From the UHGV virus genome UHGV-0103738: a stretch of 24,037 nucleotides of DNA. The stretch is one strand, 5' to 3'. The notes below the pieces were generated by a model. It saw nothing but the letters and a program-made list of their open reading frames with translations. It had not been told where the DNA came from and did not search any database. The stretch comes from a virus. This document shows positions 1-24,037 of the stretch, one piece after another. Numbering within the stretch: position 1 is the first letter of the stretch; each line of letters starts with the position of its first letter. The translations under genes were made by a program, and so were the position numbers.

Positions 1-1032
1 ATGGGCGGTGAGTGCTTCATTGTTTTAACCAAAGAAAACAATGAGTTAAATGTTTCTATCCTGTCTGCTGATAAGTGCGACTGGACGCTCAACCGTGAAG
101 TAAGCAAAGAACGTGCGATATATCAAGGTGTGGAGTATGACGTGAACACAATGCGCCCTGTTGCATTTTGGTTTCGTAAAATCAACCTACTGACTCAGAC
201 TTACACAGGTGATAACTATCGCGTAGATGCTTCGCAAGTATGCCATTATTATCAACCACTTGCGGCTGAATCTCTGCGTGGCGTGACTGACTTCCTGCCA
301 GTGATTAAGGATATCGCACATCAAGACGCATTCCGCGAAGCTGTACTGGTCCAGAAACGAATTTCAGCTAGTAGCATGGCGTTCATCGAGCGTCCGAAAG
401 ATTCTGGTGACGATTTTGATACTGGTGAAGATGATGAACAATATCAAGCGCCGGAAGTTATTCACGATTTCGCGCCGGGTACTATTCAGGAATTGCCGGA
501 AGGGGCAACGATCAAGAGTATTCAATCCACGCAAAGCGGCGATGATTTCAATTCATTTAACGCTGGTATGTTCACTAGCATAGCAATGGGTCTTGGCGTG
601 TTCAATCAGGGCTTAACTGGCGATACTAGCCAAATAAATTACAGCGCTGCACGCTACGGCGAATTACTTCAAAGAACGCGCGTTAAAGCACTGCAAAACA
701 AATTAATTGAAACAGTGGTATTGCCAATTTTCGAAGCGTATCTACGCCATTATTCCGCGCGTGGTATTGTTCCGATTCGTATTACGGCAATTCCGCATAT
801 TATCGAGAACACTACTATTATTCGTCCGCGTTTTGAATCCGTCGATCCAATTAAAGACGTAAACGCCGAGATTGCTTTAATTGATAAAGGACTTAAATCA
901 CGTACTGCCGTTATATTAGAACGTGGTGACGATCCTGAAAAAGTATTCTCAGAGATTCAAGCCGAAAAGAGCGCACTAAATATTATCGTTGATGGTGAGG
1001 GTGAAGAAAAAAATTCCCCAGCCGATCCCTAA
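1..1032 (+). CDS. Portal protein, probably C-terminal part (ORF is open to the window start)
   Basis: 343-codon ORF ending 47 nt upstream of the prohead protease/capsid gene, which is the usual portal position. Acidic C-terminal region. No ribosome-binding context can be assessed at position 1, so the true start may lie upstream. Confidence 0.5.
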   Translation: MGGECFIVLTKENNELNVSILSADKCDWTLNREVSKERAIYQGVEYDVNTMRPVAFWFRKINLLTQTYTGDNYRVDASQVCHYYQPLAAESLRGVTDFLPVIKDIAHQDAFREAVLVQKRISASSMAFIERPKDSGDDFDTGEDDEQYQAPEVIHDFAPGTIQELPEGATIKSIQSTQSGDDFNSFNAGMFTSIAMGLGVFNQGLTGDTSQINYSAARYGELLQRTRVKALQNKLIETVVLPIFEAYLRHYSARGIVPIRITAIPHIIENTTIIRPRFESVDPIKDVNAEIALIDKGLKSRTAVILERGDDPEKVFSEIQAEKSALNIIVDGEGEEKNSPADP

Positions 1033-1078
1033 TAACCAACGGGGGGCGCAATGCCCCCAATTAATTAAAGGTGATTAA

Positions 1079-3091
1079 ATGCTTAAATTTCGCCGCGAAC
1101 TTAACGGTTACGGTGGAGTTATTAACGAAGGGCATAACGATCAATACGAATTTGAAATTGCTTTCTCCAGTGAACAGCCTTATCAGCGCCAATTCTGGGA
1201 TGAGCAAAATCAAGAAATGGTGGTATTAGATGAAATTCTGGTACATACACCGGAAGCGGTTGATCTGTCTCGTCTGAATAATAACGCTCCGTTGCTGTTT
1301 AATCATAATTTCGATAATCATTTAGGTGTCGTTTGTAACGCTCGAATCGATGCGGATAAAGTAGGCCGTGCGACCGTTAGATTCTCTAAGCATGGCACTT
1401 TGGCTAATGATATTCGTAATAAAGTCATTGAAGGTACGATGGAAAAAATTTCTGTCGGTTATGACATTAAAGAATATCACATCGATTATGCCAAAGGACA
1501 ATTGATTGTTACTAAGTTTGTTCCTTTCGAATTAAGTTTTGTTACGGTCCCGGCGGACGATTCGGTCGGTTTAAATCGCTCTCTAAATACTATCACAGTT
1601 AATTTGGAGGCTAAACGCGATATGACTAAAGAACAAATTGAAGAAATCAAAGAAGAACAAGAATCCGCTCAGGTTGAAGAAACTCCGGTAGAAGAAAATA
1701 AAGAACCGGAAGTTGAAGAAACTCAAGAGCGCCAAGTTGAAGAGAATAAAGAAGATGAAAATCTCGAAGACGGAAAAGACGCTGAACATCCTGAAAGTGT
1801 TGATGATGATAGTTCAACTGTTCGGGAAACAGAAGAAGTAAAAGAAGAACGTGAAGCTGCTCCGGTTGAAGAAGAAAAAACCGAGGAAGTGGCTGAACGT
1901 TCCGAAGAAGACGAATTAGAAATTCGCGAAATTGCACGCGAGTTAAATATTAACGAAGACGATGAAGAATTTAAACGCGCATTGGCAAATAAAGAAATTA
2001 CGCCGGAAGCATTCCGCACTAAGGCACTAAATAACATTACCAATGCTCAACGTAATAACGAACAAATTAATAAGGAACAAATCATGGAAAAAACTTTCGA
2101 TCTTAATAACGTAATCCGCTCCCTGGTAGATGGCGACGTGCTCGGCGCTAACGAAGCTGAATATTCCGCAATGGCTGCTACTGCAACTATGCAGCGTGGT
2201 CGTGCTGCTCGTGGTGGCTCTGTATTCGTTCCGGCTGCTGCTATGCGTGCTGCTGCTGATGGCAACACCAAAGCTAATCTGGTTGCTATCACTGACGAAA
2301 AACTGATGACTGAATCCTACATCGAAATGCTGTTGCCTCAGAGTGTTTTAGGCCGCCTCGGGGTGACTGTTTATAGTGGCTTGACTTCTCCGACCGCTAT
2401 TCCAAAAATGACTAAATCCAGCGTTGACGCTTTCGGATTCGTTGACGAAAATGGCGCTGCCCCCGAGTCACATGCGGAATTTTCGAACGTGAAACTGTCT
2501 CCGAAAACTTTTGCTGGTGGCAACCCGATCAGCCGTCAGTCGCTGAAAACCGTTCCGGGCATCGCTACCCTGATCACCGATCACATTAACAAATCTGTTC
2601 GGATCAAACTGGAACAACTGATTCTGTCTGATAAAGAAAATGCTCGTGGTCCGGCTGGTCTGGTTAAGCAACTGGTAGACGCTAGCCGCGTTACCAAGAA
2701 AGCTGCTTTCTCTTATAAAGACTTCCTGAAAGAAATTGCAGCACTGACTGACGCTGGCGTTCCTGCTCAGGCGATCAAGTTTGCGATGAGCGGTGCAACT
2801 GCTGCTGAACTGGAATCTACCCTGAAAGATAACGGCGTTTCCGGTTATATCATCGAAAACGGCAAACTGGCTGGTTACGAAGTAGTTACTTCTGGCGTTA
2901 TTCCGGCAGACCACATCGTTCTGGGTGACTTCTCCGGTATTACTATCGGTGAGTGGGGCGGTCTGGAACTGGATATGGATCTAACTACATACCGTGATCG
3001 TGGTGCGGTAGTGCCTCGTATCTTTGTAGATTTGGACTACGTTGTAGCACAGCCGGAAGCTCTGAAAGTTCTTCACATCTCCGCTGAATGA
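1079..3091 (+). CDS. Prohead protease / acidic scaffold-like linker / major capsid protein encoded in one reading frame (670 aa)
   Basis: Shine-Dalgarno AAAGGTGA at 1067-1074, ATG at 1079. N-terminal ~170 aa carry HK97-family prohead protease-like motifs (ISVGY, ELSFVTVPADD). A Glu/Lys-rich low-complexity segment spans ~1620-2080. The C-terminal ~335 codons switch to codons typical of highly expressed genes (ctg, cgt, ggt, gct, ttc), as expected for a major capsid protein. Stop is TGA at 3089-3091. Confidence 0.8.
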   Translation: MLKFRRELNGYGGVINEGHNDQYEFEIAFSSEQPYQRQFWDEQNQEMVVLDEILVHTPEAVDLSRLNNNAPLLFNHNFDNHLGVVCNARIDADKVGRATVRFSKHGTLANDIRNKVIEGTMEKISVGYDIKEYHIDYAKGQLIVTKFVPFELSFVTVPADDSVGLNRSLNTITVNLEAKRDMTKEQIEEIKEEQESAQVEETPVEENKEPEVEETQERQVEENKEDENLEDGKDAEHPESVDDDSSTVRETEEVKEEREAAPVEEEKTEEVAERSEEDELEIREIARELNINEDDEEFKRALANKEITPEAFRTKALNNITNAQRNNEQINKEQIMEKTFDLNNVIRSLVDGDVLGANEAEYSAMAATATMQRGRAARGGSVFVPAAAMRAAADGNTKANLVAITDEKLMTESYIEMLLPQSVLGRLGVTVYSGLTSPTAIPKMTKSSVDAFGFVDENGAAPESHAEFSNVKLSPKTFAGGNPISRQSLKTVPGIATLITDHINKSVRIKLEQLILSDKENARGPAGLVKQLVDASRVTKKAAFSYKDFLKEIAALTDAGVPAQAIKFAMSGATAAELESTLKDNGVSGYIIENGKLAGYEVVTSGVIPADHIVLGDFSGITIGEWGGLELDMDLTTYRDRGAVVPRIFVDLDYVVAQPEALKVLHISAE

Positions 3092-3217
3092 ACTCCTGTA
3101 GAACCATCTGAACCTTCCCCCGATTTGGGGGAAGAAAATCTGATTCCTGAACCGGAAGAAGAATCCCAGACGGTTAAGGCGAAAGCCACAGCTAAAAAAC
3201 AGCGTAAAACTAAAGAA
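3092..3217 (+). other. Putative in-frame TGA read-through extension of the capsid protein (42 codons, TAA at 3218-3220)
   Basis: The frame stays open for 42 codons after the TGA, encoding TPVEPSEPSPDLGEENLIPEPEEESQTVKAKATAKKQRKTKE. It ends 5 nt before a terminator hairpin. A parallel arrangement follows the tail tube gene. Confidence 0.45.
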
Positions 3218-3225
3218 TAATAATT

Positions 3226-3252
3226 AGCCCTGCCTAACGGTGGGGCTTTTTT
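3226..3252 (+). terminator. Rho-independent terminator after the capsid gene
   Basis: Stem AGCCCTGCC / GGTGGGGCT (9 bp, two G-U pairs), loop TAAC, followed by a T-run. Near-identical to the hairpin at 9094-9121. Confidence 0.75.
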
Positions 3253-3282
3253 GTATGTAAATACTCCATAAAGGGGGTAACT

Positions 3283-3573
3283 ATGTTCAAATTATCAGAA
3301 TCACAATTAAATCGAATGTTTAAAAGTGCTCCTGTATTTTCGGTGGAAGGTGGTAAATCAATTCGTGCTTATCATGAAATTACCACTACCGACGAACAAG
3401 GGGTAATTACAGAATCAGAATTTCTATTTTGTCGTGAGGGAGACTTAAATCAGGGTGATGTTGTCATTGTAGACGGTGAACGCTTCAAAGTTCAATACGT
3501 TAAGCGCAATGGTGATAATACTTCTGATTGCTTTATTGCTCGTGCAGGGGGTACACATGCTCGCTACCGTTAA
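3283..3573 (+). CDS. Hypothetical virion protein (head-tail connector or head completion candidate, 96 aa)
   Basis: SD AAAGGGGGTAA directly upstream of ATG 3283. Sits between the capsid and tail genes. No recognisable motif. Confidence 0.5.
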   Translation: MFKLSESQLNRMFKSAPVFSVEGGKSIRAYHEITTTDEQGVITESEFLFCREGDLNQGDVVIVDGERFKVQYVKRNGDNTSDCFIARAGGTHARYR

Positions 3574-3577
3574 TAAT

Positions 3578-3979
3578 ATGCCTAGACTGAAAATCAAACG
3601 CGCCTTGCAGGATATTATCGAACAAGATTTAGGTCTGGCTTTAAACGTAGAACAAACTCAGCAAGGCTTTAGTGATGACGTGGTTTGTTGGATTACCGGA
3701 ATGAATGAGACTTACAATAGGGTCCGTGGTGGTAATGCAATGCAAGCTGAATGCGTTATCGAAATGCAGTTGTATTCTCAGAATCATGAAACCAAAATTC
3801 ATGAGGGTATTTGCCAGATAATCCAGATTCAGCCGGATAATCCACGTTTTAAAGATTTGGGCTTCTCTATTTCAGATATCACTCCAGTAGCTTCTAATAC
3901 CGATTATGACGATGATTCTAGTGATGGGGGTATCGTTGGGACACTTAGCCTTAAATTTTCTTATCTAGCGCGTTTTTAA
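3578..3979 (+). CDS. Hypothetical virion protein (133 aa; start chosen at ATG 3578 rather than the track start 3476)
   Basis: Same frame as track ORF 3476..3979. ATG 3578 lies 4 nt after the upstream TAA (TAATAATATG), consistent with translational coupling. The longer version would overlap the upstream gene by ~100 nt. Confidence 0.45.
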   Translation: MPRLKIKRALQDIIEQDLGLALNVEQTQQGFSDDVVCWITGMNETYNRVRGGNAMQAECVIEMQLYSQNHETKIHEGICQIIQIQPDNPRFKDLGFSISDITPVASNTDYDDDSSDGGIVGTLSLKFSYLARF

Positions 3980-3988
3980 GGGGTAATA

Positions 3989-4822
3989 ATGAATATTACA
4001 CAAGATAACTTAGATATTTTCACGGGGTCACATGTTGAAGTGTCGATCTCTAACCAGATAGACAATCAGGTCGACTTTTTCGATCCTAGCTTTAGTTCCA
4101 TCGAGAACGTTGCAGCATTTCCTACGCTAACCGAATCCACAGAGATAGAAACTCTGGAAGAGTACGATCAGGACGCTACGGGGAAACTTGCTGGTTATCG
4201 TAGACTGGAACCGACAACACTCACGTTAAACCGTGTTCTGGATGACGAACATCAAGCAATGTTGATGAAAGCGGTAGAGGATAAAACACCTTTACGCTTC
4301 CGTATGTTCTATGTTGTGAACTCTGGCTATAGTGCTGCTAACACTGGTTACTATGTCATCTATGATGCTTACGTCACATCACACAAAACCCGTGGTAGTG
4401 ATAACAAAGCTGTAACACTGGAATTTAAACTTGAACCAGATGGCGGGATTTTGGATCGCGGTATTGCAACGGAGGGTCGTCTTCTCCGTCGCGGGGATTA
4501 TGGCGTAGGTGCAGGTGTACATCCATTCACAGGTCCGATTGATAGTGATGCTTTAGCCGGAAACCGTTTCGTAACTTACAAGGGAACTGCTAGCGGTAAT
4601 CCATATTCAGCCGACACATCATTAATTCACCTTCAAGCTAATGAGCATGGCGCATGGCAATTAACCTGTAATACTTCTGGCGCACCACGTTTACGCGTCC
4701 GAAATATTCAGGAAAACGGTCGCTCTGAATGGATCAAGGTATATTCCACCAATGAGAAACCGACACCTAGCGAAATTGGCGCAGTGGCTAAGACTGACCG
4801 GATCGATTTCGGCGAATACTAA
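3989..4822 (+). CDS. Tail-tube-like paralogue with a C-terminal domain carrying a tail-fibre motif (277 aa)
   Basis: SD AAGGGGTAA. N-terminal ~150 aa align by eye with the 157-aa tail tube protein (DIFTG..., AAFPTLTESTEIETLEEY vs AGFPETGIERGTVEVKSF, LRFRMFYVV vs IQIKVEYYV). The C-terminus has KVYSTNEKPTPSEIGAVAKTD, matching KMYHEGDKPTPGEIGAYTKAE in the fibre gene. Confidence 0.6.
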   Translation: MNITQDNLDIFTGSHVEVSISNQIDNQVDFFDPSFSSIENVAAFPTLTESTEIETLEEYDQDATGKLAGYRRLEPTTLTLNRVLDDEHQAMLMKAVEDKTPLRFRMFYVVNSGYSAANTGYYVIYDAYVTSHKTRGSDNKAVTLEFKLEPDGGILDRGIATEGRLLRRGDYGVGAGVHPFTGPIDSDALAGNRFVTYKGTASGNPYSADTSLIHLQANEHGAWQLTCNTSGAPRLRVRNIQENGRSEWIKVYSTNEKPTPSEIGAVAKTDRIDFGEY

Positions 4823-4854
4823 GGATTCTCCTACCTAAATAAAACATGAACGCT

Positions 4855-4885
4855 GGGAGGTTAACGCCTCCCTTATTCCTGTTTT
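4855..4885 (+). terminator. Terminator-like hairpin after the tube-like paralogue
   Basis: Stem GGGAGG / CCTCCC with loop TTAACG, followed by a T-rich tract (TTATTCCTGTTTTA). Confidence 0.4.
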
Positions 4886-4901
4886 ATAGTGAGGTGATTC
4901 G

Positions 4902-7900
4902 ATGCAGTCGATCCAATTTAAACGCACACAAACGGCTGGTAAAAAACCAACGCCGGAACAATTATCACAGGGCGAGATCGCCTTACAACTGGCGGACCAT
5001 GTGATTTACACCAAAGATAAAAATAATAACGTAGTCCAAATTAGTGTTTCTCCAGAAAAACACGCTGAACTGAATACGAAAGTAGACACCAACAAGGTCA
5101 ACACAGATAAAGTCATTTCAGCAAATAAAACCGAAGCCGCTAATAATCTGGCTACGGCTAAAGCTGAACTTAATCAGACTATCACTTCTACCCGTGATAC
5201 TCTCAATGCTTCAATCACTGCTGGCGATACCGCAGCCAACAAGCGAATTGATGCTTTGACTACCACAGTAGGTAACAATAAAACCGAAGCGGCTAACGCT
5301 CTGGCGGCTGCTAAGACTGAACTGAATCAGACTATTACTTCAACCCGCGATACTATCAACGCGACAATTAACAAGAACAAGACAGATATTAATGCGCGAG
5401 TTGATCAGACGAATACCAACGTTACCAACTTAACGAATACTGTCGCAGCAAATAAATCAGCAATAGAAAAGACGGTAGCGGATAATAAGAAAGATGCGGA
5501 CACGAAGATCACCAATCTTACTAGTACGGTCTCTGCGAATAAGACAGCCATTGAAAGAACTGTTGCAAATAACAAGGCCAGTGCCGATGCCGCAATTGCC
5601 GCAGCTAACCAGCGAATTGATTCTATTGAAGGTAGTGCCGATGCTGCTTACATCAAGAAGAATACCAATACTAAGCATGGTGGGTATCTGTTAAGCAAGA
5701 CAGCTAACTATTTGGAAGACCAGACAGCGAGAGATCTTAACTACTTTGGTGCTTTCCGTACCAATGGTCAAGATGGACTCATGGATCTAACTCTTAATGT
5801 TCCTCATTCTGCCGGTAAAGCGCACGGTCGCGGATTTACTTTCCGTTATGCGTCTGGTGGATCTCGTGTTGAAACCTATGGTTTTGATAGAGAAGGACAG
5901 AAGAACTTTAGCTATAAGATGTATCACGAAGGTGATAAGCCGACTCCTGGCGAGATTGGCGCATACACCAAAGCCGAAGTTGATAAGATGTTTGTTAAAA
6001 ACGTCGTTATGTCTGTTCCCAATTCTAGCGAAAACGTATCTGCATATTTCAAATTGGCAACCGCAACAATTCCACAAAACGGGCGTAGTGTGTTTTTCCG
6101 TATTCATGGTGGTAATGGTTACAACGTTACGGCATATGATCAGGTTGACGTAGTAGAAATTCTTCTGCGTAGTGGTAACGATAGACCTAAAGGTCTTAAC
6201 GTAATTGCATACCGTAGAAATACAAACAAAGATTTTGAGGTATTTGCTGTCAATACTTCCGGTGATAACTATGATATCTACGTGAAATATCAGCGTTATA
6301 CCGATAACGTTATTGTCGAATATGGGAAATCTGTTTATGTAAGTTTGACGGTTTATGATACGCCGGAAGCCACGTTAATTAAACCTTCCGTTGGTGTTAT
6401 CGGTGGTCGCAACGTAACTCTTTTTAATACTGAAAATAAACGTGGTGTGTTAAGTTTTGATGATAACACACAAAACAGCTATGACATTGTTCACTTGAGT
6501 AACGATAAAGGTACTGGACGGAAATATATTCGTAAATTCCGTAGCAACTATAACGAAATGGTTTGGCATGAAACCGTTCAGGGTGCTGTATATCGTCTTG
6601 CTACCGGTGCTACAGATTCTACAGAAGTTATTAGAATTGATTCTAATAGTGCAATACCGGGTAATTATAAAGGATATGTAATTACTGGTAAAATGGAATT
6701 GCACGGTAGTGGTAATGCGATGACTTTACATCGCCAGACTGGTCAAGCTGCATATATGGCGTGGTGGGATCGTCGTGATGGTAAAAACCAACGTAGTGGT
6801 TATATCGGTCATGCGGATGGTACTAGTGATGGTTTTGTGTGGCGTAATGATGTTGGTGCTAACTCATTTGATTTGGAAGGTAGTGGACAAGTAAATTTGA
6901 CTACAGGAAAAACAAAAATTGTATATACCAATGGTCAATATTATTCCGCTAACGCTGATGCATTCCGTATGATTTACGGTAAGTATGGTGCATTCTGGCG
7001 AAATGATGGTGGTAAAGTTTATCTGTTGTCTACTGCCGAAAATGATAGATTTGGTGGTTGGAACGGAAACCGACCATTCATTTACGATTTGACTAACGGT
7101 AAAGTTACTTTAGGTGGTGATGGTAACGAAGGCGCATTAGTTCTCGAAAGAGATAGCCGTGCTGCTCGATTTGCTGGCGATACATATATCGAGAAAGGGT
7201 TTTTAACCTTCTCTGCTGGGAGAAGCGGATCTCGTGATTATATTCGATTTAATCATTGGGGTGATAGTAATAATGCCCGTGATAACGTTTTGTACCTAGA
7301 AGATAGTCAAGGTAGACATTTTAGCACAGAGCGTGCGATGGGTACTGGTGCTCTTAAAGCAAACTTCTTAGGCGATCTTGAAGTTGGTGGTAAGTTTACT
7401 TGGGGTAAAAATACAGCTACATCCAGCTTTAATATTCGTGCTTGGGGTAACGATAGTCGTAAACAAGTATTAGAATGTGGTGATGAAAGTGGTTGGCATT
7501 GGTATACCCAACGTCCGGGCGGTCCGGGTACTACGGCAATTGAGTTTGCCATCAACGGTACTGTTAAGCCTCAAGCAATTCACACTGGCGGTAATATCAC
7601 GCTTAACGGTGCTGATATTGAATTTCGTCGCACTGGTAATAAGCATATCTGGTTTAGAGATCCAACTGGATTAGAACTAGGTTTGATGTATTCTGATGAT
7701 GCTGGTGTTATTCGCTTCCGTGGTCAGAAACAAGCCCAGACGTGGAAACTTGCGGATAAGATGATTCATCTTGAATCTGGTAGCGTCGGCGGATCTGATA
7801 AAGGTTTGATTCGTGGTAACGTTTCTGGTGGTAGCTGGTCTAGTTGGCGCGATCGTGCATCCGGCTTGCAAGTTGATTGCCCTCAATCAACCGATTCCGC

Positions 7901-8432
7901 TCATAACATCTGGAAAGCTACTCATTGGGGTAAATATCACATTGCAGCAATGGGTGTACACGTTCCTAGCGGTACTATCGGTAACGCTCTTGTTCGTCTG
8001 CATGTTAACGATACTAACTTTGACTTTAACGCTGCTGGTGACTTTACCGCAGGTCGTAACGGTAGCTTTAACGATGTTTACATTCGCTCTGACTCCCGTT
8101 TGAAGATTAACAAGGAAGAATTACAGGACGGTGCATTAGAGAAAGTAAACTCACTGAAAGTCTACACCTACGATAAAGTTAAATCTCTTTCCGATGACAC
8201 GGTGATTAAACGCGAAGTAGGTATTATTGCTCAGGATCTGGAAAAAGTATTGCCGGAAGCAGTAGGTATTCAATCCACCGAAGATCCAGAAAATCCAGAA
8301 GCAATCAAGACTATTTCTAACTCTGCTGTCAATGCTTTAATCATCAAGGCTATGCAGGAAATGGACGCCAAATATAAAGCACAGATCGAAGCATTACAGA
8401 AAGAAATTGCCGAACTGAAAGCAACTAAATAA
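4902..8432 (+). CDS. Side (L-shaped type) tail fibre with a C-terminal intramolecular chaperone / self-cleaving domain (1176 aa)
   Basis: SD GAGGTGA. N-terminal fibre-type motifs, a repeat-rich N/T/A shaft with 51-aa repeats, and a long Gly-rich beta region. The C-terminal ~114 aa begin RSDSRLKINKEE and end in a coiled coil, as in peptidase S74-type chaperone domains of phage fibres and endosialidases (Ser/Lys spacing S1063/K1068). Confidence 0.8.
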   Translation: MQSIQFKRTQTAGKKPTPEQLSQGEIALQLADHVIYTKDKNNNVVQISVSPEKHAELNTKVDTNKVNTDKVISANKTEAANNLATAKAELNQTITSTRDTLNASITAGDTAANKRIDALTTTVGNNKTEAANALAAAKTELNQTITSTRDTINATINKNKTDINARVDQTNTNVTNLTNTVAANKSAIEKTVADNKKDADTKITNLTSTVSANKTAIERTVANNKASADAAIAAANQRIDSIEGSADAAYIKKNTNTKHGGYLLSKTANYLEDQTARDLNYFGAFRTNGQDGLMDLTLNVPHSAGKAHGRGFTFRYASGGSRVETYGFDREGQKNFSYKMYHEGDKPTPGEIGAYTKAEVDKMFVKNVVMSVPNSSENVSAYFKLATATIPQNGRSVFFRIHGGNGYNVTAYDQVDVVEILLRSGNDRPKGLNVIAYRRNTNKDFEVFAVNTSGDNYDIYVKYQRYTDNVIVEYGKSVYVSLTVYDTPEATLIKPSVGVIGGRNVTLFNTENKRGVLSFDDNTQNSYDIVHLSNDKGTGRKYIRKFRSNYNEMVWHETVQGAVYRLATGATDSTEVIRIDSNSAIPGNYKGYVITGKMELHGSGNAMTLHRQTGQAAYMAWWDRRDGKNQRSGYIGHADGTSDGFVWRNDVGANSFDLEGSGQVNLTTGKTKIVYTNGQYYSANADAFRMIYGKYGAFWRNDGGKVYLLSTAENDRFGGWNGNRPFIYDLTNGKVTLGGDGNEGALVLERDSRAARFAGDTYIEKGFLTFSAGRSGSRDYIRFNHWGDSNNARDNVLYLEDSQGRHFSTERAMGTGALKANFLGDLEVGGKFTWGKNTATSSFNIRAWGNDSRKQVLECGDESGWHWYTQRPGGPGTTAIEFAINGTVKPQAIHTGGNITLNGADIEFRRTGNKHIWFRDPTGLELGLMYSDDAGVIRFRGQKQAQTWKLADKMIHLESGSVGGSDKGLIRGNVSGGSWSSWRDRASGLQVDCPQSTDSAHNIWKATHWGKYHIAAMGVHVPSGTIGNALVRLHVNDTNFDFNAAGDFTAGRNGSFNDVYIRSDSRLKINKEELQDGALEKVNSLKVYTYDKVKSLSDDTVIKREVGIIAQDLEKVLPEAVGIQSTEDPENPEAIKTISNSAVNALIIKAMQEMDAKYKAQIEALQKEIAELKATK
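5124..5429 (+). repeat. Two tandem 153-nt (51-codon) repeat units inside the fibre shaft
   Basis: AATAAAACCGAAGC(C/G)GCTAA...CTGAA(C/T)T(T/G)AATCAGACTAT(C/T)ACTTC recurs at 5124 and 5277. Protein units are NKTEAANNLATAKAELNQTITSTRDT... and NKTEAANALAAAKTELNQTITSTRDT... Confidence 0.7.
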
Positions 8433-8488
8433 TAAAAGTCGGGGGACTAGTTCCCCCGTAATAACAATTTTAATTAAGGGGTAATTCT

Positions 8489-8962
8489 ATGTCTCAGCAA
8501 TTCAAAGATATTTTTACTGGTGGTCTGGTAAGTCTGTTCTATCACGCCGATACCACTAACACCGACCTTGCCGATGAAGCATACGAAGAAATTAAAGAGT
8601 GTGCTGGTTTTCCTGAAACTGGTATCGAGCGCGGTACTGTAGAAGTTAAATCCTTCTCTTCTCAGTATAACCGTAAACTGGTAGGTAAACTGAACGTTCC
8701 TGATCTGACTCTGACCGTTAACTACATTCCTGGTGATGCGGTACATGAGAAGCTCATAAAGGCTGCCGAAGACGGTACGCGTATTCAAATCAAAGTTGAA
8801 TACTATGTTGACGCCGGAAAACAGACTGGTATTCGCACTGCTTTCAACGGCTTTATTTCTAAAGTTGCTATGAACGGTGGCGATGAAGAAGTGGTAACGA
8901 AAGAGTTTACCTTTGCTGTTGATGGTGCTCCGCTGAAACAGCAAATCTTCACTGCCGGATGA
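8489..8962 (+). CDS. Major tail tube protein (157 aa)
   Basis: SD AAGGGGTAA. Strongly biased highly-expressed codon usage. Lies upstream of the chaperone and tape-measure genes and is followed by a strong terminator. Stop is TGA at 8960-8962. Confidence 0.7.
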   Translation: MSQQFKDIFTGGLVSLFYHADTTNTDLADEAYEEIKECAGFPETGIERGTVEVKSFSSQYNRKLVGKLNVPDLTLTVNYIPGDAVHEKLIKAAEDGTRIQIKVEYYVDAGKQTGIRTAFNGFISKVAMNGGDEEVVTKEFTFAVDGAPLKQQIFTAG

Positions 8963-9085
8963 ACTAACGAAGAACTTCCTTTACCAGAACCGGAACCACT
9001 GCCGGAACATGAAGCGGTGGTGATTCCAGAAGTAGAAGAAGTTACGGCGAAAGCCACAGCAAAACGAGGCCGCAAGGCTAAGAAT
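8963..9085 (+). other. Putative in-frame TGA read-through extension of the tail tube protein (41 codons, TAA at 9086-9088)
   Basis: Open in frame after the TGA, encoding TNEELPLPEPEPLPEHEAVVIPEVEEVTAKATAKRGRKAKN. Same TGA-ACT context and same Pro/Glu-linker plus basic-tail architecture as the capsid extension. Ends 5 nt before the terminator. Confidence 0.45.
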
Positions 9086-9093
9086 TAATTTTA

Positions 9094-9121
9094 AGCCCTG
9101 CCTTAATGGTGGGGCTTTTTT
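9094..9121 (+). terminator. Rho-independent terminator after the tail tube gene
   Basis: Stem AGCCCTGCC / GGTGGGGCT, loop TTAAT, then a T-run. Same stem as the terminator at 3226-3252. Confidence 0.75.
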
Positions 9122-9136
9122 ATTGGAGTAATCAAA

Positions 9137-9643
9137 ATGGCAAATGTCGTTAAAGTTCCTGGCTGGATCGGGTCATCTGCTGTATCGGTGACGGGTAAGC
9201 GATGGATGAAAGAAGCATTAACAGCTTTAAAAGTTCCGGCTCCGCGTAATATGTCGGCAATGGCTGGTCGTGGTATGGATACGGTTGTAGCTACTGCATC
9301 GTGGTCTACTTCATTGGGTAATAACTGGGGTGTAACTGCTTCAAACTATCCTGTTTCCGGTATGCAAAGCAAAGGATCTATGGAGAACCCCGAAAACGTG
9401 GGCGTAGGGCGTCTGGTTGGCGTTATCGTTGGTCAATTCAATGGCGGTACTCCTACTATGGCTGTATATCTCCAGAACGGTAGAGCGGGGAATATAACCG
9501 TTAATTTGGGTGGTGCTGCTGTCACTGTTCCTTATAACAGTATGCAAAGTGGTTTTCATTACTATTGGTTAAGCAATCCTCCGGCTGCTTTCCTTACCAA
9601 CATTAAGAAGACTGGCACTAAGCAGACTTTGAAAATCTCTTAA
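9137..9643 (+). CDS. Hypothetical tail-associated protein (168 aa, Gly/Ser/Thr/Asn-rich)
   Basis: ORF with upstream GGAG, located between the tube gene and the chaperone genes. Composition suggests a beta-rich structural protein. No specific motif recognised. Confidence 0.45.
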   Translation: MANVVKVPGWIGSSAVSVTGKRWMKEALTALKVPAPRNMSAMAGRGMDTVVATASWSTSLGNNWGVTASNYPVSGMQSKGSMENPENVGVGRLVGVIVGQFNGGTPTMAVYLQNGRAGNITVNLGGAAVTVPYNSMQSGFHYYWLSNPPAAFLTNIKKTGTKQTLKIS

Positions 9644-9685
9644 ATTCTAAATAAACATATCGAATTAACTTAAGAGGAAACAAGA

Positions 9686-9994
9686 ATGAATATTAATGAA
9701 ATGCTGAAAGCTCTTTCTCCGAAACGTGAATCTCTGACCATCGGCGGATTCACGTTCTATGCTCGCCCTATGTCAGTAAAAGAATTTAACGAACATGTTT
9801 TCAATACTGATAAAGAAGACCGTGATGAACGTTCGATTCTTCGTTGTATTGAAGATGAAGACGGTAAACCGGTATTTGAATCTATGGAACAAGTTAAGGC
9901 ACTGTATACTAACGTCCGCAGTGAATTAATCGGTTTGGTTGCTCAAGCGTCATTGATGCAAGATCCGGCAGTAATTGAAAACGAGGTAAAGTAA
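9686..9994 (+). CDS. Tail assembly chaperone (lambda gpG-like by position, 102 aa)
   Basis: SD AGAGGAAA. Small acidic protein immediately upstream of the tape measure gene, with a second ORF in the -1 frame overlapping its 3' end. Confidence 0.55.
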   Translation: MNINEMLKALSPKRESLTIGGFTFYARPMSVKEFNEHVFNTDKEDRDERSILRCIEDEDGKPVFESMEQVKALYTNVRSELIGLVAQASLMQDPAVIENEVK

Positions 9995-10023
9995 ACCCGC
10001 TTCTGAATTTCTATTTTCGGCAA

Positions 10024-10374
10024 ATGATGCGATCGGGGCTTAGTAAAGATGAAATGGATAATATGCCAATCACTCTGTTTTGGAAATTATACATTTTCGA
10101 CACCTACTTAGAACCACAAAGCCCCGCGTTTCATGATATGCAGAATGCGATGTTGCAATATTCCATGTATATGACGTCGCAAGGAATGACTCGTGAAACT
10201 GCAAAGAAACTCAAGCCTAGCCAATTCCAATTAATTAGAGAAGAAAAACTCTTTAAAACTAAAGAAGAACTGGAAGAACTTGCACGCAAGAAAGAAGAAG
10301 AACGTAAAGCTGCAACATTGAGCATGTTCGATCCATCTTTGCTTGAGAAACTCAGAAGCGCACAAACGGGGTAA
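10024..10374 (+). CDS. Tail assembly chaperone -1 frame segment (gpT-like; frame open from 9979)
   Basis: ORF in the -1 frame relative to 9686..9994. No SD upstream of ATG 10024, and the frame is open back to 9979, overlapping the last five codons of the upstream gene. This fits expression as a frameshift fusion. Confidence 0.5.
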   Translation: MMRSGLSKDEMDNMPITLFWKLYIFDTYLEPQSPAFHDMQNAMLQYSMYMTSQGMTRETAKKLKPSQFQLIREEKLFKTKEELEELARKKEEERKAATLSMFDPSLLEKLRSAQTG

Positions 10375-10377
10375 TTT

Positions 10378-12810
10378 ATGACAAAACATATAGTAACAAT
10401 AGAAGGGGATAATAAAGGTCTAAGGAGAAGTACCAGTGAAGCCGCCGACCTTCTCGATAGTTTGTCTGAAAAGGCAAGTGGTATTGATTTTGGTGGTGGC
10501 TTGTCTGGTTTGACTGGATCTCTTCGTGGGATCGCTGGCTCTGCTGGTTTGGCTGCTGGTGGTATCGGCTTAGTTGCGACCGCAGTGGTTGCAGCCGCTA
10601 AAGCTGGTGCGGAATACGTTAAACAGTATTCAGAAGTATCTAAGGCGACCGGACTCTCGATTGAATCCCTTCAAAGACTAGAAAAGGAATTTTCTGGTAC
10701 TGGCCTAACAGTTGAAAAATTCGGTGATATCAACAAAGACACCTTAGATAAGATGGGTGATGCATGGGCTAACGGTGGTGGTATTGCTGATGACTTAGAA
10801 TCGGTTGGTCTTAAGTTAGAAAACTATGCTCACTTCATGACAGATCCGCAAGGTGGTATGAAAGCGGCGATCCAAGTGTTCTATGACATGAAGAAAGCCG
10901 GAAAATCAATGGCTGAAATCAAGTTCATGATGGAATCTTTAGCCAGTGATTCAAGCCATATGACCAGCCAGCTTGAGAAATATAATAGTGCTCAAGAGGC
11001 GATGATCGCTATTCAGAATCAATCTGTTAACGTCACCGAAGAAAACGCTAAAAAATATGATAAATTTTCTCAGAATATTAATAAGCTGGAAAATAACCTG
11101 AAAGGCGCAGCCATGACCATTACTGGTCCTTTGGTTGATAGCTTAAACTGGTTATTTGAATGGTTTAATATTGATTGGGAAAAGAGTTCTCTATTCAGGG
11201 CATTAGATCGACTGAATAAAGAAGGCAAGACCGCAACTGGTGGTATTCTTAACGCCAACCATAAAGACGCTCAAAAGATTATTGACAAGTACAATAAAGA
11301 AAAGCGTTGGAATAATCTAGCAGATTGGGAAAAGGCCGCGATCCGTGGTGCTGGTGTCGATCCTCGTACTGCTGGCTTTGATGTTGAAGGATTTAAGAAA
11401 CGTTTTGGTGGGTCTTATAAAACTTCAAGTGGTGCTCTGATTGTCGTAGATGCAGGTGAACATCTGACACGCAAGGCAGATCCTAACACTGATTTGACTA
11501 TACCAAATAAACCAGTAAGACCAGAATCATTGGGTAAGTCTGGCAACGAGAAGAAAGCCGAGGAAGAAGCCAAAAAGAAAGCGGAAGAGGCAGCTAAAAA
11601 GGCTAAGGAAGCCGCAGAAAAAGCACAGAAAGCACGCGAGGATGCAATCAAGCGACTGAATGCACTTGATGTTAAATTGCAAGGGCAAGTTGCAGCGTCT
11701 ATCACTTCTCAAAATAGCCAGTTGCAAAACAGCTTAAAAGATGTGAACGACGCGTTAGCTCTGGGCTTAATCTCTCAGGAAGACGCAGCCGCGAAACGCC
11801 AGGCGCTAATCGATCAGAATACTGAAAACGTTTATAAAATGATGTTGGGTGCTGATCCGATTGATGCTCTGAATGCTTTAACACAATTGCAACAAATCAG
11901 GGACAACGAGCTAGAAAGCCATAAACGGTTACTTGATGGTAAAGCTATCTCCTACGAAGAATATATGCGTCGTGTGAACGATACCGAGCAAAACTATTCT
12001 CAGATTGAAAATTCTTTACAGGGAATGGATGGTTATAAAACCAATCAATTAACTAGTGGTTATGATTATCAAGACTCAAATAATCCGTTTGCTAAATTTA
12101 ATGCAATCGATAAAGAGAAATCGGATGCTGAACAAGATTATAAGACCGATAAACTCAAGATTGACGGTATTAATGATCCGGCTAAACGGATGGAAGCATT
12201 AGAAAAACTCAATGAAAACCATCAAAAACGGATGGCTGCAATTGAAAAGAAATATGCTGATGCTCGTCAGTCAATAGCTGATGATATGTACGGCGGTTTT
12301 GCTGCTGCAATGACTCTCTTCGGGCAGGAAAACACAAAAGCTATGCAGATGGCTTTCAATGCTCATAAAGCATTCTCAATTGGACAAGCGACGGTGAACA
12401 TGTGGACGGCTGCTACCGATGCATGGAACGATCCGACCAACGTAACCACAGGTCAAAAGATCGCTGCTGCTGCATTGGCTGTTTCTCAGAACATGGGGAA
12501 CATTGCAAACATCAAGTCTACTAATGTTAGCGGTATGGCTCATGATGGTATCGATAACATCCCGCGTGAGGGTACATGGTTGCTTGATAAGGGTGAACGA
12601 GTAGTTGATCAGCGTACTAACGGTGATTTGAAAGACTTCTTATCTGCTCAAAAATCAGGCGGTGGTAACTCTCAGCCGATTGAAGTTAATGCGCCTTTGA
12701 ACATTAACGGCAACGTTAATAGCTCAGACAAGATGGTTATGGATGCTATCAAACGTCACGCTAAGTTAGTTGCTCAGGCGGTAGAAGACGCACAGCGTCG
12801 TAAGATGTAA
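10378..12810 (+). CDS. Tail tape measure protein (810 aa)
   Basis: Position after the chaperone pair. N-terminal Gly-rich hydrophobic segment, long coiled-coil and Lys/Glu/Ala-rich stretches, C-terminal Gly-rich region. Confidence 0.85.
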   Translation: MTKHIVTIEGDNKGLRRSTSEAADLLDSLSEKASGIDFGGGLSGLTGSLRGIAGSAGLAAGGIGLVATAVVAAAKAGAEYVKQYSEVSKATGLSIESLQRLEKEFSGTGLTVEKFGDINKDTLDKMGDAWANGGGIADDLESVGLKLENYAHFMTDPQGGMKAAIQVFYDMKKAGKSMAEIKFMMESLASDSSHMTSQLEKYNSAQEAMIAIQNQSVNVTEENAKKYDKFSQNINKLENNLKGAAMTITGPLVDSLNWLFEWFNIDWEKSSLFRALDRLNKEGKTATGGILNANHKDAQKIIDKYNKEKRWNNLADWEKAAIRGAGVDPRTAGFDVEGFKKRFGGSYKTSSGALIVVDAGEHLTRKADPNTDLTIPNKPVRPESLGKSGNEKKAEEEAKKKAEEAAKKAKEAAEKAQKAREDAIKRLNALDVKLQGQVAASITSQNSQLQNSLKDVNDALALGLISQEDAAAKRQALIDQNTENVYKMMLGADPIDALNALTQLQQIRDNELESHKRLLDGKAISYEEYMRRVNDTEQNYSQIENSLQGMDGYKTNQLTSGYDYQDSNNPFAKFNAIDKEKSDAEQDYKTDKLKIDGINDPAKRMEALEKLNENHQKRMAAIEKKYADARQSIADDMYGGFAAAMTLFGQENTKAMQMAFNAHKAFSIGQATVNMWTAATDAWNDPTNVTTGQKIAAAALAVSQNMGNIANIKSTNVSGMAHDGIDNIPREGTWLLDKGERVVDQRTNGDLKDFLSAQKSGGGNSQPIEVNAPLNINGNVNSSDKMVMDAIKRHAKLVAQAVEDAQRRKM

Positions 12811-12815
12811 TTAAA

Positions 12816-12859
12816 AGCCCCCATAGTCATAAATAATCATAAAACTATGGGGGCTTTTC
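12816..12859 (+). terminator. Hairpin with T-run after the tape measure gene
   Basis: Stem AGCCCCCATAG / CTATGGGGGCT (11 bp) with an 18-nt A/T-rich loop TCATAAATAATCATAAAA, followed by TTTT. Confidence 0.55.
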
Positions 12860-12860
12860 T

Positions 12861-13421
12861 ATGTTCAAATCCAAGAATATTAAAATCACAGATTTTACTC
12901 TTAAATCAAAACAACCTTTCTTCAAGGCGCAATCTATTTCTGGTAAGTTCCAGCGTCGCTTTACTGGCATTCATTTTTATGAAGCAGAATTTACAGCTAA
13001 TTTCATGGCTCAGGATATTAACGAAGTAAAAGAATTTGTAGCACGTCACCTTTTTGGTCGTCCTTTTAGTGTGCCACTGTCTTACTTTTCAAAATATACA
13101 GGTGATGTACGCCAGATGGTTACGGCTGCTGCTGGTACTGCTCGCGGTGGGCGTAAGGTGAGAATCTCCAACTTCACCGGAACACTGAAAGCGGGAACTA
13201 TCATCCAGTTTGAGAACCACAAGAAAATCTACACGATCACCGAAGACGTGAAATCAGGTGGTGAAATGAAACTCTTCCCTAACTTGCGTCAAAACGTCCT
13301 GGCTGGTGAGGTGATCAAGTATCAGAACGTAGAAGGCGAATTTGTTCTCAAAACTGAAAATATCGATTGGAAGATCGCCCAGATTGGCAAGATGAAATTC
13401 GAATTAGTGGAGAATGTATAA
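12861..13421 (+). CDS. Minor tail protein (distal tail protein candidate, 186 aa)
   Basis: First gene after the tape measure protein. Stop TAA overlaps the next start (TAATG at 13419-13423). Confidence 0.5.
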   Translation: MFKSKNIKITDFTLKSKQPFFKAQSISGKFQRRFTGIHFYEAEFTANFMAQDINEVKEFVARHLFGRPFSVPLSYFSKYTGDVRQMVTAAAGTARGGRKVRISNFTGTLKAGTIIQFENHKKIYTITEDVKSGGEMKLFPNLRQNVLAGEVIKYQNVEGEFVLKTENIDWKIAQIGKMKFELVENV

Positions 13422-14074
13422 TGGCAACTATTCAGGAATCATTCAGCAAACTATGCACTAATCTGGACTTCATCGAGGTCTACAACGACCAGACAGGTCA
13501 GAATGTGTCTAGATTGACTCTACCGCAGCTTTTCTCTACTGGATCGATGTTTCACATTATCGAAGTAGTAACCGCGTCAGGGGACGTTCTACGGCTTACA
13601 GATGGGTATTTCGATCTGGACTATAACGGATTTACGTATCTCGCAACGGGTGATTTTCTTCAAATCTCATCGAATACCGAAGAGAAGGAGATCAACAACA
13701 ACGGGATCAACGTAACTGTTTCTAACGTTCGCGAAGAATACATTACCCTGATTCGAAACAAGCAATTCGATAAATCTGATGTGAAAATCGAGATGGTTTT
13801 CCTTAACCCCAACACGGGCAAGGTTGAAACTACTTACCCTGTTTTCCGTGGGGTAGTCGATTCCATCGGTATTAACATCGAACATGAAGATGATGAGTGT
13901 AAAAACGAATCAGAATTTCAGCTTAATAGTATCTGGGAAGTTCTAGATAAAAACGCTCGTAGTCATGCCTCCGATGGTATCCACCGATCCTATGTTGGAA
14001 ACGAGAACGATCTATTCTTCTCCCGTGCCGGGAAGTGGCAAAGCGAAAGCAAGTGGCATTCATCGAAGAAATAA
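13421..14074 (+). CDS. Minor tail protein (217 aa; start at ATG 13421 rather than track start 13367)
   Basis: Same frame as track ORF 13367..14074. ATG 13421 overlaps the upstream stop by 1 nt. Sits at the lambda gpL-like position of the tail-tip cluster. Confidence 0.5.
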   Translation: MATIQESFSKLCTNLDFIEVYNDQTGQNVSRLTLPQLFSTGSMFHIIEVVTASGDVLRLTDGYFDLDYNGFTYLATGDFLQISSNTEEKEINNNGINVTVSNVREEYITLIRNKQFDKSDVKIEMVFLNPNTGKVETTYPVFRGVVDSIGINIEHEDDECKNESEFQLNSIWEVLDKNARSHASDGIHRSYVGNENDLFFSRAGKWQSESKWHSSKK

Positions 14075-14120
14075 TCCCTTCTCCCTAAGCCTAGTAAATA
14101 ACAGCATGGAGGTATTCAAC

Positions 14121-14540
14121 ATGCTAAAAACTAGGCTTATCACCGATTACATCAATTCTTTAATAGGTCAGGAGTTCGTTCAAGGCGAGAATGATTGCAA
14201 TCTCATTGCATGTAAGATCATCGATATTCTCGCTGGTACTGACCTATATAATTCTCTTTATAAAAAATATTCAACTAAAGAAGAAGGCTTGAAAATCTGC
14301 AAAGAATTAAGCGGATATTCAAACATCCTTCAACCAATTAAGAAACATTTCAAATTAGTCACTGATGATTTACAGGACGGCGACTTACTGGTCACAGCCC
14401 ACAAATTAGGAAACCGTAATTATTATTCCGTAGTTCCTCATTATTCCGGTTATGGCCTCGTTGAAGAAGATGGTATCTGGATGACCATTCCTGTTTCAGA
14501 CATTGACTATGAACAAGTTTATAGATTCGGGGGTGAATAA
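14121..14540 (+). CDS. Tail assembly protein, gpK-like with possible NlpC/P60-type Cys motif (139 aa)
   Basis: GGAGG at 14108-14112 sits 8 nt before ATG 14121. ENDCNLIAC resembles the catalytic Cys motif of NlpC/P60 domains. Located immediately upstream of the J-like gene, with a TAATG overlap at 14538-14542. Confidence 0.5.
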   Translation: MLKTRLITDYINSLIGQEFVQGENDCNLIACKIIDILAGTDLYNSLYKKYSTKEEGLKICKELSGYSNILQPIKKHFKLVTDDLQDGDLLVTAHKLGNRNYYSVVPHYSGYGLVEEDGIWMTIPVSDIDYEQVYRFGGE

Positions 14541-17500
14541 TGGGATTTGAAATATTGGTAGGCGCGGTTATTGCTGGTGCGTCTGCTGGGATGGCTGCTG
14601 CTGCAACATTTTCTGTTATGACCGCAGTCGCTATCGGTATGGCTGCTGGTGCAATGACCTTGATCGCTTCCACTGTAGGCGCACCAAAAACACCGAAAGT
14701 ACAAAGCCCAGATAATGCGGTGACACTAGGAACATCAAACGATCCGAAGACAGTATTACCCGTTCTTTTCGGTACTACCCGCACGGGTGCAATCTGCGTT
14801 TACAAAGCAATTTCTAAGCAAGAAAACAATAAGTTAGTGCAAATCTTCGCAATTGCAGAGGGTGAAATCGACCATTACAAAGCACTATTCATCGATAACA
14901 AAAATGTTCTTGTTGGTAAGAACATGACGATCCGTGATGGTGTACTGGACAAAGGCAACATTAAAGAAGAATACCGGAAAGTTTTAGAGGTTGAGTTCCG
15001 CACTGGTAAGAATCCTAACACCGCTTTGTCACTGGCAAAACGTCACTTAGGGTCAGACTGGAACGACAACTACAAAGGCAATGGTATTGCGACCATGTGT
15101 ATTGTGTTGCGTCGTGATGACAAATCTCTTGCTGCTGGTGTTGATATTCTCCAACCAAATAGCCAGGTAGCGGTAGACGTTTGCGGGTTAAAGATTCGTA
15201 ACCTTGAAACCAATGCTATTGAGGCTAGCACTAACGGCGTGGACCAGATTTTCCATTATCTGACAAATACAAAATATGGTCTTAGTGTACCAATTGAAAA
15301 CATCAACGTTGATTCATTCCTGAAAGTACGTAAGCAAGTACGCCAGATGGATTTGCATTCAAACGGTGCATGTGATCCGAACGCCAGCTTTAAAGAGAAC
15401 TTGACTAGCCTTATGCAGACTTTCGGCGGGGTGATGTTCGAATCCTTTGGACGTATTACGCTGAAACTGGATGCTCCTGATATTGTTAAGCATACCTTCA
15501 ATGAAGACAATATCATGATGGGTAAGGTATCACTGAAAACAGGTGGCACTAACGGTTATTTCAATACCATTAACGCGATGTATCAAGAACCATCAATCGA
15601 CTATTCAGAGCAAATGCTACGTTATCCGGCTGATGCTGAAAACGATGCTACTATTCGTCAAGATGGTCGAATTATCGCTAAAGATATTGAATATCGTTTT
15701 GTTAAGTCTAAAGCCCAGATTGATAAACTTGCGAGTATTGAGCGAAATAAATCTCGTATCACTCAGGTTATCAGCTTTATGACTACTGACGCATTCACTG
15801 CCGAAGTTTGGGACGTTATCAGCGTAACCTATGATGAATTGAAGCTGAATAATTCCTTATGGCGTATTACTGCAATTGATCGCTCGATTGATTCTGGTAT
15901 TGCTGGGATGATGACTATCACCGCTACAGAATATAATTCTCAGGTTTATACTGACCTGAACTATGCGGCTAACCCAGATAACCGACCAAGTGGTTTACCG
16001 GATTCAATGACAGTACAGAAGCCTACTAATTTCAGAATTAAGGCAACTGGCGAGACGATTTACGGTAAAAACGTTACTTTGACATGGGATGCACCAGAAG
16101 ATTTTAACCGCTACGGCTTCCAGATTGATTACCGTGTAAGCGGATCACCTAACTGGATTAAGTTGGGACAGACTTCACAGCAAATTTTCAGTGTCAATGC
16201 ACTGGCAAAAGATCGTTCCTACGATTACCGAGTTTGTGCTTTCGGTATCATCGCGAGATCCGATTGGGTAGAACTGATTAACCAGAATCCTACTGTTACC
16301 TATGAATTGCCGACTCCGGTTATTCGAATCAAAAATCAGGGTAGCACGCCAGGAACTTTCGAAGGTAATGATCTGATTATCGAATGGGAAAATCAGCAAC
16401 AATTAGATGTTGAGATCAACGGTGAAACTAACAAGTTTAGTGACCTGTTTGAAGCATACATTATCAAGGTGACTAACAAGGCTGGTAAGTCTATTCAGTA
16501 CCGTACCCGCGATCCTGAATCATGGACTTATACGCTTGATATGAACCAGTTTAACGGCCTTTCGCGTCAACTTACGGTAGAAGTATCAGCTAAGGGCTAT
16601 AACAACTCAGAGAGCGCCCCAGCGCGTTTAGTGGCTATCAACCCACAACATAAGCCAATGAAAGGTTTTAGTGCGCGTGGTGGCTTTAATACTGCGTTTG
16701 TTAGCTGGGCGGATGACGTAGAACATGACTATGCAGGGTCAATCATCCAGTATGCAACCGACAACACTTTCTCAGATGCAAGGGCAGTAAGTACGAATAG
16801 TGTTAGCCATACTTCCTTTGATATTGCTGACGGTGATTATTATATCCGTGGTGCTCACTACGATATTTTCGGTATGGATGATGCTGTTTGGTCTGAACCG
16901 TATTTCATGCAAATGAAGTCTACGATTAGTTGGGACGATCAGGACAAAGAAGCACTGGAAGACCTGATCGGTTTACAAGATCGCTTAGATGAAACTATCG
17001 CGGATGCTATTAAGCAAGCTGGCGCTAATGCCGATGCTAAAATTGATGCAATGCATAAGCAAATCACTACCGAGACGGGTAAAACTGTTCAAGCCTCAGC
17101 CGATACCTTAAAGAGTCTGATTGCTTCTGGTGATAAGGCAAGTTCAACTAAGATTGATCAGGTTAAAGCTGAACTGAAAGGCGATATCACCAAAGAAGTT
17201 AGCGCCTCCGCTACAACCCTGAAACAAGCAATTGCAACCAGTGAGGCAGCAAGCGCAAGTAAGATTGATCAAGTTCGGGTAGAAATGGATGGCAAGATTG
17301 CTGGTGTGAATCAGGAAGCAGATGTAAAAATCGATGCTTTGAAAGGAACCATTAACAGCAAATACAATCTGGCGGTTAATGCAGATGGTCGCGTGGCTGG
17401 TATTCATATGAGCGCAACCAATGATCCGGCAGAACCGACAAGAATCATCTTTACGGCTGATAAAATCGCGGTAGCTCCACAGAATGGATCGGGGGTATGT

Positions 17501-18316
17501 CCGTTTGGTATCGAAGGTAACAAGGTTTATCTCGATAATGCGATGATTCGTAATGCTGCAATTGGTACAGCCCAGATTAATGATGCGGCGATTACTACTG
17601 CCAAGATCGGCAATGCCGCAATTAACAGCGCGAAGATTCAGGACGGGGCAATCACTAACGCCAAGATCGTAAACGGTGCAATTGATAACGCCAAAATTGG
17701 TAACTATATCCAGTCTTCCAACTGGAACGGATCAACCGGATGGCATATCAACAAGAACGGGTCCGCTACGTTCATGAACGCTACCGTTAAAGGTAATATC
17801 ACGGCTGATTCTGGTACTCTGAACAACGTCACGATTAACTCTAGCTGTGTTATTAAGGGTATGCTTGAAGCTACTCAGGTTAAGGGTGATTTCGTTAAGG
17901 TGATTGGTCGTAAGTTCCCACACCGTGATGTTAACGTTGATAATGGTTATGGCGGCTATCCGCAAGGTACAGTAACCGTTCGCGTTGAAGATGATCACAA
18001 GTTCGATCGTCAAATCGTTATTCCGGCGATTAGTTTTGGTGGATTGCGAGCGCGTGAAGGGTCGAACAATAATACCTATTACGACACCTGTCGCCTGATT
18101 GTTCGTAAGAATGGGTCAGAGTTGTATAATAGGGCGTATGGCGGTAATACTGGTCTTTACTCAGGTGTTATTGATATGCCAGCGGGTAAAGGTGCTGTGA
18201 CCTTGACCTTTGAAGTGCAATCAAGCGCAATCAACAACTGGACGCCTAGCACATGGATCAGTGATTTAACTGTAATGGTAACTAAAAAAGCCACTACGGG
18301 TATTACTGTTTCTTAA
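14540..18316 (+). CDS. Central tail fibre / tip attachment protein, lambda gpJ-like, with an N-terminal gpI-like hydrophobic domain (1258 aa)
   Basis: C-terminal ~150 aa resemble the remembered lambda J C-terminus (TLNNVTINSSC..., VEDDHKFDRQIVIP, VIDMPAGKGAVTLTF, DLTVMVTKK). Fibronectin III-like segment around 16000-16300. N-terminal Ala/Gly-rich hydrophobic region followed by APKTPKVQ...VLPVLFG, resembling the lambda gpI C-terminus. Confidence 0.85.
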   Translation: MGFEILVGAVIAGASAGMAAAATFSVMTAVAIGMAAGAMTLIASTVGAPKTPKVQSPDNAVTLGTSNDPKTVLPVLFGTTRTGAICVYKAISKQENNKLVQIFAIAEGEIDHYKALFIDNKNVLVGKNMTIRDGVLDKGNIKEEYRKVLEVEFRTGKNPNTALSLAKRHLGSDWNDNYKGNGIATMCIVLRRDDKSLAAGVDILQPNSQVAVDVCGLKIRNLETNAIEASTNGVDQIFHYLTNTKYGLSVPIENINVDSFLKVRKQVRQMDLHSNGACDPNASFKENLTSLMQTFGGVMFESFGRITLKLDAPDIVKHTFNEDNIMMGKVSLKTGGTNGYFNTINAMYQEPSIDYSEQMLRYPADAENDATIRQDGRIIAKDIEYRFVKSKAQIDKLASIERNKSRITQVISFMTTDAFTAEVWDVISVTYDELKLNNSLWRITAIDRSIDSGIAGMMTITATEYNSQVYTDLNYAANPDNRPSGLPDSMTVQKPTNFRIKATGETIYGKNVTLTWDAPEDFNRYGFQIDYRVSGSPNWIKLGQTSQQIFSVNALAKDRSYDYRVCAFGIIARSDWVELINQNPTVTYELPTPVIRIKNQGSTPGTFEGNDLIIEWENQQQLDVEINGETNKFSDLFEAYIIKVTNKAGKSIQYRTRDPESWTYTLDMNQFNGLSRQLTVEVSAKGYNNSESAPARLVAINPQHKPMKGFSARGGFNTAFVSWADDVEHDYAGSIIQYATDNTFSDARAVSTNSVSHTSFDIADGDYYIRGAHYDIFGMDDAVWSEPYFMQMKSTISWDDQDKEALEDLIGLQDRLDETIADAIKQAGANADAKIDAMHKQITTETGKTVQASADTLKSLIASGDKASSTKIDQVKAELKGDITKEVSASATTLKQAIATSEAASASKIDQVRVEMDGKIAGVNQEADVKIDALKGTINSKYNLAVNADGRVAGIHMSATNDPAEPTRIIFTADKIAVAPQNGSGVCPFGIEGNKVYLDNAMIRNAAIGTAQINDAAITTAKIGNAAINSAKIQDGAITNAKIVNGAIDNAKIGNYIQSSNWNGSTGWHINKNGSATFMNATVKGNITADSGTLNNVTINSSCVIKGMLEATQVKGDFVKVIGRKFPHRDVNVDNGYGGYPQGTVTVRVEDDHKFDRQIVIPAISFGGLRAREGSNNNTYYDTCRLIVRKNGSELYNRAYGGNTGLYSGVIDMPAGKGAVTLTFEVQSSAINNWTPSTWISDLTVMVTKKATTGITVS

Positions 18317-18334
18317 AAATTTAATTTTAATAAT

Positions 18335-18375
18335 TAATCCCGCTTAATTCTTTTGAGTTAGGCGGGATTATTTTT
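18335..18375 (+). terminator. Terminator after the tail-tip gene
   Basis: Stem TAATCCCGC / GCGGGATTA (9 bp) with a long loop, followed by TTTTT. Confidence 0.6.
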
Positions 18376-18420
18376 ATCTAAATAATTCTGCCATGAAATT
18401 ATAAAAATATCGGGGGCGTA

Positions 18421-18699
18421 ATGACTGAAATTATATATGGCGGTATCGGTGTTATCGCCTTAATTTGCGGTGGTCTTTGGAGACTTCACCGAAATCAATT
18501 AGCAACTGAAAATAGATTGTCGAAATTGGAATCCAGCGACGCATTGTTAAACCAGAAGTTTGAGACGATGCAGAATAACCATACTCAGATTGCTGAACGT
18601 GTTTACCAAATGGAACAAACACTACACGGTATAGAGAAGAAAGTGGTTGCGATGGACGCCAAATTTGACCAAGTTCTCGACATACTCAAACAAAAATAA
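18421..18699 (+). CDS. Membrane-anchored coiled-coil protein (92 aa; holin/lysis-regulator or exclusion candidate)
   Basis: SD-like CGGGGGCGTA before the ATG. One N-terminal transmembrane segment (IIYGGIGVIALICGGLW) followed by RLHR and a coiled-coil tail. Confidence 0.5.
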   Translation: MTEIIYGGIGVIALICGGLWRLHRNQLATENRLSKLESSDALLNQKFETMQNNHTQIAERVYQMEQTLHGIEKKVVAMDAKFDQVLDILKQK

Positions 18700-18717
18700 T
18701 AATAAAGGGGTGAATAT

Positions 18718-18888
18718 ATGAAGAATAAACTTAAGAAATATTTTGGTTATCTCTTGATTATCGCCCTCACTTATAACGTAGCAATTAGACCTCTGCTTAC
18801 GTCCTTTGGGCTTGAACTCCCGGCTATGGCCGTGGATGAACAATTGCTAAGGACACTGGCGGGGGTCTTTTCGTTATTAGGGGGCTAA
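18718..18888 (+). CDS. Small membrane protein (56 aa), not in the supplied ORF track
   Basis: SD AAAGGGGTGAA 8 nt before ATG 18718. Sequence MKNKLKKYFGYLLIIALTYNVAIRPLL... has a basic N-terminus and one transmembrane helix. The stop sits 1 nt before the next gene's ATG. Confidence 0.35.
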   Translation: MKNKLKKYFGYLLIIALTYNVAIRPLLTSFGLELPAMAVDEQLLRTLAGVFSLLGG

Positions 18889-18889
18889 C

Positions 18890-19573
18890 ATGGCAACCAG
18901 TACCAATAAACGAAACGCTCTAAGGACTAAGAAAGCGTTACGGCAATGGTCTGAAAAGGCAACCGATACATTCGAAAGGGCGATAGGGGAAGGGGCGATC
19001 TTTGCTGCTCGTGCACTACAGAAGAAGATTAACAAGAATGTTGATAGACCTACTCGCTGGACTCAGCAAGCTGTAGGTAATACCAACTACAAGAACCGAT
19101 CAGGGACCAGACACCAAATCTTCATCAAGGGCGCAAGGGATAAGGACAAGAAGATCGGCAGTCAGGATGACTATCTGAAACACTATTTCGATGGCGGCAA
19201 AATCAATAAGCTAGTGCCAATCGCCAACGGTAAGGTCTTAGACTCCCACGGGAACATTAAGGCCATCAAAGGCGGTAAGATGATGCGTAACATCGAAAAC
19301 GGCAACTTCATCAAGGTAGAGAACAAGGAAGGGACTTTTATCATGAAGAAGTACAAGCCTAAGAAATCCCGAACCAAACGCGCTAAGAATGGATCGGCGG
19401 TGGCAAAACGTCGCTTAGAGAAACGCATCCAGAAACAGAGTAAGCGAATTGTTGCCGTTAAGTCGGATAAAATTTCTACTCGTTATTCGACGCTAGGATC
19501 GTGGGAAAGCAACGAGGAAATGATGCTTAAGAACATTAATAAGCACATTAAATCGCGCATGAGATACGTTTAA
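18890..19573 (+). CDS. Highly basic Lys/Arg-rich protein (227 aa), function unknown
   Basis: ORF tightly coupled to the upstream small gene. Very high K/R content throughout, with no transmembrane segment. Confidence 0.5.
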   Translation: MATSTNKRNALRTKKALRQWSEKATDTFERAIGEGAIFAARALQKKINKNVDRPTRWTQQAVGNTNYKNRSGTRHQIFIKGARDKDKKIGSQDDYLKHYFDGGKINKLVPIANGKVLDSHGNIKAIKGGKMMRNIENGNFIKVENKEGTFIMKKYKPKKSRTKRAKNGSAVAKRRLEKRIQKQSKRIVAVKSDKISTRYSTLGSWESNEEMMLKNINKHIKSRMRYV

Positions 19574-19611
19574 TCCATAAATACCCTCATAGAATCTTAT
19601 GGGGGTATAAC

Positions 19612-19959
19612 ATGGCTAAAAATATTTTCACTGAATTTCCTACTTATCCGGTCGATCAGCTTTCCGGTATTTTTATTAATGGCATTAGCCCAGAATCAAT
19701 GACCTATGATTTTGAGGCGAAGAGAGTTAAACATAAACAATATAAAGAATGTATCCGCGATCATGAAAAAGGGACCGTGTTTTGTGTCGCTACATTGGCT
19801 AAACGTCCTAAATATCGTTTTCGTGTAGGGCAAGAAGTTGATGTGGTTAATCCTTATAGCTTTAACTGTCTGGGCGATGCACGCGCGGTGTGTGTAGGTA
19901 CTGCTCCTTATTACATCAAGGGTATGCGCTTTATTGGTTATATCTTCGAAATGATCTAA
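19612..19959 (+). CDS. Hypothetical protein (115 aa, Cys-containing)
   Basis: SD TGGGGGTATAA before ATG 19612. No recognised motif. Confidence 0.5.
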   Translation: MAKNIFTEFPTYPVDQLSGIFINGISPESMTYDFEAKRVKHKQYKECIRDHEKGTVFCVATLAKRPKYRFRVGQEVDVVNPYSFNCLGDARAVCVGTAPYYIKGMRFIGYIFEMI

Positions 19960-19968
19960 GGGGGTAAT

Positions 19969-20322
19969 ATGTTAAGCAAACATTTTTCTCGCAAGGAATT
20001 TAAATGTAAATGTGGAAAATGTGATTATGATACAATCGACGCTGAATTACTGGTAATTCTTGAGGATGTACGAGAGCACTTCGGGAAGCCAGTAATTATT
20101 AACAGTGGGAACCGTTGTCCGACTCATAATAAGAATGTTGGCGGCGCAACCAATAGCTATCATGTTCGAGGCCGTGCGGCTGACATTGTTATCAAGGGTG
20201 TCTCGCCTGATATTGTTCATGCTTATCTTGATGGGAAATATCCTACTCAATACGGCTTAGGAAAATATAAAACCTTTACGCATATTGATTCCAGATCAAA
20301 AAAATCACGGTGGAATGGATAA
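19969..20322 (+). CDS. Peptidase M15-family zinc peptidase, probable endolysin (117 aa)
   Basis: SD AAGGGGGTAA. Motifs SYHVRGRAADI and FTHID match the His/Asp zinc-binding signature of M15-type cell-wall peptidases. No signal peptide. Confidence 0.65.
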   Translation: MLSKHFSRKEFKCKCGKCDYDTIDAELLVILEDVREHFGKPVIINSGNRCPTHNKNVGGATNSYHVRGRAADIVIKGVSPDIVHAYLDGKYPTQYGLGKYKTFTHIDSRSKKSRWNG

Positions 20323-20328
20323 AACAAA

Positions 20329-20352
20329 AGCGCCTCTGGTGGGCGCTTTTTT
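20329..20352 (+). terminator. Rho-independent terminator ending the + strand late operon
   Basis: Stem AGCGCC / GGCGCT, loop TCTGGTG, followed by TTTTTT, starting 7 nt after the lysin stop. Confidence 0.7.
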
Positions 20353-20536
20353 GTTAGAATATGCTGGCGACGTTAGCTATATTTCTGACCATTTTTTCAT
20401 TATAGACAAATATACCGCAGACGATAAAGTCGTTTTTGACGAAGTAGATCCGTCTCTGGTTGAAGTAATGAAAGAACCGGAAGACCTAGAGCTTGATTTA
20501 AGCCAATTATAGACTCTCTAACGCAATTAAATTAAA

Positions 20537-20558
20537 AAGGGGTACAAATGTACCCCTT
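20537..20558 (-). terminator. Terminator for the convergent – strand unit
   Basis: Perfect 9-bp palindrome AAGGGGTAC / GTACCCCTT with a 4-nt loop. On the – strand it is followed by a T-rich tract (TTTAATTT) and lies 37 nt downstream of the stop at 20595. Confidence 0.6.
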
Positions 20559-20594
20559 AAAGCGTTTGGTTCGTTATACGGCGATTTAGGCCGC

Positions 20595-20852
20595 CTATGA
20601 TTTATTTTCTTGTTCTATGAAAATCTTTCTCACCTCATCAGAATAAATGTCTAGTGATTCCTCATAACATTTTCTGTATTCATCGTAATTACTGGTGGTC
20701 TTTTGACATAGCAATTTCAATGTCTTATGTGCTCCATCAATGAAAGCATCTTCTCTATAGGTTAGCGGTCTACGCATTTCTTGGTCTACGGTTGCCAATG
20801 CCAAGCAAGAATTCATAGATAAAATTAAACCTAAAATCTTAATCATCTTCAT
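20595..20852 (-). CDS. Small secreted protein (85 aa; start at ATG 20852, track gives a TTG start at 20867)
   Basis: N-terminal signal-peptide-like sequence MKMIKILGLILSMNSCLALA followed by a hydrophilic domain with two Cys. The start region overlaps the 3' end of the recombinase gene. Confidence 0.5.
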   Translation of the reverse strand: MKMIKILGLILSMNSCLALATVDQEMRRPLTYREDAFIDGAHKTLKLLCQKTTSNYDEYRKCYEESLDIYSDEVRKIFIEQENKS

Positions 20853-20856
20853 TAGC

Positions 20857-22536
20857 TTAAATTCCAAATTCTTGTAATGGACCTGGTATTTCTTCTTCTG
20901 GTTTCCAGTTCTTATCTGTCAGCATGTCTAAACATGGATGCAGAACAAGCCCGTTACTCTCCAGAATCTGCCTATCATTGATAGTCTTCAAATCAACGAA
21001 GATCCGGCCTTTCCTCGGTCCTCTTGAATTTTCTATTACAACTCTCTGGGTCTTGCCATCGATGTATTCCAGTACAAACAAGTTTTTGTACTTGTCAATC
21101 CTGCTACACCCGATCCGTTTTAGAGCTTGCTTAATCTTAAACCGGACCTTAATGCGATCCTCGTTGTAAACATCTTCTAAATCAAATTCTGCGAGCTTCT
21201 CCCAGCCTTGAGAGTCAACAGAATACATTTCCTCTTCTGCCATCTTAAGTTGATTGTAGAGTGTTTCACGCTCGCTATTGAGGGTAGTAATCTGATCGGC
21301 TAGCTCCTTCGTTGCTCCTGTCATAGCAGAAAGGGTAATCAGGTTATCAATCTTGCGTGATATTTCATCAATCTGTACTTTCAAAGCCGGAACCGGATTA
21401 GCCTTATCTTCAGCAATCCAGATTTTATCAGCCAGCAATTGCAATACAGCTTTCTCTAATTGGTCGCCGCGAAAACTCCAGTTTGTATGCACACATTCAA
21501 TACGACTAGAGCGCATTGCATCGCATGAATAACGATATTGGTTAGGCCGTCTGTTTGTTCCTTTCACCTTAACCATAGCGGAACCGCAATGTTCACATTT
21601 CAATAGACCAACACCACTAAGCAAGGGAATAGGTTTAGCTTCTTCTTTGTCTCCAAAGTTACATGCTCTAACACCAATGCTTTTCTTAAGGTGATAAAAC
21701 TCAGCGTCATCTAGCACACGAGGATAATAATCCTTTAACTCATACTTAACGCCATCTACAGAGATTTCCTTGATACCAATCAAAGCGCGGGTATGGAACA
21801 ACCTTTCAATCATTGCCCGTGACCAGTTTGAATGCCTCTTGTGACTTGCGGCTGGTGGTGGTGTGTATGTCGCGTTAAGGTGATCCAGTATCTCGGCGGT
21901 TGACCGTCCATTCCTGCGTAATTCCACAACTTCCTGAACAATAGGGAAGAAGACCGGATGAGGAAGCACATAACCAGATGTGGTATCAGTCCACCACATA
22001 TTCTTTCCAATTTCCTCGATTGCAACAGCCGGATTTTGTGGATTTTCTTGATGAGCTTTAATCTTAATCAGTGCGCTTGAGTTAGTACGATTGCGCTTAG
22101 TCTGGCTTTCCTCATTACCACGGATGAATAAAAGGATGGAGAACATCAGGTCCATCGGGTTAGCGGTAACAGTATCAAGCGAGTAGATCTTGTTATCCAT
22201 GCCAGTAACAATGGTTATCCCCCTACGGATGATTGAAAGGAATAACTCCTGTGCACTGACAATATCGGCACGGGATAAACGGTCCAAGTTTTCGATGAAT
22301 AGCCAGCTACCAACAGGAACGGATCTACCTATTGCATCAAGGAAACGAGATAGCGCCCCTGTTTTGGAGTTAGCACCCTTAAACGCAGATACACCCAGAT
22401 CCTGATAATCATTTACCAGTTCAAGGTCATACTTTACCGCAATCTCTCTAGCCATCCTGATTTGTCGTTCATAACTCGAACCATCATTCTGACGCATAGA
22501 CGAGAAGCGAATATACGAATACAGTTTAGTTTTCAT
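20857..22536 (-). CDS. Large serine recombinase (integrase/resolvase family, ~559 aa from ATG 22536)
   Basis: N-terminal catalytic motif YIRFSSMRQ (Arg/Ser/Gln spacing of serine recombinases) and ENLDRLSR. Central recombinase region. Cys cluster CEHCGSAMV...YRYSCDAM...ECVH (zinc-ribbon-like), then a coiled coil. Track start is a TTG at 22551; the first ATG is at 22536. Confidence 0.85.
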   Translation of the reverse strand: MKTKLYSYIRFSSMRQNDGSSYERQIRMAREIAVKYDLELVNDYQDLGVSAFKGANSKTGALSRFLDAIGRSVPVGSWLFIENLDRLSRADIVSAQELFLSIIRRGITIVTGMDNKIYSLDTVTANPMDLMFSILLFIRGNEESQTKRNRTNSSALIKIKAHQENPQNPAVAIEEIGKNMWWTDTTSGYVLPHPVFFPIVQEVVELRRNGRSTAEILDHLNATYTPPPAASHKRHSNWSRAMIERLFHTRALIGIKEISVDGVKYELKDYYPRVLDDAEFYHLKKSIGVRACNFGDKEEAKPIPLLSGVGLLKCEHCGSAMVKVKGTNRRPNQYRYSCDAMRSSRIECVHTNWSFRGDQLEKAVLQLLADKIWIAEDKANPVPALKVQIDEISRKIDNLITLSAMTGATKELADQITTLNSERETLYNQLKMAEEEMYSVDSQGWEKLAEFDLEDVYNEDRIKVRFKIKQALKRIGCSRIDKYKNLFVLEYIDGKTQRVVIENSRGPRKGRIFVDLKTINDRQILESNGLVLHPCLDMLTDKNWKPEEEIPGPLQEFGI

Positions 22537-22545
22537 ACCATTTCC

Positions 22546-22585
22546 AAACAAAAACGCCCCTACCGCGTATTATAACGATAGGGGC
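22546..22585 (-). terminator. Hairpin with T-run immediately upstream of the recombinase start (– strand)
   Basis: 10-bp stem whose one imperfect position is a G-U pair only in the – strand transcript, followed on the – strand by GTTTTTGTTT. The loop contains TTATAAT. Confidence 0.5.
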
Positions 22586-22599
22586 TAGGTGATTAAAGA

Positions 22600-23019
22600 T
22601 TAAAGAATTTCACGGCAGCTAATCAGGGAATAAGACGTATCACCTTTTTTAACATCAAATATAGGCGCGCCATCTACAGAATGCAGATATTTGATGTAGG
22701 ATTTACCATCTTCGGAACCATAATATTCTTCTTTCTCGTTCTTATCTTCTTTCAGTTTTGGGCTTTTGATTGTTTTATCAAATACCGGATCGTTGAAAGC
22801 AAATTGACTATTATCATCATTCACTCGAACCTTTACACCGATAAAACCACGGTATTTGCCAGACGGCGCATGATAATAACGGTCGCCATCACTCAGGTAG
22901 CGTGTATCATCTCCTTTATATTCGAAGTAGGAATTGCACACATAATAGGTATAGGTATTAGCATTCGCAGCACCAACCAAACCCAGAGCAAGAACAACAC
23001 CAGCGATAATCTTTTTCAT
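22600..23019 (-). CDS. Secreted (periplasmic) Tyr-rich protein (139 aa)
   Basis: SD AAGAGGAAA. Classic Sec signal peptide MKKIIAGVVLALGLVGAANA. Two Cys in the mature part. Confidence 0.6.
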   Translation of the reverse strand: MKKIIAGVVLALGLVGAANANTYTYYVCNSYFEYKGDDTRYLSDGDRYYHAPSGKYRGFIGVKVRVNDDNSQFAFNDPVFDKTIKSPKLKEDKNEKEEYYGSEDGKSYIKYLHSVDGAPIFDVKKGDTSYSLISCREIL

Positions 23020-23064
23020 AGTAGAATTTCCTCTTGTTGTTTGAATTACGATATATTTATATCA

Positions 23065-23187
23065 TTAAAAGTTAATGCTAATAATCAGCCCAAACACAAC
23101 CGCACCAATCAAATCAATCCAGTTAATACACAGCGAATATTCTTTCTTGAATGTCTTAGATGAAATGCCATCATGAAATTGTTTCAT
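23065..23187 (-). CDS. Small membrane peptide (40 aa), not in the ORF track
   Basis: SD-like GGGGTGAG before the ATG. Sequence MKQFHDGISSKTFKKEYSLCINWIDLIGAVVFGLIISINF has a C-terminal transmembrane helix. Confidence 0.3.
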   Translation of the reverse strand: MKQFHDGISSKTFKKEYSLCINWIDLIGAVVFGLIISINF

Positions 23188-23190
23188 TGC

Positions 23191-23271
23191 TCACCCCATA
23201 CTAACGACAATATAAGAAAGACTAATCATGGTTGTGAGACTACCTCCCACGAATGAGATAAAAGCTAACAT
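23191..23271 (-). CDS. Very small hydrophobic peptide (26 aa), not in the ORF track
   Basis: GGAG 8 nt before the ATG. Sequence MLAFISFVGGSLTTMISLSYIVVSMG. Its stop overlaps the SD of the next small ORF. Could equally be a leader or non-coding. Confidence 0.2.
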   Translation of the reverse strand: MLAFISFVGGSLTTMISLSYIVVSMG

Positions 23272-23285
23272 GTTTGATTCTCCAT

Positions 23286-23313
23286 TTAAAAAGCGGTGGG
23301 AATTACACCCACC
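23286..23313 (-). terminator. Terminator-like hairpin after the 145-aa gene (– strand)
   Basis: Stem GGTGGG / CCCACC with a 7-nt loop, followed on the – strand by GCTTTTT. Confidence 0.5.
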
Positions 23314-23327
23314 AAATTAGAAATTAA

Positions 23328-23765
23328 TTAAGCGCGAACGATGGTCAGAGTATCCAGCAAACCTTTTTCGTATAATTCGAAACACGTTTTATATTGCTCA
23401 ATCTTCCAACCGTAGCGGGTGATCTTATTCAGTAGAATAATCACGGTATTCTCATCTAGGTATTGTCCTTGCTTACCAATTACATATGACTCGCGGGATA
23501 GTCTCAGCTTACGGAAACCTTTAACACCTAATTCCTTAGCCACCGCTTTAATCTCGTTAATCTCACCTTCTGCGGCTACATATTCAGCGTCGATAATCTC
23601 AGTTGATGATCTCAGTGCTACCAGAACTAAGGCCATTGCTTCTTCTTCGGTACGAGCAACACCAGCTTTCTCGAAAGTCATCTCACCAAATTTACGAGTC
23701 ATAATATTGAACATTGTCTGTATTCCGTTTAAATCGGCGGGAATAGTACCCGCCAAATTAGACAT
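23328..23765 (-). CDS. Hypothetical protein (145 aa)
   Basis: ORF whose ATG overlaps the upstream stop (TAATG at 23763-23767). No recognised motif. Confidence 0.55.
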   Translation of the reverse strand: MSNLAGTIPADLNGIQTMFNIMTRKFGEMTFEKAGVARTEEEAMALVLVALRSSTEIIDAEYVAAEGEINEIKAVAKELGVKGFRKLRLSRESYVIGKQGQYLDENTVIILLNKITRYGWKIEQYKTCFELYEKGLLDTLTIVRA

Positions 23766-24037
23766 TACTTCTTGCTGATAAACTCTTTAGCGATAAAGTT
23801 GATTACTTCTTTCAGCTTCTTGTCTGTATCGATGCACGCTGGTAATTCTTCTTTAATATCCTGCGGCAGATACACATTGCCTTTAAAGTGGAGGAAACCA
23901 TCATTACCAATCATGTAGGAGAACATCCATTCACAATCGTTATCCGCTTCCCAGAACGCCACGGTCTCATCCCCAATCAAGGTAATGTCCATGTTGCGAC
24001 GCGCTGCGTAGTTGATGATTGCTTTACCGATGTTCAT
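23765..24037 (-). CDS. Hypothetical protein (90 aa as seen; ATG falls exactly at the window edge, so it may extend upstream)
   Basis: ORF ending in a TAATG overlap with the next gene. No recognised motif. Confidence 0.45.
   Translation of the reverse strand: MNIGKAIINYAARRNMDITLIGDETVAFWEADNDCEWMFSYMIGNDGFLHFKGNVYLPQDIKEELPACIDTDKKLKEVINFIAKEFISKK

Follow-up and report, generated by a model that had tools for sequence, protein, structure and literature searches.

Genes that fuse a prohead protease to a capsid protein are common and are annotated as one 'major capsid protein', which raises the question of how the number of protease copies in the assembling head is controlled. If every subunit carried the protease together with an acidic linker of ~200 residues, the procapsid would hold one protease per capsid subunit; by a rough estimate, such a load amounts to ~17 MDa of cargo in a T=7 shell, several times that of HK97. 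This question was addressed for a gene in a 24,037-nucleotide stretch of UHGV virus genome UHGV-0103738 (hereafter, the window), in which a reading made from the sequence alone had noticed a candidate internal start.

ORF 1079-3091, located directly downstream of the portal gene (end at 1032), is a triple-fusion gene of the PHROG 617/4523 and MD8 gp5 type, with the S78 and HK97 capsid domains in one reading frame, and is interpreted as combining three head-assembly functions in a siphovirus-like, temperate prophage of E. coli. Pfam places Peptidase_S78 (PF04586) at residues 40-162 (E = 1.8e-10) and Phage_capsid (PF05065) at residues 414-666 (E = 6.6e-25). Both PHROG 617 (full length, E = 2.7e-92) and PHROG 4523 are matched under the name 'major head and protease protein', and HK97 gp5 structures match the capsid part. 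In the family alignment, His76 (LLFNH) and Ser125 (ISVGY) occupy columns that do not vary among sequences of 24-78% identity, and these residues presumably form the S78 catalytic pair, as in HK97 gp4. The protease is modelled by AlphaFold with a pLDDT of 65-90 over residues 1-156; the model is reliable only for this domain and for the helices at 276-336. Protease, linker and capsid parts follow one another without an intervening stop codon in the window, in all 99 analysed relatives and in loci L102-L108. Two of the latter, L106 and L107 (matches only to 322/336-667), were considered as split genes, with a separate capsid gene beginning at the Met336 equivalent, and rejected, as their ORFs run off short loci and are fused. 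Detectable homologues include those of FoX1, ep3, phiHAP-1, Persinger and RcCronus. More than 539 relatives were found in IMG/VR, and the protein matches number 2293 at E <= 1e-10; protein homologue searches returned solely E. coli/Shigella sequences (74-98% identity), which gave no deep alignment for AlphaFold. No near-identical phage to the window was found in the phage collection, a single-protein scan of genome contigs gave no matches, and Rfam reported no RNA family across the window. The features of the locus are compiled in Table 1.

Table 1. Observed and predicted features in and around the protease-linker-capsid gene (window coordinates).
Feature	Position	Strand	Basis or remark
SD of the full-length start, AAGGTGAT, 3-nt spacer to ATG 1079	1068..1075	+	Duplex with extended 16S 3' end, -10.8 kcal/mol
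Full-length ORF, 670 aa: S78 prohead protease, linker and HK97-fold major capsid protein	1079..3091	+	ORF list, Pfam, PHROG
Protease domain, aa 1-170, with His76 and Ser125 columns and tail VPADD-SVGLNRS	1079..1588	+	Alignment, AlphaFold
Internal Shine-Dalgarno motif GGAGG	1606..1610	+	Sole GGAGG in the ORF; duplex -9.3 kcal/mol; family-wide SD enrichment
Candidate internal in-frame start codon ATG (Met182)	1622..1624	+	First Met past the protease; conserved in relatives
Predicted nested product, 489 aa, linker and capsid without protease	1622..3091	+	Inferred from SD, ATG and conservation
Acidic low-complexity segment, aa 198-273, predicted disordered	1670..1897	+	pLDDT ~25-35, no secondary structure
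Conserved helical segment, aa 276-336, candidate scaffold or delta-like element	1904..2086	+	AlphaFold, alignment
Second candidate internal SD AAGGA, 7-nt spacer	2072..2076	+	Duplex -6.2 kcal/mol
Second candidate internal in-frame ATG (Met336), N-terminus of conserved capsid-proximal region MEKTFDLNNVIRSL	2084..2086	+	Conservation
TGA stop followed by A, 42-codon in-frame open extension, TAATAA	3089..3223	+	16 sequences
Intrinsic-terminator-like hairpin and T-run after the capsid gene	3226..3257	+	9-bp stem with 6 GC pairs, then TTTTTGTATG

The sequence-only reading had described a GGAGG 11 nt upstream of an in-frame ATG at 1622, and this arrangement is borne out by the letters: the motif is followed by a spacer at 1611-1621, and the ATG lies in frame and encodes Met182, since 1622 = 1079 + 3 x 181. 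Its local protein context is ...NLEAKRD-MTKEQIEEIKEE..., matching the earlier description. Placement of this codon where the protease ends and the acidic segment begins, also claimed earlier, agrees with the domain analysis. The last confident protease strand ends at residue 155 in the AlphaFold model (157-183 being of low confidence) and the conserved protease tail stops near residue 168 in the alignment, which puts Met182 at the start of the acidic run, ~14-26 residues beyond the protease fold.

The motif is rare, with one GGAGG in the 2013-nt ORF and five on the + strand of the 24-kb window; with the amino acids fixed and the gene's own codon usage, the chance of an SD motif upstream of Met182 is 0.064. 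Three in-frame ATG/GTG/TTG codons of the ORF are preceded by an SD:anti-SD duplex of -5 kcal/mol or below, namely Met182 (-9.3), Met336 (-6.2) and Met633 (-5.5), and the value at Met182 falls inside the range of the prophage's own gene starts (-6 to -14.5). Local folding is weak at this codon (-3.5 kcal/mol versus -10.5 on average over the gene). When a 101-nt stretch around it is folded, the GGAGG forms a weak hairpin with an upstream CUCUCU that is no more stable than in shuffled sequences (z = -0.56), and its accessibility of 0.44 is inside the range of real starts. The spacer of 11 nt compares with 4-7 nt for the other genes in the window.

Comparative evidence comes from a family-wide analysis of 99 protease-scaffold-capsid fusion genes, reduced to 52 representatives with <60% identity. 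An SD 5-mer was found 4-12 nt upstream of the first in-frame post-protease ATG in 31 of the 52 representatives (60%; 51/99 overall). Controls gave 6.4% for codon positions of the linker, 3.9% for the remaining in-frame ATGs and 5.6% for linker ATGs that are out of frame (binomial p ~5e-24); under a tighter control, confined to positions between the protease and the first post-protease ATG, the rate was 4.2%. The association is specific to the reading frame, as 36/84 linker ATGs in frame 0 bear an SD compared with 6/102 in frame +1 and 0/5 in frame +2. It is also specific in its geometry, with 55 counts of SD 5-mers starting 10-15 nt upstream of the ATG and ~1 per position elsewhere. When codons were resampled synonymously with the protein held fixed, 12.1 of 52 were expected to carry the signal and none of 200,000 simulations reached the observed 31. 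Furthermore, mRNA structure is weaker around the first post-protease ATGs (mean z +1.41, p = 4e-11). Inspection by hand identified GAGGA or AAGGA 6-10 nt upstream of the first post-protease Met in DCP80, ep3, phiHAP-1, Persinger and RcCronus; in DCP80 (43% identical), a Met is aligned to the Met182 column. The SD signals and their geometry are thus conserved family-wide under selection at the nucleotide level, and the comparison supports a nested in-frame start at the protease/linker boundary as a probable conserved feature of protease-scaffold-capsid fusions. The earlier proposal of a protease-free product from the internal start gains support from the same excess (31/52 versus 12.1 expected); since the Met182 signal recurs in dozens of distant relatives, a protease-free capsid precursor is most likely made. 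Within the family the spacer mode is 6-7 nt, and 11 nt is found in only 1/36 SD-bearing sites, the longest but one; with a spacer above those of the window's own genes and near the top of the family distribution, the Met182 site may be weak.

An alternative is that a single polyprotein is translated from ATG 1079 and matured by autoproteolysis only, with protease and capsid made 1:1, and that the SD and ATG at 1606-1624 are unused, being left over from an ancient gene fusion or present by coincidence. Papers on related fusions do speak of one propeptide or gene, PGAP annotates a single CDS for the fusion gene in all E. coli homologues, the 11-nt spacer at Met182 is suboptimal, and the first ATG has no recognisable SD in ~40% of the representatives. 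The full-length start is also well equipped: a 9-nt anti-SD had scored it at only -4.3, an underestimate, and the pairing of AAGGTGAT reaches -10.8 kcal/mol once the 16S 3' end is extended. The idea that a weak full-length ribosome-binding site leaves the bulk of the capsid to the internal start was dropped for this reason; across the family, the internal SD beats the best upstream candidate in duplex strength in only 21/52 representatives. Nevertheless, a relic is unlikely to last in more than 30 lineages with <60% protein identity and unalignable linkers, and it would not be expected to be specific for frame and spacing; the GGAGG is unique within the ORF, and the excess of 31 over 12.1 reflects selection on nucleotides. 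The single-polyprotein explanation is considered unlikely on balance. Far less probable is the explanation that the SD-like motif serves as a translational pause at the domain boundary which aids folding of the protease, the ATG being incidental. Internal SD-like sequences have been suggested to make ribosomes pause, an effect that is disputed, and the motif does stand just past a folded domain; yet a pause would not require an in-frame ATG at a set distance, whereas the family's SDs peak 10-15 nt before it and are associated with ATGs in a frame-specific manner. An internal promoter comparable to that of UL26.5 finds no support within the gene, where four promoter-like sites were found versus 4.6 expected, none of them well placed.

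Over the whole window, the prophage of E. coli H2 (NZ_CP028733) shows 96% identity. Among the close relatives, SD and ATG are kept in L001-L011 and L022, as GGAGG in L001-L009 and as GGGGG in L010, L011 and L022, and the protein sequence ...RDMTKEQ is retained in 189/209 E. coli/Shigella cluster representatives. Where E. coli prophages have another protease module, an in-frame GGAGA-N6-GTG stands at the same junction (-6.4), and four genomes share a mosaic recombination joint at ~1631, 9 nt past ATG 1622, resembling a gene boundary. A recognisable SD at the first ATG is missing in L015, in Atlantibacter L102/L104 and in Leclercia/Rouxiella L103/L105, the last two having no linker ATG ahead of the capsid-proximal one. 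Synonymous conservation at the SD and ATG, assessed in 13 close E. coli sequences, was rejected as evidence of a ribosome-binding site: synonymous diversity is near zero across codons ~161-260, and because it is low over the whole linker it is not creditable to such a site. The linker has probably spread by recent recombination, which would account for this pattern.

The sequence-only reading had called the segment that follows Met182 scaffold-like, a description that gains only partial support. AlphaFold (shallow alignment, mean pLDDT 44.8) predicts helices at 276-288, 296-303 and 309-336 (pLDDT 61-78), in which the columns of I282, A301 and F312 are conserved across 24-78% identity. Upstream of these, residues 191-273 are of low confidence or disordered, preceded by a short helix at 184-197, and confident helices are confined to 276-336. 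The acidic segment is poorly conserved family-wide and has almost no synonymous variation in the E. coli clade. With respect to processing, the homologous capsid of R4C (PDB 8GTA, T=7, 415 copies) is built from a 268-aa chain that aligns only to residues 411-663 of the window protein, a length consistent with the loss of everything N-terminal to the capsid domain; processing is not discussed in the R4C structure paper.

A second candidate start, at Met336, deserves separate consideration, since it could be argued that this codon and not Met182 is the main protease-free start in its sub-clade, the bulk of the capsid being made without the acidic linker and the Met182 product being minor or absent. 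The ATG is present in 209/209 E. coli/Shigella cluster representatives, its spacing is near-ideal and its local structure is very low (MFE -2.3, unpaired fraction 0.66). Although the encoded residues vary (K-E, K-D, K-G), the sub-clade retains AAGGA or AAAGGA ahead of the Met336 equivalent, and by synonymous resampling 13/19 sub-clade sequences combine SD and ATG versus 3.1 expected, although the 19 are not independent. Relatives from Leclercia, Rouxiella and Yersinia retain the site without an upstream linker ATG. Against a leading role, its SD is weaker (-6.2 versus -9.3 at Met182), the equivalent Met (IG[ML][ST][DE].E) lacks an SD outside the sub-clade, and downstream in-frame ATGs in the family have SDs at the background rate of 3.5%. 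A start at Met336 is, moreover, compatible with one at Met182. Its being the main start is judged improbable, somewhat more so than the single polyprotein and less so than the pause element.

At the 3' end of the gene, a TGA-A stop followed by a conserved in-frame extension was noticed in passing as a candidate readthrough tail. TGA-A is found in 16/16 sequences, with extensions of 87, 90, 132, 135 and 138 nt, every one divisible by 3; frame 0 of the extension is open, and the other frames contain stops.

The preferred reading, to which a probability of about 0.7 is assigned from the sequence evidence, is that the gene uses two in-frame initiation sites, perhaps a third, on a single mRNA, that a protease-free linker-capsid chain is made, and that the ratio of initiation sets the dose of protease. 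Translation from AUG 1079 (SD AAGGUGAU) would yield the 670-aa protease-linker-capsid chain, and that from AUG 1622 (GGAGG 1606-1610, 11-nt spacer) a 489-aa linker-capsid chain without protease; in the sub-clade, AUG 2084 (SD AAGGA) would perhaps add a 335-aa capsid chain with a short N-terminal extension. The acidic and helical linker may substitute for a scaffold or delta domain, and the chains would co-assemble via their common capsid domain. Full-length chains, presumably a minority, would have the protease covalently joined to their inward-facing N-terminus and would thereby deliver it into the procapsid; after assembly the protease would cut off all N-terminal extensions. Initiation itself and the relative amounts of the products are what we infer from these signals; the initiation ratio would determine both how much protease and how much internal cargo the head receives. 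A bolder extension, regarded as doubtful, combines three nested starts (Met1, Met182, Met336) with two C-termini (TGA, or the end of a conserved basic tail of 42 residues reached by UGA-A readthrough) to give up to six chains, with stoichiometry governed by the efficiencies of initiation and termination; it would also make internal initiation a general, previously unrecognised trait of protease-capsid fusions across tailed phages.

A conserved internal start would be a simple answer to stoichiometry control and, if true, would set the protease per head. It would link the HK97 layout (separate protease, delta-capsid fusion) with the nested layout of lambda, Mu and herpesviruses; genes of this kind would need to be annotated as two or three products, and capsid-assembly models of the family revised.

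Among known systems, Mu I/Z is an in-frame nested protease/scaffold pair, the herpesvirus-type protease fold is related to that of HK97 gp4, and lambda gpC belongs to a protease family other than S78. HK97 gp4/gp5 share the PF04586 and PF05065 families and the gene order after the portal with the window, and the predicted Met182 product would be laid out like gp5, in which an N-terminal assembly domain fused to the capsid protein is later removed. In HK97, however, a stop codon parts protease and capsid, whereas the window has a single ORF and no separate upstream protease gene; the HK97 delta domain comprises 102 helical residues, compared with a largely acidic, disordered extension of ~200-220 residues here. 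MD8 gp5 (Pseudomonas), the Murka/FoX MCP (Xanthomonas) and PHROG 617/4523 carry protease, scaffold and capsid in one gene like the window. The MD8 and Murka papers describe the product as one propeptide and leave internal initiation unmentioned, and the conserved, putative internal ribosome-binding site is an addition to these published descriptions. An incomplete literature search retrieved no publication in which an internal start is suggested or tested for a triple fusion, and no proteomics, N-terminal or ribosome-profiling reports on the short product for this prophage or a triple-fusion relative. P2 gpO also joins protease and scaffold in one polypeptide; unlike the proposal made here, it is one full-length protein with autoproteolysis and no internal start, and it serves as the model for the single-polyprotein explanation.

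Lambda and HSV-1 provide established cases of in-frame nesting of protease and scaffold genes, and the HFTV1 ribosome-profiling paper cites lambda as the model of this design. For HFTV1 gp17/gp17.5, nesting was demonstrated by ribosome profiling with harringtonine together with mass spectrometry, the C-terminal part being 7.8-fold more abundant. The locus resembles Mu I/Z, HSV-1 UL26/UL26.5 and HFTV1 gp17/gp17.5 in its proposed nested in-frame protease/scaffold arrangement and differs from all three in that their major capsid protein is encoded by a separate gene; HSV-1 UL26.5 has, in addition, its own promoter and transcript, whereas promoter-like sites within this gene are not above chance. 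The likeness to lambda C/Nu3 claimed in the sequence-only reading holds for the functional design and not for homology. As in lambda, an N-terminal protease is followed at its C-terminal boundary by an in-frame RBS and ATG (GGAGG 1606-1610, ATG 1622) from which a protease-free assembly protein would arise, and the full-length form would carry the protease into the procapsid via the common C-terminal part. Unlike in lambda, where gpE is encoded by a separate gene and sequence homology is absent, the nested product would not be scaffold only, as the ORF runs through the capsid domain to 3091. Because the short product would be the capsid precursor itself, the locus is best described as a variant, and not a strict member, of the lambda C/Nu3, Mu I/Z and HSV UL26/UL26.5 design.

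The window spans the structural genes of a temperate, siphovirus-like E. coli prophage. Matches to it occur in 62 of 5426 complete E. coli genomes (best match, 96% identity across the whole 24 kb), the capsid-gene region finds matches in 53-55 genomes at 87-96% identity, and the phage collection holds no near-identical phage. Downstream of the portal gene and the ORF at 1079-3091 lie small head-tail genes, two major-tail-protein-like genes flanking a tail fibre gene, and genes for the tape measure, distal tail protein, a 1258-aa tail tip protein, an endolysin and a serine integrase. The last of these closes the structural region and fits a temperate prophage whose integration relies on a serine integrase, not a tyrosine one. 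The two major-tail-protein-like ORFs are paralogous, and the site of the long-tail-fibre-like gene bracketed by them, between head and tail modules, is an unusual one for a fibre gene.

Features of the prophage region, with Shine-Dalgarno (SD) duplex energies where calculated
Feature	Position	SD duplex (kcal/mol)	Remarks
Portal gene	ends at 1032		upstream of the fused ORF
Fused ORF	1079-3091		670 aa
Acidic linker	~1560-1860		codons ~161-260
Met182 site	GGAGG 1606-1610; ATG 1622-1624	-9.3	11-nt spacer; in frame with 1079
Met336 site	AAGGA 2072-2076; ATG 2084-2086	-6.2	7-nt spacer; MEKTFDLNNVIRSL
Met633 site		-5.5
Capsid stop and extension	3089-3257		TGA, A, 42 open in-frame codons (TPVEPSEPSPDLGEENLIPEPEEESQTVKAKATAKKQRKTKE)
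Major-tail-protein-like ORF	3989-4822		PHROG 158
Long-tail-fibre-like gene	4902-8432		1176 aa
Major-tail-protein-like ORF	8489-8962		PHROG 158
Large serine recombinase	20857-22551		minus strand; 564 aa; PHROG 95 integrase

The ORF at 1079-3091 is a protease-linker-major capsid protein fusion, as indicated by its Pfam domains (Peptidase_S78, aa 40-162; Phage_capsid, aa 414-666) and PHROG matches (full-length to 617, and also to 4523, ‘major head and protease protein’). The same architecture has been described in Pseudomonas phage MD8 and Xanthomonas phage Murka, and termed ‘a single propeptide’. The sequence-only reading had placed a candidate internal start, Met182, at the boundary between the protease and an acidic, scaffold-like segment. 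The boundary is borne out: the AlphaFold model ends the protease fold at ~aa 155 (aa 157-183 being of low confidence), the conserved tail VPADD-SVGLNRS stops near aa 168 in the alignment, and the acidic run begins right after Met182. The linker is predicted to be only partly scaffold-like, as aa 276-336 form confident helices conserved family-wide and aa 191-273 are modelled as disordered. No other part of the protein varies as much across the family as the acidic linker.

The motif, spacer and ATG at Met182 lie exactly where that reading had put them, and comparative evidence across the fused-gene family supports Met182 as an in-frame internal start; the probability that it is genuine is estimated at about 0.7. 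GGAGG occurs only once within the ORF, and of the in-frame start codons among its 670 codons just three reach an SD duplex energy of -5 kcal/mol or better. With the extended anti-SD, the Met182 duplex falls among the real gene starts of the prophage (range -6 to -14.5). The accessibility of the GGAGG site (0.44) also lies within the span of those starts. Given the protein sequence, the chance of an SD at Met182 is 0.064 (synonymous codon resampling). Spacer geometry is the weak point of the site: in the window's own genes, 4-7 nt separate a G-rich SD from the ATG, and 11 nt falls in the upper tail of the family, where the spacer is 5-7 nt at 27 of 36 sites and 11 nt at a single one. Upstream of 1622, promoter-like sites did not exceed chance expectation. 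A weak ribosome-binding site at the full-length start was considered and proved wrong, as AAGGTGAT pairs at -10.8 with the extended 16S tail. A weak hairpin (1577-1612) can pair the internal GGAGG with an upstream CUCUCU, which lies in codons SLN; TCT CTA AAT is conserved even in other protease modules. Shuffled sequences fold just as stably as the 101-nt stretch with this pairing (z = -0.56); the hairpin could tie internal initiation to ribosomes translating the protease part.

Family-wide comparison carries most of the argument. All 80 IMG/VR loci examined hold a single fused ORF. When nine fused genes (24-78% identity) are aligned, a Met follows soon after the protease in every one, in otherwise unconserved surroundings, and DCP80, ep3, phiHAP-1, Persinger and RcCronus have GAGGA or AAGGA 6-10 nt 5' of it. 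(DCP80, PQ671644.1, 5789-7789, is the closest phage-database homologue at 43% identity; its 141-kb record is classed as a T4-like Gaprivervirus, in which an HK97-type protease-capsid fusion beside a portal gene is unexpected, and the record may be chimeric or misclassified.) For 52 representatives with < 60% identity, each gene was anchored on the protease motif E.[ST]....[PA]AD, the first in-frame ATG beyond that motif was taken, and an SD was called as a 5-mer 4-12 nt upstream. The first ATG carries an SD in 31 of the 52 (60%), against 6.4% when every codon position of that linker is counted, 3.9% at the remaining in-frame ATGs and 5.6% at out-of-frame linker ATGs (binomial p ~5e-24, which overstates independence as the sequences are related); under a tighter positional control the rate is 4.2%. 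Linker ATGs bearing an SD are concentrated in frame 0 (36/84 vs 6/102 in frame +1).

Because GAG and GAA codons abound in the acidic linkers, synonymous resampling was performed with each protein held fixed; 12.1 of 52 sites were expected, and none of 200,000 simulations reached the observed 31. Motif starts cluster 10-15 nt upstream of the ATG, with only background levels elsewhere; such a geometry is that of an initiation site and not of a free-standing pause element. Furthermore, mRNA folding near the first ATGs is weaker (mean z +1.41, p = 4e-11), to which purine-rich composition may contribute. The linkers are not alignable, and the signal is dispersed over many lineages. About 40% of the representatives have no clear SD at the first ATG, and the site is weak or absent in some Enterobacterales relatives (Atlantibacter, Leclercia, Rouxiella).

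Among 13 E. coli sequences sharing the window's protease module, codons 168-191 are nucleotide-identical with few exceptions: GAG to GGG in loci L010, L011 and L022, synonymous changes at codon 172 (ATC to ATT, L011) and codon 187 (ATT/ATC), and EEIK to EQVKDE in L005. The GAG to GGG change turns GGAGG into GGGGG, the SD motif of several genes in this prophage. The 209 E. coli and Shigella cluster representatives include 167 with NLEAKRDM, 21 with NLGAKRDM and one with NLGAKQDM; 19 carry a different module ending in VDGEKNVE, whose DNA (GAT GGA GAA AAA AAC GTG) places GGAGA ahead of an in-frame GTG, with 6 A-rich nt between them (duplex energy -6.4). At the junction of a third module (locus L015), an in-frame ATG lacks an SD. 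Four genomes resemble the window only from query 553-562 (window ~1631-1640), 9 nt past the ATG, which puts the mosaic joint at the proposed start. Phage recombination joints usually fall at gene boundaries.

Synonymous diversity within the E. coli clade is near zero around Met182 and equally so over codons ~161-260 in general, where many 15-codon windows show none (the gene averages 0.147, the flanks 0.3-0.5). This was set aside as evidence for the site. Joints of the mosaic with other protease modules lie at ~1631, and recent recombinational spread is the likely explanation; an overlapping nucleotide-level constraint is a possible alternative cause.

The second nested site, Met336, lies at the N-terminus of the conserved capsid-proximal region and is present in all 209 representatives. 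Within the sub-clade of the window (29-50% identity), AAGGA or AAAGGA persists upstream of the corresponding Met although the residues it encodes vary (K-E, K-D, K-G), with an SD in 13 of 19 sequences (not independent) vs 3.1 expected from synonymous resampling. Some relatives keep this site and lack the first. In the distant clade, the aligned Met lies inside a conserved peptide motif without an SD; the Met336-type site is thus clade-specific.

Beyond the capsid stop, the extension closes with TAATAA, followed by a terminator hairpin. All 15 E. coli homologues have TGA-A with the extension open in frame 0, at five lengths (87, 90, 132, 135 and 138 nt), each a multiple of 3. The extension is unannotated and contains no internal SD or ATG; other family members mostly have a TAA stop and no extension. 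It is a candidate for programmed UGA readthrough to a C-terminally extended minor capsid protein, as in the Q-beta A1 protein.

From these data we infer translation, product ratios, co-assembly and cleavage as follows. One late mRNA with two in-frame initiation sites would yield 670-aa protease-linker-capsid and 489-aa linker-capsid chains, which would co-assemble through their common capsid domain; full-length chains would carry the protease inside, which would then trim off all N-terminal extensions. N-terminal removal is consistent with the T=7 capsid solved for the homologue R4C (415 copies), whose 268-aa chain (8GTA) shows an alignment confined to window aa 411-663; the R4C capsid paper does not discuss processing. 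The family-wide signal bears on phage assembly as well as annotation.

Internal initiation goes unmentioned in the papers on the triple fusions of MD8 and Murka, and no such proposal was found in the literature searched, the coverage of which was incomplete. Lambda C/Nu3 and HSV-1 UL26/UL26.5 are established cases of protease/scaffold genes nested in frame, and the archaeal virus HFTV1 gp17/gp17.5 pair was recently shown to be one by ribosome profiling; the present gene would work in a similar way. Mu I/Z is a further example. The likeness to lambda C/Nu3 drawn in the sequence-only reading would hold for the nested protease design and fails for the separate capsid gene, a defining feature of these systems, the capsid protein here being fused in. 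The predicted nested product rather resembles HK97 gp5, with its delta domain fused to the capsid protein, and the full-length product corresponds to gp4 fused to gp5.

Follow-up and report, generated by a model that had tools for sequence, protein, structure and literature searches.

The open reading frame at 1079-3091 of the window (the whole 24,037-nucleotide stretch of virus genome UHGV-0103738) is probably a nested in-frame gene, in which the bulk of the coat protein would be made from an internal ATG at 2084 and only a little protease-bearing chain from the full-length start. The initial annotation had proposed that the part of the protein after Met336 is translated more than the protease and linker that precede it. 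All of the computational tests that bear on this proposal support it, namely the step in codon adaptation, its conservation, the start site itself, distant fused genes and controls with known systems. Internal initiation inside the frame is likewise well, though indirectly, supported at the level of sequence.

In the proposed scheme, the weak start at ATG 1079 would yield a small amount of a 74-kDa chain containing protease, linker, scaffold and capsid parts. Most ribosomes would load at TAAGGA and ATG 2084, in an A/U-rich, unstructured stretch, to produce a 35-kDa protein from Met336, in which some 65 residues of helical, delta-domain-like sequence would precede the HK97-fold capsid protein. 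The two forms would co-assemble through their identical capsid parts, and a few full-length chains would thereby tether the S78 protease covalently inside the procapsid. Cleavage by the protease, probably near residues 395-400, would then remove the N-terminal parts from both forms and yield a mature coat protein of ~29 kDa.

The protease, scaffold-like and capsid parts of the gene

The features of the gene, all on the + strand, are as follows.

1067-1075, +: weak Shine-Dalgarno sequence AAAGGTGAT of the full-length start, ATG 1079; pairing energy -4.3 kcal/mol
1079-3091, +: single open reading frame of an E. coli prophage; 670 aa, 74.1 kDa, stop codon TGA
1196-1564, +: Peptidase_S78 (HK97-type prohead serine protease), aa 40-162; Pfam E = 1.8e-10
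1547-1894, +: acidic linker, predicted to be disordered, aa 157-272; AF2 pLDDT < 50
1606-1624, +: candidate internal start at the protease/linker junction; GGAGG at 1606-1610, 11-nt spacer, ATG at 1622-1624
1904-2257, +: helical, delta-domain-like (scaffold-like) region predicted by AF2, aa 276-393
2071-2076, +: internal Shine-Dalgarno sequence TAAGGA, 7 nt 5' of ATG 2084; pairing energy -6.2 kcal/mol
2084-2086, +: in-frame ATG (Met336, codon 336 of the frame), the proposed major internal initiation codon
2084-3091, +: proposed major product, 335 aa and 35.4 kDa; C-terminal half of the helical region plus the capsid fold
2318-3076, +: HK97-fold capsid domain, aa 414-666; Pfam Phage_capsid E = 6.6e-25
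2321-2488, +: de-optimised patch, codons 415-470, CAI 0.39, with very high synonymous-site divergence

A portal gene (Phage_portal_2) lies directly 5' of the frame, within which the order is prohead protease, acidic linker, helical scaffold-like region and HK97-type major capsid protein. The Peptidase_S78 profile was matched with 41.6 bits against a cut-off of 21, and the protease fold occupies residues 22-156 of the AF2 model. H76, H81 and S125 are invariant in 40 protease sequences, with identities down to 39%. By sequence the protease is a member of family S78, that of HK97 gp4, with predicted activity. The segment from residue 182 to residue 335 contains 56 acidic residues and has a pI of 4.2; a helix predicted by AF2 at residues 309-339 spans Met336. 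The C-terminal part is, by profile match and model, of the HK97 fold: PDB 8GTA_A matches residues 411-663 (E = 3.7e-25), and AF2 pLDDT is 70-89 across most of residues 414-670.

Met336 had been placed at the start of the capsid domain, and this part of the initial annotation did not hold. The Pfam fold begins at residue 414 and the ordered capsid protein of roseophage vB_DshS-R4C at the equivalent of about residue 400; Met336 lies in the predicted helical scaffold-like region, about 65-78 residues ahead of the capsid fold. Since it falls within a predicted helix, the product from ATG 2084 would lack half of the scaffold-like region. When the delta domain is missing, HK97 capsid protein aggregates (PMC10275583). 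R4C carries a homologous fused gene of 629 aa, with only about 30% identity to the present one and in a phage of a marine host. In its T = 7 capsid only the C-terminal 268 residues are ordered (PDB 8GTA; PMC10276861). These align to residues 411-663 of the window protein, and the helical region at residues 276-393 is absent from the ordered mature protein. The N-terminal 361 residues of the R4C protein and their removal are not discussed in that paper (PMC10276861).

Codon adaptation in the gene, its relatives and controls

The codon adaptation index (CAI) was computed with 28 E. coli K-12 ribosomal-protein and elongation-factor genes as reference; the E. coli ribosomal-protein set itself scores 0.70. 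Codon bias across 1079-3091 is not uniform. The protease (aa 1-180) scores 0.41, the linker (aa 181-335) 0.53, which drops to 0.39 once Glu and Lys are excluded, and residues 336-670 score 0.65. Shuffling of synonymous codons within the frame gave z = 5.7 (p < 5e-5), which bears out the earlier observation of a switch near Met336 to codons of the highly expressed type. The value from Met336 onwards is the maximum of the window, in which most other genes score 0.30-0.52; the claimed likeness to the tail tube gene was also confirmed (8489-8962, CAI 0.61). CTG encodes 4 of 15 and 0 of 5 leucines in the upstream parts compared to 21 of 30 after the step. Beyond CTG, the signature includes the preferred codons ATC, AAC, CAG, GCT, CGT and GGT/GGC. 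By inference, the step mirrors ribosome flux. Codon bias stands in for such flux as a long-term average and does not give the actual ratio of products.

Two simpler origins of the step were rejected. An artefact of amino-acid composition does not account for it, as it persists under synonymous-only permutation and without Glu and Lys. Nor does a simple shift in GC3, which rises modestly; the change favors specific codons, including the T-ending GCT, CGT, GGT and GTT. In the window copy the change-point is not unique, with near-equal maxima at codons ~335-357 and ~470-474, which leaves it at either codon ~344 or codon ~472. This blurring is attributable to the de-optimised patch at codons 415-470, which has 67-83% nucleotide identity to relatives while the protein is conserved.

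The prophage is carried by 55 of 5,426 complete E. coli genomes. A megablast search of the gene against phage records gave no match, relatives there being found at the protein level only, and a whole-protein alignment scan of species-representative genomes gave no confirmed relative. Relatives were taken from viral contigs after that scan. The step is found in all 32 close relatives, which are not independent observations. Their CAI is 0.41, 0.52 and 0.73 for protease, linker and the part from the methionine, respectively (0.38, 0.36 and 0.71 without Glu and Lys), with a range of 0.65-0.80 for the part from Met336 onwards. For 21 of the 32, the change-point fits best 2-3 codons ahead of the Met336 equivalent.

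In phage lambda, the CAI of the C gene rises where the known Nu3 part begins (0.35 to 0.46; p = 0.014), a step like that of the present gene, though a much smaller one. HK97 gp5, with one start, has no step: the delta domain scores 0.57 and the mature part 0.54, whereas in the window gene the step lies inside the helical region. The separate HK97 protease gene scores 0.39, and the expression-linked difference in codon usage between protease and capsid protein is common to both systems. In Salmonella phage Gifsy-2 the codon rise is no more than weak and goes together with an SD-ATG at codon 221; this cross-family test is weak because there is little codon adaptation in any Gifsy-2 gene.

Candidate internal starts at ATG 2084 and ATG 1622

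The initial annotation had described AAGGAA 6 nt before an in-frame ATG at 2084. The frame and the spacing (CAAATC) are correct, while the hexamer occupies 2072-2077 and not 2073-2077; the complete match to the Shine-Dalgarno consensus is TAAGGA at 2071-2076. To call this Shine-Dalgarno sequence strong was an overstatement, since the pairing energy of TAAGGA matches the median of the gene starts in the window (-6.3 kcal/mol) and is thus what an average genuine start would have. Most of these gene starts use G-run Shine-Dalgarno sequences at -8 to -12 kcal/mol. The sequence at ATG 2084 is stronger than that at ATG 1079, which is itself weaker than most in the window and conserved in 33 of 33 relatives, and it ranks 9th among 152 internal in-frame ATGs in pairing energy with the 16S 3' end. 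The RNA from -30 to +30 around ATG 2084 has an MFE of -1.7 kcal/mol, compared to a mean of -10.3 for the frame, and is at the 97th percentile of least structured positions. With a combined threshold of SD ≤ -5 and MFE ≥ -5, only two of 143 internal in-frame ATGs in 22 reading frames of the window were retained, ATG 1622 and ATG 2084, both of them in the gene at 1079-3091.

TAAGGA, the 7-nt spacer and the ATG are invariant in all 33 sequences of the family, in which the two codons between TAAGGA and the ATG vary (EQI, DSK, EKN, ESI). The motif relies on the less preferred Lys codon AAG in every one of the 33. An internal promoter was considered and rejected, as promoter-like sites in 900-3400 are no commoner than in shuffled sequence, with none of them upstream of 2084. 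Should RNase processing within the A/U-rich stretch contribute, an internal start would still be needed.

It is unlikely that only the 74-kDa precursor is made and processes itself. The codon step would then be due to selection that differs between the domains, for instance on the accuracy or folding of the shell protein or in favor of a slow N-terminal part, and the SD-like AAGGA and the methionine would be ordinary coding sequence. Such a precursor is generally assumed for tripartite capsid genes, and in the papers on them a single gene serves the three functions, with no mention of an internal start (PMC8508860; PMC12315714). The conservation of K-[E/D] and Met could have its reason in the protein, and both the average Shine-Dalgarno sequence and the position of Met336 inside a predicted helix fit this explanation. 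However, equal flux along a reading frame should mean equal codon selection, as in HK97 gp5, and a step from 0.41 to 0.73 far exceeds known within-gene accuracy effects. The step occurs at the methionine and not at the fold boundary, and among relatives its position shifts between two SD-ATG sites. A 1:1 ratio of protease to coat would place a protease on every coat subunit, of which the R4C capsid has 415 copies (PMC10276861).

There is a small probability that the main internal start is ATG 1622 (Met182, with GGAGG), giving a 53-kDa linker-scaffold-capsid protein like HK97 gp5, and that ATG 2084 is minor or unused. The Shine-Dalgarno sequence at ATG 1622 is the stronger of the two (-9.3 kcal/mol), the RNA is open, the site is conserved in 32 of 33 close relatives and the product would be of 53.4 kDa. 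Stand-alone scaffold-capsid homologues of 410-445 aa exist, and in DCP80, L058 and phage ep3 the step falls at the equivalent SD-ATG at the protease/linker junction. Against this, the linker (182-335) is adapted no better than the protease (0.36-0.39 vs. 0.37 without Glu and Lys), there is no step at ATG 1622 in the family of the window copy, the change-point is at Met336, and the 11-nt spacer is beyond the optimum. A mosaic relative, L075, is without Met182 and retains the Shine-Dalgarno sequence and Met336. With ATG 2084 as the major start, ATG 1622 may add a minor 53-kDa scaffold-capsid form; its equivalent appears to be the major internal start in some relatives.

In all of the distant fused genes, with 28-43% identity, the protease is poorly adapted (CAI 0.24-0.40) and the capsid part highly so (CAI 0.60-0.79). 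In L059, L060, L062 and L063 the step is at an SD-ATG near the position of Met336, and codon adaptation of the linker in the distant fusions tracks whichever start precedes it. In one clade (L064-L070) there is a Met at this position without a Shine-Dalgarno sequence, in structured RNA, and adaptation rises gradually. There are also stand-alone capsid genes, 345-349 aa long, whose products start 8-20 residues before the Met336 equivalent. H65, annotated with a prohead protease only, was considered as a naturally split gene but is uninformative; it is a prophage remnant cut by an IS3 element.

It is highly improbable that the step is merely historical, the capsid part having been recombined from a phage with a separate, highly expressed gene and not yet equilibrated: the gene is mosaic, as some E. 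coli prophages share only nucleotides ~1631 onwards with a different protease module, and the patch at 2321-2488 is divergent, but the observed recombination breakpoint is the protease/linker junction and not 2084, most of the best 150 representative relatives are fusions of 560-760 aa, and the low-to-high pattern is shared by four lineages with mutual identities of only 28-43%, which indicates that it has long been maintained.

Known nested and fused head genes, and the region 3' of the TGA

The I/Z genes of phage Mu have the same kind of nested arrangement as lambda C/Nu3. In lambda, C encodes a protease-scaffold protein with a nested in-frame scaffold gene, Nu3 (Shaw and Murialdo, 1980, as cited in PMC8508860). 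The gene at 1079-3091 would be a variation on this theme: in both, a head-assembly reading frame has an internal in-frame start from which the C-terminal part exceeds the protease-bearing chain, as predicted here for the window gene. In lambda, however, it is the scaffold that is nested, with a separate gene for the coat protein E, whereas in the window gene it would be the coat protein itself. The proteases also differ, that of lambda being S49/ClpP-like and not S78.

Tripartite protease-scaffold-capsid genes have been described in Salmonella phage Gifsy-2 (Effantin et al., 2010, as cited in PMC12315714) and in Pseudomonas phage MD8, as gp5 (PMC8508860). The window gene has the same layout, a single unbroken reading frame directly after the portal gene that runs from the protease through a scaffold-like middle to the HK97-fold capsid protein. 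The proteases of Gifsy-2 and MD8 are ClpP/S49-like, and thus of another family than the Peptidase_S78 of the window gene. Full-text literature searches found no internal start in fused protease-capsid genes. With HK97 the window gene shares the S78 protease, the capsid fold and a helical N-terminal region before that fold; unlike the window gene, HK97 has separate genes for the protease, gp4, and the capsid protein, gp5.

A more general reading is tentative and, in our estimate, rather doubtful. Fused protease-scaffold-capsid genes may generally be nested, with a choice of two internal starts, the first following the protease and the second within the scaffold-like region, and in the E. coli family a read-through coat protein in addition. 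Close relatives would differ in which start dominates, with a trace left in the codon usage of the linker, and this switch would set the ratio of protease to scaffold to coat. The conserved TGA and the open in-frame tail of the E. coli family would provide a fourth, C-terminally extended coat variant.

Fused genes of this kind are common, and annotations give them the one label 'major capsid protein', as if each coat subunit came with a protease. If the proposal is correct, an internal start explains how many coat subunits but few proteases are made, and the protease enters the procapsid by covalent tethering, compared to non-covalent targeting in HK97. The annotation of fused genes, and their expression for work on capsids and virus-like particles, would change. 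A codon-adaptation step together with an SD-ATG in open RNA also provides a sequence test for hidden internal starts, and this test recovers lambda C/Nu3.

Two further features follow the stop codon of the gene.

3092-3223, +: in-frame open extension, 42 codons after the TGA, then two stop codons
3226-3247, +: terminator-like hairpin and T-run directly after the extension

The extension, possibly a read-through tail, is open in 32 of 32 relatives.

The fused capsid gene and its setting

Head and tail genes of an E. coli/Shigella prophage, its late region, make up the window, in which a portal gene (Phage_portal_2, E = 2e-45) directly precedes a gene for a fused protease and capsid protein. More than 100 protein clusters from E. 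coli and Shigella are 93-98% identical to the fusion, and the gene is present in 55 of 5,426 complete E. coli genomes, annotated merely as 'phage major capsid protein'. A DNA-level search of phage records with the capsid ORF gave no matches. The inter-domain stretch is very acidic, with 56 Asp/Glu within aa 182-335. An AlphaFold2 model of the protein (input 40 sequences, mean pLDDT 66) gave the segments marked AF2.

Features of the capsid gene
1079-3091: capsid ORF, 670 aa, S78 protease and HK97-type capsid fusion
aa 40-162: Peptidase_S78 domain
aa 414-666: Phage_capsid (HK97) domain
aa 22-156: folded protease (AF2)
aa 157-272: disordered segment (AF2)
aa 276-393: helical region, including one long helix 309-339 (AF2)
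aa 393-413: junction, low confidence (AF2)
about aa 414 onward: HK97 fold (AF2)

A solved structure exists for one relative only, the capsid protein of roseophage vB_DshS-R4C (PDB 8GTA), which aligns to aa 411-663 (E = 3.7e-25). A fused gene of 629 aa encodes this chain as its C-terminal 268 residues (PMC10276861), and therefore the ordered mature protein begins at the equivalent of about aa 400, which places Met336 some 65 residues upstream of the mature N-terminus. Thus Met336 is not the start of the capsid domain, as had been proposed; it lies in the predicted helical region, and Phage_capsid begins at aa 414. A product begun at Met336 would keep the second half of the region, which is conserved (FDLxxxxRSL ... 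GGxxFxP). When aa 336-670 were searched against 1.84 billion representatives, the majority of relatives were fusions of 560-760 aa, and some were 410-445-aa scaffold-capsid genes lacking the protease. Others were predicted capsid genes of 345-349 aa with a start 8-20 residues before the counterpart of Met336, which suggests that a unit of such extent can stand alone.

Elsewhere in the window, a G+C-rich hairpin without a T-run (GGGGGCGCAATGCCCCC, 1042-1058) separates the portal stop from the capsid start and is conserved in the upstream flanks of 33 relatives. A 1176-aa ORF (4902-8432) between the head-completion genes and the tail tube gene has a homologue in E. coli ETEC1718 named 'tail fiber domain-containing protein', and a 168-aa ORF after the tail tube gene (9137-9643) has the N-terminal domain of the T-even adhesin Gp38 (Pfam E = 3.9e-15). 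These fibre and adhesin positions are unusual for a lambda-like tail module.

Codon adaptation and candidate internal start sites

The codon adaptation index (CAI) was computed against 28 E. coli K-12 genes (ribosomal-protein genes, tufA and fusA).

CAI in the window copy
protease, aa 1-180: 0.41
linker, aa 181-335: 0.53 (0.39 without Glu/Lys)
aa 336-670: 0.65
tail tube gene, 8489-8962: 0.61
most other window genes: 0.30-0.52
E. coli reference set, self-score: 0.70

The initial annotation had described a codon switch towards usage like that of the tail tube gene, and the values bear this out; aa 336-670 score highest in the window. Shuffling of synonymous codons inside the ORF gave z = 5.7 (p < 5e-5). 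The preferred codons gained are CTG, ATC, AAC, CAG, GCT, CGT and GGT/GGC; a plain rise in GC3 is ruled out, since the change favours specific codons. The placement of the switch near Met336 agrees with a maximum at codons 335-357 or so, but the window copy has a near-equal second maximum at about 470-474. The change-point is double because a patch at codons 415-470 of the capsid domain (2321-2488, about 170 nt) is de-optimised, with a CAI of 0.39. Its DNA is just 67-83% identical to that of all 32 close relatives, with the protein conserved, and it resembles a patch recombined in from a lineage not yet sampled. Promoter-like matches inside it (2381-2409 and 2424-2452) are at chance level.

ATG 2084-2086 is codon 336, in frame with the ORF. 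The reported AAGGAA is present, one base from where it had been placed, at 2072-2077. The closest match to the SD consensus is TAAGGA (2071-2076), 7 nt upstream of the ATG, which pairs with the 16S 3' end at -6.2 kcal/mol. This is just the median among gene starts of the window, not the strong SD first supposed, yet it exceeds the -4.3 kcal/mol of the ORF's own start at 1079 and ranks ninth among 152 internal in-frame ATGs. The surrounding RNA (-30 to +30) folds at -1.7 kcal/mol, compared to an ORF mean of -10.3. SD pairing of -5 kcal/mol or stronger, combined with a fold of -5 or weaker, is found at only two of 143 internal in-frame ATGs in the window's 22 ORFs, and both, 2084 and 1622, belong to the capsid ORF.

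At the second site, GGAGG is followed by an 11-nt spacer and the in-frame ATG 1622 (Met182) in unstructured RNA (1606-1624), exactly at the protease/linker junction. E. coli prophage variants with a different protease module match the window from about nt 1631, just past this ATG. Linker codon adaptation does not rise in the close-relative family, and one mosaic relative lacking Met182 retains Met336.

Most genes of the prophage use G-run SDs (GGGGG, AAGGGG) of -8 to -12 kcal/mol, as at 3283, 3989, 8489, 14540, 18890, 19612 and 19969; the weak SD AAAGGTGAT serves the capsid ORF's own start. Some mechanical first-in-ORF starts are probably wrong (3476 for 3557, 13367 for 13421, 13965 for 14121).

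Conservation of the step and the sites

The step is present in all 32 close relatives (IMG/VR loci, protein identity 88-94%), with CAI of 0.41, 0.52 and 0.73 for protease, linker and capsid part, the last reaching 0.80. In 21 of the 32, the single best change-point precedes the Met336 equivalent by 2-3 codons. TAAGGA, the 7-nt spacing and the ATG are unchanged in 33/33 sequences, while the intervening residues differ (E-Q-I, D-S-K, E-K-N, E-S-I) and one codon upstream of the site is present or absent. TAAGGA needs AAG for Lys, a codon used at only 7 of the 40 Lys positions in the ORF.

More distant fused genes came from Escherichia phage DCP80 and from Escherichia, Klebsiella, Enterobacter and Serratia prophages (L058-L072), at 38-43% identity, and from E. 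coli phage ep3, at 28%. In all of these the protease has a CAI of 0.24-0.40 and the capsid part 0.60-0.79, and the linker is low or high by lineage; the general pattern thus suggests little translation of the protease and much of the capsid. The step coincides with an SD-ATG, and its boundary shifts between two such sites. In L059, L060, L062 and L063 it lies at codons 330-336; in these four, GGTGGT or GGCGGT (-6.3 to -6.4) precedes a Met that is conserved at residues 314-325 and stands 8 residues ahead of the position aligned with Met336. In DCP80 and L058 it lies at the protease/linker junction, with a Met near residue 180 and an SD of AAGGAA (-6.2) or weaker (-3.9), respectively. In ep3 it falls close to codon 221, and Met216 there is an SD-ATG (GAGGA). 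The junction SD uses the rare Gly codon GGA in L059, L060, L062, L063 and L072. In clade L064-L070 the Met at the Met336 position lacks an SD, and the codon rise is gradual.

DCP80 (PQ671644.1, 1-13786) is the closest phage record, 141 kb and labelled Straboviridae/Tevenvirinae. At its left end are a terminase, the HK97-type fused capsid gene and, ahead of the latter, a 1542-nt ORF, each annotated as hypothetical; the assembly may be chimeric, or the record may have been given the wrong classification.

The capsid ORF stops at TGA (context TGA-A), followed by 42 open in-frame codons (TPVEPSEPSPDLGEENLIPEPEEESQTVKAKATAKKQRKTKE) and two stop codons (3089-3223). TGA and an open tail are kept in all 32 close relatives, in five length classes (84, 126, 129, 132 and 135 nt), each divisible by three. 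None of the 11 distant fusions examined from clades D and S has such a tail, TAA being their stop codon in every case, and the R4C gene, ending TGA-TGA, likewise lacks one; some distant fused relatives have a short Ala/Lys-rich tail inside the ORF. The tail may be a read-through extension on a fraction of the coat protein, and its substitutions give no clear sign of purifying selection. A terminator-like hairpin with a T-run follows at 3226-3247.

Proposed nested starts and known systems

Nested in-frame head genes are classical in Mu (I/Z). In lambda, another classical case (cited in PMC8508860), the C-terminal part of C is also produced separately as Nu3. Lambda C has a CAI of 0.35 ahead of the Nu3 part and 0.46 within it (z = 2.2, p = 0.014), the latter nearing lambda D (0.49) and E (0.52). 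Domain-specific selection could also be proposed for the codon step in the capsid ORF. HK97 argues against this: its protease and capsid protein, unlike those of the fusion, are in separate genes (CAI 0.39 and 0.54), and the delta domain of gp5 (0.57) is on a par with its mature part (0.54), so that a scaffold-capsid fusion with one start has no internal step.

The gene architecture, the site features, the codon step and their conservation are best explained, with fair probability, by nested starts. For translation flux, co-assembly and cleavage we infer the following. Weak initiation at 1079 would yield a small amount of a 74-kDa chain, and initiation at 2084 a 35-kDa form making up the bulk of the coat protein. 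Both forms would co-assemble, enclosing the tethered protease in the procapsid, where it would trim both; ATG 1622 may contribute a minor 53-kDa form. Nested head genes and tripartite capsid genes are already known. The literature covered, which was incomplete and did not include the original Gifsy-2 paper, contained no report of an internal start yielding coat protein from a tripartite fusion.

MD8 has a tripartite capsid gene (PMC8508860), and that of Gifsy-2 has been studied experimentally, as cited in PMC12315714. Gifsy-2 shows little codon adaptation in any gene, and the rise in its capsid gene (NC_010393.1, 22471-24561) is weak. Just after the ClpP-like domain, this gene has an in-frame ATG at codon 221. 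Its SD, GAGGAG (-8.8), is strong and the RNA is relatively open (-6.0), which makes this ATG a candidate internal start like that of Nu3.

Follow-up and report, generated by a model that had tools for sequence, protein, structure and literature searches.

Protease, scaffold-like and capsid domains in one reading frame of a lambda-like E. coli prophage, with a conserved candidate internal start and a candidate readthrough extension

Organization of the locus

The window, a stretch of 24,037 nt from virus genome UHGV-0103738, carries a gene that encodes, in a single frame, the complete head-maturation module of a lambda-like E. coli prophage. The gene and the signal preceding it are:

1079..3091, + strand: complete 670-codon ORF coding for a protease, an acidic spacer, a helical scaffold-like domain and an HK97-fold capsid domain
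1069..1073, + strand: weak AGGTG resembling a Shine-Dalgarno (SD) motif, 5 nt upstream of the annotated ATG at 1079 (pairing -4.3 kcal/mol)

The ORF starts with ATG, ends with TGA and is free of internal stops, and the predicted full-length product has a mass of 74.1 kDa. The original prediction, that protease, linker and capsid protein are encoded in a single frame, is thus correct. PGAP annotates one CDS of 2001-2013 nt in eight further complete E. coli genomes, which come from various hosts and countries. The copy of E. coli H2 (NZ_CP028733) shows 100% identity to the window over 2700-3300. Public data contain 120 near-identical full-length proteins (657-672 aa), and 149 of the 150 best representatives of 50%-identity clusters are also full-length (562-893 aa).

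Loss of a stop through a sequencing error had been raised as a concern. The frame is open in all E. coli prophage copies that were fetched and in hundreds of distant relatives. Because it is open in independent genomes as well as in database proteins, it is not a sequencing artefact. There is virtually no probability left for the view that a lost stop or a frameshift fused two genes in the assembly, or that the gene belongs to a decaying prophage. Nothing was found in its favor save the existence of one short relative (P0155, 297 aa). An artefact is at odds with the open frame being shared by every independent genome, by the near-identical proteins and by hundreds of clusters at 50% identity; a pseudogene is at odds with dN/dS values of 0.16-0.29 in the folded domains.

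P0155 was also considered as a natural split protease/scaffold gene. This was ruled out; it is a fused gene that has been truncated by an IS3-family insertion.

The protease domain

1139..1573, + strand: prohead serine protease domain (aa 21-165), S78 family, assemblin/gp21 fold
1304..1306, + strand: CAT codon of His76, the predicted catalytic His
1451..1453, + strand: TCT codon of Ser125, the predicted catalytic Ser, in a VSVGY context

The N-terminal domain, described earlier as protease-like, indeed matches Pfam family Peptidase_S78 (PF04586) over aa 40-162 (E 1.8e-10; 41.6 bits with a cut-off of 21). The model for the HK97 gp4 equivalog (TIGR01543) reaches 32.7-36.1 bits and misses its cut-off of 59. 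By these profile scores, the protease belongs to the broad S78 family but not to the narrow set of HK97 equivalogs. No substitution of His76 or Ser125 occurs in 47 full-length and 26 N-domain sequences with 24-59% identity to the query, and both residues are predicted to be catalytic by homology. Among the close relatives, the Ser motif is found in 120/120 and the His motif in 116/120. The domain is under purifying selection, with a dN/dS of 0.16 among E. coli copies.

Searching PDB chains with the protease-domain sequence gave no match. As the full-length model retrieved only capsid proteins from PDB, the protease domain was modelled separately, and fold comparison of this model identified the assemblin/gp21 fold.

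Linker, scaffold-like and capsid domains

1583..1891, + strand: disordered acidic spacer (aa 169-271), about 33% Glu, pLDDT mostly below 50
1904..2260, + strand: helical scaffold/delta-like domain (aa 276-394), pLDDT 80-94
2258..2308, + strand: low-confidence hinge (aa 394-410), the predicted maturation-cleavage region
2309..3088, + strand: HK97-fold capsid domain (aa 411-670)

A Glu/Lys-rich linker of about 150 aa had been proposed between protease and capsid. The region exists and is rich in Glu (31%, net charge -36), but Lys accounts for only 7%, and it is not a single linker, as it consists of the disordered stretch (aa 169-271) plus the helical domain (aa 276-394). The acidic spacer has a dN/dS of 0.55, and its length varies among copies.

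HK97-fold capsid families match above their cut-offs within aa 336-670, in agreement with the original prediction. Pfam family Phage_capsid (PF05065) covers aa 414-666 (E 6.6e-25; 88.5 bits, cut-off 24.2), and TIGR01554 reaches 73.6 bits (cut-off 27.5; query aa 336-670). The solved capsid protein of R4C (8gta) matches at E 3.7e-25. When the predicted structure was compared to PDB by Foldseek, 8gta was again the best match (E 5.7e-18), followed by the capsid proteins of RcGTA, HK97, D3 and SaPI1, with TM-scores of 0.6-0.7 relative to the target. Structure prediction thus bears out both the capsid fold and the assemblin-fold protease. The start of the capsid domain has to be revised from aa 336, since the HK97 fold begins at about aa 411 and Met336 is inside the helical domain.

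In the TIGR01554 alignment, the hinge at aa 394-410 is the equivalent of Lys103/Ser104 in HK97 gp5. From this alignment, that with 8gta and the low pLDDT of the hinge, we infer that an N-terminal propeptide would be cleaved off in this region. The predicted mature capsid protein would have about 276 aa (about 29 kDa).

Candidate internal starts

1606..1610, + strand: GGAGG, an SD-like motif inside the ORF, 11 nt upstream of ATG 1622
1622..1624, + strand: in-frame ATG (Met182), candidate internal start of a scaffold-capsid product (489 aa, 53.4 kDa)
2072..2086, + strand: AAGGA (2072-2076) with an in-frame ATG (2084-2086; Met336), candidate start of a 335-aa product (35.4 kDa)

The single frame had been taken to imply either a self-processing polyprotein or nested genes. 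This reading is supported and can be sharpened toward nested in-frame starts. Pairing at GGAGG (-9.3 kcal/mol) is among the best 0.5% of the codon positions in the ORF and exceeds that at the annotated start. Among all in-frame start codons, only Met182 and Met336 have an SD match of at least 5 nt, and that of Met182 is the strongest in the ORF. Its distance to the ATG (11 nt) is rather long, and GGGGG replaces GGAGG in 16/120 close relatives. Met182 itself is kept in 120/120 E. coli/Shigella proteins and in DCP80. The DCP80 protein is only 43% identical, yet the ATG and an SD-like motif are retained despite differing encoded residues.

Alignment columns (151 sequences) are unusable in the low-complexity linker, and Met residues were therefore counted from the VPAD motif as an anchor. 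Among 150 family members, Met density peaks (0.051) at 20-29 residues past VPAD, compared to 0.014-0.028 elsewhere in the linker. The first Met falls into this bin in 68/150 and into offsets 10-39 in 101/150. DNA sequences were available for 17 of about 450 cluster representatives (from phage records and encoding contigs). Eleven of these genes have a start codon 21-43 residues past VPAD with an SD pairing of -5.6 kcal/mol or better, and in eight of the eleven this SD is stronger than that of the annotated start. With other 45-codon windows in the same genes as background, the combined p-value (Fisher) is 5e-10, or 2.5e-8 without the window gene, with independence overstated, as the sequences are related.

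In the E. coli phages DCP80 and ep3, codon usage changes at the same position. The codon adaptation index (CAI) rises exactly at the internal ATG in DCP80 (0.30 to 0.65) and in ep3 (0.41 to 0.59), and the neighboring genes of both stay at 0.28-0.34. In the window gene, CAI is 0.31 for the protease versus 0.60 for aa 336-670 (Mann-Whitney p 1e-8). Here, the rise at Met182 is partial (0.53, or 0.35 when Glu/Lys codons are disregarded).

In a first alternative, the gene encodes nothing but a self-processing polyprotein: ATG 1079 is the sole start and each capsid subunit carries its own protease and scaffold, these N-terminal parts being cleaved off after assembly. The internal ATG/SD pairs would then be relics of ancestral gene boundaries or due to chance. 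The frame is uninterrupted and is annotated everywhere as a single CDS, and the literature refers to such genes simply as fusions (PMC7302621; PMC8601537). Moreover, the internal SD is moderate, weak or absent in the remaining 6/17 relatives, being weak in FoX1, L022 and L023, while L024 lacks any usable start codon there; all of these have kept the fusion. The polyprotein mode thus evidently works in parts of the family. For the window gene we consider it unlikely: a relic ATG with its SD would not survive divergence to 28-44% identity in a weakly conserved and indel-prone linker, and equal translation of all parts leaves unexplained the two-fold CAI step at the internal ATG of DCP80 and ep3 as well as the CAI difference between protease and capsid in the window gene.

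Met336 was considered as a family-wide start and rejected; the codon is CTC in DCP80, and it is unconserved outside the E. coli prophages.

In a variant of the nested arrangement, Met336 is the main capsid start in the E. coli lineage and leaves a helical propeptide of about 58 aa, while the full-length and Met182 chains are minor and supply protease and scaffold. AAGGA precedes ATG 2084 by 7 nt, its pairing of -6.2 kcal/mol places it among the best 2.9% of the ORF, and motif and ATG are kept in 9/9 copies despite differing surrounding codons (NKEQI versus IKDSK). Also, CAI in the window gene falls to 0.33 for aa 276-335, and its main rise (0.33 to 0.69) is at about aa 340, close to Met336. 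The low value for aa 276-335 could, however, reflect recombination, as the copies fall into two sequence types in this stretch. In addition, Met336 is located within a confidently predicted helix of the scaffold-like domain (309-339/342-351), and the CTC codon in DCP80 also speaks against this variant, to which we assign a low probability.

We return to nested in-frame genes in which a minor chain carries the protease, while scaffold-capsid chains devoid of it originate from one or more internal starts. Based on the observed domains, catalytic residues and folds, the purifying selection, the conserved internal SD and ATG and the steps in codon usage, we infer that the internal sites are probably used. 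Promoter-like sites in 900-3400 show no excess over chance. Separate internal transcripts are thus unsupported, and any shorter products would have to come from internal initiation of translation. The 74-kDa chain would arise in minor amounts by weak initiation at ATG 1079, and stronger initiation at ATG 1622 (Met182, GGAGG) would yield the protease-less chains that form most of the shell, to which ATG 2084 (Met336) may add further ones. With the capsid domain common to all of these chains, co-assembly would be expected, and the prohead would enclose a limited number of proteases along with all acidic and helical scaffold segments. Subsequent cleavage by the His76/Ser125 protease, near aa 394-410 and inside the linker, would leave the HK97-fold capsid protein of about 29 kDa.

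A conserved extension beyond the stop codon

3089..3091, + strand: TGA stop in the context GAA-TGA-A, shared by all 15 E. coli copies and by L021, a distant relative
3092..3223, + strand: 42 in-frame sense codons after TGA (TPVEPSEPSPDLGEENLIPEPEEESQTVKAKATAKKQRKTKE), followed by TAATAA; candidate readthrough extension
3114..3134, + strand: 8-bp GC-rich hairpin inside the extension, invariant in nine aligned long-form copies and also found in L031
3226..3253, + strand: intrinsic terminator (9-bp stem and T-tract), positioned after the extension and not after the TGA

The reading frame continues beyond the TGA in all 16 sequences (15 E. coli copies and L021); the other two frames are closed by stops in the copies checked. 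The extension occurs as 12 distinct sequences of 27, 28, 32, 42 or 44 codons, and all alignment gaps are multiples of three. The encoded peptide is conserved across lineages with capsid genes that are only about 41-44% identical (score 73; 0/2000 shuffles). It is acidic, then basic, and in most copies contains GRP and resembles an AT-hook.

TGA-A is a leaky stop context. The conserved in-frame extension suggests a longer capsid product made by TGA readthrough. This would add 43 aa (about 4.8 kDa) to the capsid protein, with ...HISAE-[W/X]-TPVEPSEPSPDLGEENLIPEPEEESQTVK as the predicted junction. The hairpin of the window is not significant alone (z -1.6). L021 and the short form have hairpins 13 nt downstream of the stop (z -4.4 and -19.8 kcal/mol, respectively). 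Neither the window nor the whole prophage locus contains tRNA genes, hence there is no phage-encoded suppressor, and an Rfam search of 900-3400 gave no match. The extension is absent in 13 more distant relatives, most of which end with TAA directly followed by a terminator. One relative, L018, appears to gain a comparable tail through -1 frameshifting of the dnaX type; it has a full signal for this, consisting of an in-phase A-AAA-AAG, a 6-nt spacer and a stem-loop (z -2.6).

It is tempting to combine the candidate starts and the extension. A stretch of 2.1 kb would then give rise to four or more capsid-related chains, decoded in non-standard ways at both ends: from the starts at Met1, Met182 and perhaps Met336, and by programmed TGA readthrough. 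The alternative starts would set the ratio of protease to capsid protein, and readthrough would attach a tail to a fraction of the capsid subunits. This full set of chains is a tentative proposal, with chances somewhat short of even.

Implications

The maturation protease and the scaffold are also encoded in hundreds of phage and prophage genes that are annotated just as a "major capsid protein" (600-700 aa). If the conserved internal start is real, such genes encode at least two proteins each, which bears on annotation, on proteomics searches and on how virus-like particles are expressed and capsid-sensing defence systems are interpreted. It would also be a simple covalent route for loading the protease into proheads at a set ratio, and it would extend the nested strategy of lambda, herpesvirus and HFTV1 to a capsid protein that shares the same polypeptide. 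If the multi-chain proposal holds, this very large family of "major capsid proteins" is really a set of nested genes. The conserved extension is a candidate for programmed readthrough in a structural gene of an E. coli prophage, with the apparent frameshift of L018 as a natural comparison. If confirmed, it would be, as far as we know, the first capsid extension by stop-codon readthrough in a dsDNA phage.

Comparison with known systems

The fusion architecture is already well known in phages, and the fusion itself adds nothing new. As in the fusions represented by NF045541 and by PHROG 617 and 4523, an S78 protease, a linker/scaffold and an HK97-fold capsid protein are encoded by one ORF immediately after the portal gene. 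The same order is found in actinophage clusters EE, AN, AX, FE, CW, DM, EL, AU and CF ("protease-scaffold-capsid fusion") and in Rhodobacter RcC, phiHAP-1, VP882, S-CBS1, ep3, FoX and thaumarchaeal proviruses. PHROG 617 matches end to end (aa 21-665 to positions 24-621 of the 626 in the profile; E 2.7e-92), and identity to relatives outside the E. coli/Shigella prophage group is only 24-44%. NCBIfam NF045541 ("prohead protease/major capsid protein fusion protein"; scaf_prot_MCP2) aligns only to aa 22-340 and misses its cut-off (126 versus 525 bits). Judged by this score, the window protein is from a different subfamily with the same architecture. A literature search, light on subscription journals, returned no report of an internal start in protease-capsid fusions, of a post-stop extension in them or of stop readthrough in the capsid gene of a dsDNA phage, and the paper on the R4C structure mentions neither protease nor processing.

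Like HK97 gp4 and gp5, the system combines a Pfam S78 protease with a capsid fold that is preceded by a scaffold-like region, here predicted to be cleaved off, and the chain expected from Met182 would resemble gp5 in consisting of "delta plus capsid". In HK97, however, the protease is encoded by a separate gene and its product is recruited non-covalently, whereas here it is covalently attached upstream. In addition, about 212 aa would precede the predicted cleavage site when counted from Met182, in contrast to 102 aa in HK97, and this region includes a disordered poly-Glu stretch of about 100 aa, which also differs from HK97.

Nested genes with an N-terminal protease on the long product are known from lambda (C/Nu3) and HSV-1 (UL26/UL26.5), where an internal in-frame start leads to a more abundant protease-less product and the common C-terminus directs both products to the same assembly. 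The lambda protease is from a different family. For HFTV1, nested protease/scaffold genes (gp17/gp17.5) were shown by Ribo-seq (bioRxiv 10.64898/2026.09.13.751334). In all three, the products have only the scaffold in common at their C-termini, with the capsid protein encoded by a gene of its own. In the window gene, internal initiation would make scaffold plus capsid protein the common part.

Readthrough of UGA generates protein A1 of the RNA phage Qbeta, which, to our knowledge, is the only source of a capsid gene with stop readthrough. Recoded capsid extensions in dsDNA phages, as reviewed, are due to frameshifting, as in T7 (10A/10B) and T3 (-1), Lactobacillus A2 (-1) and Listeria A118/A500 (-1) and PSA (+1), and related phages reach an equivalent capsid extension via differing recoding routes (PMC5009743). 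The extension in the window is short (27-44 aa among the copies) and is not an Ig-like domain. As in T7 10B-type systems, a minority of the capsid subunits would bear a C-terminal segment that is encoded past the normal stop.

The fused protease-capsid gene

Window 1079-3091 (+) is one 670-codon ORF, running from ATG to TGA. In the profile search, both domains exceed the Pfam cut-offs. Peptidase_S78 covers aa 40-162 with 41.6 bits (cut-off 21; E 1.8e-10), and Phage_capsid covers aa 414-666 with 88.5 bits (cut-off 24.2; E 6.6e-25). PHROG 617 ("major head protein") covers aa 21 to 665, and the same search returned PHROG 4523, a family named "major head and protease protein". The upstream gene codes for a lambda-family portal, and head-tail attachment and tail genes follow downstream. 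Thus, the coordinates and the protease and capsid domain calls of the original prediction are correct.

The prophage is present in 55 of 5,426 complete E. coli genomes, with the first 4 kb being 80-95% identical. A single unbroken CDS (2001-2013 nt) is annotated by PGAP in eight further genomes (hosts cattle, pigs, humans, chicken and dog; several continents), and public collections hold 120 near-identical proteins (657-672 aa). When 1.84 billion cluster representatives were scanned exhaustively with HMMER, 457 matched at E ≤ 1e-30, and 149 among the best 150 of these are full-length (562-893 aa). With the open frame recurring in all three sets, a sequencing error does not account for it. The predicted fusion is real, and its interpretation as either a self-processing polyprotein or nested genes is correct. 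The sole short match among the best 150 (P0155, 297 aa) turned out to be a fused gene cut by an IS3-family insertion. At L032:3001-5064 (E. coli GCA_020887765.2), an IS3-family element carrying HTH_Tnp_1 and rve ORFs cuts a fused-gene copy short after 297 codons; this prophage is a decaying relative of that in the window. Comparison of the E. coli copies gave dN/dS values of 0.16 (protease), 0.29 (helical domain), 0.20 (capsid) and 0.55 (acidic spacer).

As an architecture, the fusion is well catalogued, and the window gene is a further member already in RefSeq. The window protein matches the curated NCBIfam NF045541 ("prohead protease/major capsid protein fusion protein") below cut-off. Such fusions have been described in the Arthrobacter AU cluster, the Rhodobacter RcC cluster (PMC8601537), the Rhodococcus CF cluster (PMC13313380) and thaumarchaeal proviruses (PMC6563490). 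By tblastn, the same architecture was found in phiHAP-1, VP882, RcCronus, S-CBS1, ep3, ECO1230-10, FoX and Persinger, in each case as one CDS annotated "major head/capsid protein" that follows the portal gene. The nearest deposited phage is Escherichia phage DCP80 (43% identity). Its record (L001, PQ671644.1; 141 kb) is classed as Straboviridae/Gaprivervirus, while positions 1-16000 carry a lambda-type terminase, a portal and a fused protease-capsid gene, all labelled 'hypothetical protein', with a 540-nt unannotated gap after the capsid gene. The record may be misclassified or may stem from a chimeric assembly.

Anatomy of the predicted protein

The AlphaFold2 model, computed from an alignment of 47 sequences (mean pLDDT 80.8), divides into five predicted parts:

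aa 21-165, β-rich protease domain (pLDDT 87-97)
aa 169-271, acidic segment, predicted to be disordered save for one short helix at 184-196 (pLDDT mostly < 50)
aa 276-394, predicted helical domain (pLDDT 80-94)
aa 396-410, predicted hinge (low confidence)
aa 411-670, capsid domain (high confidence)

The linker, described as Glu/Lys-rich in the original prediction, is indeed rich in Glu (31% of aa 182-335) but not in Lys (7% only); its net charge is -36. The capsid domain matches the capsid proteins of R4C, RcGTA, HK97, D3 and SaPI1. In the TIGR01554 alignment, residue 411 corresponds to HK97 gp5 position ~121, which places the counterpart of the gp5 maturation cut (Lys103/Ser104) at the hinge, close to residue 394. 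The mature capsid protein would have about 276 aa (29 kDa).

The E. coli copies show two discrete sequence types in the helical domain (aa 289-335 of the ORF, nt ~1943-2083), INEDDEEFKRALANKEIT versus I--DDEELKRALAVKDMT. In the extension beyond the capsid stop (see below), the tail types QRKTKE and VGRPPKAK (region 3197-3217) assort independently of its long and short forms. Together, these patterns indicate recombination within the fused gene.

Candidate internal starts

Among the in-frame starts of the ORF, only two have an SD match of at least 5 nt. GGAGG lies 11 nt upstream of ATG 1622 (Met182), right where the protease domain ends, and AAGGA lies 7 nt upstream of ATG 2084 (Met336). Among all codon positions of the ORF, Met182 ranks in the best 0.5% for predicted anti-SD pairing (-9.3 kcal/mol) and Met336 in the best 2.9% (-6.2 kcal/mol), while the annotated start reaches only -4.3 kcal/mol. 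Promoter-like matches were no more than expected by chance. Met182 is kept in all 120 close relatives, and the aligned DCP80 residue is also an ATG, preceded by AAGGA at 6 nt, even though the encoded residues differ.

The pattern extends across the family. In 150 members, Met density at offsets 20-29 after the conserved VPAD motif is 0.051 per residue, compared with 0.014-0.028 in the rest of the linker. Counting from VPAD, 68 members have their first Met at offsets 20-29, and 101 have it at offsets 10-39. Of the 17 genes for which DNA was available, 11 carry, 21-43 residues past VPAD, a start codon whose SD pairing is ≤ -5.6 kcal/mol, and in 8 of these the internal SD pairs more strongly than that of the annotated start. 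The SD is moderate in two of the other six and weak in three, and one has no start codon in the region. Compared with every other 45-codon window in these genes, the combined p by Fisher's method is 5e-10 (2.5e-8 without the window), with independence overstated as the sequences are related.

Codon adaptation adds a third, independent line of support for Met182 as a putative start, beside conservation and the family-wide pattern. In DCP80, CAI is 0.30 for aa 1-179, similar to its own portal and terminase genes (0.28-0.34), and rises to 0.65 (aa 180-332) and 0.67 (aa 333-666), a step that remains without Glu and Lys codons; in ep3, it rises from 0.41 to 0.59 at that protein's own Met216. More ribosome traffic past an internal start predicts such steps, whereas equal translation of one polyprotein does not. 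A pure polyprotein mode is a live alternative, because some relatives lack an internal start, but we consider it unlikely. Nested initiation is the reading that we regard as probable.

In the window, the CAI pattern is mixed: 0.31 (aa 1-181), 0.53 (aa 182-275; 0.35 without Glu and Lys codons), 0.33 (aa 276-335), 0.69 (aa 336-395) and 0.58 (aa 396-670). Met336 may thus be relevant here as a second start specific to this lineage. Another possibility is that aa 276-335 were acquired by recent recombination, in line with the two sequence types found there.

An extension past the capsid stop

Past the capsid stop (TGA 3089-3091), 42 further codons (TPVEPSEPSPDLGEENLIPEPEEESQTVKAKATAKKQRKTKE) are open in frame up to a TAATAA, followed by an intrinsic terminator (3226-3253), the only strong one in the region. 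The TGA and the open frame 0 are kept in 15 of 15 E. coli copies examined, while the other two frames are closed by stops in the copies checked. The extension occurs in 12 distinct sequences of 27, 28, 32, 42 or 44 codons, with all alignment gaps being multiples of three (3, 3, 6, 39 and 48 nt). It is acidic and then has a basic tail, most copies ending ...TAKATAKKVGRPPKAK (...KKVGRPPKAK); the lysine-flanked GRP core resembles an AT-hook, a resemblance only. Its dN/dS (0.64) is similar to that of the acidic spacer. The related locus L021 (capsid gene ~41-44% identical) reads GAA-TGA-A and then NNEESPEEIEPLPVVTAKATAKKAGRPSKTAK; none of 2000 shuffles reached the local alignment score of this peptide with that of locus L009 (73). 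In-frame ATG and GTG codons are absent from the extension, which has just a TTG (Leu12 codon) without an obvious SD, and the prophage encodes no suppressor tRNA. L021 has a hairpin 13 nt past the TGA (z -4.4), as does the short E. coli form (-19.8 kcal/mol); the hairpin of the window lies 25 nt past the TGA and does not reach significance (z -1.6).

At L018:4376-4470 (contig ERR4405785_461, capsid protein P0122), the capsid stop is preceded at two codons' distance by a slippery heptamer, A-AAA-AAG, in phase; a stem-loop (z -2.6) comes after a spacer of 6 nt. Translated in the -1 frame, the sequence gives KKVSVIPPVTDGDGEVSVKKAKKAKAE (…GEVSVKKAKKAKAE), an acidic-then-basic tail of the same character. 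This locus apparently uses -1 frameshifting in place of readthrough. In 13 more distant relatives, the extension was not found, and most end in TAA with a terminator directly after. All this is most simply read as a minor capsid subunit with an extended C-terminus, which would arise in L018 by -1 frameshifting and in the window by readthrough, with TGA 3089-3091 as a candidate site of programmed stop-codon readthrough. The case for such a protein being made and used is evenly balanced. To our knowledge, the only known case of a readthrough-made capsid extension is that of the RNA phage Qbeta. Frameshift capsid extensions have been reported for T3, T7, Lactobacillus A2 and Listeria A118, A500 and PSA (PMC5009743).

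Other features of the prophage

Window 4902-9643 is a mosaic receptor-binding module, a T-even-type long-tail-fibre module within the lambda-like tail gene cluster. Its parts, followed by two features that lie outside it, are:

4902-9643 (module), 1176-aa fibre with Gp34 trimerisation and S74 chaperone domains
5691-6000, 97% identity to the tail-fibre gene of phage ELT4
8489-8962, lambda-like tail tube gene, flanked by the fibre and the Gp38-type adhesin
9137-9643, Gp38-type adhesin
14540-18316, GpJ-like tip protein
20857-22551 (-), large serine recombinase

In E. coli CE0007a, hicA and the gene of the antitoxin hicB, truncated at its C-terminal end, flank one end of the prophage (L002:8343-8873), and the other carries the corresponding recombinase (L002:40938-42617), which suggests integration into hicB.

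Proposed expression and assembly

From the observed domain identities and sequence signals, we infer internal-start use and its stoichiometry: the full-length chain (74 kDa) would be the minor product, and a protease-less chain, of 53 kDa from Met182 and/or 35 kDa from Met336, the major one. Both would co-assemble via their identical capsid domains, with the protease and both scaffold parts, acidic and helical, turned to the prohead interior. The protease would then cut off everything N-terminal of about residue 394-410. What raises this above routine is that the sequence points to more than one decoding of a "single gene" at both ends.

Lambda C/Nu3 and HSV-1 UL26/UL26.5 are nested in-frame protease/scaffold genes. 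The proposed nested protease/scaffold logic is theirs and that of HFTV1 gp17/gp17.5, where Ribo-seq has shown the internal start and the C-terminal domain is 7.8 times as abundant as the N-terminal domain (bioRxiv 10.64898/2026.09.13.751334). Unlike in these three systems, the capsid protein of the window sits on the same polypeptide, and the predicted Met182 product would resemble HK97 gp5 with its delta domain.

Follow-up and report, generated by a model that had tools for sequence, protein, structure and literature searches.

The locus raises the question of whether the TGA codons closing the capsid and tail-tube genes are the only places where their translation ends. The window analyzed here is the whole stretch of 24,037 nucleotides of the virus genome UHGV-0103738. 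Of its 24 genes, 21 stop at TAA and one at TAG; the capsid and tail-tube genes alone stop at TGA, both in the context TGA-ACT. The original prediction was that leaky reading of the capsid UGA gives rise to a minor, C-terminally extended capsid protein, and this overall interpretation is supported by our analysis as far as comparison of sequences allows. We propose that low-level readthrough of UGA-A is programmed at the ends of both genes, the tail-tube gene carrying a diverged copy of the same cassette, and we consider this reading fairly probable. A small share of both proteins would then probably carry an additional flexible tail of positive charge. There is no protein evidence for this statement, which depends on the DNA only.

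At the capsid gene, the module is made of the following features.

1079-3088, plus strand: open reading frame of 670 amino acids, a fusion of prohead protease, acidic scaffold and HK97-type major capsid protein (Pfam, PHROG), which is the standard product ending at UGA
3089-3092, plus strand: proposed capsid recoding site, UGA with its 3' A (GAA-UGA-ACU), the TGA-A being invariant in 48/48 junctions
3092-3217, plus strand: putative 42-codon in-frame extension of the capsid, an acidic Pro/Glu linker and a basic tail TVKAKATAKKQRKTKE, with frame 0 open in relatives
3218-3223, plus strand: tandem TAA-TAA closing the extension (3218-3220 and 3221-3223)
3226-3252, plus strand: intrinsic terminator after the extension, with a 9-bp stem, a loop and T6 (stem 3226-3247, then the T-run)

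The capsid ORF, which spans 1079-3091 with its TGA (3089-3091), holds both an S78 prohead protease domain (Peptidase_S78, residues 40-162, E = 1.8e-10) and an HK97-type capsid domain (Phage_capsid, residues 414-666, E = 6.6e-25), and it matches PHROG 617 (major head protein) and PHROG 4523. The nearest solved structure by sequence is the capsid of roseophage R4C (8GTA); the paper on this capsid does not give the location, inside or outside, of the C-terminus. Past the TGA, the 42 sense codons translate as TPVEPSEPSPDLGEENLIPEPEEESQTVKAKATAKKQRKTKE, with a net charge of -9 for the linker and +6 for the last 16 residues. Neither the +1 nor the -1 frame stays open for more than a few codons beyond the stop, and no slippery heptamer was seen ahead of it when the sequence was read by eye. 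No Pfam family matched the extension. Its peptide is absent from every protein of a collection of 5.8 billion sequences, and a search with the extension alone returned no match. The original prediction had described 42 open in-frame codons with a basic end behind the capsid TGA, which coordinates, frame and composition confirm, and had placed the stop of the extension 5 nt ahead of the terminator, which is also the case since the stem starts at 3226, 5 nt past the first TAA. It had further noted that the tail-tube gene stops in a similar context, GGA-TGA-ACT. This is correct, and the latter gene was found to have an extension of its own.

8489-8959, plus strand: open reading frame of the major tail (tube) protein, 157 amino acids (PHROG 158 major tail protein, E = 7.5e-22)
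8960-8963, plus strand: second proposed recoding site, GGA-UGA-ACU, with TGA-ACT in 25/25 tail-tube junctions
8963-9085, plus strand: putative 41-codon in-frame extension of the tail-tube protein, TNEELPLPEPEPLPEHEAVVIPEVEEVTAKATAKRGRKAKN, open in 16 unique relatives and closed by TAA at 9086-9088
9093-9121, plus strand: second intrinsic terminator, behind the tail-tube extension and homologous to that at 3226-3252

With its stop (TGA, 8960-8962) the tail-tube ORF covers 8489-8962. PGAP labels the gene as 'phage tail tube protein' in the E. coli H2 relative, whose prophage in NZ_CP028733 is 97% identical here, and no solved relative of the protein is detectable by sequence. The extension carries a TAKATAKR basic tail, a motif in common with the capsid extension, and tail and terminator are 71% identical between the two copies. 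We read the arrangement as a diverged copy of the capsid module, comprising TGA-ACT, open codons, basic tail and a near-identical terminator. It is not fully independent evidence for readthrough, because a cassette copied with its own stop codon is automatically in frame.

Taken from one sequence only, the open frame could be due to chance: it survives in about 10% of shuffles of the capsid extension and in 14-15% of those of the tube extension, and among all stop-to-stop runs of the window 4% reach 42 codons or more. Significance could thus come only from comparison with relatives. We used junctions from E. coli, Shigella and E. albertii prophages, IMG/VR contigs and gut metagenomes, namely 48 capsid junctions (from E. 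coli prophages, IMG/VR and metagenomes) with 27 unique extension sequences and 25 tail-tube junctions with 16. TGA-A followed by an open extension was observed at all 48 capsid junctions, on three different capsid C-termini and in capsids down to 76% identity, and TGA-ACT followed by an open extension at all 25 tail-tube junctions. The codon ahead of the TGA is variable (GAA, GAG or GAC in the capsid gene; GGA, GGT, GCT or TCT in the tail-tube gene). When capsid, W and extension were joined as a query, the 120 best capsid homologues all terminated at the UGA position. Since no relative has a sense codon in place of the capsid stop and no database protein contains the extension peptide, the stop has been maintained, and so has the frame behind it. 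Among cultured phages no relative was found: the region gave no megablast match in 50,697 phage genomes, and the best protein match, DCP80, reaches only 40% identity. Two scans of GTDB species-representative genomes likewise yielded no relative.

An alternative which we hold to be unlikely is that the whole segment is an untranslated structured 3' UTR and terminator cassette, through which the two late messages of highest abundance are stabilised or processed, and that its frame is open by chance and shared ancestry. The proportion of open shuffles is in line with this, and the cassette, stop codon included, could have been copied as a unit. On the other hand, the way in which the extensions vary speaks against untranslated DNA. 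Their lengths differ only by whole codons, being 27, 28, 33, 42, 43, 44 or 45 codons in the capsid gene and 36, 39 or 41 codons in the tail-tube gene. All eight distinct gap runs in the extensions are multiples of 3 (48, 27, 9, 6, 6, 3, 3 and 3), against 4 of 15 in the adjoining 75 nt of downstream non-coding DNA (hypergeometric p ~ 0.001). The frame has thus been kept through many substitutions and eight codon-sized indels. Frame 0 contains no stop in the 43 unique extensions (27 capsid and 16 tube), whereas the other two frames contain 1-7 stops each in the 32 unique sequences checked (17 capsid and 15 tube). Because the relatives are closely related (pS ~ 0.15 in the extension), the absence of stops would by itself be weak evidence. 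Also against an untranslated segment, TGA-A never varies although TAA is the usual stop of this genome, and a protein-like composition is retained across replaced segments, whose tails read QRKTKE, ERKTKAK, VGRPPKAK, RGRKPKE or RGRKAKN. The architecture of acidic linker and basic tail persists although some linkers cannot be aligned with one another.

Stops or frame-breaking indels in relatives would have refuted the original prediction, and neither occurs in the 48 capsid junctions. The conserved open frame that it anticipated is therefore there; the synonymous bias expected along with it is weak. The pN/pS ratio is 0.67 in the capsid extension versus 0.26 in the body of the gene, and 0.42 versus 0.16 for the tail tube. 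Variable sites of the extensions show no excess at third positions and are spread evenly over codon positions, which is in line with an untranslated segment. As estimated from these comparisons, amino-acid constraint in the extensions is weak, their composition being kept and their sequence only loosely so.

Part of what is conserved concerns the RNA, where the following element was predicted.

3114-3134, plus strand: predicted 8-bp G+C-rich hairpin CUUCCCCC-GAUUU-GGGGGAAG, 22 nt past the UGA and within the capsid extension

The minimum free energy fold of 3080-3225 has a z of -4.9 versus shuffles, and the structure 3' of the UGA is stable (z = -4.9 and -4.8). The capsid stem is invariant in 17/17 sequences of the long variant and is kept after a 27-nt deletion (L096); in this class, to which the window belongs, every pair is invariant and there is no covariation. 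The short variants have a different hairpin of 11 bp, 10 nt past the UGA, with three compensatory pair changes among five distinct sequences. The DNA of the 'TAKATAK' motif encodes a GGC-GAAA-GCC hairpin, and in L097 a pair of this hairpin changes compensatorily (GGA...TCC) while the peptide changes from AKA to EKS. As such compensatory changes alter amino acids, part of the conservation of the extension and of 'TAKATAK' appears to operate at the level of the RNA hairpin. A fold far more stable than shuffles and compensatory changes in three hairpins are what a structured 3' UTR would display, but no Rfam family was found at gathering score or at E <= 1.

Comparison with a sister clade, made of IMG/VR and metagenome contigs and of Escherichia phage DCP80, bears on the remaining alternatives. 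These phages possess a homologous protease-scaffold-capsid gene (about 40-42% identity) behind which, as in the window, come a short C-terminal tail rich in Ala and Lys and a terminator. The routes to this tail differ from the zero frame behind UGA seen in the window. In some members it is fused in frame (for example ...EKGTPAEAKAAKQ followed by the stop). In others it lies in the -1 frame, which is open from a canonical A_AAA_AAG or A_AAA_AAA heptamer, situated 3-4 codons ahead of a TAA stop, to just ahead of the terminator; shorter A-runs also occur. A slippery site for -1 entry (A_AAA_AAG) was thus encountered in the sister clade only. The tail-tube genes of this clade have no extension.

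One could assume that readthrough has been selected for regulation and that the peptide is incidental. Ribosomes proceeding past the UGA would occlude the terminator or keep RNA polymerase coupled, and the readthrough fraction would set how many transcripts continue into the low-copy downstream genes for head completion and tail assembly. Both extension ORFs stop 4-5 nt ahead of the terminator stems, the -1 frames of the sister clade stop 3-6 nt ahead of theirs, the frame and the length class are kept while amino-acid constraint is weak, and RNA hairpins are preserved even at the expense of amino-acid changes. However, ordinary genes of these phages also stop a few nt ahead of terminators, so that this proximity is not special, and the -1 ORF of DCP80 ends 22 nt ahead of the stem. 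Furthermore, openness alone does not need any particular composition, whereas the acidic linker and basic tail recur where non-homologous sequence has taken over as well as in the sister clade, direct fusions included. We regard a purely regulatory role as improbable.

The fused tails of the sister clade, together with the relaxed constraint on the peptide, could also suggest that the extension is the decaying remnant of a once-fused C-terminal tail, cut by a nonsense mutation and without meaningful expression. Decay would have been expected to leave stops and frameshifts, and none is seen; TGA-A has been kept over the capsid divergence and the three C-termini described above. The tail-tube gene has the arrangement too, while sister-clade tube genes are without a tail, which argues for a gain and not a loss. 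We therefore find this explanation very unlikely. Finally, a specific decoding of UGA, as selenocysteine via a SECIS-like hairpin, by a suppressor tRNA or under an alternative code, can practically be set aside, for although a hairpin is present 3' of the UGA, its sequence, loop and distance (10 versus 22 nt) differ between variants, the Rfam library, with such SECIS models as it contains, gives no family above threshold, tRNA genes are absent from the window, and all remaining long ORFs, read with table 11, are intact and free of internal TGA.

Several other candidates were rejected as well. In a related prophage, ARAGORN made a single call, a 'tRNA-Glu' of 91 nt that lies within coding sequence and is likely a false positive, not a suppressor tRNA. 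A code in which TGA is sense is not compatible with intact long ORFs and with TGA occurring only twice, as a stop. As for an independent small ORF, no conserved in-frame start was seen in the sequences read by eye. The overlapping ATG in GAATGA opens an ORF of only 7 codons in another frame and is missing in the GAG-, GAC-, TCT-, GCT- and GGT-TGA variants. An AT-hook (PF02178) was also considered for the basic tails: those of the window (KKQRKTKE and KRGRKAKN) do not match, and in relatives the GRPPKAK tails reach 14.2-14.7 bits, under the cut-off of 17.4.

Returning to programmed readthrough, the mechanism could be as follows. Most ribosomes would end at the UGA via RF2 and release the standard capsid and tube proteins. 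A minority would decode the UGA by a near-cognate tRNA, in E. coli Trp-tRNATrp as for the Qbeta coat and A1 proteins, and would continue for 42 (capsid) or 41 (tube) codons, up to the TAA ahead of the terminator. The hairpins shortly 3' of the UGA would probably be a part of the signal, or else stabilise the 3' ends of the two most abundant late mRNAs. With Trp at the stop, the junction peptides would be VLHISAE-W-TPVEPSEPSPDLGEENLIPEPEEESQTVK for the capsid and QQIFTAG-W-TNEELPLPEPEPLPEHEAVVIPEVEEVTAK for the tube, and the long isoforms would be larger by about 4.8 kDa and 4.7 kDa, respectively. RF2 is more active in natural E. coli isolates than in K-12, and the level of readthrough might therefore lie far below 1%. 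Readthrough itself, its level and the inserted amino acid are inferences made without proteomics or ribosome profiling. The leakiness of the site in E. coli and the display on the virion, both advanced in the original prediction, rest on prior knowledge (Qbeta A1, T7 10B) and on analogy, not on direct measurement. Trp-tRNATrp competes with RF2 for UGA and reads it at a basal level of 1e-3 to 1e-2 (PMC10570021), and UGA-A is given as leaky in E. coli by Engelberg-Kulka 1981, as cited in PMC10570021.

The long isoforms would co-assemble with standard subunits and be present in a few copies per virion, each copy adding an acidic proline-rich flexible linker tipped with a Lys/Arg/Ala-rich tail. 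Incorporation into the virion and outward display are likewise deduced and not observed, and so is any function. By analogy with the accessory Ig-like/FN3 extensions of other phages, we can only guess at a weak electrostatic adhesion to anionic surfaces.

Few genuine cases of programmed stop-codon readthrough are known in bacteria, the textbook one being that of the RNA phage Qbeta. A parallel can be drawn with this phage, in which the terminal UGA of the major coat gene is sometimes read as Trp, giving a minor extended coat protein present in a few copies per virion. A1 arises in this way at about 1/15, and the first part of its extension is rich in proline and of polyproline II type (PMC8067240). 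However, Qbeta is an ssRNA phage (Leviviricetes) with an unrelated coat fold, and its extension is a folded domain of 196 amino acids needed for infectivity, whereas the prophage of the window is tailed, has a dsDNA genome and an HK97-type capsid, and combines a low-complexity extension of 42 amino acids with the same device on the tail-tube gene. We found no homology between the window extension and the A1 readthrough domain (no Pfam match, no homologue in 5.8 billion proteins). A1 is thus a mechanistic analogue only.

In tailed phages, frameshifting is a known means of decorating capsids and tails (PMC5009743, PMC8718954, PMC4759559). In T7 and T3, the 10A/10B capsid gene has the same HK97 fold, a short extension ORF behind the main stop and ahead of a strong terminator, and a minor longer isoform, of which the T7 10B extension is not an Ig-like domain (PMC5009743). 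It is produced by -1 ribosomal frameshifting, whereas the window extension lies in the zero frame behind UGA with the other frames closed. The Listeria phages PSA, A118 and A500 come close in that both the capsid (Cps) and the tail (Tsh) proteins have C-terminally extended products made by recoding near the stop (PMC5009743); these rely on +1/-1 frameshifts (CCC_UGA shifty stops, pseudoknot) in Gram-positive hosts, while no change of frame is needed in the window. For the tail tube, SPP1 gp17.1* and the MTP-TpeX of lactococcal 936-group phages are a fraction of extended subunits exposed outside the tube, and their extensions are dispensable or accessory and thought to help adhesion (PMC8718954, PMC4759559). 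They are folded FN3 or carbohydrate-binding domains obtained by +1 frameshifting (CCC.UAG in 936 phages), unlike the unstructured acidic/basic tail of 41 amino acids predicted behind UGA-A in the window. The so-called 'read-through' TpeX of 936 phages cannot serve as a precedent either, its source describing a +1 frameshift. No Ig-like, FN3 or CBM domain was matched in the window extensions, which at 41-42 amino acids are too short for a folded one.

In the literature searched, we found no description of stop-codon readthrough in structural genes of tailed dsDNA phages. If real, the present case would be the first programmed one that we have found described there; if confirmed, it would provide a second decoding route for the decoration of tailed-phage virions. 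PGAP leaves both extension intervals empty and no database protein contains the peptide; confirmation would thus also add two virion components missed by annotation pipelines. The locus further serves as a warning that 'intergenic' gaps behind highly expressed phage genes may be coding. From a practical point of view, it offers a compact, E. coli-native candidate readthrough signal and a putative natural low-copy display site on the head and tail of a temperate coliphage.

A broader hypothesis, for which we see the chances as evenly balanced, is that of a portable 'readthrough cassette' (UGA-A, structured RNA, linker and tail codons, terminator) carried by both genes in a widespread family of E. 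coli prophages, giving minor extended isoforms of both proteins, similar tails being reached interchangeably in one capsid lineage by fusion, -1 frameshift or readthrough. If confirmed, the decoding route would be swappable within one gene family, and these phages would constitute, if this is true, a natural experiment on how the decoding route sets the dose of virion decoration. Within the window itself, the capsid terminator belongs to an 80-nt direct repeat (D3), the other copy of which is found at 9041-9120.

The window corresponds to the late (structural) region of a siphovirus-like prophage, whose genes are arranged as follows:

Upstream of the fused capsid gene, first in order: lambda-family portal
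1079-3091: prohead protease, acidic scaffold and HK97-type major capsid in a single fused gene
Between the capsid gene and the major tail gene: head-tail genes and a 1176-aa fibre protein
8489-8962: major tail protein (tail tube)
After the major tail gene, in order: tail chaperone, tape measure protein, tail tip and lysis genes
20857-22551, minus strand: serine recombinase, at the end of the gene order

No DNA-level match to cultured phage genomes was found, and about 55 complete chromosomes of E. coli harbour a window-like prophage (80-97% identity). In E. coli H2, a related prophage is integrated in hicB, which is split into two pseudogene halves; the large serine recombinase adjoining this prophage is the same gene as that at 20857-22551 of the window. 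The PGAP annotation of E. coli H2 calls nothing in the interval behind the capsid gene.

The capsid open reading frame ends with GAA-TGA-ACT, the TGA lying at 3089-3091. As the original prediction had it, the same frame stays open behind this stop for 42 codons (TPVEPSEPSPDLGEENLIPEPEEESQTVKAKATAKKQRKTKE), up to TAA-TAA at 3218-3223, which precede a terminator made of a 9-bp stem and a T-run (3226-3252). The Pro/Glu-rich linker and basic terminus proposed for this extension were also recovered, residues 1-26 being strongly acidic and proline-rich (net -9) and the final 16 basic (net +6). About 10% of shuffles of the interval remain open, and at least 42 open codons are also found behind the stop of two other window genes; on one sequence alone, the open capsid frame is unremarkable.

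The comparative set comprises 48 3' junctions of the capsid gene, gathered in IMG/VR contigs, in metagenomes and in complete E. coli genomes, and including one from a Logan/NCBI contig; capsid identities range from 76% to 97%, with three distinct C-termini (...LHISAE, ...LKIGEE and ...VVQKKVD). All 48 display TGA followed by A and an unbroken zero-frame extension, so that the stops or frame-breaking indels that would have refuted the prediction are absent from this set. The 27 unique extensions, of 27, 28, 33, 42, 43, 44 or 45 codons, are mosaics combining alternative linkers with alternative basic tails (KKQRKTKE, KKERKTKAK, KK(V/A)GRPPKAK(E) and KRGRKPKE). The relatives' KK(V/A)GRPPKAK tails (for example at 4060-4092 of the short-variant locus L002) reach 14.2-14.7 bits with the Pfam AT_hook profile, below its 17.4 cut-off, and the window's own tails do not match it. 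Checked in 17 capsid and 15 tube extensions, all of them unique, the non-zero frames bear 1-7 stops each. The eight distinct alignment gaps observed in the capsid and tube extensions are all multiples of three (48, 27, 9, 6, 6, 3, 3, 3), whereas only 4 of 15 are in the adjacent 75 nt downstream (hypergeometric p = 0.001). The 120 best homologues in the database all end at the capsid stop, and the extension peptide is absent from the 5.8 billion proteins searched. Altogether, these data indicate that the stop and the downstream frame are both maintained, which, as far as sequence comparison can tell, is the expected signature of dosage-limited readthrough: decay would be expected of a dead remnant, and loss of the stop if every subunit needed the tail.

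In three E. coli strains (PE15, 39EVA and RMDEC332), DNA similarity to the window sets in shortly before the capsid stop: extension, terminator and the genes behind them are the same, and they follow another capsid 3' end (...VVQKKVD). The border between stop and extension thus appears to be that of a recombination module. One IMG/VR relative (L031) carries a 1-nt indel early in the capsid domain, at about 3120, which is either an assembly error or the mark of a pseudogene; relative to the main capsid frame, this locus keeps TGA-A and all 28 codons of the extension undisturbed.

The major tail gene ends in the same way. Its stop context, GGA-TGA-ACT, matches that of the capsid gene as had been reported, and it is followed by 41 in-frame codons not previously noted (TNEELPLPEPEPLPEHEAVVIPEVEEVTAKATAKRGRKAKN), which consist of an acidic linker and TAKATAKRGRKAKN and are closed by TAA at 9086-9088. 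The terminator behind them is homologous to that of the capsid gene (stop-to-terminator module 8960-9121), and the final 80 nt of the two modules form a direct repeat, 71% identical. In 25/25 tail-tube junctions, TGA-ACT is present and the extension stays open for 36, 39 or 41 codons. Since a cassette copied with its own stop is automatically in frame, the in-frame state of the tube copy is not independent evidence; the independent information, at sequence level, lies in the persistence of the open frame in the two diverged copies, which vary only in whole-codon steps. Among the 24 window genes, 21 stop at TAA, one at TAG and two at TGA, the latter being only the capsid and tail-tube genes, which we take to encode the most abundantly needed structural proteins.

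The original prediction also expected synonymous-biased substitutions. Such a bias is weak in the data: pN/pS (Nei-Gojobori) is 0.67 in the capsid extension versus 0.26 in the gene body, and 0.42 versus 0.16 for the tube, variable sites being evenly distributed across codon positions. The peptide is, by this measure, loosely constrained, which fits a disordered linker but equally a non-coding element. The RNA behind the UGA folds with unusual stability (z = -4.9 in the window, -4.8 in the 28-codon variant). The window displays an 8-bp hairpin (3114-3134), 22 nt after the UGA, which is unchanged in all long variants and retained despite a 27-nt deletion, without any covariation among these long variants. 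In the short, 27-28-codon variants (L002, L008, L009, L031 and L097), a hairpin of 11 bp is located 10 nt behind the UGA, and three compensatory double changes occur over three hairpins in five distinct sequences, with 97.9% of cells paired and a covariation score reached by 5 of 500 shuffles. Two of the three small hairpins have GAAA loops, and one compensatory change turns GGC-GAAA-GCC, an element also present in the window at ~3177-3186 and ~9045-9054, into GGA-GAAA-TCC. Because pairing is kept there while the 'conserved' peptide AKA becomes EKS, and because of the compensatory changes, we infer that RNA structure is under selection alongside the frame. Viral readthrough signals typically combine a leaky stop, a maintained open reading frame and a conserved 3' structure; for the distal hairpins, mRNA 3'-end stability or a terminator function could equally be involved. 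We cannot exclude either that readthrough is regulatory, acting through the proximity of ribosome and terminator, the peptide being incidental. Such a role could coexist with a structural one.

A sister clade with capsid genes of about 42% identity, found in Escherichia phage DCP80 (L001, 6985-7100) and several IMG/VR and metagenome contigs (L034-L040, L074-L078, L081-L091), carries either a short Ala/Lys tail fused in frame (...EKGTPAEAKAAKQ, ...PAEAPAEAKAGK, ...GEAEAGETRKAK, ...PAEVKAALKASA) or a TAA stop. At the TAA-stop loci, an open -1 frame extends from an A-run, a few codons ahead of the stop, almost to the terminator and encodes KAKAKAKAKAETAE, SPAKVKKPRALKVK, AAPVRKPRALKVTK or APVKKSKSASG. 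A_AAA_AAG, the canonical E. coli -1 frameshift heptamer, is in the correct register at three loci (L077, L078, L081) and A_AAA_AAA is present at two (L037, L087), the remaining ones having just five A's or A_AAG; hairpins are predicted downstream of these sites. In the absence of frameshifting data, this suggests unannotated -1 frameshifting. The sister-clade tail-tube genes bear no extension. That a similar tail is reached by fusion or in the -1 frame argues that the basic C-terminal tail of this capsid family would be under selection as a protein feature, the decoding route determining its dose. These fusions, together with the indel pattern, the stop-codon usage and the recurrent composition, speak against a structured but untranslated 3' UTR with a merely inherited open frame, and likewise against the remnant of a fused tail in decay. 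Against specific decoding of the UGA (selenocysteine, suppressor tRNA or alternative code) stand the lack of a detected tRNA gene in the window, the lack of any Rfam match and the variability of the hairpins.

We consider it fairly probable, from comparative genomics only and without protein evidence, that UGA readthrough leads to translation of the extensions and that selection maintains them as such. Late transcripts would end or pause at the terminators behind the capsid and tube genes. Most ribosomes would terminate at the UGA through RF2, and a minority would decode UGA-A, most likely as Trp through the near-cognate tRNATrp, as prior knowledge of basal readthrough, tRNATrp/RF2 competition and Qbeta A1 leads us to assume. 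Engelberg-Kulka reportedly described the effect of a 3' A on UGA readthrough in 1981. Readthrough would add 43 residues (+4.8 kDa) to the capsid protein or 42 (+4.7 kDa) to the tube protein, and the long isoforms would co-assemble with standard subunits. By analogy with T7 10B, SPP1 gp17.1* and 936-phage TpeX, the tails would project outward from the virion and, speculatively, may favour adhesion through weak electrostatic contacts.

In mechanism, the closest relative is the Qbeta coat/A1 pair, A1 being formed at ~1/15 (PMC8067240); basal UGA readthrough, set by tRNATrp/RF2 competition, is 1e-3 to 1e-2 (PMC10570021). In architecture, the closest are T7 10A/10B, with an extension frame between capsid stop and terminator, the Listeria phages PSA, A118 and A500, in which capsid and tail proteins are both extended, and SPP1 gp17.1* and lactococcal 936-group TpeX, C-terminal extensions located on the outside of the tube (PMC8718954, PMC4759559). 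These T7, Listeria, SPP1 and 936-group cases all rely on frameshifting (PMC5009743, PMC8718954, PMC4759559). A full-text search, of incomplete coverage and thus provisional, found no description of stop-codon readthrough in tailed-phage capsid or tail-tube genes. The TpeX 'read-through', the single apparent exception, was rejected as a precedent, its source describing a +1 frameshift.

Other features of the window may be mentioned. At 9686-10374, a tail assembly chaperone gene (phrog_344) precedes an ORF that lies in the -1 frame, which is the usual G/GT arrangement. A scan of this interval found no canonical X_XXY_YYZ heptamer, and it is only ~20 nt ahead of the stop, around GGU_AAA_G-UAA, that the -1 frame becomes open; the shift site, if one exists, is non-canonical. 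Directly upstream of the 1176-aa fibre gene, whose product is named 'head spike fiber' by PGAP in one relative, lies a 277-aa ORF (3989-4822) whose N-terminal 150 residues match the major-tail-protein family phrog_158, making it a second tube-like paralogue with an additional C-terminal part. Finally, the scaffold (delta) region (1635-1880), which separates the protease domain from the capsid domain, is an extremely acidic, Glu-rich stretch with internal repeats (family D1, ~47-nt units), opposite in charge to the basic tail of the extension.

Follow-up and report, generated by a model that had tools for sequence, protein, structure and literature searches.

RESULTS

Tail genes of the window

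We examined ORF277, hereafter also called the stub, in a temperate, siphophage-type prophage of Escherichia coli; the window, that is, the whole stretch of DNA analysed, is 24,037 nucleotides long. The gene begins with ATG behind the ribosome-binding site AAGGGG. The capsid gene is separated from ORF277 by just two small genes. The tail genes around it and the parts into which we divided ORF277 and the neighbouring fibre are listed in Table 1. The place typical of a major tube gene, directly 5' of the genes for the chaperone and the tape measure, is taken by the 157-aa gene and not by ORF277. Foldseek matches of the 140-aa protein were the E217 gateway, the NF5 neck, the monocin cap, lambda gpU and T5 p142, and, with regard to the distal tail protein, a relative gave a weak match to the DTP-pb9 domain. 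The gp38-like adhesin probably tips the fibre.

Table 1. Positions in the window of ORF277, its parts and the other tail features
Feature	Position (nt)	Strand	Size or residues	Evidence or remark
Tail terminator	3557-3979	+	140 aa	AF2 pLDDT 77; Foldseek E=4e-6 to 2e-4
ORF277 ('stub'), tail-tube paralogue fused to gp36-type fibre connector	3989-4822	+	277 aa	
ORF277: tube-like N-domain	3989-4477	+	1-163	BLASTP vs tube protein, and Foldseek
ORF277: Gly-rich fibre-shaft module	4478-4798	+	164-270	GDYGVGAG..GNRFVTY..NPY..WQL..PRLRVRN..W.KVYSTNEKPTPSEIGAV; invariant columns and profile search
ORF277: 21-aa motif inside shaft module	4736-4798	+	250-270	KVYSTNEKPTPSEIGAVAKTD
ORF277: C-terminal tail RIDFGEY	4799-4819	+		gp36-type end, predicted fibre docking peptide; kept in all length variants, 275-1209 aa
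Weak terminator-like hairpin and T-run, stub-fibre gap	4855-4872	+		
Fibre, gp37 homologue	4902-8432	+	1176 aa	76% identity to RB49 gp37 over 912 aa
Fibre: gp37-type N-terminal joint	4902-5054		1-51	37% identity to RB49 gp37 N-terminus, E=3e-9
Fibre: inserted repeat segment	5055-5684		52-261	
Fibre: gp37 body			262-1176	S74 chaperone domain, residues 1063-1121
Fibre: counterpart of 21-aa motif	5916-5978		339-359	KMYHEGDKPTPGEIGAYTKAE
Major tail tube protein	8489-8962	+	157 aa	PGAP 'phage tail tube protein'; canonical place 5' of chaperone and tape-measure genes
gp38-like adhesin	9137-9643	+	168 aa	Gp38_N 3.9e-15; phrog_1121 'tail fiber adhesin' 1.7e-34
Distal tail protein	12861-13421	+	186 aa	phrog_1302 'distal tail protein' 2.6e-16

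The N-domain of ORF277 and the major tube protein

The original prediction had described the N-terminal half of ORF277 as a paralogue of the 157-aa tube protein, and both sequence and structure bore this out. Residues 3 to 163 aligned with residues 1 to 157 of the tube protein, that is, with its full length, at 30% identity (BLASTP, E=8e-17), and the N-domain stopped at the exact end point of the 157-aa protein. The family phrog_158 ('major tail protein') matched both ORF277 (5.8e-9) and the 157-aa protein (7.5e-22). The AF2 model of the N-domain was confident (pLDDT 76-93) and had the tail-tube fold, with a beta-sandwich, one helix and a long hairpin; its best Foldseek matches were the tubes of lambda (gpV), 80alpha/SaPI1, monocin and Sf11 (E=1e-8 to 5e-5, probability 1.0). 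A Pfam search with ORF277 returned no match, Phage_T4_gp36 (PF03903) included. Phage_tail_2 matched 6 of 26 ORF277 homologues weakly, and a distant relative with an N-domain of the fused type described below (P0176) scored above the cut-off of Phage_TTP_12. When solved structures were searched by sequence with profiles built for ORF277, for the 140-aa protein and for a 96-aa protein, no usable match was obtained.

In a tree of 17 loci, the stub N-domains and the true tube proteins formed two clean clades of largely congruent topology, which indicates an old duplication followed by co-divergence. The mean identity between stub N-domains and tube proteins was 23%, with the stub N-domains evolving faster, and such divergence and acceleration are what would be expected of a specialised ring. 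Judged from these comparisons, the N-domain of ORF277 arose by an old duplication of the major tail-tube protein. That ORF277 is instead a tail terminator or distal tail protein with an appendage is scarcely credible. Both protein types belong to the tube-like fold family, and ORF277 does lie near the head-tail joining genes, but a separate terminator and a separate distal tail protein are encoded in the window, so ORF277 is neither; structurally, ORF277 is matched best by true tubes, and its 30% identity to the phage's own tube protein points the same way. The small number of genes between the capsid gene and ORF277 had led us to entertain ORF277 as the tail terminator, an idea that we rejected once the terminator fold was recognised in the 140-aa ORF.

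The C-terminal part of ORF277 and the motif shared with the fibre

The C-terminal part of ORF277 was better conserved than the N-domain. Its AF2 model was poor (pLDDT <50 for residues 164-210) and unusable for a fold search. The motif that the original prediction had reported as common to ORF277 and the fibre was confirmed as a 21-aa stretch that is not of low complexity and is identical at 11 of 21 positions (42-aa BLASTP alignment, E=4e-4). It was also the sole stretch aligned when the family profile of ORF277 was compared with the fibre by hhalign. ORF277 does not end with this motif, as had been stated: seven further residues, RIDFGEY, follow it and belong to the best-conserved stretches of ORF277, D273 being invariant and G275 present in at least 90% of sequences.

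A profile of residues 158-270 matched 241 cluster representatives at E<=1e-3 among 1.84 billion. The matches that we examined were either stub homologues or long fibre-like proteins in which the module was internal and often repeated. In this search, the shaft module occurred both after tube-like domains and within long tail fibres. In a six-frame hmmsearch of the window with the C-domain profile, ORF277 was the sole match. The 21-aa motif is only a recurrent, generic module boundary of T4-type fibres. The fibre signature claimed for the C-terminus is real, but the motif on which it was based is generic, and the decisive feature, which the original prediction had missed, is a gp36-type tail paired with the gp37-type N-terminus of the next gene.

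A gp36-type end next to a gp37 homologue

Next, we compared the C-terminus of ORF277 with the T4-type fibre proteins. Residues 180-277 aligned with residues 396-496 of RB49p250, with both C-termini included in the alignment (E=9e-6); RB49p250 is the gp36 equivalent of phage RB49, its gene lies between gp35 and gp37, and the match covers its last 100 aa. The terminal tails were QDFGYY in T4 gp36, IDFGTF in RB49 and IDFGTY in a Klebsiella T4-like phage (K65), a DFG-x-aromatic end being present in all three of the T4-type gp36 proteins examined. A Klebsiella member of the ORF277 family (P0084) was 52-54% identical to annotated gp36 of T4-like phages (E about 1e-33; 1061 phage records with a match in this search) and matched T4 gp36 itself at E=1e-15. 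Compared directly with T4 gp36, ORF277 showed no significant similarity (E=0.5); what ties it to gp36 are the RB49 gp36 equivalent and the longer family members.

In the long tail fibre, T4-type gp36 serves as the small subunit and connector of the distal half. ORF277 resembles it in the C-terminal ~100 aa, including a ..KPT..(I/V)GA.. motif and the DFG-x-aromatic tail, in the position of its gene directly 5' of a gp37 homologue with a gp36-binding N-terminus, and in that longer members of the family contain most of gp36. It differs in bearing a tube domain in place of the N-terminal part with which gp36 joins gp35 and gp34, in having no match to PF03903, and in belonging to a siphophage-type prophage rather than a myophage. 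No separate gp34 or gp35 gene was found within the window, and this, together with the tube domain at the N-terminus, makes ORF277 a chimera and not a gp36 orthologue.

The fibre shares its type of N-terminus with the gp37 of T4 and with that of the Klebsiella T4-like phage. In T4, gp36 attaches as a trimer to the N-terminal region of gp37 (PMC3004832). The original prediction placed the fibre gene directly downstream of ORF277, and it is indeed the next gene, but the two are separated by a gap of 79 nt (9-53 nt in distant relatives) that holds the weak hairpin and T-run.

Distribution and gene order in relatives

Homologues of ORF277 fell into 86 clusters from prophages of Enterobacterales (E. 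coli, Shigella, Salmonella, Providencia, Edwardsiella, Proteus, Enterobacter and Klebsiella), all of them unnamed or annotated as 'hypothetical', and 54 of the 5426 complete E. coli genomes (~1%) carried a member. The prophage is found, for example, in E. coli CE0007a (NZ_CP119011, 4.30-4.33 Mb). This distribution bears on the idea that the likeness to fibres is due to chance or low complexity and that ORF277 is a decaying tube duplicate with a meaningless C-terminus. The motif is short, and its pairwise E value is only modest; however, the ORF is intact and conserved across those clusters and genomes, its C-terminal part is more conserved than the N-domain, and the module recurs in other fibre proteins, so we give this explanation almost no weight.

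The order head-closure, terminator, stub, fibre(s), tube was invariant in every locus with enough sequence to judge, and a gp37-type fibre gene lay directly 3' of the stub in all relatives. The type of the stub tail covaried with the type of the fibre N-terminus across loci (DRIDFGEY with MQSIQFKRT, ETLDAGVF with MANNKVKHYRT), a pattern that could reflect linkage alone, and the C-terminal part of the stub travelled together with the fibre in recombination cassettes. The stub varied in length over the range given in Table 1 through inserted fibre modules, with an ID.G.F tail retained. In sister prophages (Rouxiella, Pseudescherichia and Atlantibacter), the slot of the stub was occupied by one protein of 560-1144 aa that starts with a tube-like N-domain, continues as a fibre shaft and closes with a C-terminal Peptidase_S74 chaperone; this fused protein was often the sole fibre gene. 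In mosaic relatives, the tube gene was swapped at 58-59% identity while the terminator, the stub N-domain and the distal tail protein were nearly identical; as a clue to the contact partner of the stub N-domain, these relatives were uninformative.

Several relatives carried DUF6950 and tip genes directly 3' of the tube gene. We considered a short-tailed lineage devoid of a tape measure and rejected it, since in these relatives a homologue of chaperone G follows the tip gene, and the genes for the distal tail protein and the hub are located at the opposite contig end, which indicates rearrangement of gene order and not loss.

The original prediction had left it open whether ORF277 anchors or decorates. 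If ORF277 were a minor tube subunit that co-polymerised with the 157-aa protein along the whole tail, its extensions would only decorate the tube, as short knobs or as many fibres. The extension does begin at the C-terminus of the tube domain, where tube decorations sit, and the tube protein of one relative (L002) has a C-terminal extension of its own (251 aa). We nevertheless consider such decoration improbable: the extension is no Ig or FN3 domain but a connector of the gp36 type that ends in a conserved docking tail, and a gp37-type gene always comes next; the version in sister prophages is a whole S74-capped fibre, implausible on every ring; and the stub N-domains have diverged from the tubes and evolve faster, as noted above.

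DISCUSSION

A probable dedicated fibre-anchoring subunit

These results lead us to regard ORF277 as probably a dedicated fibre-anchoring tail subunit. A specialised tube subunit holding a fibre was another option of the original prediction, and it is well supported by homology and comparative genomics, namely, the gp36-type end, the gp37 homologue as the next gene and the fused proteins of the sister prophages. In our search of the literature, we found no earlier description of a protein combining a tube domain with a fibre part or of such an anchor.

In the arrangement that we propose, residues 1-163 would form a hexameric ring in line with the tube. Lambda gpV bears an outward-facing Ig domain at the end of its tube domain, and the extension of ORF277, which starts at the end of the tube protein, begins at the same point. 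This extension consists of one T4-type shaft module followed by a gp36-type connector tail (..KPTPSEIGAVAKTDRIDFGEY). By homology with T4 gp36, three neighbouring extensions would associate into a trimeric stub, and bundling 3 by 3 would yield two fibres per hexameric ring. The stub tail IDFGEY would then hold the 1176-aa fibre by its gp37-type N-terminus (MQSIQFKRTQTAGKKPTPEQLSQGEIAL..). Since the tail would dock the fibre directly, the stub would replace the T4 chain gp9-gp34-gp35-gp36 and would let a temperate siphophage mount a T-even distal half-fibre directly on its tube. The scheme needs a 6-to-3 symmetry mismatch, with a hexameric ring that would feed trimeric fibres, and here an analogy is our sole guide. 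Scaled from the 31 discs of lambda, the 810-aa tape measure would correspond to about 30 tube rings, so that a single stub ring would be one in about 30. Its most specific form, to which we commit ourselves only tentatively, is that one tube ring is made of the paralogue, that its six chains bundle 3+3 into two gp36-like stubs, and that each of these docks a gp37/gp38 half-fibre via the conserved gp36-gp37 joint, this joint serving as a universal socket for the exchange of host-range cassettes between temperate siphophages and lytic T4-like myophages.

Comparison with known tail systems

Tube domains with an outward C-terminal extension at the same topological point are found in lambda gpV, with its Ig-like domain, and in SPP1 gp17.1*. 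There, the extension belongs to the major tube protein itself or to its frameshifted form, and the Ig or FN3 domains bind nothing specific, whereas ORF277 is a separate paralogous gene with a fibre connector. A likeness may also be drawn with T5 p140. This protein, which arose by duplication of the tube protein pb6, makes up a single ring where the tube meets the distal tail protein, and is enclosed by the p132 collar to which the L-shaped fibres are fixed (PMC10038345). Both are second, diverged copies of a tube protein, and ORF277, like p140, would act as a specialised ring at the site of side fibres. Unlike ORF277, p140 has no extension and holds fibres indirectly via a separate collar protein, and its gene is in the baseplate block, whereas ORF277 lies between the terminator and tube genes and is continuous with the connector.

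In Ur-lambda, 12 ring-forming N-domains are joined 3 by 3 via flexible linkers into 4 trimeric fibres (PMC12617516). ORF277 would resemble lambda Stf in combining ring-forming N-domains with trimeric side fibres, and the body of the lambda fibre is, like the fibre studied here, related to T4 gp37 (PMC12617516). It differs in that lambda StfN is a 12-membered collar around the junction of tube and distal tail protein and is no tube paralogue; a tube-like ORF277 ring would need to be in line with the tube, with six subunits and not twelve.

By analogy with T5 p140, we favour a ring at the tail's distal end, beside the distal tail protein. The stub gene adjoins the terminator gene and not the baseplate block as in T5, so gene order lends no support to this position. 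The same anchor could be placed head-proximally, under the terminator, with the fibres hanging from the neck like whiskers, and such a placement would suit the invariant gene order from head closure to tube, as siphophage gene order often mirrors the order in the virion. We think it unlikely, however, because tandem duplication of the tube gene explains the order equally well, a proximal ring would have to sense the end of the tape measure as the terminator does, a receptor-binding fibre of the gp37/gp38 type would be more useful near the tip, and the precedents of T5 p140 and the lambda StfN collar are both distal. The original prediction had also named a neck subunit, a reading that our data do not establish, and the window does encode a separate tail terminator.

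Implications for side-fibre attachment and fibre exchange

To our knowledge, the attachment of side fibres to long noncontractile tails is understood for only a few phages, namely, from the collars of T5 and of lambda Stf and from the baseplates of lactococcal phages. Those who solved the T5 structure remarked that other siphophages must attach their side fibres differently. The ORF277 family suggests a simple covalent solution, in which the tube protein is duplicated and the copy carries the fibre. It would also mean that the gp36-gp37 joint known from T-even fibres has a use beyond the myophages, and it would offer a concrete route by which T4-like lytic phages and E. coli prophages could have come to share a fibre of ~80% nucleotide identity, a transfer that has been observed. 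Phage engineers may find in a 277-aa adaptor with a defined socket a compact means of grafting T-even receptor-binding fibres onto other tails. In the phage itself, the C-terminal end that ORF277 carries on a copy of the tube protein probably lets a long-tailed phage plug a T4-like fibre into its tail tube.

Genomic setting of ORF277

The window comprises the structural module of a temperate E. coli prophage of siphophage type. The same prophage, at 96% nucleotide identity, sits in hicB of E. coli CE0007a beside a serine recombinase, and PGAP labels ORF277, the stub, 'hypothetical protein' there. The region was found in 54 of 5,426 complete E. coli genomes, and among sequenced phage records only GenBank record DCP80 carried the module, at its 5' end. 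DCP80 (locus L001, PQ671644), a 141-kb Escherichia phage record classified as T4-like Straboviridae, opens over bases 1-22000 with a siphophage-type module of ORF277's prophage family (gpA-type terminase, capsid, 699-aa stub, fibre, tube, and tape measure); possibly it is a chimeric assembly.

Features of the window around ORF277
Feature	Position	Remark
Portal gene, 3' end only	1-1032	
Protease/major-capsid fusion	1079-3091	phrog_617 2.7e-92
Hairpin plus T-run	3226-3247	3' of capsid gene
Head-closure/FII-like protein, 96 aa	3283-3573	
140-aa protein	3557-3979	terminator fold
ORF277	3989-4822	
Fibre, 1176 aa	4902-8432	
Fibre, joint	4902-5054	
Fibre, insert	5055-5684	about 210 aa, NKTEAAN-type repeats, absent from RB49 gp37
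Fibre, remainder	5685-8432	
Tube protein, 157 aa	8489-8962	
Hairpin plus T-run	9093-9117	3' of tube gene
gp38-like adhesin	9137-9643	Gp38_N, phrog_1121
Two chaperone-like genes, then 810-aa tape measure		downstream of gp38-like adhesin
Distal tail protein, 186 aa	12861-13421	
Hub, DUF6950-like protein, 1258-aa tip protein		after distal tail protein

From the capsid gene to ORF277 (3092-3979), only the 96-aa head-closure-like protein and the 140-aa terminator are encoded, and no recognisable adaptor (gpW or gp6 type) or tail-completion gene was seen there. The 140-aa gene starts at ATG 3557, overlapping the 3' end of the 96-aa gene, and not at GTG 3476 as given by the ORF finder. The two hairpins are near-identical (AGCCCTGCC..GGTGGGGCT TTTTT). 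Capsid and tube proteins are the two most abundant virion proteins, and these hairpins may be partial terminators setting expression ratios.

ORF277 begins with a diverged copy of the tube protein

The original prediction, that the N-terminal half of ORF277 is a paralogue of the tube protein, was borne out by alignment of its residues 3-163 with the whole tube protein (30% identity, E = 8e-17); both proteins also matched PHROG 158 'major tail protein'. We built an AF2 model of ORF277 from 26 homologues, in which the N-domain was confident (pLDDT 76-93) and residues 164-218 were poor. Its best Foldseek match in the PDB was lambda gpV, followed by the tube proteins of 80alpha/SaPI1, NF5, monocin, and Sf11 (E = 1e-8 and weaker), with Hcp and tube proteins of contractile systems ranked lower. 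When stub N-domains and tube proteins of 17 loci were placed in a neighbour-joining tree, stubs and tubes formed two clean clades with largely congruent topologies. Mean identity was 37.5% within stubs, 51% within tubes, and 23% across the two, which indicates that the duplication is old and that the stub copy evolves faster than the tube protein.

Two roles were rejected for ORF277. The separate 140-aa protein encoded just upstream has the fold of a tail terminator (model pLDDT 77; structural matches to E217 gateway, NF5 neck, monocin cap, lambda gpU, T5 p142, and pyocin collar, E = 4e-6 to 2e-4), and the role of distal tail protein belongs to the 186-aa product. ORF277 is thus an additional tube-like component.

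The C-terminal half of ORF277 is of gp36 type

The ORF277 family comprised 86 cluster representatives, all lacking a Pfam domain or functional name, and spanned E. coli, Shigella, Salmonella, Providencia, Edwardsiella, Proteus, Enterobacter, and Klebsiella; database names were 'hypothetical' or 'phage tail protein' only. Alignment of 26 members divided them into three: a tube-like domain, a Gly-rich module with strong conservation (GDYGVGAG..GNRFVTY..NPF..WQL..PRLRVR..W.KVY..EKPT..EIGAV), and a conserved terminal stretch (D.IDFGE(F/Y)). This tail is retained in the longer variants (342-482 aa, 699 aa in DCP80, and up to 1209 aa), which have extra fibre modules inserted between it and the Gly-rich module, each closing with a 'vY..gnKPT..iGA' motif.

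The 21-aa motif said to be shared with the fibre is present in both proteins (ORF277 250-270 and fibre 339-359; 11/21 identical, BLASTP E = 4e-4). ORF277 does not end in it, contrary to the original claim, and continues to its last residues, RIDFGEY. The motif itself is a generic fibre-module boundary, and support for the proposed fibre signature came from searching 1.84 billion cluster representatives with a profile of residues 158-270, which matched 241 proteins at E ≤ 1e-3. In about 20 of these the module lay at residue 155-170, preceded by a tube-like domain; most of the other matches listed, 600-2500 aa in length, had it, or its C-terminal 70 aa, at internal positions and often repeated, and three of five such long proteins scanned had gp37-type, S74, or Collar fibre domains. 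The fibre signature of ORF277 is therefore real.

Residues 180-277 aligned, with coinciding C-termini, to the 100 residues that close RB49p250, whose gene lies between gp35 and gp37 in phage RB49 (31% identity, E = 9e-6; ..YHEGNKPTPADVGAVPLNAVIDFGTF* in ORF277 and ..VYSTNEKPTPSEIGAVAKTDRIDFGEY* in RB49p250). T4 gp36 ends in ..SVQDFGYY*; in a Klebsiella T4-like phage, gp36 ends in ..GVTIDFGTY*. Compared directly with T4 gp36, ORF277 showed no significant similarity (E = 0.5). The C-terminal part of its Klebsiella homologue P0084 was 52-54% identical to gp36 of Klebsiella T4-like phages, which bears the annotation 'hinge connector of long tail fiber protein distal connector' (E about 1e-33), and had matches in 1061 phage records, mostly T4-like; P0084 matched T4 gp36 at E = 1e-15. 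The match to one gp36 equivalent, together with the stronger matches of longer members, points to a gp36-type C-terminal half.

The stub and fibre genes resemble a gp36/gp37 joint

The gene 3' of ORF277 is a gp37 homologue: fibre residues 262-1176 were 76% identical to RB49 gp37 residues 71-979, and residues 1-51 (MQSIQFKRTQTAGKKPTPEQLSQGEIALQLADHVIYTK..) were 37% identical to the gp37 N-terminus (E = 3e-9); the N-termini of Klebsiella phage gp37 and T4 gp37 begin alike. In T4 the gp36 trimer attaches to gp37's N-terminal region (PMC3004832). The stub/fibre gene pair thus reproduces the gp36/gp37 joint, a tube domain standing in for the gp35-/gp34-facing part of gp36. The fibre gene is a mosaic of joint, insert, and remainder. 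In DNA the remainder is about 80% identical to the gp37 of RB49-like lytic myophages, which suggests that T4-like phages and the temperate prophage exchanged it fairly recently. The fibre has its own S74 chaperone, and the tube gene and a strong terminator-like hairpin lie between its gene and the gp38-like adhesin gene. In the Klebsiella relative L009 the gp38-like gene (14635-15162) lies directly 3' of the fibre, and RB49 has no annotated gp38 after gp37.

We compared 65 IMG/VR loci and several genome loci. Gene order in every locus with enough sequence was head-closure, terminator, stub, fibre gene(s), tube, and the type of stub tail covaried with the N-terminus of the next gene in discrete types.

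Paired stub tails and N-termini of the following gene
Stub tail	N-terminus	Remark
DRIDFGEY	MQSIQFKRT	
D(T/V)IDLGTF	MAKIKFKRT	
DVIDLGYL	MAKIQMRRTKT	
E.LDAG.F	MANNKVKHYRT	
ELISAGKF	MVNNKVQHYYT	
VDFGYF	..EIKFKRSK	resembles T4: DFGYY with IQFKRSK

This covariation could arise from linkage alone. Mosaic E. coli prophages (L031, L034, L036, L039, L044) add a second line of evidence. Outside a swapped cassette they were about 85-100% identical to the window, with at least 85% for portal and capsid, for head-closure and terminator, for the stub N-domain, and for chaperones, tape measure, distal tail protein, and hub; within it (compared over window 4469-9100), identity was 72-74% for the stub C-part, 32-46% for the fibre, and 58-59% for the tube gene. 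The cassette spans the stub C-part, the fibre, and the tube gene, and stub tail and fibre N-terminus therefore travel together.

The mosaic group is without a gp38-like gene, and most members carry three ORFs of about 100 aa 3' of the fibre. The tail module is rearranged in one sub-lineage (L063, L106, L108, L110, L112; also L005, L009, L053, L058, L066-L069): DUF6950 and tip genes lie directly 3' of the tube gene, a chaperone G homologue follows the tip gene, and distal tail protein and hub genes are found at the opposite contig end, adjoining the integrase in L112. An initial look had suggested phages without a tape measure; the tail genes are relocated within the contig.

Fused versions and a candidate anchor for side fibres

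The strongest support for an anchoring role of ORF277 came from a sister group of 22 IMG/VR loci (hosts including Rouxiella, Pseudescherichia, and Atlantibacter), in which a single 560-1144-aa protein fills the slot between terminator and tube genes, often as the sole fibre gene there. It begins with a tube-like domain, in one case above the Pfam cut-off for Phage_TTP_12, followed by a GDFG(V/L)G module. Four examined cases ended in the Peptidase_S74 intramolecular chaperone, the hallmark of trimeric fibres, and another in Phage_tail_C_2. The fibre of these phages thus has the tube-like domain as its N-terminal, virion-proximal part, and the window's clade shares this design, divided at the gp36/gp37 joint.

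We propose that the tube-like domains of ORF277 would assemble into a hexameric ring lying in line with the tube; a tube-fold ring could not encircle it. The C-terminal extension would exit at the outward-facing C-terminus of the tube domain, the site of the Ig domain in lambda gpV. Three adjacent chains would come together as a trimeric gp36-like stub, two stubs to a ring, and the IDFGEY tails would dock the gp37-type N-terminus of the fibre, which its S74 domain would mature and which probably has the gp38-like adhesin at its tip.

Two precedents make this mechanism plausible. T5 p140, a tube-gene duplicate, forms a single ring between tube and distal tail protein at the side-fibre collar, and the authors of that structure noted that other siphophages must fix fibres differently (PMC10038345). 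In Ur-lambda, twelve Stf N-domains make a collar and are gathered three by three into four trimeric fibres through linkers of about 10 residues (PMC12617516). Gene order would suggest a ring at the tail's proximal end; assembly logic and function suggest the distal end.

In the searchable literature we found no description of a tube-paralogue/fibre chimera, and a recent atlas of Klebsiella receptor-binding proteins gives gp36-like classes as exclusive to myoviruses. Side-fibre anchors are already known; the use of such a chimera as an anchor would be new. The architecture of ORF277 is clear and testable, and it would make the gp36-gp37 joint a cross-morphotype socket.

Follow-up and report, generated by a model that had tools for sequence, protein, structure and literature searches.

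A probable old in-register duplication in the predicted helical stalk of a gp37-like tail fibre from a temperate siphovirus

The fibre gene and its genome neighbourhood

The window, meaning the whole 24,037-nt stretch of UHGV virus genome UHGV-0103738 that was analysed, is 92–96% identical to prophages of ~21 of 5426 complete E. coli genomes. Its overall GC content of ~42% is well under the E. coli average. The genes around the fibre gene were assigned as follows:

1079–3091 (+): protease-capsid fusion, 670 aa, with a Peptidase_S78 prohead protease (aa 40–162) and an HK97-type major capsid domain (aa 414–666)
3989–4822 (+): tube-like ORF, 277 aa, with a weak match to PHROG 'major tail protein' (5.8e-9)
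8489–8962 (+): lambda-like tail tube protein, 157 aa
9137–9643 (+): gp38-like tail-fibre adhesin, 168 aa (PHROG 1121 'tail fiber adhesin', 1.7e-34)
10378–12810: 810-aa ORF in the tape-measure position, without informative Pfam match
14540–18316: gpJ-like tip protein
20857–22551 (-): large serine recombinase, 564 aa, with Resolvase, Recombinase and Zn_ribbon_recom domains

These neighbours make up a lambda-like siphovirus module, which also contains a distal tail protein gene. The size and position of the 810-aa ORF suggest that it encodes the tape measure, and the recombinase is presumably the prophage integrase. No homologues of gp34, gp35 or gp36 were found among the scanned window ORFs, and Rfam and tRNA scans of the window returned nothing. 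Short 15- and 24-nt repeats were reported by Tandem Repeats Finder (TRF) at 1668–1753, within the protease-capsid ORF, and a 24-nt repeat of 2.1 copies (AAGAAAGCCGAAGAAGAAGCCAAA) is present at 11551–11601, within the 810-aa ORF.

The fibre gene is located between two tube-like genes, and for a long fibre gene a place between the head and tail-tube genes is unusual. Terminator-like hairpins at 4855–4872 and 9093–9117 (+) bracket the fibre and tube gene pair; the first (GGGAGGTTAACGCCTCCC) is located 30 nt before the start codon of the fibre gene, and the second, after the tube gene, has a 10-bp stem with a T-run. Between the fibre and adhesin genes are the tail tube gene and a strong terminator-like hairpin. 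The orthologue of the adhesin in a related prophage (L022) carries Pfam Gp38_N, and 'receptor recognizing protein Gp38' is the RefSeq name for this kind of product in E. coli homologues. The window product and the 'tail fibre adhesin' of Stx phages, for example P13374, share ~45% identity. The adhesin is a probable tip partner of the fibre.

A gp37-type fibre with an inserted stalk

The fibre gene, whose E. coli homologues are annotated 'tail fiber domain-containing protein', was divided into the following parts:

4902–8432 (+): tail-fibre gene with repeats, 1176 aa (Pfam Gp34_trimer, 1e-36; Peptidase_S74, 8e-14)
4902–5054 (+): N-terminal attachment-type domain, aa 1–51, a small beta domain common to T-even gp37
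5052–5633 (+): continuous alpha-helical stalk, aa 51–244, ~29 nm, as predicted from AlphaFold2 (AF2) and hydrophobic periodicity
5685–8420 (+): gp37-type distal long-tail-fibre body, from nt and aa identity to RB49-like gp37
8088–8264 (+): Peptidase_S74 intramolecular chaperone domain, aa 1063–1121 (Pfam, 8.2e-14)

Gp34_trimer covers aa 617–728, and Peptidase_S74 is a predicted C-terminal self-cleaving chaperone, a mark of gp37-type fibres. At the N-terminal end, aa 1–51 are 37% identical to aa 4–54 of RB49 gp37, and aa 3–48 match PHROG 1699 'long tail fiber distal subunit' (7.8e-17). The remainder of the likeness is in the body, where aa 262–1173 are 76% identical over 912 aa to RB49 gp37 aa 71–977 and the DNA of 5685–8363 is 77–83% identical to gp37 of RB49-like T-even phages; outside 5685–8363, no DNA match to sequenced phages was found in the window. 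As RB49 gp37 matches only residues 1–51 and 262–1173, the stalk is an insert relative to the T-even fibre.

Searches of wider collections gave a similar picture for the N-terminal part. A megablast search of 4902–5750 against phage DNA matched only the final 65 nt. When the N-terminal 261 aa were compared with 50,697 phage records by tblastn, only the first 50–116 residues were matched in isolated phages, and the ~210-residue stalk insert was present in none of the records. A sequence search of the PDB with the fibre returned the Gp34-type domain only (aa ~637–742), with no match for the stalk. A scan of a genome collection, uninformative because it holds one genome per species, gave one distant match in a Bacteroidetes MAG (32% identity).

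The mosaic junction at ~5685, ahead of which the first 780 nt of the fibre gene are without a phage match, is a sharp border between temperate siphovirus and virulent T-even myovirus sequence. The GC profile has no compositional break at this point, and the direction of transfer therefore cannot be inferred from it.

The 51-codon repeat pair

Two repeat units are located within the stalk:

5124–5276 (+): repeat unit 1, 51 codons, aa 75–125, with a conserved head at 5124–5215
5277–5429 (+): repeat unit 2, 51 codons, aa 126–176, with a conserved head at 5277–5368

A direct-repeat search paired 5124–5215 with 5277–5368 (92 nt, 82% identical, spacing 153). Aligned in register, the two units share 73/90 nt (81%) at the front and 31/63 (49%) behind, which amounts to 104/153 (68%) for the whole unit; in the protein, 26/32 residues are identical at the front and 7/19 in the tail. 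The original prediction, made from the letters of the DNA, of two consecutive 51-codon units that are alike over ~90 nt and then diverge is borne out by these values. There are two copies of the 153-nt unit, and a recognisable DNA duplicate extends over only ~92 nt of each. Head-to-tail copies of high DNA identity, the hallmark of a variable-number tandem repeat, are not what is found at 5124–5429, and the 153-nt period was not detected by TRF (minimum score 30).

It might be argued that no duplication took place and that the likeness of the units reflects convergence or the composition bias of an Asn/Thr/Ala-rich coiled coil, given that similar 11/18-residue motifs make up the entire stalk and that the unit tails are only 49% identical. 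This we regard as very improbable, because the identity of 19/32 third codon positions accompanies that of the 26/32 residues, and because 200 composition-keeping codon shuffles of 4902–5702 gave a mean 90-nt match of 45.5 (sd 1.6, max 51), placing the observed 73/90 ~17 sd higher. The pair is the top 90-nt off-diagonal match of the entire fibre gene, and 153 is the top in-frame offset across 5040–5650; the periodicity thus goes beyond composition bias, as had been anticipated. Over the first 32 codons (96 nt), 17 codons differ, 11 of them synonymously and 6 non-synonymously, and 13 of the 20 nucleotide differences fall at third positions. This bias points to common descent of the two units under purifying selection.

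The presence of two similar DNA segments inside a receptor-binding-protein gene also calls to mind the template and variable repeats of a diversity-generating retroelement (DGR), or some other targeted hypervariation system, to which we give hardly any chance. The mismatched bases in unit 1 are T9, C5, A4 and G2, with 10 transitions and 10 transversions, and are not adenine-specific; this unbiased spectrum rules out a DGR-type mechanism. No reverse transcriptase domain was found among the scanned window ORFs, both copies belong in frame to a single helix at a distance from the receptor-binding end, and between genomes unit 2 is 96–100% conserved.

Sub-repeats of the stalk

Downstream of the pair, two shorter sub-repeats follow one another:

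5451–5537 (+): 29-residue sub-repeat (11+18), NKSAIEKTVADNKKDADTKITNLTSTVSA
5538–5624 (+): 29-residue sub-repeat, NKTAIERTVANNKASADAAIAAANQRIDS

They open with NKSAIEKTVA (aa 184–193, nt 5451–5480) and NKTAIERTVA (aa 213–222, nt 5538–5567), 29 residues apart, in agreement with the expectation that further NKxAIE(K/R)TVA repeats would be present. At the DNA level the two 87-nt units are identical at only 43/87 nt. When the stalk sequence was split at the recurring V-x-x-N-K motif, which was used to set the module borders, it resolved into pieces of 11 residues (TAIExTVxxNK) and 18 residues (xDADxKIxxLTxTVxxNK), so that 29 = 11+18 and 51 = 18+11+11+11.

A 29-residue unit resembling the stalk sub-repeat (LQSDVDQNEADADAAITSLSGAVAADLAA) is found in >20 near-perfect tandem copies at residues ~1200–1800 of an unrelated protein of 2017 aa (P0016), which indicates that the 29-residue module is open to strong amplification elsewhere.

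Predicted structure of the stalk

A model of aa 1–300 was obtained with AF2 for the monomer, using a shallow alignment of 9 sequences. It predicts strands at 26–29, 34–38 and 44–46 in the N-terminal domain, followed by a single unbroken helix at 51–244 (pLDDT 91–99). The repeats had been assigned to a fibre shaft, which is right in that they are in the rod-like part of a tail-fibre gene, but the model indicates an alpha-helical stalk and not a beta-structured shaft. Across 191 stalk residues there are no Pro and 3 Gly.

The hydrophobicity spectrum of the stalk peaks at a period of 3.625 = 29/8 with a power of 93.8, exceeding all of 300 shuffles (26.6±12.5, max 85.8); a second peak of similar size (84) near a period of 2.0–2.3 counts against the reading preferred here. 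The stripe at 3.625 holds 13/14 Ile, 8/9 Leu and 7/10 Val (28/33) as well as seven Asn, and its phase drifts by only ~40° along 193 residues. In the 174- and 221-residue stalks of related fibres (described below), the periodicity is 3.60–3.625. With a long helix and a coherent stripe, the stalk is probably a non-heptad (29/8) alpha-helical coiled coil.

The 51-residue unit corresponds to 14.07 helical turns, or ~7.6 nm, and its duplication would thus lengthen the rod with the core register kept. Preservation of the register is a property of the individual modules and not of every net difference between alleles, since the allele classes differ in net length by 28 and 19 residues, neither of which makes a whole number of turns.

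Fibres bearing an S74 domain are homotrimeric. The S74 chaperone and Gp34_trimer domains of the window fibre suggest such a homotrimer, in which the stalk is most likely a parallel three-stranded coiled coil. A Foldseek comparison of the AF2 model with the PDB returned nothing at E < 0.5, which is unsurprising for a single long helix. A weak, sub-threshold Pfam Apolipoprotein match at aa 69–217 (E 0.0014, 18.8 bits against a cut-off of 90) can be attributed to the 3.6–3.67 periodicity.

Variation among related fibre genes

A total of 34 fibre genes were compared: 19 from complete E. coli genomes, 14 from IMG/VR loci, and that of the window. Counting copies of the NKxEAAN unit, they are distributed as follows:

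two copies: 17 fibre genes, window included; stalk of 193 residues
one copy: 16 fibre genes; stalk of 221 residues, with more 29-residue modules
zero copies: 1 fibre gene (L012); stalk of 174 residues

No three-copy allele was found among the 34 fibre genes or in wider protein database clusters. Seven complete E. coli chromosomes and 9 IMG/VR contigs share the two-copy arrangement, with the units placed at residues 75 and 126 as in the window. These genomes refute the notion that the duplication is an artefact of the assembly of the window, which nothing specific favours and for which next to no likelihood is left.

The paralogous units of each two-copy genome are 76–82% identical, whereas orthologous units are 91–100% identical between genomes (complete-genome means: unit 1, 95%; unit 2, 98%). 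The duplication is therefore much older than the divergence of the prophages and has since remained stable.

Alignment of the allele classes revealed indels of 11, 18 and 47 residues. Between two-copy and one-copy alleles, a block of 29-residue modules is replaced by the head of unit 2, and the tail of unit 2 aligns with another module (INNKVNTTNTNVSNLT) of the one-copy alleles. Two alleles (L005 and L010) are recombinants with a window-type front and a rear typical of the 221-residue class. These indels and recombinants suggest that modular reshuffling shaped the stalk in the past. More distant homologues (P0013, P0014, P0017 and P0020) share the N-terminal domain, after which come helical segments that differ considerably in length and sequence. 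In E. coli E275a (L018, 4720–6037), an IS2 insertion cuts short the orthologous fibre gene.

The repeats had also been proposed to be substrates for recombinational length variation of the fibre and to cause assembly collapse in short-read data. Were the units an active tandem repeat, they would recombine now, giving ongoing variation in fibre copy number along with short-read mis-assembly. Related fibres do hold 0, 1 or 2 copies, with N-terminal regions of 240, 259 or 287 aa, and three database protein fragments (P0006, P0007 and P0015) start within unit 1. However, the 81% identity extends over only 90 nt, with 17 mismatches, and the two units have no exact word in common longer than 14 nt. 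For RecA to recombine DNA efficiently in E. coli, ~20–30 nt of perfect identity are usually needed, and the shared words fall short of this and of the usual assembler k-mers; in the N-terminal part of the relatives, direct exact repeats are 11–26 nt at their longest.

The alleles themselves also argue against current activity. The other 16/16 two-copy alleles have the same diverged pair, none with three copies, and one-copy alleles differ from them by block replacement and not by clean loss of a unit. Whole-unit copy variation was not seen between close relatives, the 0, 1 and 2 copies being on deeply diverged haplotypes. As for the fragments, a near-identical fibre gene in L022 (2699–6208, GCA_900603405.1) is split into three ORFs, the first break being attributable to three 1-nt indels inside unit 1, with both units present, and is a sequencing error or a pseudogene, while P0007 is on an 899-nt contig that is fibre-coding throughout. 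Fragments starting in unit 1 are thus accounted for by 1-nt indels or short contigs and not by repeat collapse.

The pair is too diverged for active recombination or an assembly problem at present. Homologous recombination between the units today is unlikely, and the proposal of an active repeat is already largely refuted. What stands of it is length variation through past reshuffling of modules, as the relatives do differ in length; neither hypervariable copy number today nor collapse on short reads is supported. A comparison of copy number among relatives, which had been suggested as a check, does yield 0, 1 or 2 copies, but with the same diverged pair in every two-copy allele and never three.

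Discussion

We interpret the repeat pair as an old, in-register partial duplication in a modular coiled-coil spacer that joins a gp37-type attachment domain to a receptor-binding body in a temperate siphovirus, and put the probability of this reading at roughly 0.8. A 51-residue segment would have been duplicated in frame long ago, and since partly eroded, inside a helical stalk of 194 residues, whose 11- and 18-residue sub-repeats would give the hydrophobic stripe its period of 29/8. The duplicated unit would extend the rod by ~7.6 nm without breaking the core register. Placed between the gp37-type N-terminal domain and the distal body, where RB49 gp37 has ~16 residues, the stalk most likely serves as a rigid spacer and determines how far the receptor-binding end extends. 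The stalks of 174, 193 and 221 residues may be products of past recombination between sub-repeats, either unequal or inter-allelic.

The window fibre is similar to the gp37 of RB49-like phages (Krischvirus) in its N-terminal domain (37%) and body (76% over 912 aa, 77–83% at the DNA level), and it too has a Peptidase_S74 domain and a nearby gp38-like adhesin gene. The organisation of RB49 gp37 and gp38 has been described by Efimov et al. 2022 (PMC9569957). In contrast to RB49 gp37, the window fibre has a ~210-residue, repeat-bearing stalk segment in place of ~16 residues, and a tail tube gene intervenes between the fibre gene and the adhesin gene. Unlike the T-even phages, the window represents a temperate lambda-like siphovirus prophage without gp34–36; joining to a proximal half-fibre through gp35/gp36, which characterises T-even gp37, has no counterpart in the window.

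Other rods built of repeated segments offer a further comparison. Work by Letarov et al. from 2005 is said to describe rods of the T4 fibritin (gpwac) type as trimeric and helical, made of repeated segments that are gained and lost among related phages. The stalk resembles T4 fibritin in being a predicted helical rod built from repeated segments that differ in number and length between relatives. No sequence relationship between the two was detected (no Pfam match), and fibritin consists mainly of heptads, whereas the window stalk has a 29/8 periodicity and is fused to a receptor-binding fibre body. SF-assemblin is a coiled coil of 29-residue repeats, each of four heptads and a skip residue, and apolipoproteins contain amphipathic helices of 11/22 residues. 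The stalk shares with both a periodicity of 3.6–3.67 residues, which is an analogy only and not homology. Truebestein and Leonard 2016 (PMC5082667) deal with coiled coils as molecular spacers, in which the sequence diverges freely and rod length is the functional variable; the stalk is similar to such spacers in this respect but differs from them in that its lengths fall into discrete allelic classes of 174, 193 and 221 residues.

More speculatively, the stalk may be an adaptor that fits a T-even distal half-fibre, made up of the gp37 body and the gp38 adhesin, to a lambda-like siphovirus, replacing the absent proximal half-fibre (gp34–36) as a rigid arm of 26–33 nm, with allelic lengths (174, 193 and 221) that arise from shuffling of 11-, 18-, 29- and 51-residue modules and are tuned to the depth of O-antigen or capsule. 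We offer this tentatively, as a possibility that may well not hold.

Under the reading that we prefer, that of an old partial duplication in a modular spacer, the repeat is an ordinary building pattern of segmented helical fibre rods, amid the well-known mosaicism of tail fibres. The repeat itself carries little weight, being stable, harmless to assembly and of a familiar modular-rod pattern. The fibre as a whole offers a clear-cut case from nature in which a T-even receptor-binding module has been grafted onto a temperate siphovirus by way of a length-variable helical spacer, and the register-preserving module sizes (11, 18, 29 and 51 residues) could guide the engineering of fibre length and work on phage host range.

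Follow-up and report, generated by a model that had tools for sequence, protein, structure and literature searches.

The fibre gene and its neighbourhood

The window analysed here, i.e., the whole 24,037-nt stretch of UHGV virus genome UHGV-0103738, belongs to a temperate siphophage prophage of ~35 kb that is inserted in E. coli hicB and has a lambda-J-type tip. Its side tail fibre gene lies on the plus strand (4902..8432, with the stop codon at 8430-8432) and encodes a gp37-like precursor of 1176 aa and 128.9 kDa; a ribosome-binding site, GAGGTG, stands 5' of the ATG, and this start is identical to that in the RefSeq annotation of a homologous prophage. Residues 1-51 are similar to the gp37 N-terminus, residues 262-1173 are 76% identical over 912 residues to gp37 of Krischvirus RB49, and the protein matches phrog_1699 ('long tail fiber protein distal subunit') with an E-value of 1e-144. 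The fibre shaft contains a Gp34_trimer domain (PF21446; 6750..7085, plus strand, aa 617-728; E = 1e-36), a region that also yields PDB sequence matches to T4 gp34 (4uxe, 5nxf). A Pfam 'Apolipoprotein' match in the fibre was rejected: at 18.8 bits against a cut-off of 90, it reflects the repetitive helical N-terminal shaft. Also rejected was a GC-rich hairpin 3' of the fibre stop (8440-8458) as a terminator, its z-score being -1.3 against shuffles in context and the plus strand lacking a T-run.

Two genes downstream of the fibre gene, with a tail tube gene between them and ~705 nt from fibre stop to adhesin start, lies a plus-strand gene for a Gp38-type adhesin of 168 aa (9137..9643). The RefSeq orthologues of the two proteins already carry the labels 'tail fiber domain-containing protein' and 'receptor recognizing protein Gp38', and an NCBIfam search with the fibre, the adhesin and the tail-tube paralogue returned zero matches. 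The window further encodes a J-like tip protein with its own receptor-binding domain, Ig_GpJ_C. When the whole window was searched against phage records, the fibre segment alone was matched, so that the phage backbone cannot be placed in any described genus; for the capsid, phage DCP80 gives the highest match, at 43%.

The fibre ends in a predicted S74-type chaperone domain

A preliminary description of this DNA had placed an intramolecular chaperone domain of the peptidase S74 type on the last ~114 residues of the fibre, starting after the residues YIR. The domain occupies 8088..8429 on the plus strand (aa 1063-1176; 12.6 kDa, pI 4.96), exactly 114 residues following the R1062/S1063 junction, and an HMM search bore out its class: Pfam PF13884 (Peptidase_S74) matches aa 1063-1121 with an E-value of 8.2e-14 and 52.1 bits, against a gathering cut-off of 22, and fold and profile matches agree. 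It is the only S74 domain in the window. Searching the PDB with a family profile built from 23 homologues retrieved gp37 of Salmonella phage S16 (6f45_A, 2.1e-15), the ICA domain of MyRF (7dc3, 1.3e-8), a tail fibre (8jov, 5.8e-8) and the GA-1 chaperone (3gud, 0.009), and the SDxRxK motif of all four aligns to S1063-K1068. When an AlphaFold2 monomer model of aa 1043-1176 (pLDDT 82.5) was submitted to Foldseek, the top 11 PDB matches were all intramolecular chaperone domains (7dc3, 3gud, 3gw6), with probabilities of 0.99-1.00; solved domains of this kind combine an alpha/beta part with a long C-terminal helix. The TM-scores, 0.4-0.6, are low because a single chain was modelled.

MyRF ICA (7DC3), which ranks first by structure (E = 2e-5, TM 0.6), is a family member that trimerises and cleaves itself, but it is internal to a membrane-bound eukaryotic transcription factor and has an unrelated biological role. 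The chaperone domains of K1F endosialidase and GA-1 gp12 (3GW6 and 3GUD; MEROPS/Pfam S74) match in fold at a probability of 0.99-1.00; unlike the domain here, they are found on podophage tailspikes and neck appendages, and their sequence identity to it is only 13-22%. Self-cleavage is a property of K1F endosialidase as well as of MyRF. The structure of T5 pb1 is absent from the PDB sequence-search and Foldseek matches listed.

All computational tests run agree, establishing the identity and fold of the domain at the level of sequence and model and supporting the assignment of fibre aa 1063-1176 as a C-terminal intramolecular chaperone domain of the peptidase S74 type. The significance of the assignment comes from the domain match, since chance alone would often place a Lys five residues from a Ser. 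Domains of this type have been known since 2007-2010, and the present one is a standard, well-known device: a newcomer to a known system, and a routine annotation.

The domain closes with a long helix (8319..8426, plus strand, aa 1140-1175) that is the predicted trimeric coiled-coil core of the chaperone. An ending in a coiled coil had been claimed beforehand, and of this the long helix stands as a prediction, with a pLDDT of 94-96 over most of its length and 85 at the last residues. The coiled-coil part is left with a moderate signal, in a model that is of a monomer only: 7 of the 11 strongly hydrophobic residues fall on the a/d positions of one heptad register, a count reached by 651 of 20000 shuffles. 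This stricter test was used in place of one that admitted alanine as a core residue, which 4446 of 5000 shuffles reached and which was uninformative. A central trimeric coiled coil in T5 pb1 would be the counterpart of the predicted helix core (PMC4690869).

Across homologues, the domain lies at most 30 aa from the C-terminus in 142 of 150 remote homologues (the best 150 of 1137 representative clusters). It is kept in all six prophage copies, even where the preceding tip is just 12-40% identical, and it is under purifying selection (dN/dS of 0.13-0.26 in 7 pairwise comparisons). Such values speak against the possibility that the domain is a functionless relic in a decaying cryptic prophage, as might be supposed from the occurrence of the window in bacterial chromosomes and from a fibre that is highly mosaic. 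In addition, the fibre ORF is intact in 6/6 E. coli copies (1156-1179 aa), further fibre ORFs of ~1150-1200 aa are present in IMG/VR contigs of 33-38 kb, and in strain H2 (NZ_CP028733.1) the two halves of hicB flank a prophage whose gene set is complete, with terminase, portal, capsid, tail, lysis and recombinase genes all present; we therefore regard a relic as exceedingly improbable.

A conserved Ser/Lys dyad at the predicted cleavage junction

The motif SDSRLK (aa 1063-1068) begins at nt 8088, nt 8085 being the first base of the R1062 codon, and the predicted scissile bond R1062-S1063 thus spans 8085..8090 on the plus strand. By homology with S16 gp37 and T5 pb1, Ser1063 (nt 8088-8090) is the predicted nucleophile, and conservation points to Lys1068 (8103..8105, plus strand) as the predicted general base of the dyad; the ORF translation has both residues, five apart, at the positions that the preliminary description had given. 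The dyad is conserved: S1063, D1064, L1067, K1068 and N1070 are invariant across 23 sequences, in which S1065 varies, and S....K is aligned in 144 of 145 remote representatives (among the best 150 of 1137 clusters). Directly before the predicted cleavage site lies the conserved segment GDFTAGRNGSFNDVYIR (8037..8087, plus strand, aa 1046-1062), the predicted mature C-terminal end and a candidate docking end for the adhesin, whose VYIR is invariant in 54 fibres of 48 loci.

The fibre junction, NDVYIR^SDSRLKI, aligns with DLNVS^SDRRIKK of S16 gp37 and DVYIR^SDGRLKI of the fPS phages; PMC7917993 reports the former as the S16 gp37 cleavage site and aligns the latter to it. In T5 pb1, cleavage takes place between Thr1263 and Ser1264, the substitution S1264A blocks autoproteolysis, Lys1269 activates the Ser, and fibre that stays uncleaved shows no activity in competition assays (PMC4690869). 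For T5 (Arg1250) and K1F, a 'folding sensor' Arg from the neighbouring chain has been described that completes the active site, and the candidates for it here are R1052, which is not conserved, and R1062, which is invariant within the VYIR subgroup. From these homologies, we infer that the domain acts as a chaperone and that autocleavage would occur at R1062-S1063.

Because active-site competence is beyond the reach of a monomer model, an S74-like domain could in principle stay uncleaved and persist in virions, where it would serve permanently for trimerisation or as a knob. We consider this highly unlikely: the catalytic Ser and Lys are both intact and invariant, the characterised T5 pb1 and S16 gp37 self-cleave, the GA-1 chaperone (3gud) crystallised as a released fragment starting with SDERHK at the aligned Ser, and a T5 fibre that retains the domain is the form found inactive (PMC4690869).

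Genomic linkage of the fibre to a Gp38-type adhesin

The adhesin carries a Gp38_N attachment domain (PF21721; 9152-9265, plus strand, aa 6-43; E = 3.9e-15, 56 bits against a cut-off of 25) in which Trp10 and Trp23 are invariant, and over aa 3-49 it is 51% identical to Gp38 of fPS-2. Gp38_N is its sole Pfam match, with none to PF05268 (glycine-rich motifs/polyglycine sandwich), and its full-length alignments are confined to short 'Gp38' proteins, those of Stx phages at 45-48% and of PEi20-like myophages at 35%; these features indicate a Gp38_N-bearing adhesin with a body of another type than that of canonical Gp38. A phmmer search of the PDB with the adhesin gave nothing meaningful, S16 Gp38 included, and an AlphaFold2 model from a shallow alignment of 8 sequences was unusable (pLDDT 36.8).

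The genomic association of Gp38_N adhesins with such fibres is strict. At 48/48 IMG/VR loci with a Gp38_N gene, which are not independent in that ~23 come from this one prophage family, an ORF upstream of it on its strand has an S74 domain at its end, always with the VYIR^SD junction. The two genes are ~700 nt apart in this prophage family; in most of the other loci, the spacing is 5-72 nt. Given this association and the parallel of S16, cleavage at R1062/S1063 most likely exposes an end to which the adhesin docks, and in a gp37-type distal fibre with a Gp38-type gene downstream, two features that the preliminary description had not recognised, the end at residue 1062 is probably a docking site and not the receptor-binding tip itself.

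The fibre could instead have a true self-cleaving chaperone and a processed tip that binds the receptor, as in T5 pb1, which functions without a cap (PMC4690869), with the Gp38_N protein attached elsewhere or serving only as an assembly factor. Several observations would suit this arrangement: the tail tube gene separates the adhesin gene from the fibre gene, the adhesin is without the canonical Gp38 body, and no co-variation between its N-terminal variants and the fibre tip variants is visible among the six prophage copies. We nevertheless judge it unlikely, on account of the 48/48 loci with their shared junction. Moreover, the window has no second fibre with an S74 domain to which the adhesin might belong, the J-like tip protein already has Ig_GpJ_C, and the closest gp37 relatives (Krischvirus, fPS and T2-type) are all adhesin-capped (PMC7917993; PMC3157838; PMC12032242), the Krischvirus phages, from which the closest gp37 comes, using Gp38 adhesins (PMC12032242; PMC3157838).

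A proposed route to the mature fibre tip

Taken as one explanation, a self-cleaving chaperone together with a mature fibre end that docks a Gp38-type adhesin very probably accounts for the locus. Three chaperone domains would associate via their long C-terminal helices and act as a template on which the tip immediately before them trimerises and folds. Correct folding of the tip would be followed by cleavage: Ser1063, with Lys1068 as its activator, would cut the R1062-S1063 bond in each chain, and the 12.6-kDa chaperone fragment would be released and be absent from the virion. The mature fibre would then consist of aa 1-1062 (116.3 kDa per chain), ending in GRNGSFNDVYIR. By analogy with S16 and T2-type phages, this new end would receive the adhesin encoded at 9137..9643, and that adhesin would be the actual receptor-binding cap. 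Removal of the chaperone thus probably clears the fibre end, so that a small cap protein that binds the receptor could dock there.

Comparison with known systems

S16 gp37 (PDB 6F45) offers a close parallel, in that a chaperone domain of 113-114 aa with an SDxRxK motif likewise ends a gp37-type distal fibre; its autocleavage is reported to expose a docking surface for a Gp38_N protein with two conserved Trp (PMC7917993), which is what we propose here. The two systems differ at the junction (DLNVS^S versus NDVYIR^S) and in the tips upstream of the domain, which are without detectable similarity. They also differ in the adhesin, S16 Gp38 being reported to have a beta-helix and a polyglycine sandwich, whereas the 168-aa protein matches Gp38_N only. 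S16 is a virulent myovirus in which g37 and g38 are adjacent, in contrast to the temperate siphophage with its intervening tail tube gene.

At the nucleotide level, gp37 of the Krischvirus phages RB49, Phi1, JSE and ELT4 is closest, with 77-89% identity to the fibre that extends through the chaperone domain to aa 1154. The Krischvirus junction, GSFNDVYIR^SDARLKINKEE, is the same as that found here, and the RB49 adhesin gene is also non-adjacent (PMC3157838). Krischvirus phages are, however, myoviruses of 164 kb, and the fibre differs from theirs in an unrelated stretch at aa 52-261 and in the last ~22 residues of the coiled coil.

T5 pb1 resembles the fibre as a siphophage side fibre with a C-terminal self-cleaving domain, which is predicted in our case, and with a Ser and a Lys five apart (S1264/K1269), but its domain is 133 aa long and its mature tip contacts O-antigen itself, with no cap protein in between (PMC4690869). 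In Stx2 phage P13374, ORF65 encodes a fibre with an S74 end (GSFNDVQIR^SDKRNK), reported to contain collagen repeats (PMC4122784), and is followed by ORF66, a 'receptor recognizing protein Gp38' of 170 aa that is 48% identical to the adhesin here. Differing from our prophage, P13374 is a podophage with a fibre of 680 aa, adjacent genes and VQIR in place of VYIR at the junction.

Implications for receptor binding and host range

In its broadest form, the proposal is that the two-step tip assembly of the T2/S16 type extends to Stx podophages and to a temperate siphophage of the lambda-J type, in which it would act on the side fibre, that an end in VYIR-COOH is a portable, universal docking end for a monomeric Gp38_N adhesin, and that the 168-aa adhesin presents a structurally new receptor-binding body; in this form, it seems to us evenly balanced between holding and failing. 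The invariant VYIR^SD junction beside Gp38_N adhesins provides a simple, testable marker of a two-component tip, and the placement of the mature fibre end at R1062, although predicted, is needed by anyone expressing or engineering the fibre.

A fibre module at ~80% nucleotide identity is common to virulent Krischvirus myophages and a temperate siphophage, and this sharing illustrates that receptor-binding modules travel as a unit with their built-in chaperone. The prophage family occurs in ~1% of complete E. coli genomes, and its probable host-range determinant would be the 168-aa adhesin, and not the fibre tip.

The side fibre ends in an S74-type chaperone domain

The side-fibre gene (4902..8432, + strand; stop codon 8430-8432) is a single long ORF of the window, encoding 1176 aa and preceded a few bases 5' of its ATG by GAGGTG, a ribosome-binding site. 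Translation of this ORF bore out the coordinates, residue numbers and sequence quoted in the preliminary description: SDSRLK starts at aa 1063 (nt 8088) and has its Lys at aa 1068, the codon for R1062 starts at nt 8085, and exactly 114 residues follow the R1062/S1063 junction. Because Ser-Lys pairs at a spacing of five residues are frequent by chance, the motif by itself is no proof, and the case is carried by domain-level evidence.

Residues 1063-1121 match Peptidase_S74 in Pfam (PF13884, 'chaperone of endosialidase'; E 8.2e-14, 52.1 bits against a gathering score of 22). A profile built from an alignment of 23 homologues returned four relevant PDB matches: S16 gp37 (E 2.1e-15), the eukaryotic MyRF ICA domain (7dc3, E 1.3e-8), the phage tail fibre 8jov (E 5.8e-8), and the released chaperone of phage GA-1 gp12 (3gud, E 0.009), whose crystallised fragment begins at the aligned SDERHK. 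In a PDB search, the last 176 aa of the fibre alone match the S16 gp37 distal tip construct 6f45_A, with SDSRLK aligned to SDRRIK. The AlphaFold2 model of aa 1043-1176 (mean pLDDT 82.5) has a small alpha/beta part followed by a single long helix (aa 1140-1175). Compared with the PDB by Foldseek, it finds intramolecular chaperone domains (7dc3, 3gud, 3gw6; probability 0.99-1.00) in each of the top 11 places, after which the next match falls to E 0.5. The Pfam score, the profile matches and the Foldseek ranking all support the S74-type chaperone initially proposed from the sequence. The heptad signal of the terminal helix is moderate (equalled in 651 of 20000 shuffles), and a coiled coil is plausible here, in line with the architecture of T5, in which a coiled coil runs through the centre of the pb1 chaperone trimer and beta-hairpins embrace the tip (PMC4690869). 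The gp37-type fibre ends in a textbook peptidase-S74 intramolecular chaperone domain, ordinary in kind, whose identity is established by computation.

Conservation of the predicted cleavage site

S1063, D1064, L1067, K1068 and N1070 are invariant among the 23 aligned homologues and, since the second serine (S1065) varies, S1063 would be the nucleophile. Exhaustive searching of 1.84 billion cluster representatives with phmmer yielded 1137 relatives at E <= 0.001; among the best 150 of these, in proteins of 60 to 2517 aa, the match lies no more than 30 aa from the C-terminus in 142, and Ser and Lys align to positions 1063 and 1068 in 144 of 145. One relative among these best 150 representative clusters has Cys for the nucleophile Ser (C....K), perhaps a thiol form of the self-cleaving dyad.

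In T5 pb1, a kink at the residue preceding the Ser puts its hydroxyl beside the Lys amine, an Arg of the neighbouring chain acts as a sensor of correct folding, and a Ser-to-Ala change blocks cleavage, leaving an uncleaved protein that is inactive in competition (PMC4690869). That the S74 domain of the present fibre is instead kept uncleaved is quite improbable, given that the Ser/Lys dyad is intact and that the characterised relatives considered here are all cleaved.

Over the 114 codons of the domain, dN/dS was 0.13-0.26 in pairwise comparisons with five prophage copies, RB49 and fPS-2, so the domain is under purifying selection, though on the proposed model it would never be in the virion. 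Such selection, together with intact ORFs, makes it highly implausible that the region is a decaying relic.

A Gp38-type adhesin gene is linked to the fibre gene

Two genes downstream of the fibre, a 168-aa ORF (9137..9643, + strand) carries a Gp38_N domain (PF21721) at aa 6-43 (E 3.9e-15, 56 bits against a Pfam cut-off of 25) and matches phrog_1121 'tail fiber adhesin' (E 1.7e-34). Over its first 50 residues the protein shares 51% identity with the Gp38 of fPS-2, a T2-like phage; neither Trp10 nor Trp23 varies, and RefSeq labels the orthologues in two E. coli genomes 'receptor recognizing protein Gp38'. There was no match to PF05268, and the protein thus lacks the glycine-rich (polyglycine) body of canonical Gp38; its C-terminal ~120 aa matched no Pfam family, and its AF2 model has a pLDDT of 36.8. 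Full-length relatives are confined to the short 'Gp38' proteins of two groups, Stx2 phages (45-48%, closest in those of E. coli O104:H4) and PEi20-like myophages (about 35%). P0016, a 303-aa E. coli protein (PF13884 + PF05268 + PF21721), is a chimera of, in order, a Gp38 N-terminal domain, a glycine-rich body, a fibre-tip segment and an entire S74 domain; either recombination or an artefact of gene calling could explain it.

We surveyed 48 IMG/VR loci, picked for encoding a Gp38_N relative, by screening the ORFs of each with an HMM of the alignment's chaperone region. An upstream same-strand ORF ending in the chaperone domain was present in 48/48, about 23 of which are copies of the window's own prophage family, and VYIR directly precedes the Ser in all 54 chaperone-ended fibres of these loci, as against only 50 of 145 remote S74 representatives (from the best 150 of the 1137 relatives). 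VYIR^SD (^, predicted cut) would therefore mark a subgroup associated with Gp38_N adhesins; the junction reads NDVYIR^SDSRLKI in the window and DVYIR^SDGRLKI in fPS phages (PMC7917993), whereas Stx2 phage P13374 has the same fibre-adhesin pairing but a VQIR junction. From fibre stop to adhesin start the distance is 5-72 nt in most other contig types (T4-like of 170-180 kb, about 100 kb, and others of 30-44 kb) and about 700 nt in the window's prophage family, where the tail tube gene lies between. Six of the loci (L045, L051, L052, L053, L055 and L056; 144-180 kb) have two tandem fibre genes before a single Gp38_N adhesin gene, each fibre with its own terminal S74 domain and VYIR^SD.

The last 113 residues of S16 gp37 are autocleaved at DLNVS^SDRRIKK following trimerisation, baring a docking surface that receives the Trp residues of the Gp38 attachment domain (PMC7917993). 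Krischvirus phages also use Gp38 adhesins (PMC12032242), and RB49 has its adhesin gene away from gene 37 (PMC3157838). By homology, we infer that three fibre chains would fold on their own chaperone domains, that S1063 and K1068 would cut R1062|S1063, that an acidic 12.6-kDa fragment would depart while a 116.3 kDa chain stays, and that the 168-aa adhesin would then cap the ...NDVYIR end. A fibre that is cleaved and left without a cap, as in T5, would suit the atypical body of the adhesin and the non-adjacency of its gene to the fibre gene; the fibre-adhesin linkage in every surveyed locus speaks against this, and we regard it as unlikely. Capping by the adhesin is thus the reading we prefer.

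A gp37-like module in a temperate siphophage

The window outside the fibre gene had no megablast match among 50,697 phage records, and the window corresponds to no known phage record; the best match of its major capsid protein, to phage DCP80, reaches 43% identity. Matches to the window occur in 62 of 5426 complete E. coli genomes and, in 21 of these, cover 80% or more of it. The copy in strain H2 is part of a prophage of about 35 kb that splits the antitoxin gene hicB (halves at 583-894 and 36059-36178 of L002, the H2 prophage locus in NZ_CP028733.1) and encodes terminase, portal, capsid, tail and lysis genes and a large recombinase (564-aa ORF at 20857-22551, - strand; RefSeq 'recombinase family protein', 559 aa as annotated in the H2 copy). 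The tail module runs from a 277-aa tail-tube paralogue (3989-4822, + strand) through the fibre, a 157-aa tail tube protein (8489-8962, + strand), the 168-aa ORF, two chaperone-like ORFs, an 810-aa tape measure protein and distal tail proteins to a 1258-aa J-like tip protein with an Ig_GpJ_C domain. This gene content and the prophage context identify the fibre as the side fibre of a temperate siphophage.

The position of the fibre gene between two tail-tube paralogues (30% identity over 162 aa, E 8e-17) is an unusual site for a side-fibre gene. In the 277-aa protein, ~115 additional C-terminal aa form a domain that ends WIKVYSTNEKPTPSEIGAV and is similar to fibre aa 318-359 (E 4e-4); the protein might be a tube variant that anchors the fibre. 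The fibre gene has a GC-rich hairpin on either side (4855-4872 upstream, 8440-8458 downstream), and a strong terminator-like hairpin with a T-run (9093-9117) lies 3' of the tail tube gene, directly before the adhesin gene; terminator-like sites are twice as many as in shuffles (9 vs 4.0).

Positions 5685-8363 (+) are 77-89% identical in nucleotides to gene 37 of Krischvirus phages (RB49, Phi1, JSE, ELT4), and fibre aa 262-1173 are 76% identical to aa 71-977 of RB49 gp37; aa 1-51 resemble the gp37 N-terminus, and aa 617-728 form a Gp34_trimer domain. The N-terminal shaft (aa about 66-245) is unrelated to RB49 gp37 and differs among prophage copies. In translation, the shaft (5100-5640) contains near-duplicate helical segments (NKTEAANNLATAKAELNQTITSTRDTLNASI with NKTEAANALAAAKTELNQTITSTRDTINATI, for example, and TNLTNTVAANKSAIEKTVADNKKDAD with TNLTSTVSANKTAIERTVANNKASAD), which account for a weak Apolipoprotein match.

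Comparison of six E. coli prophage copies shows a mosaic fibre with blocks 12-100% identical, yet all six retain the chaperone domain and the preceding segment GDFxAGRNGxFNDVYIR, even the copy in VTB96775v, the rest of whose fibre tip is unrelated. The putative coiled-coil end (8364-8429; aa about 1155-1176) occurs in two versions among the copies, DAKYKAQIEALQKEIAELKATK and TAKFEAMSKELAETKAELAELKATK, of which the second has 3 additional aa, such that mosaicism extends into the chaperone domain itself. As only the gene-37-like stretch is matched in phage records, the receptor-binding module looks to have been exchanged fairly recently between virulent and temperate phages.

Fibre and adhesin are best filed under the gp37-Gp38 system of S16, T2 and Krischvirus, as a new member carried by a temperate siphophage, and are of modest interest for a module common to virulent myophages and a prophage, for the invariant VYIR^SD junction, and for a short, non-canonical adhesin.

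Follow-up and report, generated by a model that had tools for sequence, protein, structure and literature searches.

RNA viruses are the textbook users of programmed stop-codon read-through, with Qβ as the coliphage example. Minor long forms of capsid and tail proteins also occur in tailed dsDNA phages; to our knowledge, they are produced there only by ribosomal frameshifting, and the literature searched contained no report of stop codons being read through in the structural genes of tailed phages. The leaky stop of the Qβ coat gene, UGAACU, is read through at a frequency of 3 to 5% in E. coli (PMC13517186; PMC7026636). Frameshifting recodes both the capsid and the tail proteins of Listeria phages PSA, A118, and A500 and of Lactobacillus phage A2 (PMC5009743), and the shift that gives rise to such long forms is stimulated by a stop codon or by an RNA structure on the 3' side (PMC5009743; PMC5221750). 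In eukaryotic viruses, read-through is stimulated by the pseudoknot of MoMLV and by the extended stem-loops of alphaviruses and Colorado tick fever virus, with the structure starting ~8 nt or more after the stop, at approximately +12 (PMC13517186). For bacteria, no hairpin-stimulated read-through other than SECIS was found in the literature searched.

The locus described here lies in a 24,037-nt stretch of viral DNA (UHGV virus genome UHGV-0103738; hereafter, the window), and the element to which it belongs is a ~35-kb E. coli prophage; all features discussed below are on the plus strand. The 157-codon gene at 8489..8959 is predicted by profile and fold matches to encode a tail tube protein similar to gpV of phage lambda. 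It matches the major tail protein family phrog_158 in PHROG (E=7.5e-22) and Phage_TTP_11 in Pfam (PF16460; 28.1 bits, just under the cut-off of 28.4), the core of its AF2 model has pLDDT values of 82 to 94, and the best Foldseek matches of that core in the PDB are the lambda gpV tube structures 7t4f and 8k36, with a probability of 1.0. Chaperone and tape-measure genes are found downstream of it. The 670-codon gene at 1079..3088 combines Phage_capsid and Peptidase_S78 domains in one ORF (Pfam E values of 6.6e-25 and 1.8e-10, respectively) and matches phrog_617 in PHROG (E=2.7e-92); from these profiles, it appears to be a prohead protease-scaffold-major capsid fusion, that is, an S78 prohead protease joined to a major capsid protein of the HK97 type. 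In the PGAP annotation, both genes stop at TGA.

A first-pass annotation, made from the sequence alone, had noted that the TGA of the tube gene (8960-8962) is followed by 41 open codons, a TAA, and a terminator, all of which are indeed present. The stop codon is part of the hexanucleotide TGA-ACT (8960..8965), to which that annotation had drawn attention and which is a documented leaky context, identical to the UGAACU of Qβ (PMC13517186). Behind the TGA come a 10-nt spacer, ACTAACGAAG (8963..8972); a stem-loop, referred to here as H1 (8973..9043; -23.2 kcal/mol), that also encodes an acidic, proline-rich linker; and an invariant 15-nt core, GGCGAAAGCCACAGC (9046..9060), that encodes AKAT. The entire 41-codon extension, TNEELPLPEPEPLPEHEAVVIPEVEEVTAKATAKRGRKAKN (8963..9085), consists of an acidic, proline-rich stalk followed by the basic tip AKATAKRGRKAKN and ends in a TAA (9086..9088). 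An intrinsic terminator, recognized by terminator scan and folding, occupies positions 9093..9121, its 10-bp stem (9093-9117) beginning 4 nt past the TAA and leading into a T-run. Neither this extension nor that of the capsid gene has a match in Pfam, and in the AF2 model of the extended tube protein the pLDDT is below 50 over residues 159-198, so that the extension peptide is predicted to be disordered.

The parallel extension of the capsid gene, also claimed in the first-pass annotation, belongs to a cassette (3089..3253) that is homologous to that of the tube gene by sequence, fold, and terminator scan. This cassette comprises TGA-ACT (3089-3094), preceded by GAA; a 42-codon extension ORF (3092-3217); an H1 stem-loop of -29.0 kcal/mol after a 10-nt spacer (3102-3175); a copy of the core (3178-3192); a double stop, TAA TAA (3218-3223); and a terminator (3226-3247, followed by a T-run) that contains the same stem sequence, GCCCTGCC/GGTGGGGC, as the tube terminator. 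Exactly two copies of the core are found in the window vs 0.04 expected by chance, both in the same codon phase; the core had been correctly described as common to the two extensions, with the tube copy misplaced by one nucleotide (at 9047-9061). The ~165-nt segment shared by the two genes is probably a duplicated unit that includes the terminator. Because the two cassettes are homologous, the TGA-ACT shared by the genes reflects one origin and not two independent events.

The capsid and tube genes are the only ones in the window to end in TGA; the other 21 of the 23 stop codons are TAA. Relatives drawn from IMG/VR, E. coli genomes, assemblies, and metagenomes provided 61 unique cassette-bearing gene ends (22 tube and 39 capsid), with 48 unique extension variants (18 tube and 30 capsid). 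TGA-A is kept in all 61 gene ends, the next triplet being ACT or AAT. In the 22 tube ends, TGA-ACT stays fixed while the codons before it vary (GGA, TCT, GCT, and GGT); in the 39 capsid ends, all from the E. coli prophage group, TGA-A is followed by an open extension of 28 to 45 codons. The divergence of these sequences is too small for the conserved single G of TGA to be significant alone. Frame 0 is stop-free in every one of the 48 extensions, including all 18 tube variants, and no other frame is open in all of them: the other two sense frames have 1 to 7 stops in every variant, and, of the antisense frames, one is free of stops in 15 of the 18 tube variants. Loss of the open frame in relatives, named in the first-pass annotation as a refuting observation, was thus not seen: wherever a relative carries the extension, TGA-A is followed by an open reading frame 0. 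Its length is 36, 39, 40, or 41 codons in the tube variants and 28, 36, 39, 40, 41, 42, 43, 44, or 45 codons in the two genes taken together, with at least six independent length changes, each a multiple of 3. The final frame-0 stop is a TAA (in all tube variants) or a TAA-TAA, located 4 to 8 nt before the terminator stem. A stop would arise from approximately 4.5% of point mutations within the extension, and open runs of at least 41 codons past a stop are seen in 3 to 5% of cases empirically and in 10 to 14% of composition-preserving shuffles of each extension. The single-genome chance of an open extension is only moderate, and the signal is strong only with the relatives included.

These counts bear on the view that the TGA is a fixed nonsense mutation in once longer genes and that the downstream frame is a decaying remnant. 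Such an origin would agree with the fast evolution of the extension at the amino acid level and with its being wholly absent in some relatives. However, the arrangement persists in 61 unique gene ends, in two genes, and in several recombinant classes, with none of the stops or frame-shifting indels that would mark decay; no relative carries a natural fusion with a sense codon at the TGA position; and a protein search with the capsid C terminus plus its extension found no fused homologue. A nonsense remnant is accordingly regarded as very unlikely. One tube protein of 198 aa (P0001) seemed to be such a fusion, having W in place of the stop, but proved to be an artefact of gene calling with code 4, as its DNA has TGA. 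Antisense coding was also rejected: antisense frames are often open but are broken in some variants, unlike sense frame 0. The same is true of an independent start within the extension: in-frame GTGs exist in the tube extension, but the frame is kept upstream of them too, and the spread of frame conservation over this indel-rich upstream region implies that translation would have to enter from the tube gene.

A natural control is provided by tube alleles with 74% and 58% identity that are found, without the extension, in otherwise similar prophages. These cassette-free alleles end in TAA-TAA or TAA-TAT right at the terminator, and the capsid genes of the same prophages still have TGA-A and the extension. 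The tube extension is optional, being absent from closely related prophages with other tube alleles, and the type of stop codon goes with the cassette. The cassette is carried by 54 of 5,426 complete E. coli genomes. Among the species-representative genomes, no relative of the capsid was found and no more than 3 matches, all attributable to chance, were obtained with a 19-mer of the cassette, so the cassette appears to be confined to non-representative E. coli strains. A megablast search of the region against 50,697 phage records produced no match, and a scan of viral contigs with a 14-mer of the core produced chance matches only. The nearest isolated phage, DCP80, is only 40 to 44% identical, and its tube gene lacks the cassette. 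Small ORFs with basic tails lie downstream of the capsid genes in Edwardsiella and in DCP80.

At the RNA level, the cassette has a stable 3' structure at a fixed short distance from the stop, with covariation. H1 is the MFE structure in every variant, and in every variant class of both genes it starts at +14, i.e., 10 nt past the TGA, the length of the spacer being fixed despite frequent indels further downstream. The closing stem of H1 is 84.5% paired, compared to 24 to 47% in slid controls; both sides have changed in 7 of its 11 pairs (compensatory changes), and the observed pairing score was reached by none of 500 shuffles. Because of its G-U pairs, the structure is assigned to the plus-strand RNA. 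Native H1 is more stable than its synonymous recodings in all four classes, with p values of 0.04 (the tube sequence of the window), 0.024, 0.004, and <0.002. The apical parts of H1 are unrelated between the classes and include a GAAA tetraloop, a 10-nt loop, and a forked structure. Within the core, GGC-GAAA-GCC forms a GNRA mini-hairpin, the helix of which is 100% paired over 29 variants, with a C-G to U-G replacement as its sole change, and the synonymous sites of the core do not vary among the variants. The conserved H1 had been overlooked in the first-pass annotation.

An in-frame UGA with a hairpin ~10 nt downstream could also be the signature of selenocysteine insertion, with the hairpin acting as a SECIS element; in the E. 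coli fdhF SECIS, the minimal helix reportedly lies 11 nt from the UGA. SelB recognizes a specific apical loop and bulge, whereas the apical parts of the hairpins described here differ completely between the classes, and a comparison with Rfam gave nothing at the gathering thresholds, sub-threshold matches that were driven by the terminator only, and no SECIS match. The probability that this UGA encodes selenocysteine is therefore taken to be negligible.

The prominence of RNA structure brings up another explanation, namely, that the cassette is an untranslated structured 3' UTR that stabilizes or processes the transcripts for the two virion proteins of highest abundance and that its open frame is incidental. 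The RNA structure is indeed strong, conserved, and selected beyond the peptide, the synonymous sites of the core never vary, the pN/pS values are high (0.42 to 0.71), one open run of 41 codons is not rare (3 to 14%), and antisense frames are often open as well, owing to the purine-rich sense strand. Nevertheless, only frame 0 is stop-free in 48 of 48 variants, with at least one stop in each of the other sense frames; every change in length comes in whole codons; and TAA or TAA-TAA stands just ahead of the terminator in every variant. Besides, mRNA stability needs neither a UGA in place of the otherwise universal UAA nor the Qβ hexanucleotide nor a fixed distance of 10 nt. An untranslated role is, on this evidence, unlikely.

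Constraint on the encoded peptide appears to be weak, as indicated by pN/pS values of 0.42 for the tube extension and 0.71 for the capsid extension and by variable sites that have no third-position bias. The first-pass annotation had interpreted the shared core and basic C termini as selection on the peptide. The frame is preserved in all variants, but selection on the peptide appears to be weak, and the identical core is better explained by the homology of duplicated cassettes together with RNA-level constraint. RNA-level constraints alone could account for much of the sequence conservation. Three different nucleotide solutions exist for the tip (KKQRKTKE, KKVGRPPKAK, and KRGRKAKN), and the order of charges, acidic and then basic, stays the same in all of them; part of the basic tip may be a by-product of the A-rich sequence upstream of terminators. 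A proposed similarity of the PEPEP...VVI linker to the proline-rich spacer of TonB was not significant in BLASTP and was discarded.

Weak amino acid constraint would also be expected if read-through were real and the peptide irrelevant, with ribosomes that move past the UGA reaching a TAA 4 to 6 nt from the terminator stem, masking the terminator, and tuning downstream transcription (translation-coupled antitermination). Such a device would need only an open frame, and the constant position of the final stop, 4 to 8 nt before the terminator stem, fits it. However, genes without the cassette, such as the TAA-TAA tube alleles and the fibre gene (at 8430-8458), also abut terminators with TAA, so the proximity of stop and terminator is the default layout here and not a special device. 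Translation-coupled antitermination also leaves unexplained the acidic-then-basic pattern over three nucleotide solutions and the basic-tailed small ORFs downstream of the Edwardsiella and DCP80 capsid genes, and is considered distinctly unlikely.

Taken together, the sequence data make it likely that the shared unit is a portable programmed UGA read-through cassette that produces minor, C-terminally extended subunits of both the capsid and the tube. It would consist, in this order, of a leaky UGA-A (UGAACU), the 10-nt spacer, the stem-loop, the GNRA mini-hairpin, the remainder of a ~40-codon ORF that runs to the TAA, and the intrinsic terminator. Most ribosomes would terminate at the UGA via RF2, and a few per cent would insert an amino acid and read on, so that small amounts of an extended tube protein, and of an extended capsid protein, would be made. 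From the parallel with Qβ, which has the same host, the inserted residue would probably be Trp from near-cognate tRNA-Trp. Neither the window nor the full prophage copy (L025) contains a tRNA gene, and therefore no phage-encoded suppressor would be involved. With X as the inserted residue, the predicted junctions are ...QQIFTAG-X-TNEELPLPEPEPLPEHEAVVIPEVEEVTAK in the tube protein and ...VLHISAE-X-TPVEPSEPSPDLGEENLIPEPEEESQTVK in the capsid protein; with Trp inserted, the expected tryptic junction peptides are QQIFTAGWTNEELPLPEPEPLPEHEAVVIPEVEEVTAK and VLHISAEWTPVEPSEPSPDLGEENLIPEPEEESQTVK. With the UGA in the A site, H1 would be positioned at the mRNA entry channel of the ribosome and probably increases or determines how often read-through occurs.

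The extension itself would form a disordered acidic, proline-rich stalk of ~28 residues with a basic tip of ~12 residues. In the tube protein, its predicted attachment point corresponds to the place where lambda gpV bears its outward-facing Ig-like domain, which makes the virion surface the most likely location of the extension, in few copies per head and tail. As for its role, the leading guess is weak electrostatic adhesion to anionic cell-surface polymers. A more ambitious reading, which we put forward tentatively and with more doubt than conviction, is that UGAACU, the 10-nt spacer, and the stem-loop constitute a self-contained bacterial read-through device, and the first non-SECIS 3' RNA structure to set UGA read-through in bacteria, that moves between unrelated virion genes by recombination, together with its own linker, tip, stop, and terminator, and places few copies of one appendage on heads and tails.

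If confirmed, the proposed read-through would extend this mode of expression to a tailed dsDNA phage that uses the Qβ hexanucleotide in the same host, and the covarying 3' stem-loop would be a candidate stimulator of read-through in bacteria. Being short (~165 nt), modular, and naturally present or absent on the same gene family, the cassette is easily tested and could potentially be used for low-copy display on phage heads and tails. Products of this kind would escape annotation pipelines such as PGAP.

Among the systems compared, the frameshift-derived long forms (those of PSA, A118, A500, and A2, gp10B of T3/T7, and gp17.1* of SPP1) resemble the predicted products in that one structural gene yields two forms, a short one that predominates and a less abundant one with a C-terminal extension. 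The first-pass annotation had considered it unusual for two virion proteins to have the same recoded tail; frameshifting is known to give rise to such pairs of recoded extensions on capsid and tail proteins (PMC5009743), and it is the proposed use of read-through that is unusual. The frameshift-derived forms enter another frame by a +1 or -1 shift, whereas the extensions described here are not in the +1 or -1 frame but in frame 0 behind a stop, where no slippery site is needed. In the former, folded domains of the Ig-like or FN3 type are often added; here, the extensions are homologous copies of one short cassette with predicted disorder, in which no folded Ig-like or FN3 domain was detected by Pfam or AF2. 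The read-through structures of eukaryotic viruses resemble H1 in being stable, covarying, and located at a fixed distance from the stop (~+12 vs +14), but they work on eukaryotic ribosomes and eRF1 and have been proven by experiment, in contrast to the putative stimulatory role of the hairpin described here. The C-terminal Ig-like domain of lambda gpV, which points outward, is likewise appended to the C terminus of a gpV-like tube domain, and the tube extension is accordingly expected outside the tail tube; gpV-C, however, is constitutive, folded, and present on every subunit, whereas the extension would be substoichiometric and disordered. A further parallel is the coat/A1 system of Qβ (Qubevirus, an ssRNA coliphage), with the same host species, the same UGA ACU, and an in-frame extension of the major capsid protein in a minority of copies, here a predicted one. 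A conserved 3' stem-loop follows the stop codon in the prophage genes, and none is listed as determined for Qβ in the review. In Qβ, an RNA phage, the A1 extension is folded, comprises ~200 residues, and is required for infectivity; in the dsDNA tailed prophage, the extension consists of ~40 residues predicted to be disordered, and one cassette is carried by two different genes.

The window derives from the late-gene region of a temperate siphophage of ∼35 kb integrated in Escherichia coli, with the gene order portal, protease-scaffold-capsid fusion, fibre, tube, gp38-like adhesin, chaperones, tape measure, tail tip, and large serine recombinase. The tail tube gene (8489-8959) matches the PHROG major tail protein (E=7.5e-22); its product scores 28.1 bits against Pfam Phage_TTP_11 (cut-off 28.4), and a Foldseek search of the PDB with its AF2 model ranks lambda gpV tube structures highest. 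It ends with GGA TGA ACT, 41 sense codons, TAA (9086-9088), and an intrinsic terminator (9093-9117), and the capsid gene (1079-3088) ends with GAA TGA ACT, 42 sense codons, TAA TAA, and an almost identical terminator (3226-3247). The first-pass annotation had noted the TGA-ACT and 41-codon open extension of the tube gene as parallel to those of the capsid gene, with which the gene ends and core copies agree; the shared 15-nt core, GGCGAAAGCCACAGC, is present at 3178-3192, as reported there, and at 9046-9060, one nucleotide away from the coordinate listed for the second copy. The codon phase is identical at the two sites, and chance would yield 0.04 copies. The capsid and tube genes, for both of which the PGAP annotation takes TGA as the end, are the only ones in the window with a TGA stop, TGA-ACT in each case; 21 of the 23 genes end with TAA. 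The skew in stop usage is extreme: TAG ends none of them, several carry double TAA-TAA stops, and many stops directly adjoin intrinsic terminators.

Within the window, at least 41 open codons follow a stop in 3 to 5% of cases, and an open run of this length is found in 10 to 14% of shuffles of the extension itself; the evidence for more than chance from one genome alone is moderate. What carries the case beyond chance is the stop usage, the relatives, and a natural control. Gene ends of relatives, drawn from public assemblies and metagenomes as well as from IMG/VR contigs and E. coli genomes, included 22 unique tube and 39 unique capsid ends with the cassette, all with TGA-A (ACT or AAT) preceded by differing codons. 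Conservation of the single G in TGA is nonsignificant by itself, as the overall divergence is too low. The extension occurs in 48 unique sequences with lengths of 28, 36, 39, 40, 41, 42, 43, 44, or 45 codons; these lengths changed only by whole codons, at least six times independently. No stop interrupts frame 0 in any of the 48 variants; frames +1 and +2 have 1 to 7 stops in each of them, and the antisense frames are broken in some. Stop-creating changes make up ∼4.5% of the possible point mutations in the extension, and none is seen among ∼85 variable sites. Other tube alleles of the same prophage group (74% and 58% identity) have TAA-TAA or TAA-TAT directly at the terminator and no extension; the capsid genes of these prophages retain TGA-A and the extension. 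That the extension is a decaying remnant behind a nonsense mutation is very improbable: signs of decay are absent, and in none of the alleles does a sense codon replace the stop. The amino acid constraint is weak, with pooled pN/pS values of 0.42 (tube extension) and 0.71 (capsid extension) and variable sites evenly distributed across codon positions, which is partly expected because RNA pairing restricts the synonymous sites.

Folding of each unique variant, from TGA through TAA, brought out an element missing from the first-pass annotation, a stem-loop downstream of the TGA in each class (Z-scores against dinucleotide shuffles, -0.9 to -5.8). Its 5' arm always begins at nucleotide 14, leaving a 10-nt spacer; the tube stem-loop spans 8973-9043 (-23.2 kcal/mol) and that of the capsid gene 3102-3175 (-29.0 kcal/mol). 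The register of the closing stem is constant and its sequence variable (AACTTC/GAAGTT, AACC/GGTT, AACAACC/GGTTGTT, and AATTGCCGGAA/TTCCGGTAGTT, the last with the compensatory variant AATCGCCGGAA/TTCCGGTGATT); the apical parts are unrelated between classes. In an anchored alignment of 29 distinct sequences, 84.5% of closing-stem cells are paired, versus 24 to 47% with the partners slid by 1 to 3 columns; 7 of the 11 pairs show changes on both sides, and none of 500 shuffles reached the observed covariation score. The G-U pairs place the stem-loop on the mRNA-sense strand. The invariant core starts 2 nt past the 3' arm and contains a GNRA mini-hairpin (GGC-GAAA-GCC) whose sole variant replaces C-G with U-G. 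Compared with 500 synonymous recodings that preserve the peptides, the native RNAs have the greater stability in all four classes (P = 0.04, 0.024, 0.004, and <0.002), indicating that both the RNA and the frame are under selection. An untranslated, structured 3' UTR is an unlikely account of the region, since it leaves unexplained why frame 0 alone is open, why indels comprise whole codons, why TGA stands where the other genes have TAA, and why the context is that of Qβ.

Read-through of the TGA is the probable explanation, judging from the sequence comparisons. Translation would enter the extension from the upstream gene and by no other route, as the frame conservation spans its first, indel-rich codons. 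With the other decoding routes excluded, the proposed mechanism is RF2-limited termination at a leaky UGA-A followed by near-cognate decoding, for which tRNA-Trp is the likeliest candidate on the model of Qβ; neither the window nor the complete prophage copy contains tRNA genes. With UGA in the A site, the stem-loop would adjoin the mRNA entry channel; that the hairpin stimulates read-through, judged separately, has about even chances. Selenocysteine insertion at the UGA is extremely improbable: the Rfam search returned no SECIS and no other family, and the class-unrelated hairpin apices argue against recognition by SelB. In an ENA metagenome contig (L026, 41-637), the public gene call reads the tube TGA as Trp, yielding a 198-aa fusion protein; considered as a sense-codon allele, it proved to be a code-4 gene-calling artefact, one that has incidentally placed the putative read-through product among database proteins.

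In the AF2 model of that product, the tube core (pLDDT, 82 to 94) superimposes on the tube domain of lambda gpV and the extension has pLDDT of <50; neither extension matches a Pfam family. All classes keep the same pattern of an acidic, proline-rich stretch, the motif [T/K][A/V]KA[T/P][A/V]K[K/R], and a basic tip, the latter in at least three nucleotide and peptide versions (KKQRKTKE or KKERKTKAK; KKVGRPPKAK; KRGRKAKN, KRSRKAKD, or KRGRKPKE). Read-through that serves only to mask the terminator is an unlikely alternative, considering that cassette-free genes adjoin their terminators too and that the charge pattern of the extension is retained. The C-terminus of lambda gpV runs on into an outward Ig-like domain, and C-termini of HK97-fold capsid proteins serve external display in T7; by analogy, both extensions are probably external and present in few copies per particle. 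The leading guess for their role, held with low confidence, is weak electrostatic adhesion to anionic surface polymers, by likeness to Ig-like decorations.

The two cassettes have the spacer, core, and terminator in common, and a short capsid variant, NNEELPEEIPVVTAKATAKK, is similar to the tube extension. They are thus homologous, and their shared TGA-ACT reflects a single origin followed by copying rather than two independent events. The tube region was matched in 22 and the capsid cassette in 54 of 5,426 complete E. coli genomes, the latter always chromosomal. The cassette is restricted to this E. coli prophage group; capsid relatives of ∼42% identity have TAA and no cassette, and the species-representative genomes searched yielded neither the capsid family nor the cassette.

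More distant relatives also have small basic-tailed coding units at this position. In an Edwardsiella tarda prophage (L191), the 3' end of the capsid gene (840-2789) is ...CAG GGA TGA-T, and an ATG overlapping this TGA (ATGA, in GGATGA) opens a 21-codon ORF in the -1 frame, MIPTGREEVSVKSGRKPKTDN (2780-2860), which ends at the terminator and to which reinitiation or a -1 shift at G_GGA_UGA could give access; its tip, GRKPK, matches the E. coli capsid extension variant ...AKRGRKPKE. In Escherichia phage DCP80 (3567-3660), the capsid stop (TAA ACC TAA) is followed by a TAATG overlap that starts a 26-codon ORF, MERAISPMSLGAEALDAAPVKKSKSASG, with an internal A7 run and the ending ...PVKKSKSASG before the terminator; this ORF may represent the extension peptide in free-standing form. 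The siphophage-like tail module of DCP80 is seemingly at odds with its recorded taxonomy (Straboviridae). The Edwardsiella tube protein has a constitutive tail, ...VIPEAVAAKEK, and short basic tails end both capsid and tube proteins in Salmonella relatives. That such units recur in three coding arrangements speaks for a function of the peptide, but A-rich preterminator sequence could contribute to the recurrence. In two loci of a Hafnia-like prophage group (L184 and L187; ∼42% capsid identity), the capsid TAA is followed by in-frame EKQKQKRKRKLK running through the terminator, an A-rich tract that mimics a basic tail, so part of the basic-tip signal can arise without coding.

The tube gene is flanked by a T-even-like, gp37-like long tail fibre gene (4902-8432), whose relatives contain an intramolecular-chaperone domain, and by a gp38-like adhesin gene (9137-9643) that precedes the tail chaperone genes; fibre and adhesin sets at this slot differ among relatives, which marks it as a mosaic host-range module. 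Upstream of the fibre gene, a 277-aa protein (3989-4819) kept in all relatives has no match in the Pfam search and a weak one to the phrog_158 major tail protein (E=5.8e-9, residues 10-154), and may be a second tube-like paralogue. The first chaperone-like ORF (9686-9994) is followed by another (10024-10374) in the -1 frame, which is open from 9979 and so gives the 16-nt overlap expected of a G/GT-type frameshift. The pair yielded no XXXYYYZ heptamer of the canonical kind, and gene calls for the second ORF vary from 78 to 116 aa in relatives. In the complete prophage copy from E. coli 24AR0357 (L025), the RefSeq portal comprises two neighbouring CDS (8952-9839 and 9920-10576), which could reflect disruption, insertion, or an annotation split; other relatives encode a single protein of 501 to 503 aa.

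Searches of the literature found no report of stop codon read-through in structural genes of tailed phages and, SECIS apart, no bacterial precedent for hairpin-stimulated read-through; the cassette is not a SECIS. Stimulatory structures of eukaryotic viruses start at about +12, with spacers of at least 8 nt (PMC13517186), and the stem-loop of the cassette starts at +14. The portable combination of a putatively leaky stop, spacer, hairpin, linker, tip, and terminator is its most original element. Frameshift-derived long forms of both capsid and tail proteins are made by Listeria phages PSA, A118, and A500 and Lactobacillus phage A2 (PMC5009743), with further examples in T3/T7 gp10B and SPP1 gp17.1* (PMC5009743, PMC5221750). 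The role proposed for the cassette is the same as that of the PSA, A118, A500, and A2 forms; however, its extension is in frame 0 and a shift site is absent, which places it outside the frameshift class. In its proposed mode of action the cassette parallels the coat gene of Qβ, whose stop hexanucleotide UGAACU allows 3 to 5% read-through in E. coli to produce the extended A1 protein (PMC13517186, PMC7026636): the host and the hexanucleotide are the same, and here, too, a minority of capsid protein copies would be extended, as proposed from sequence.
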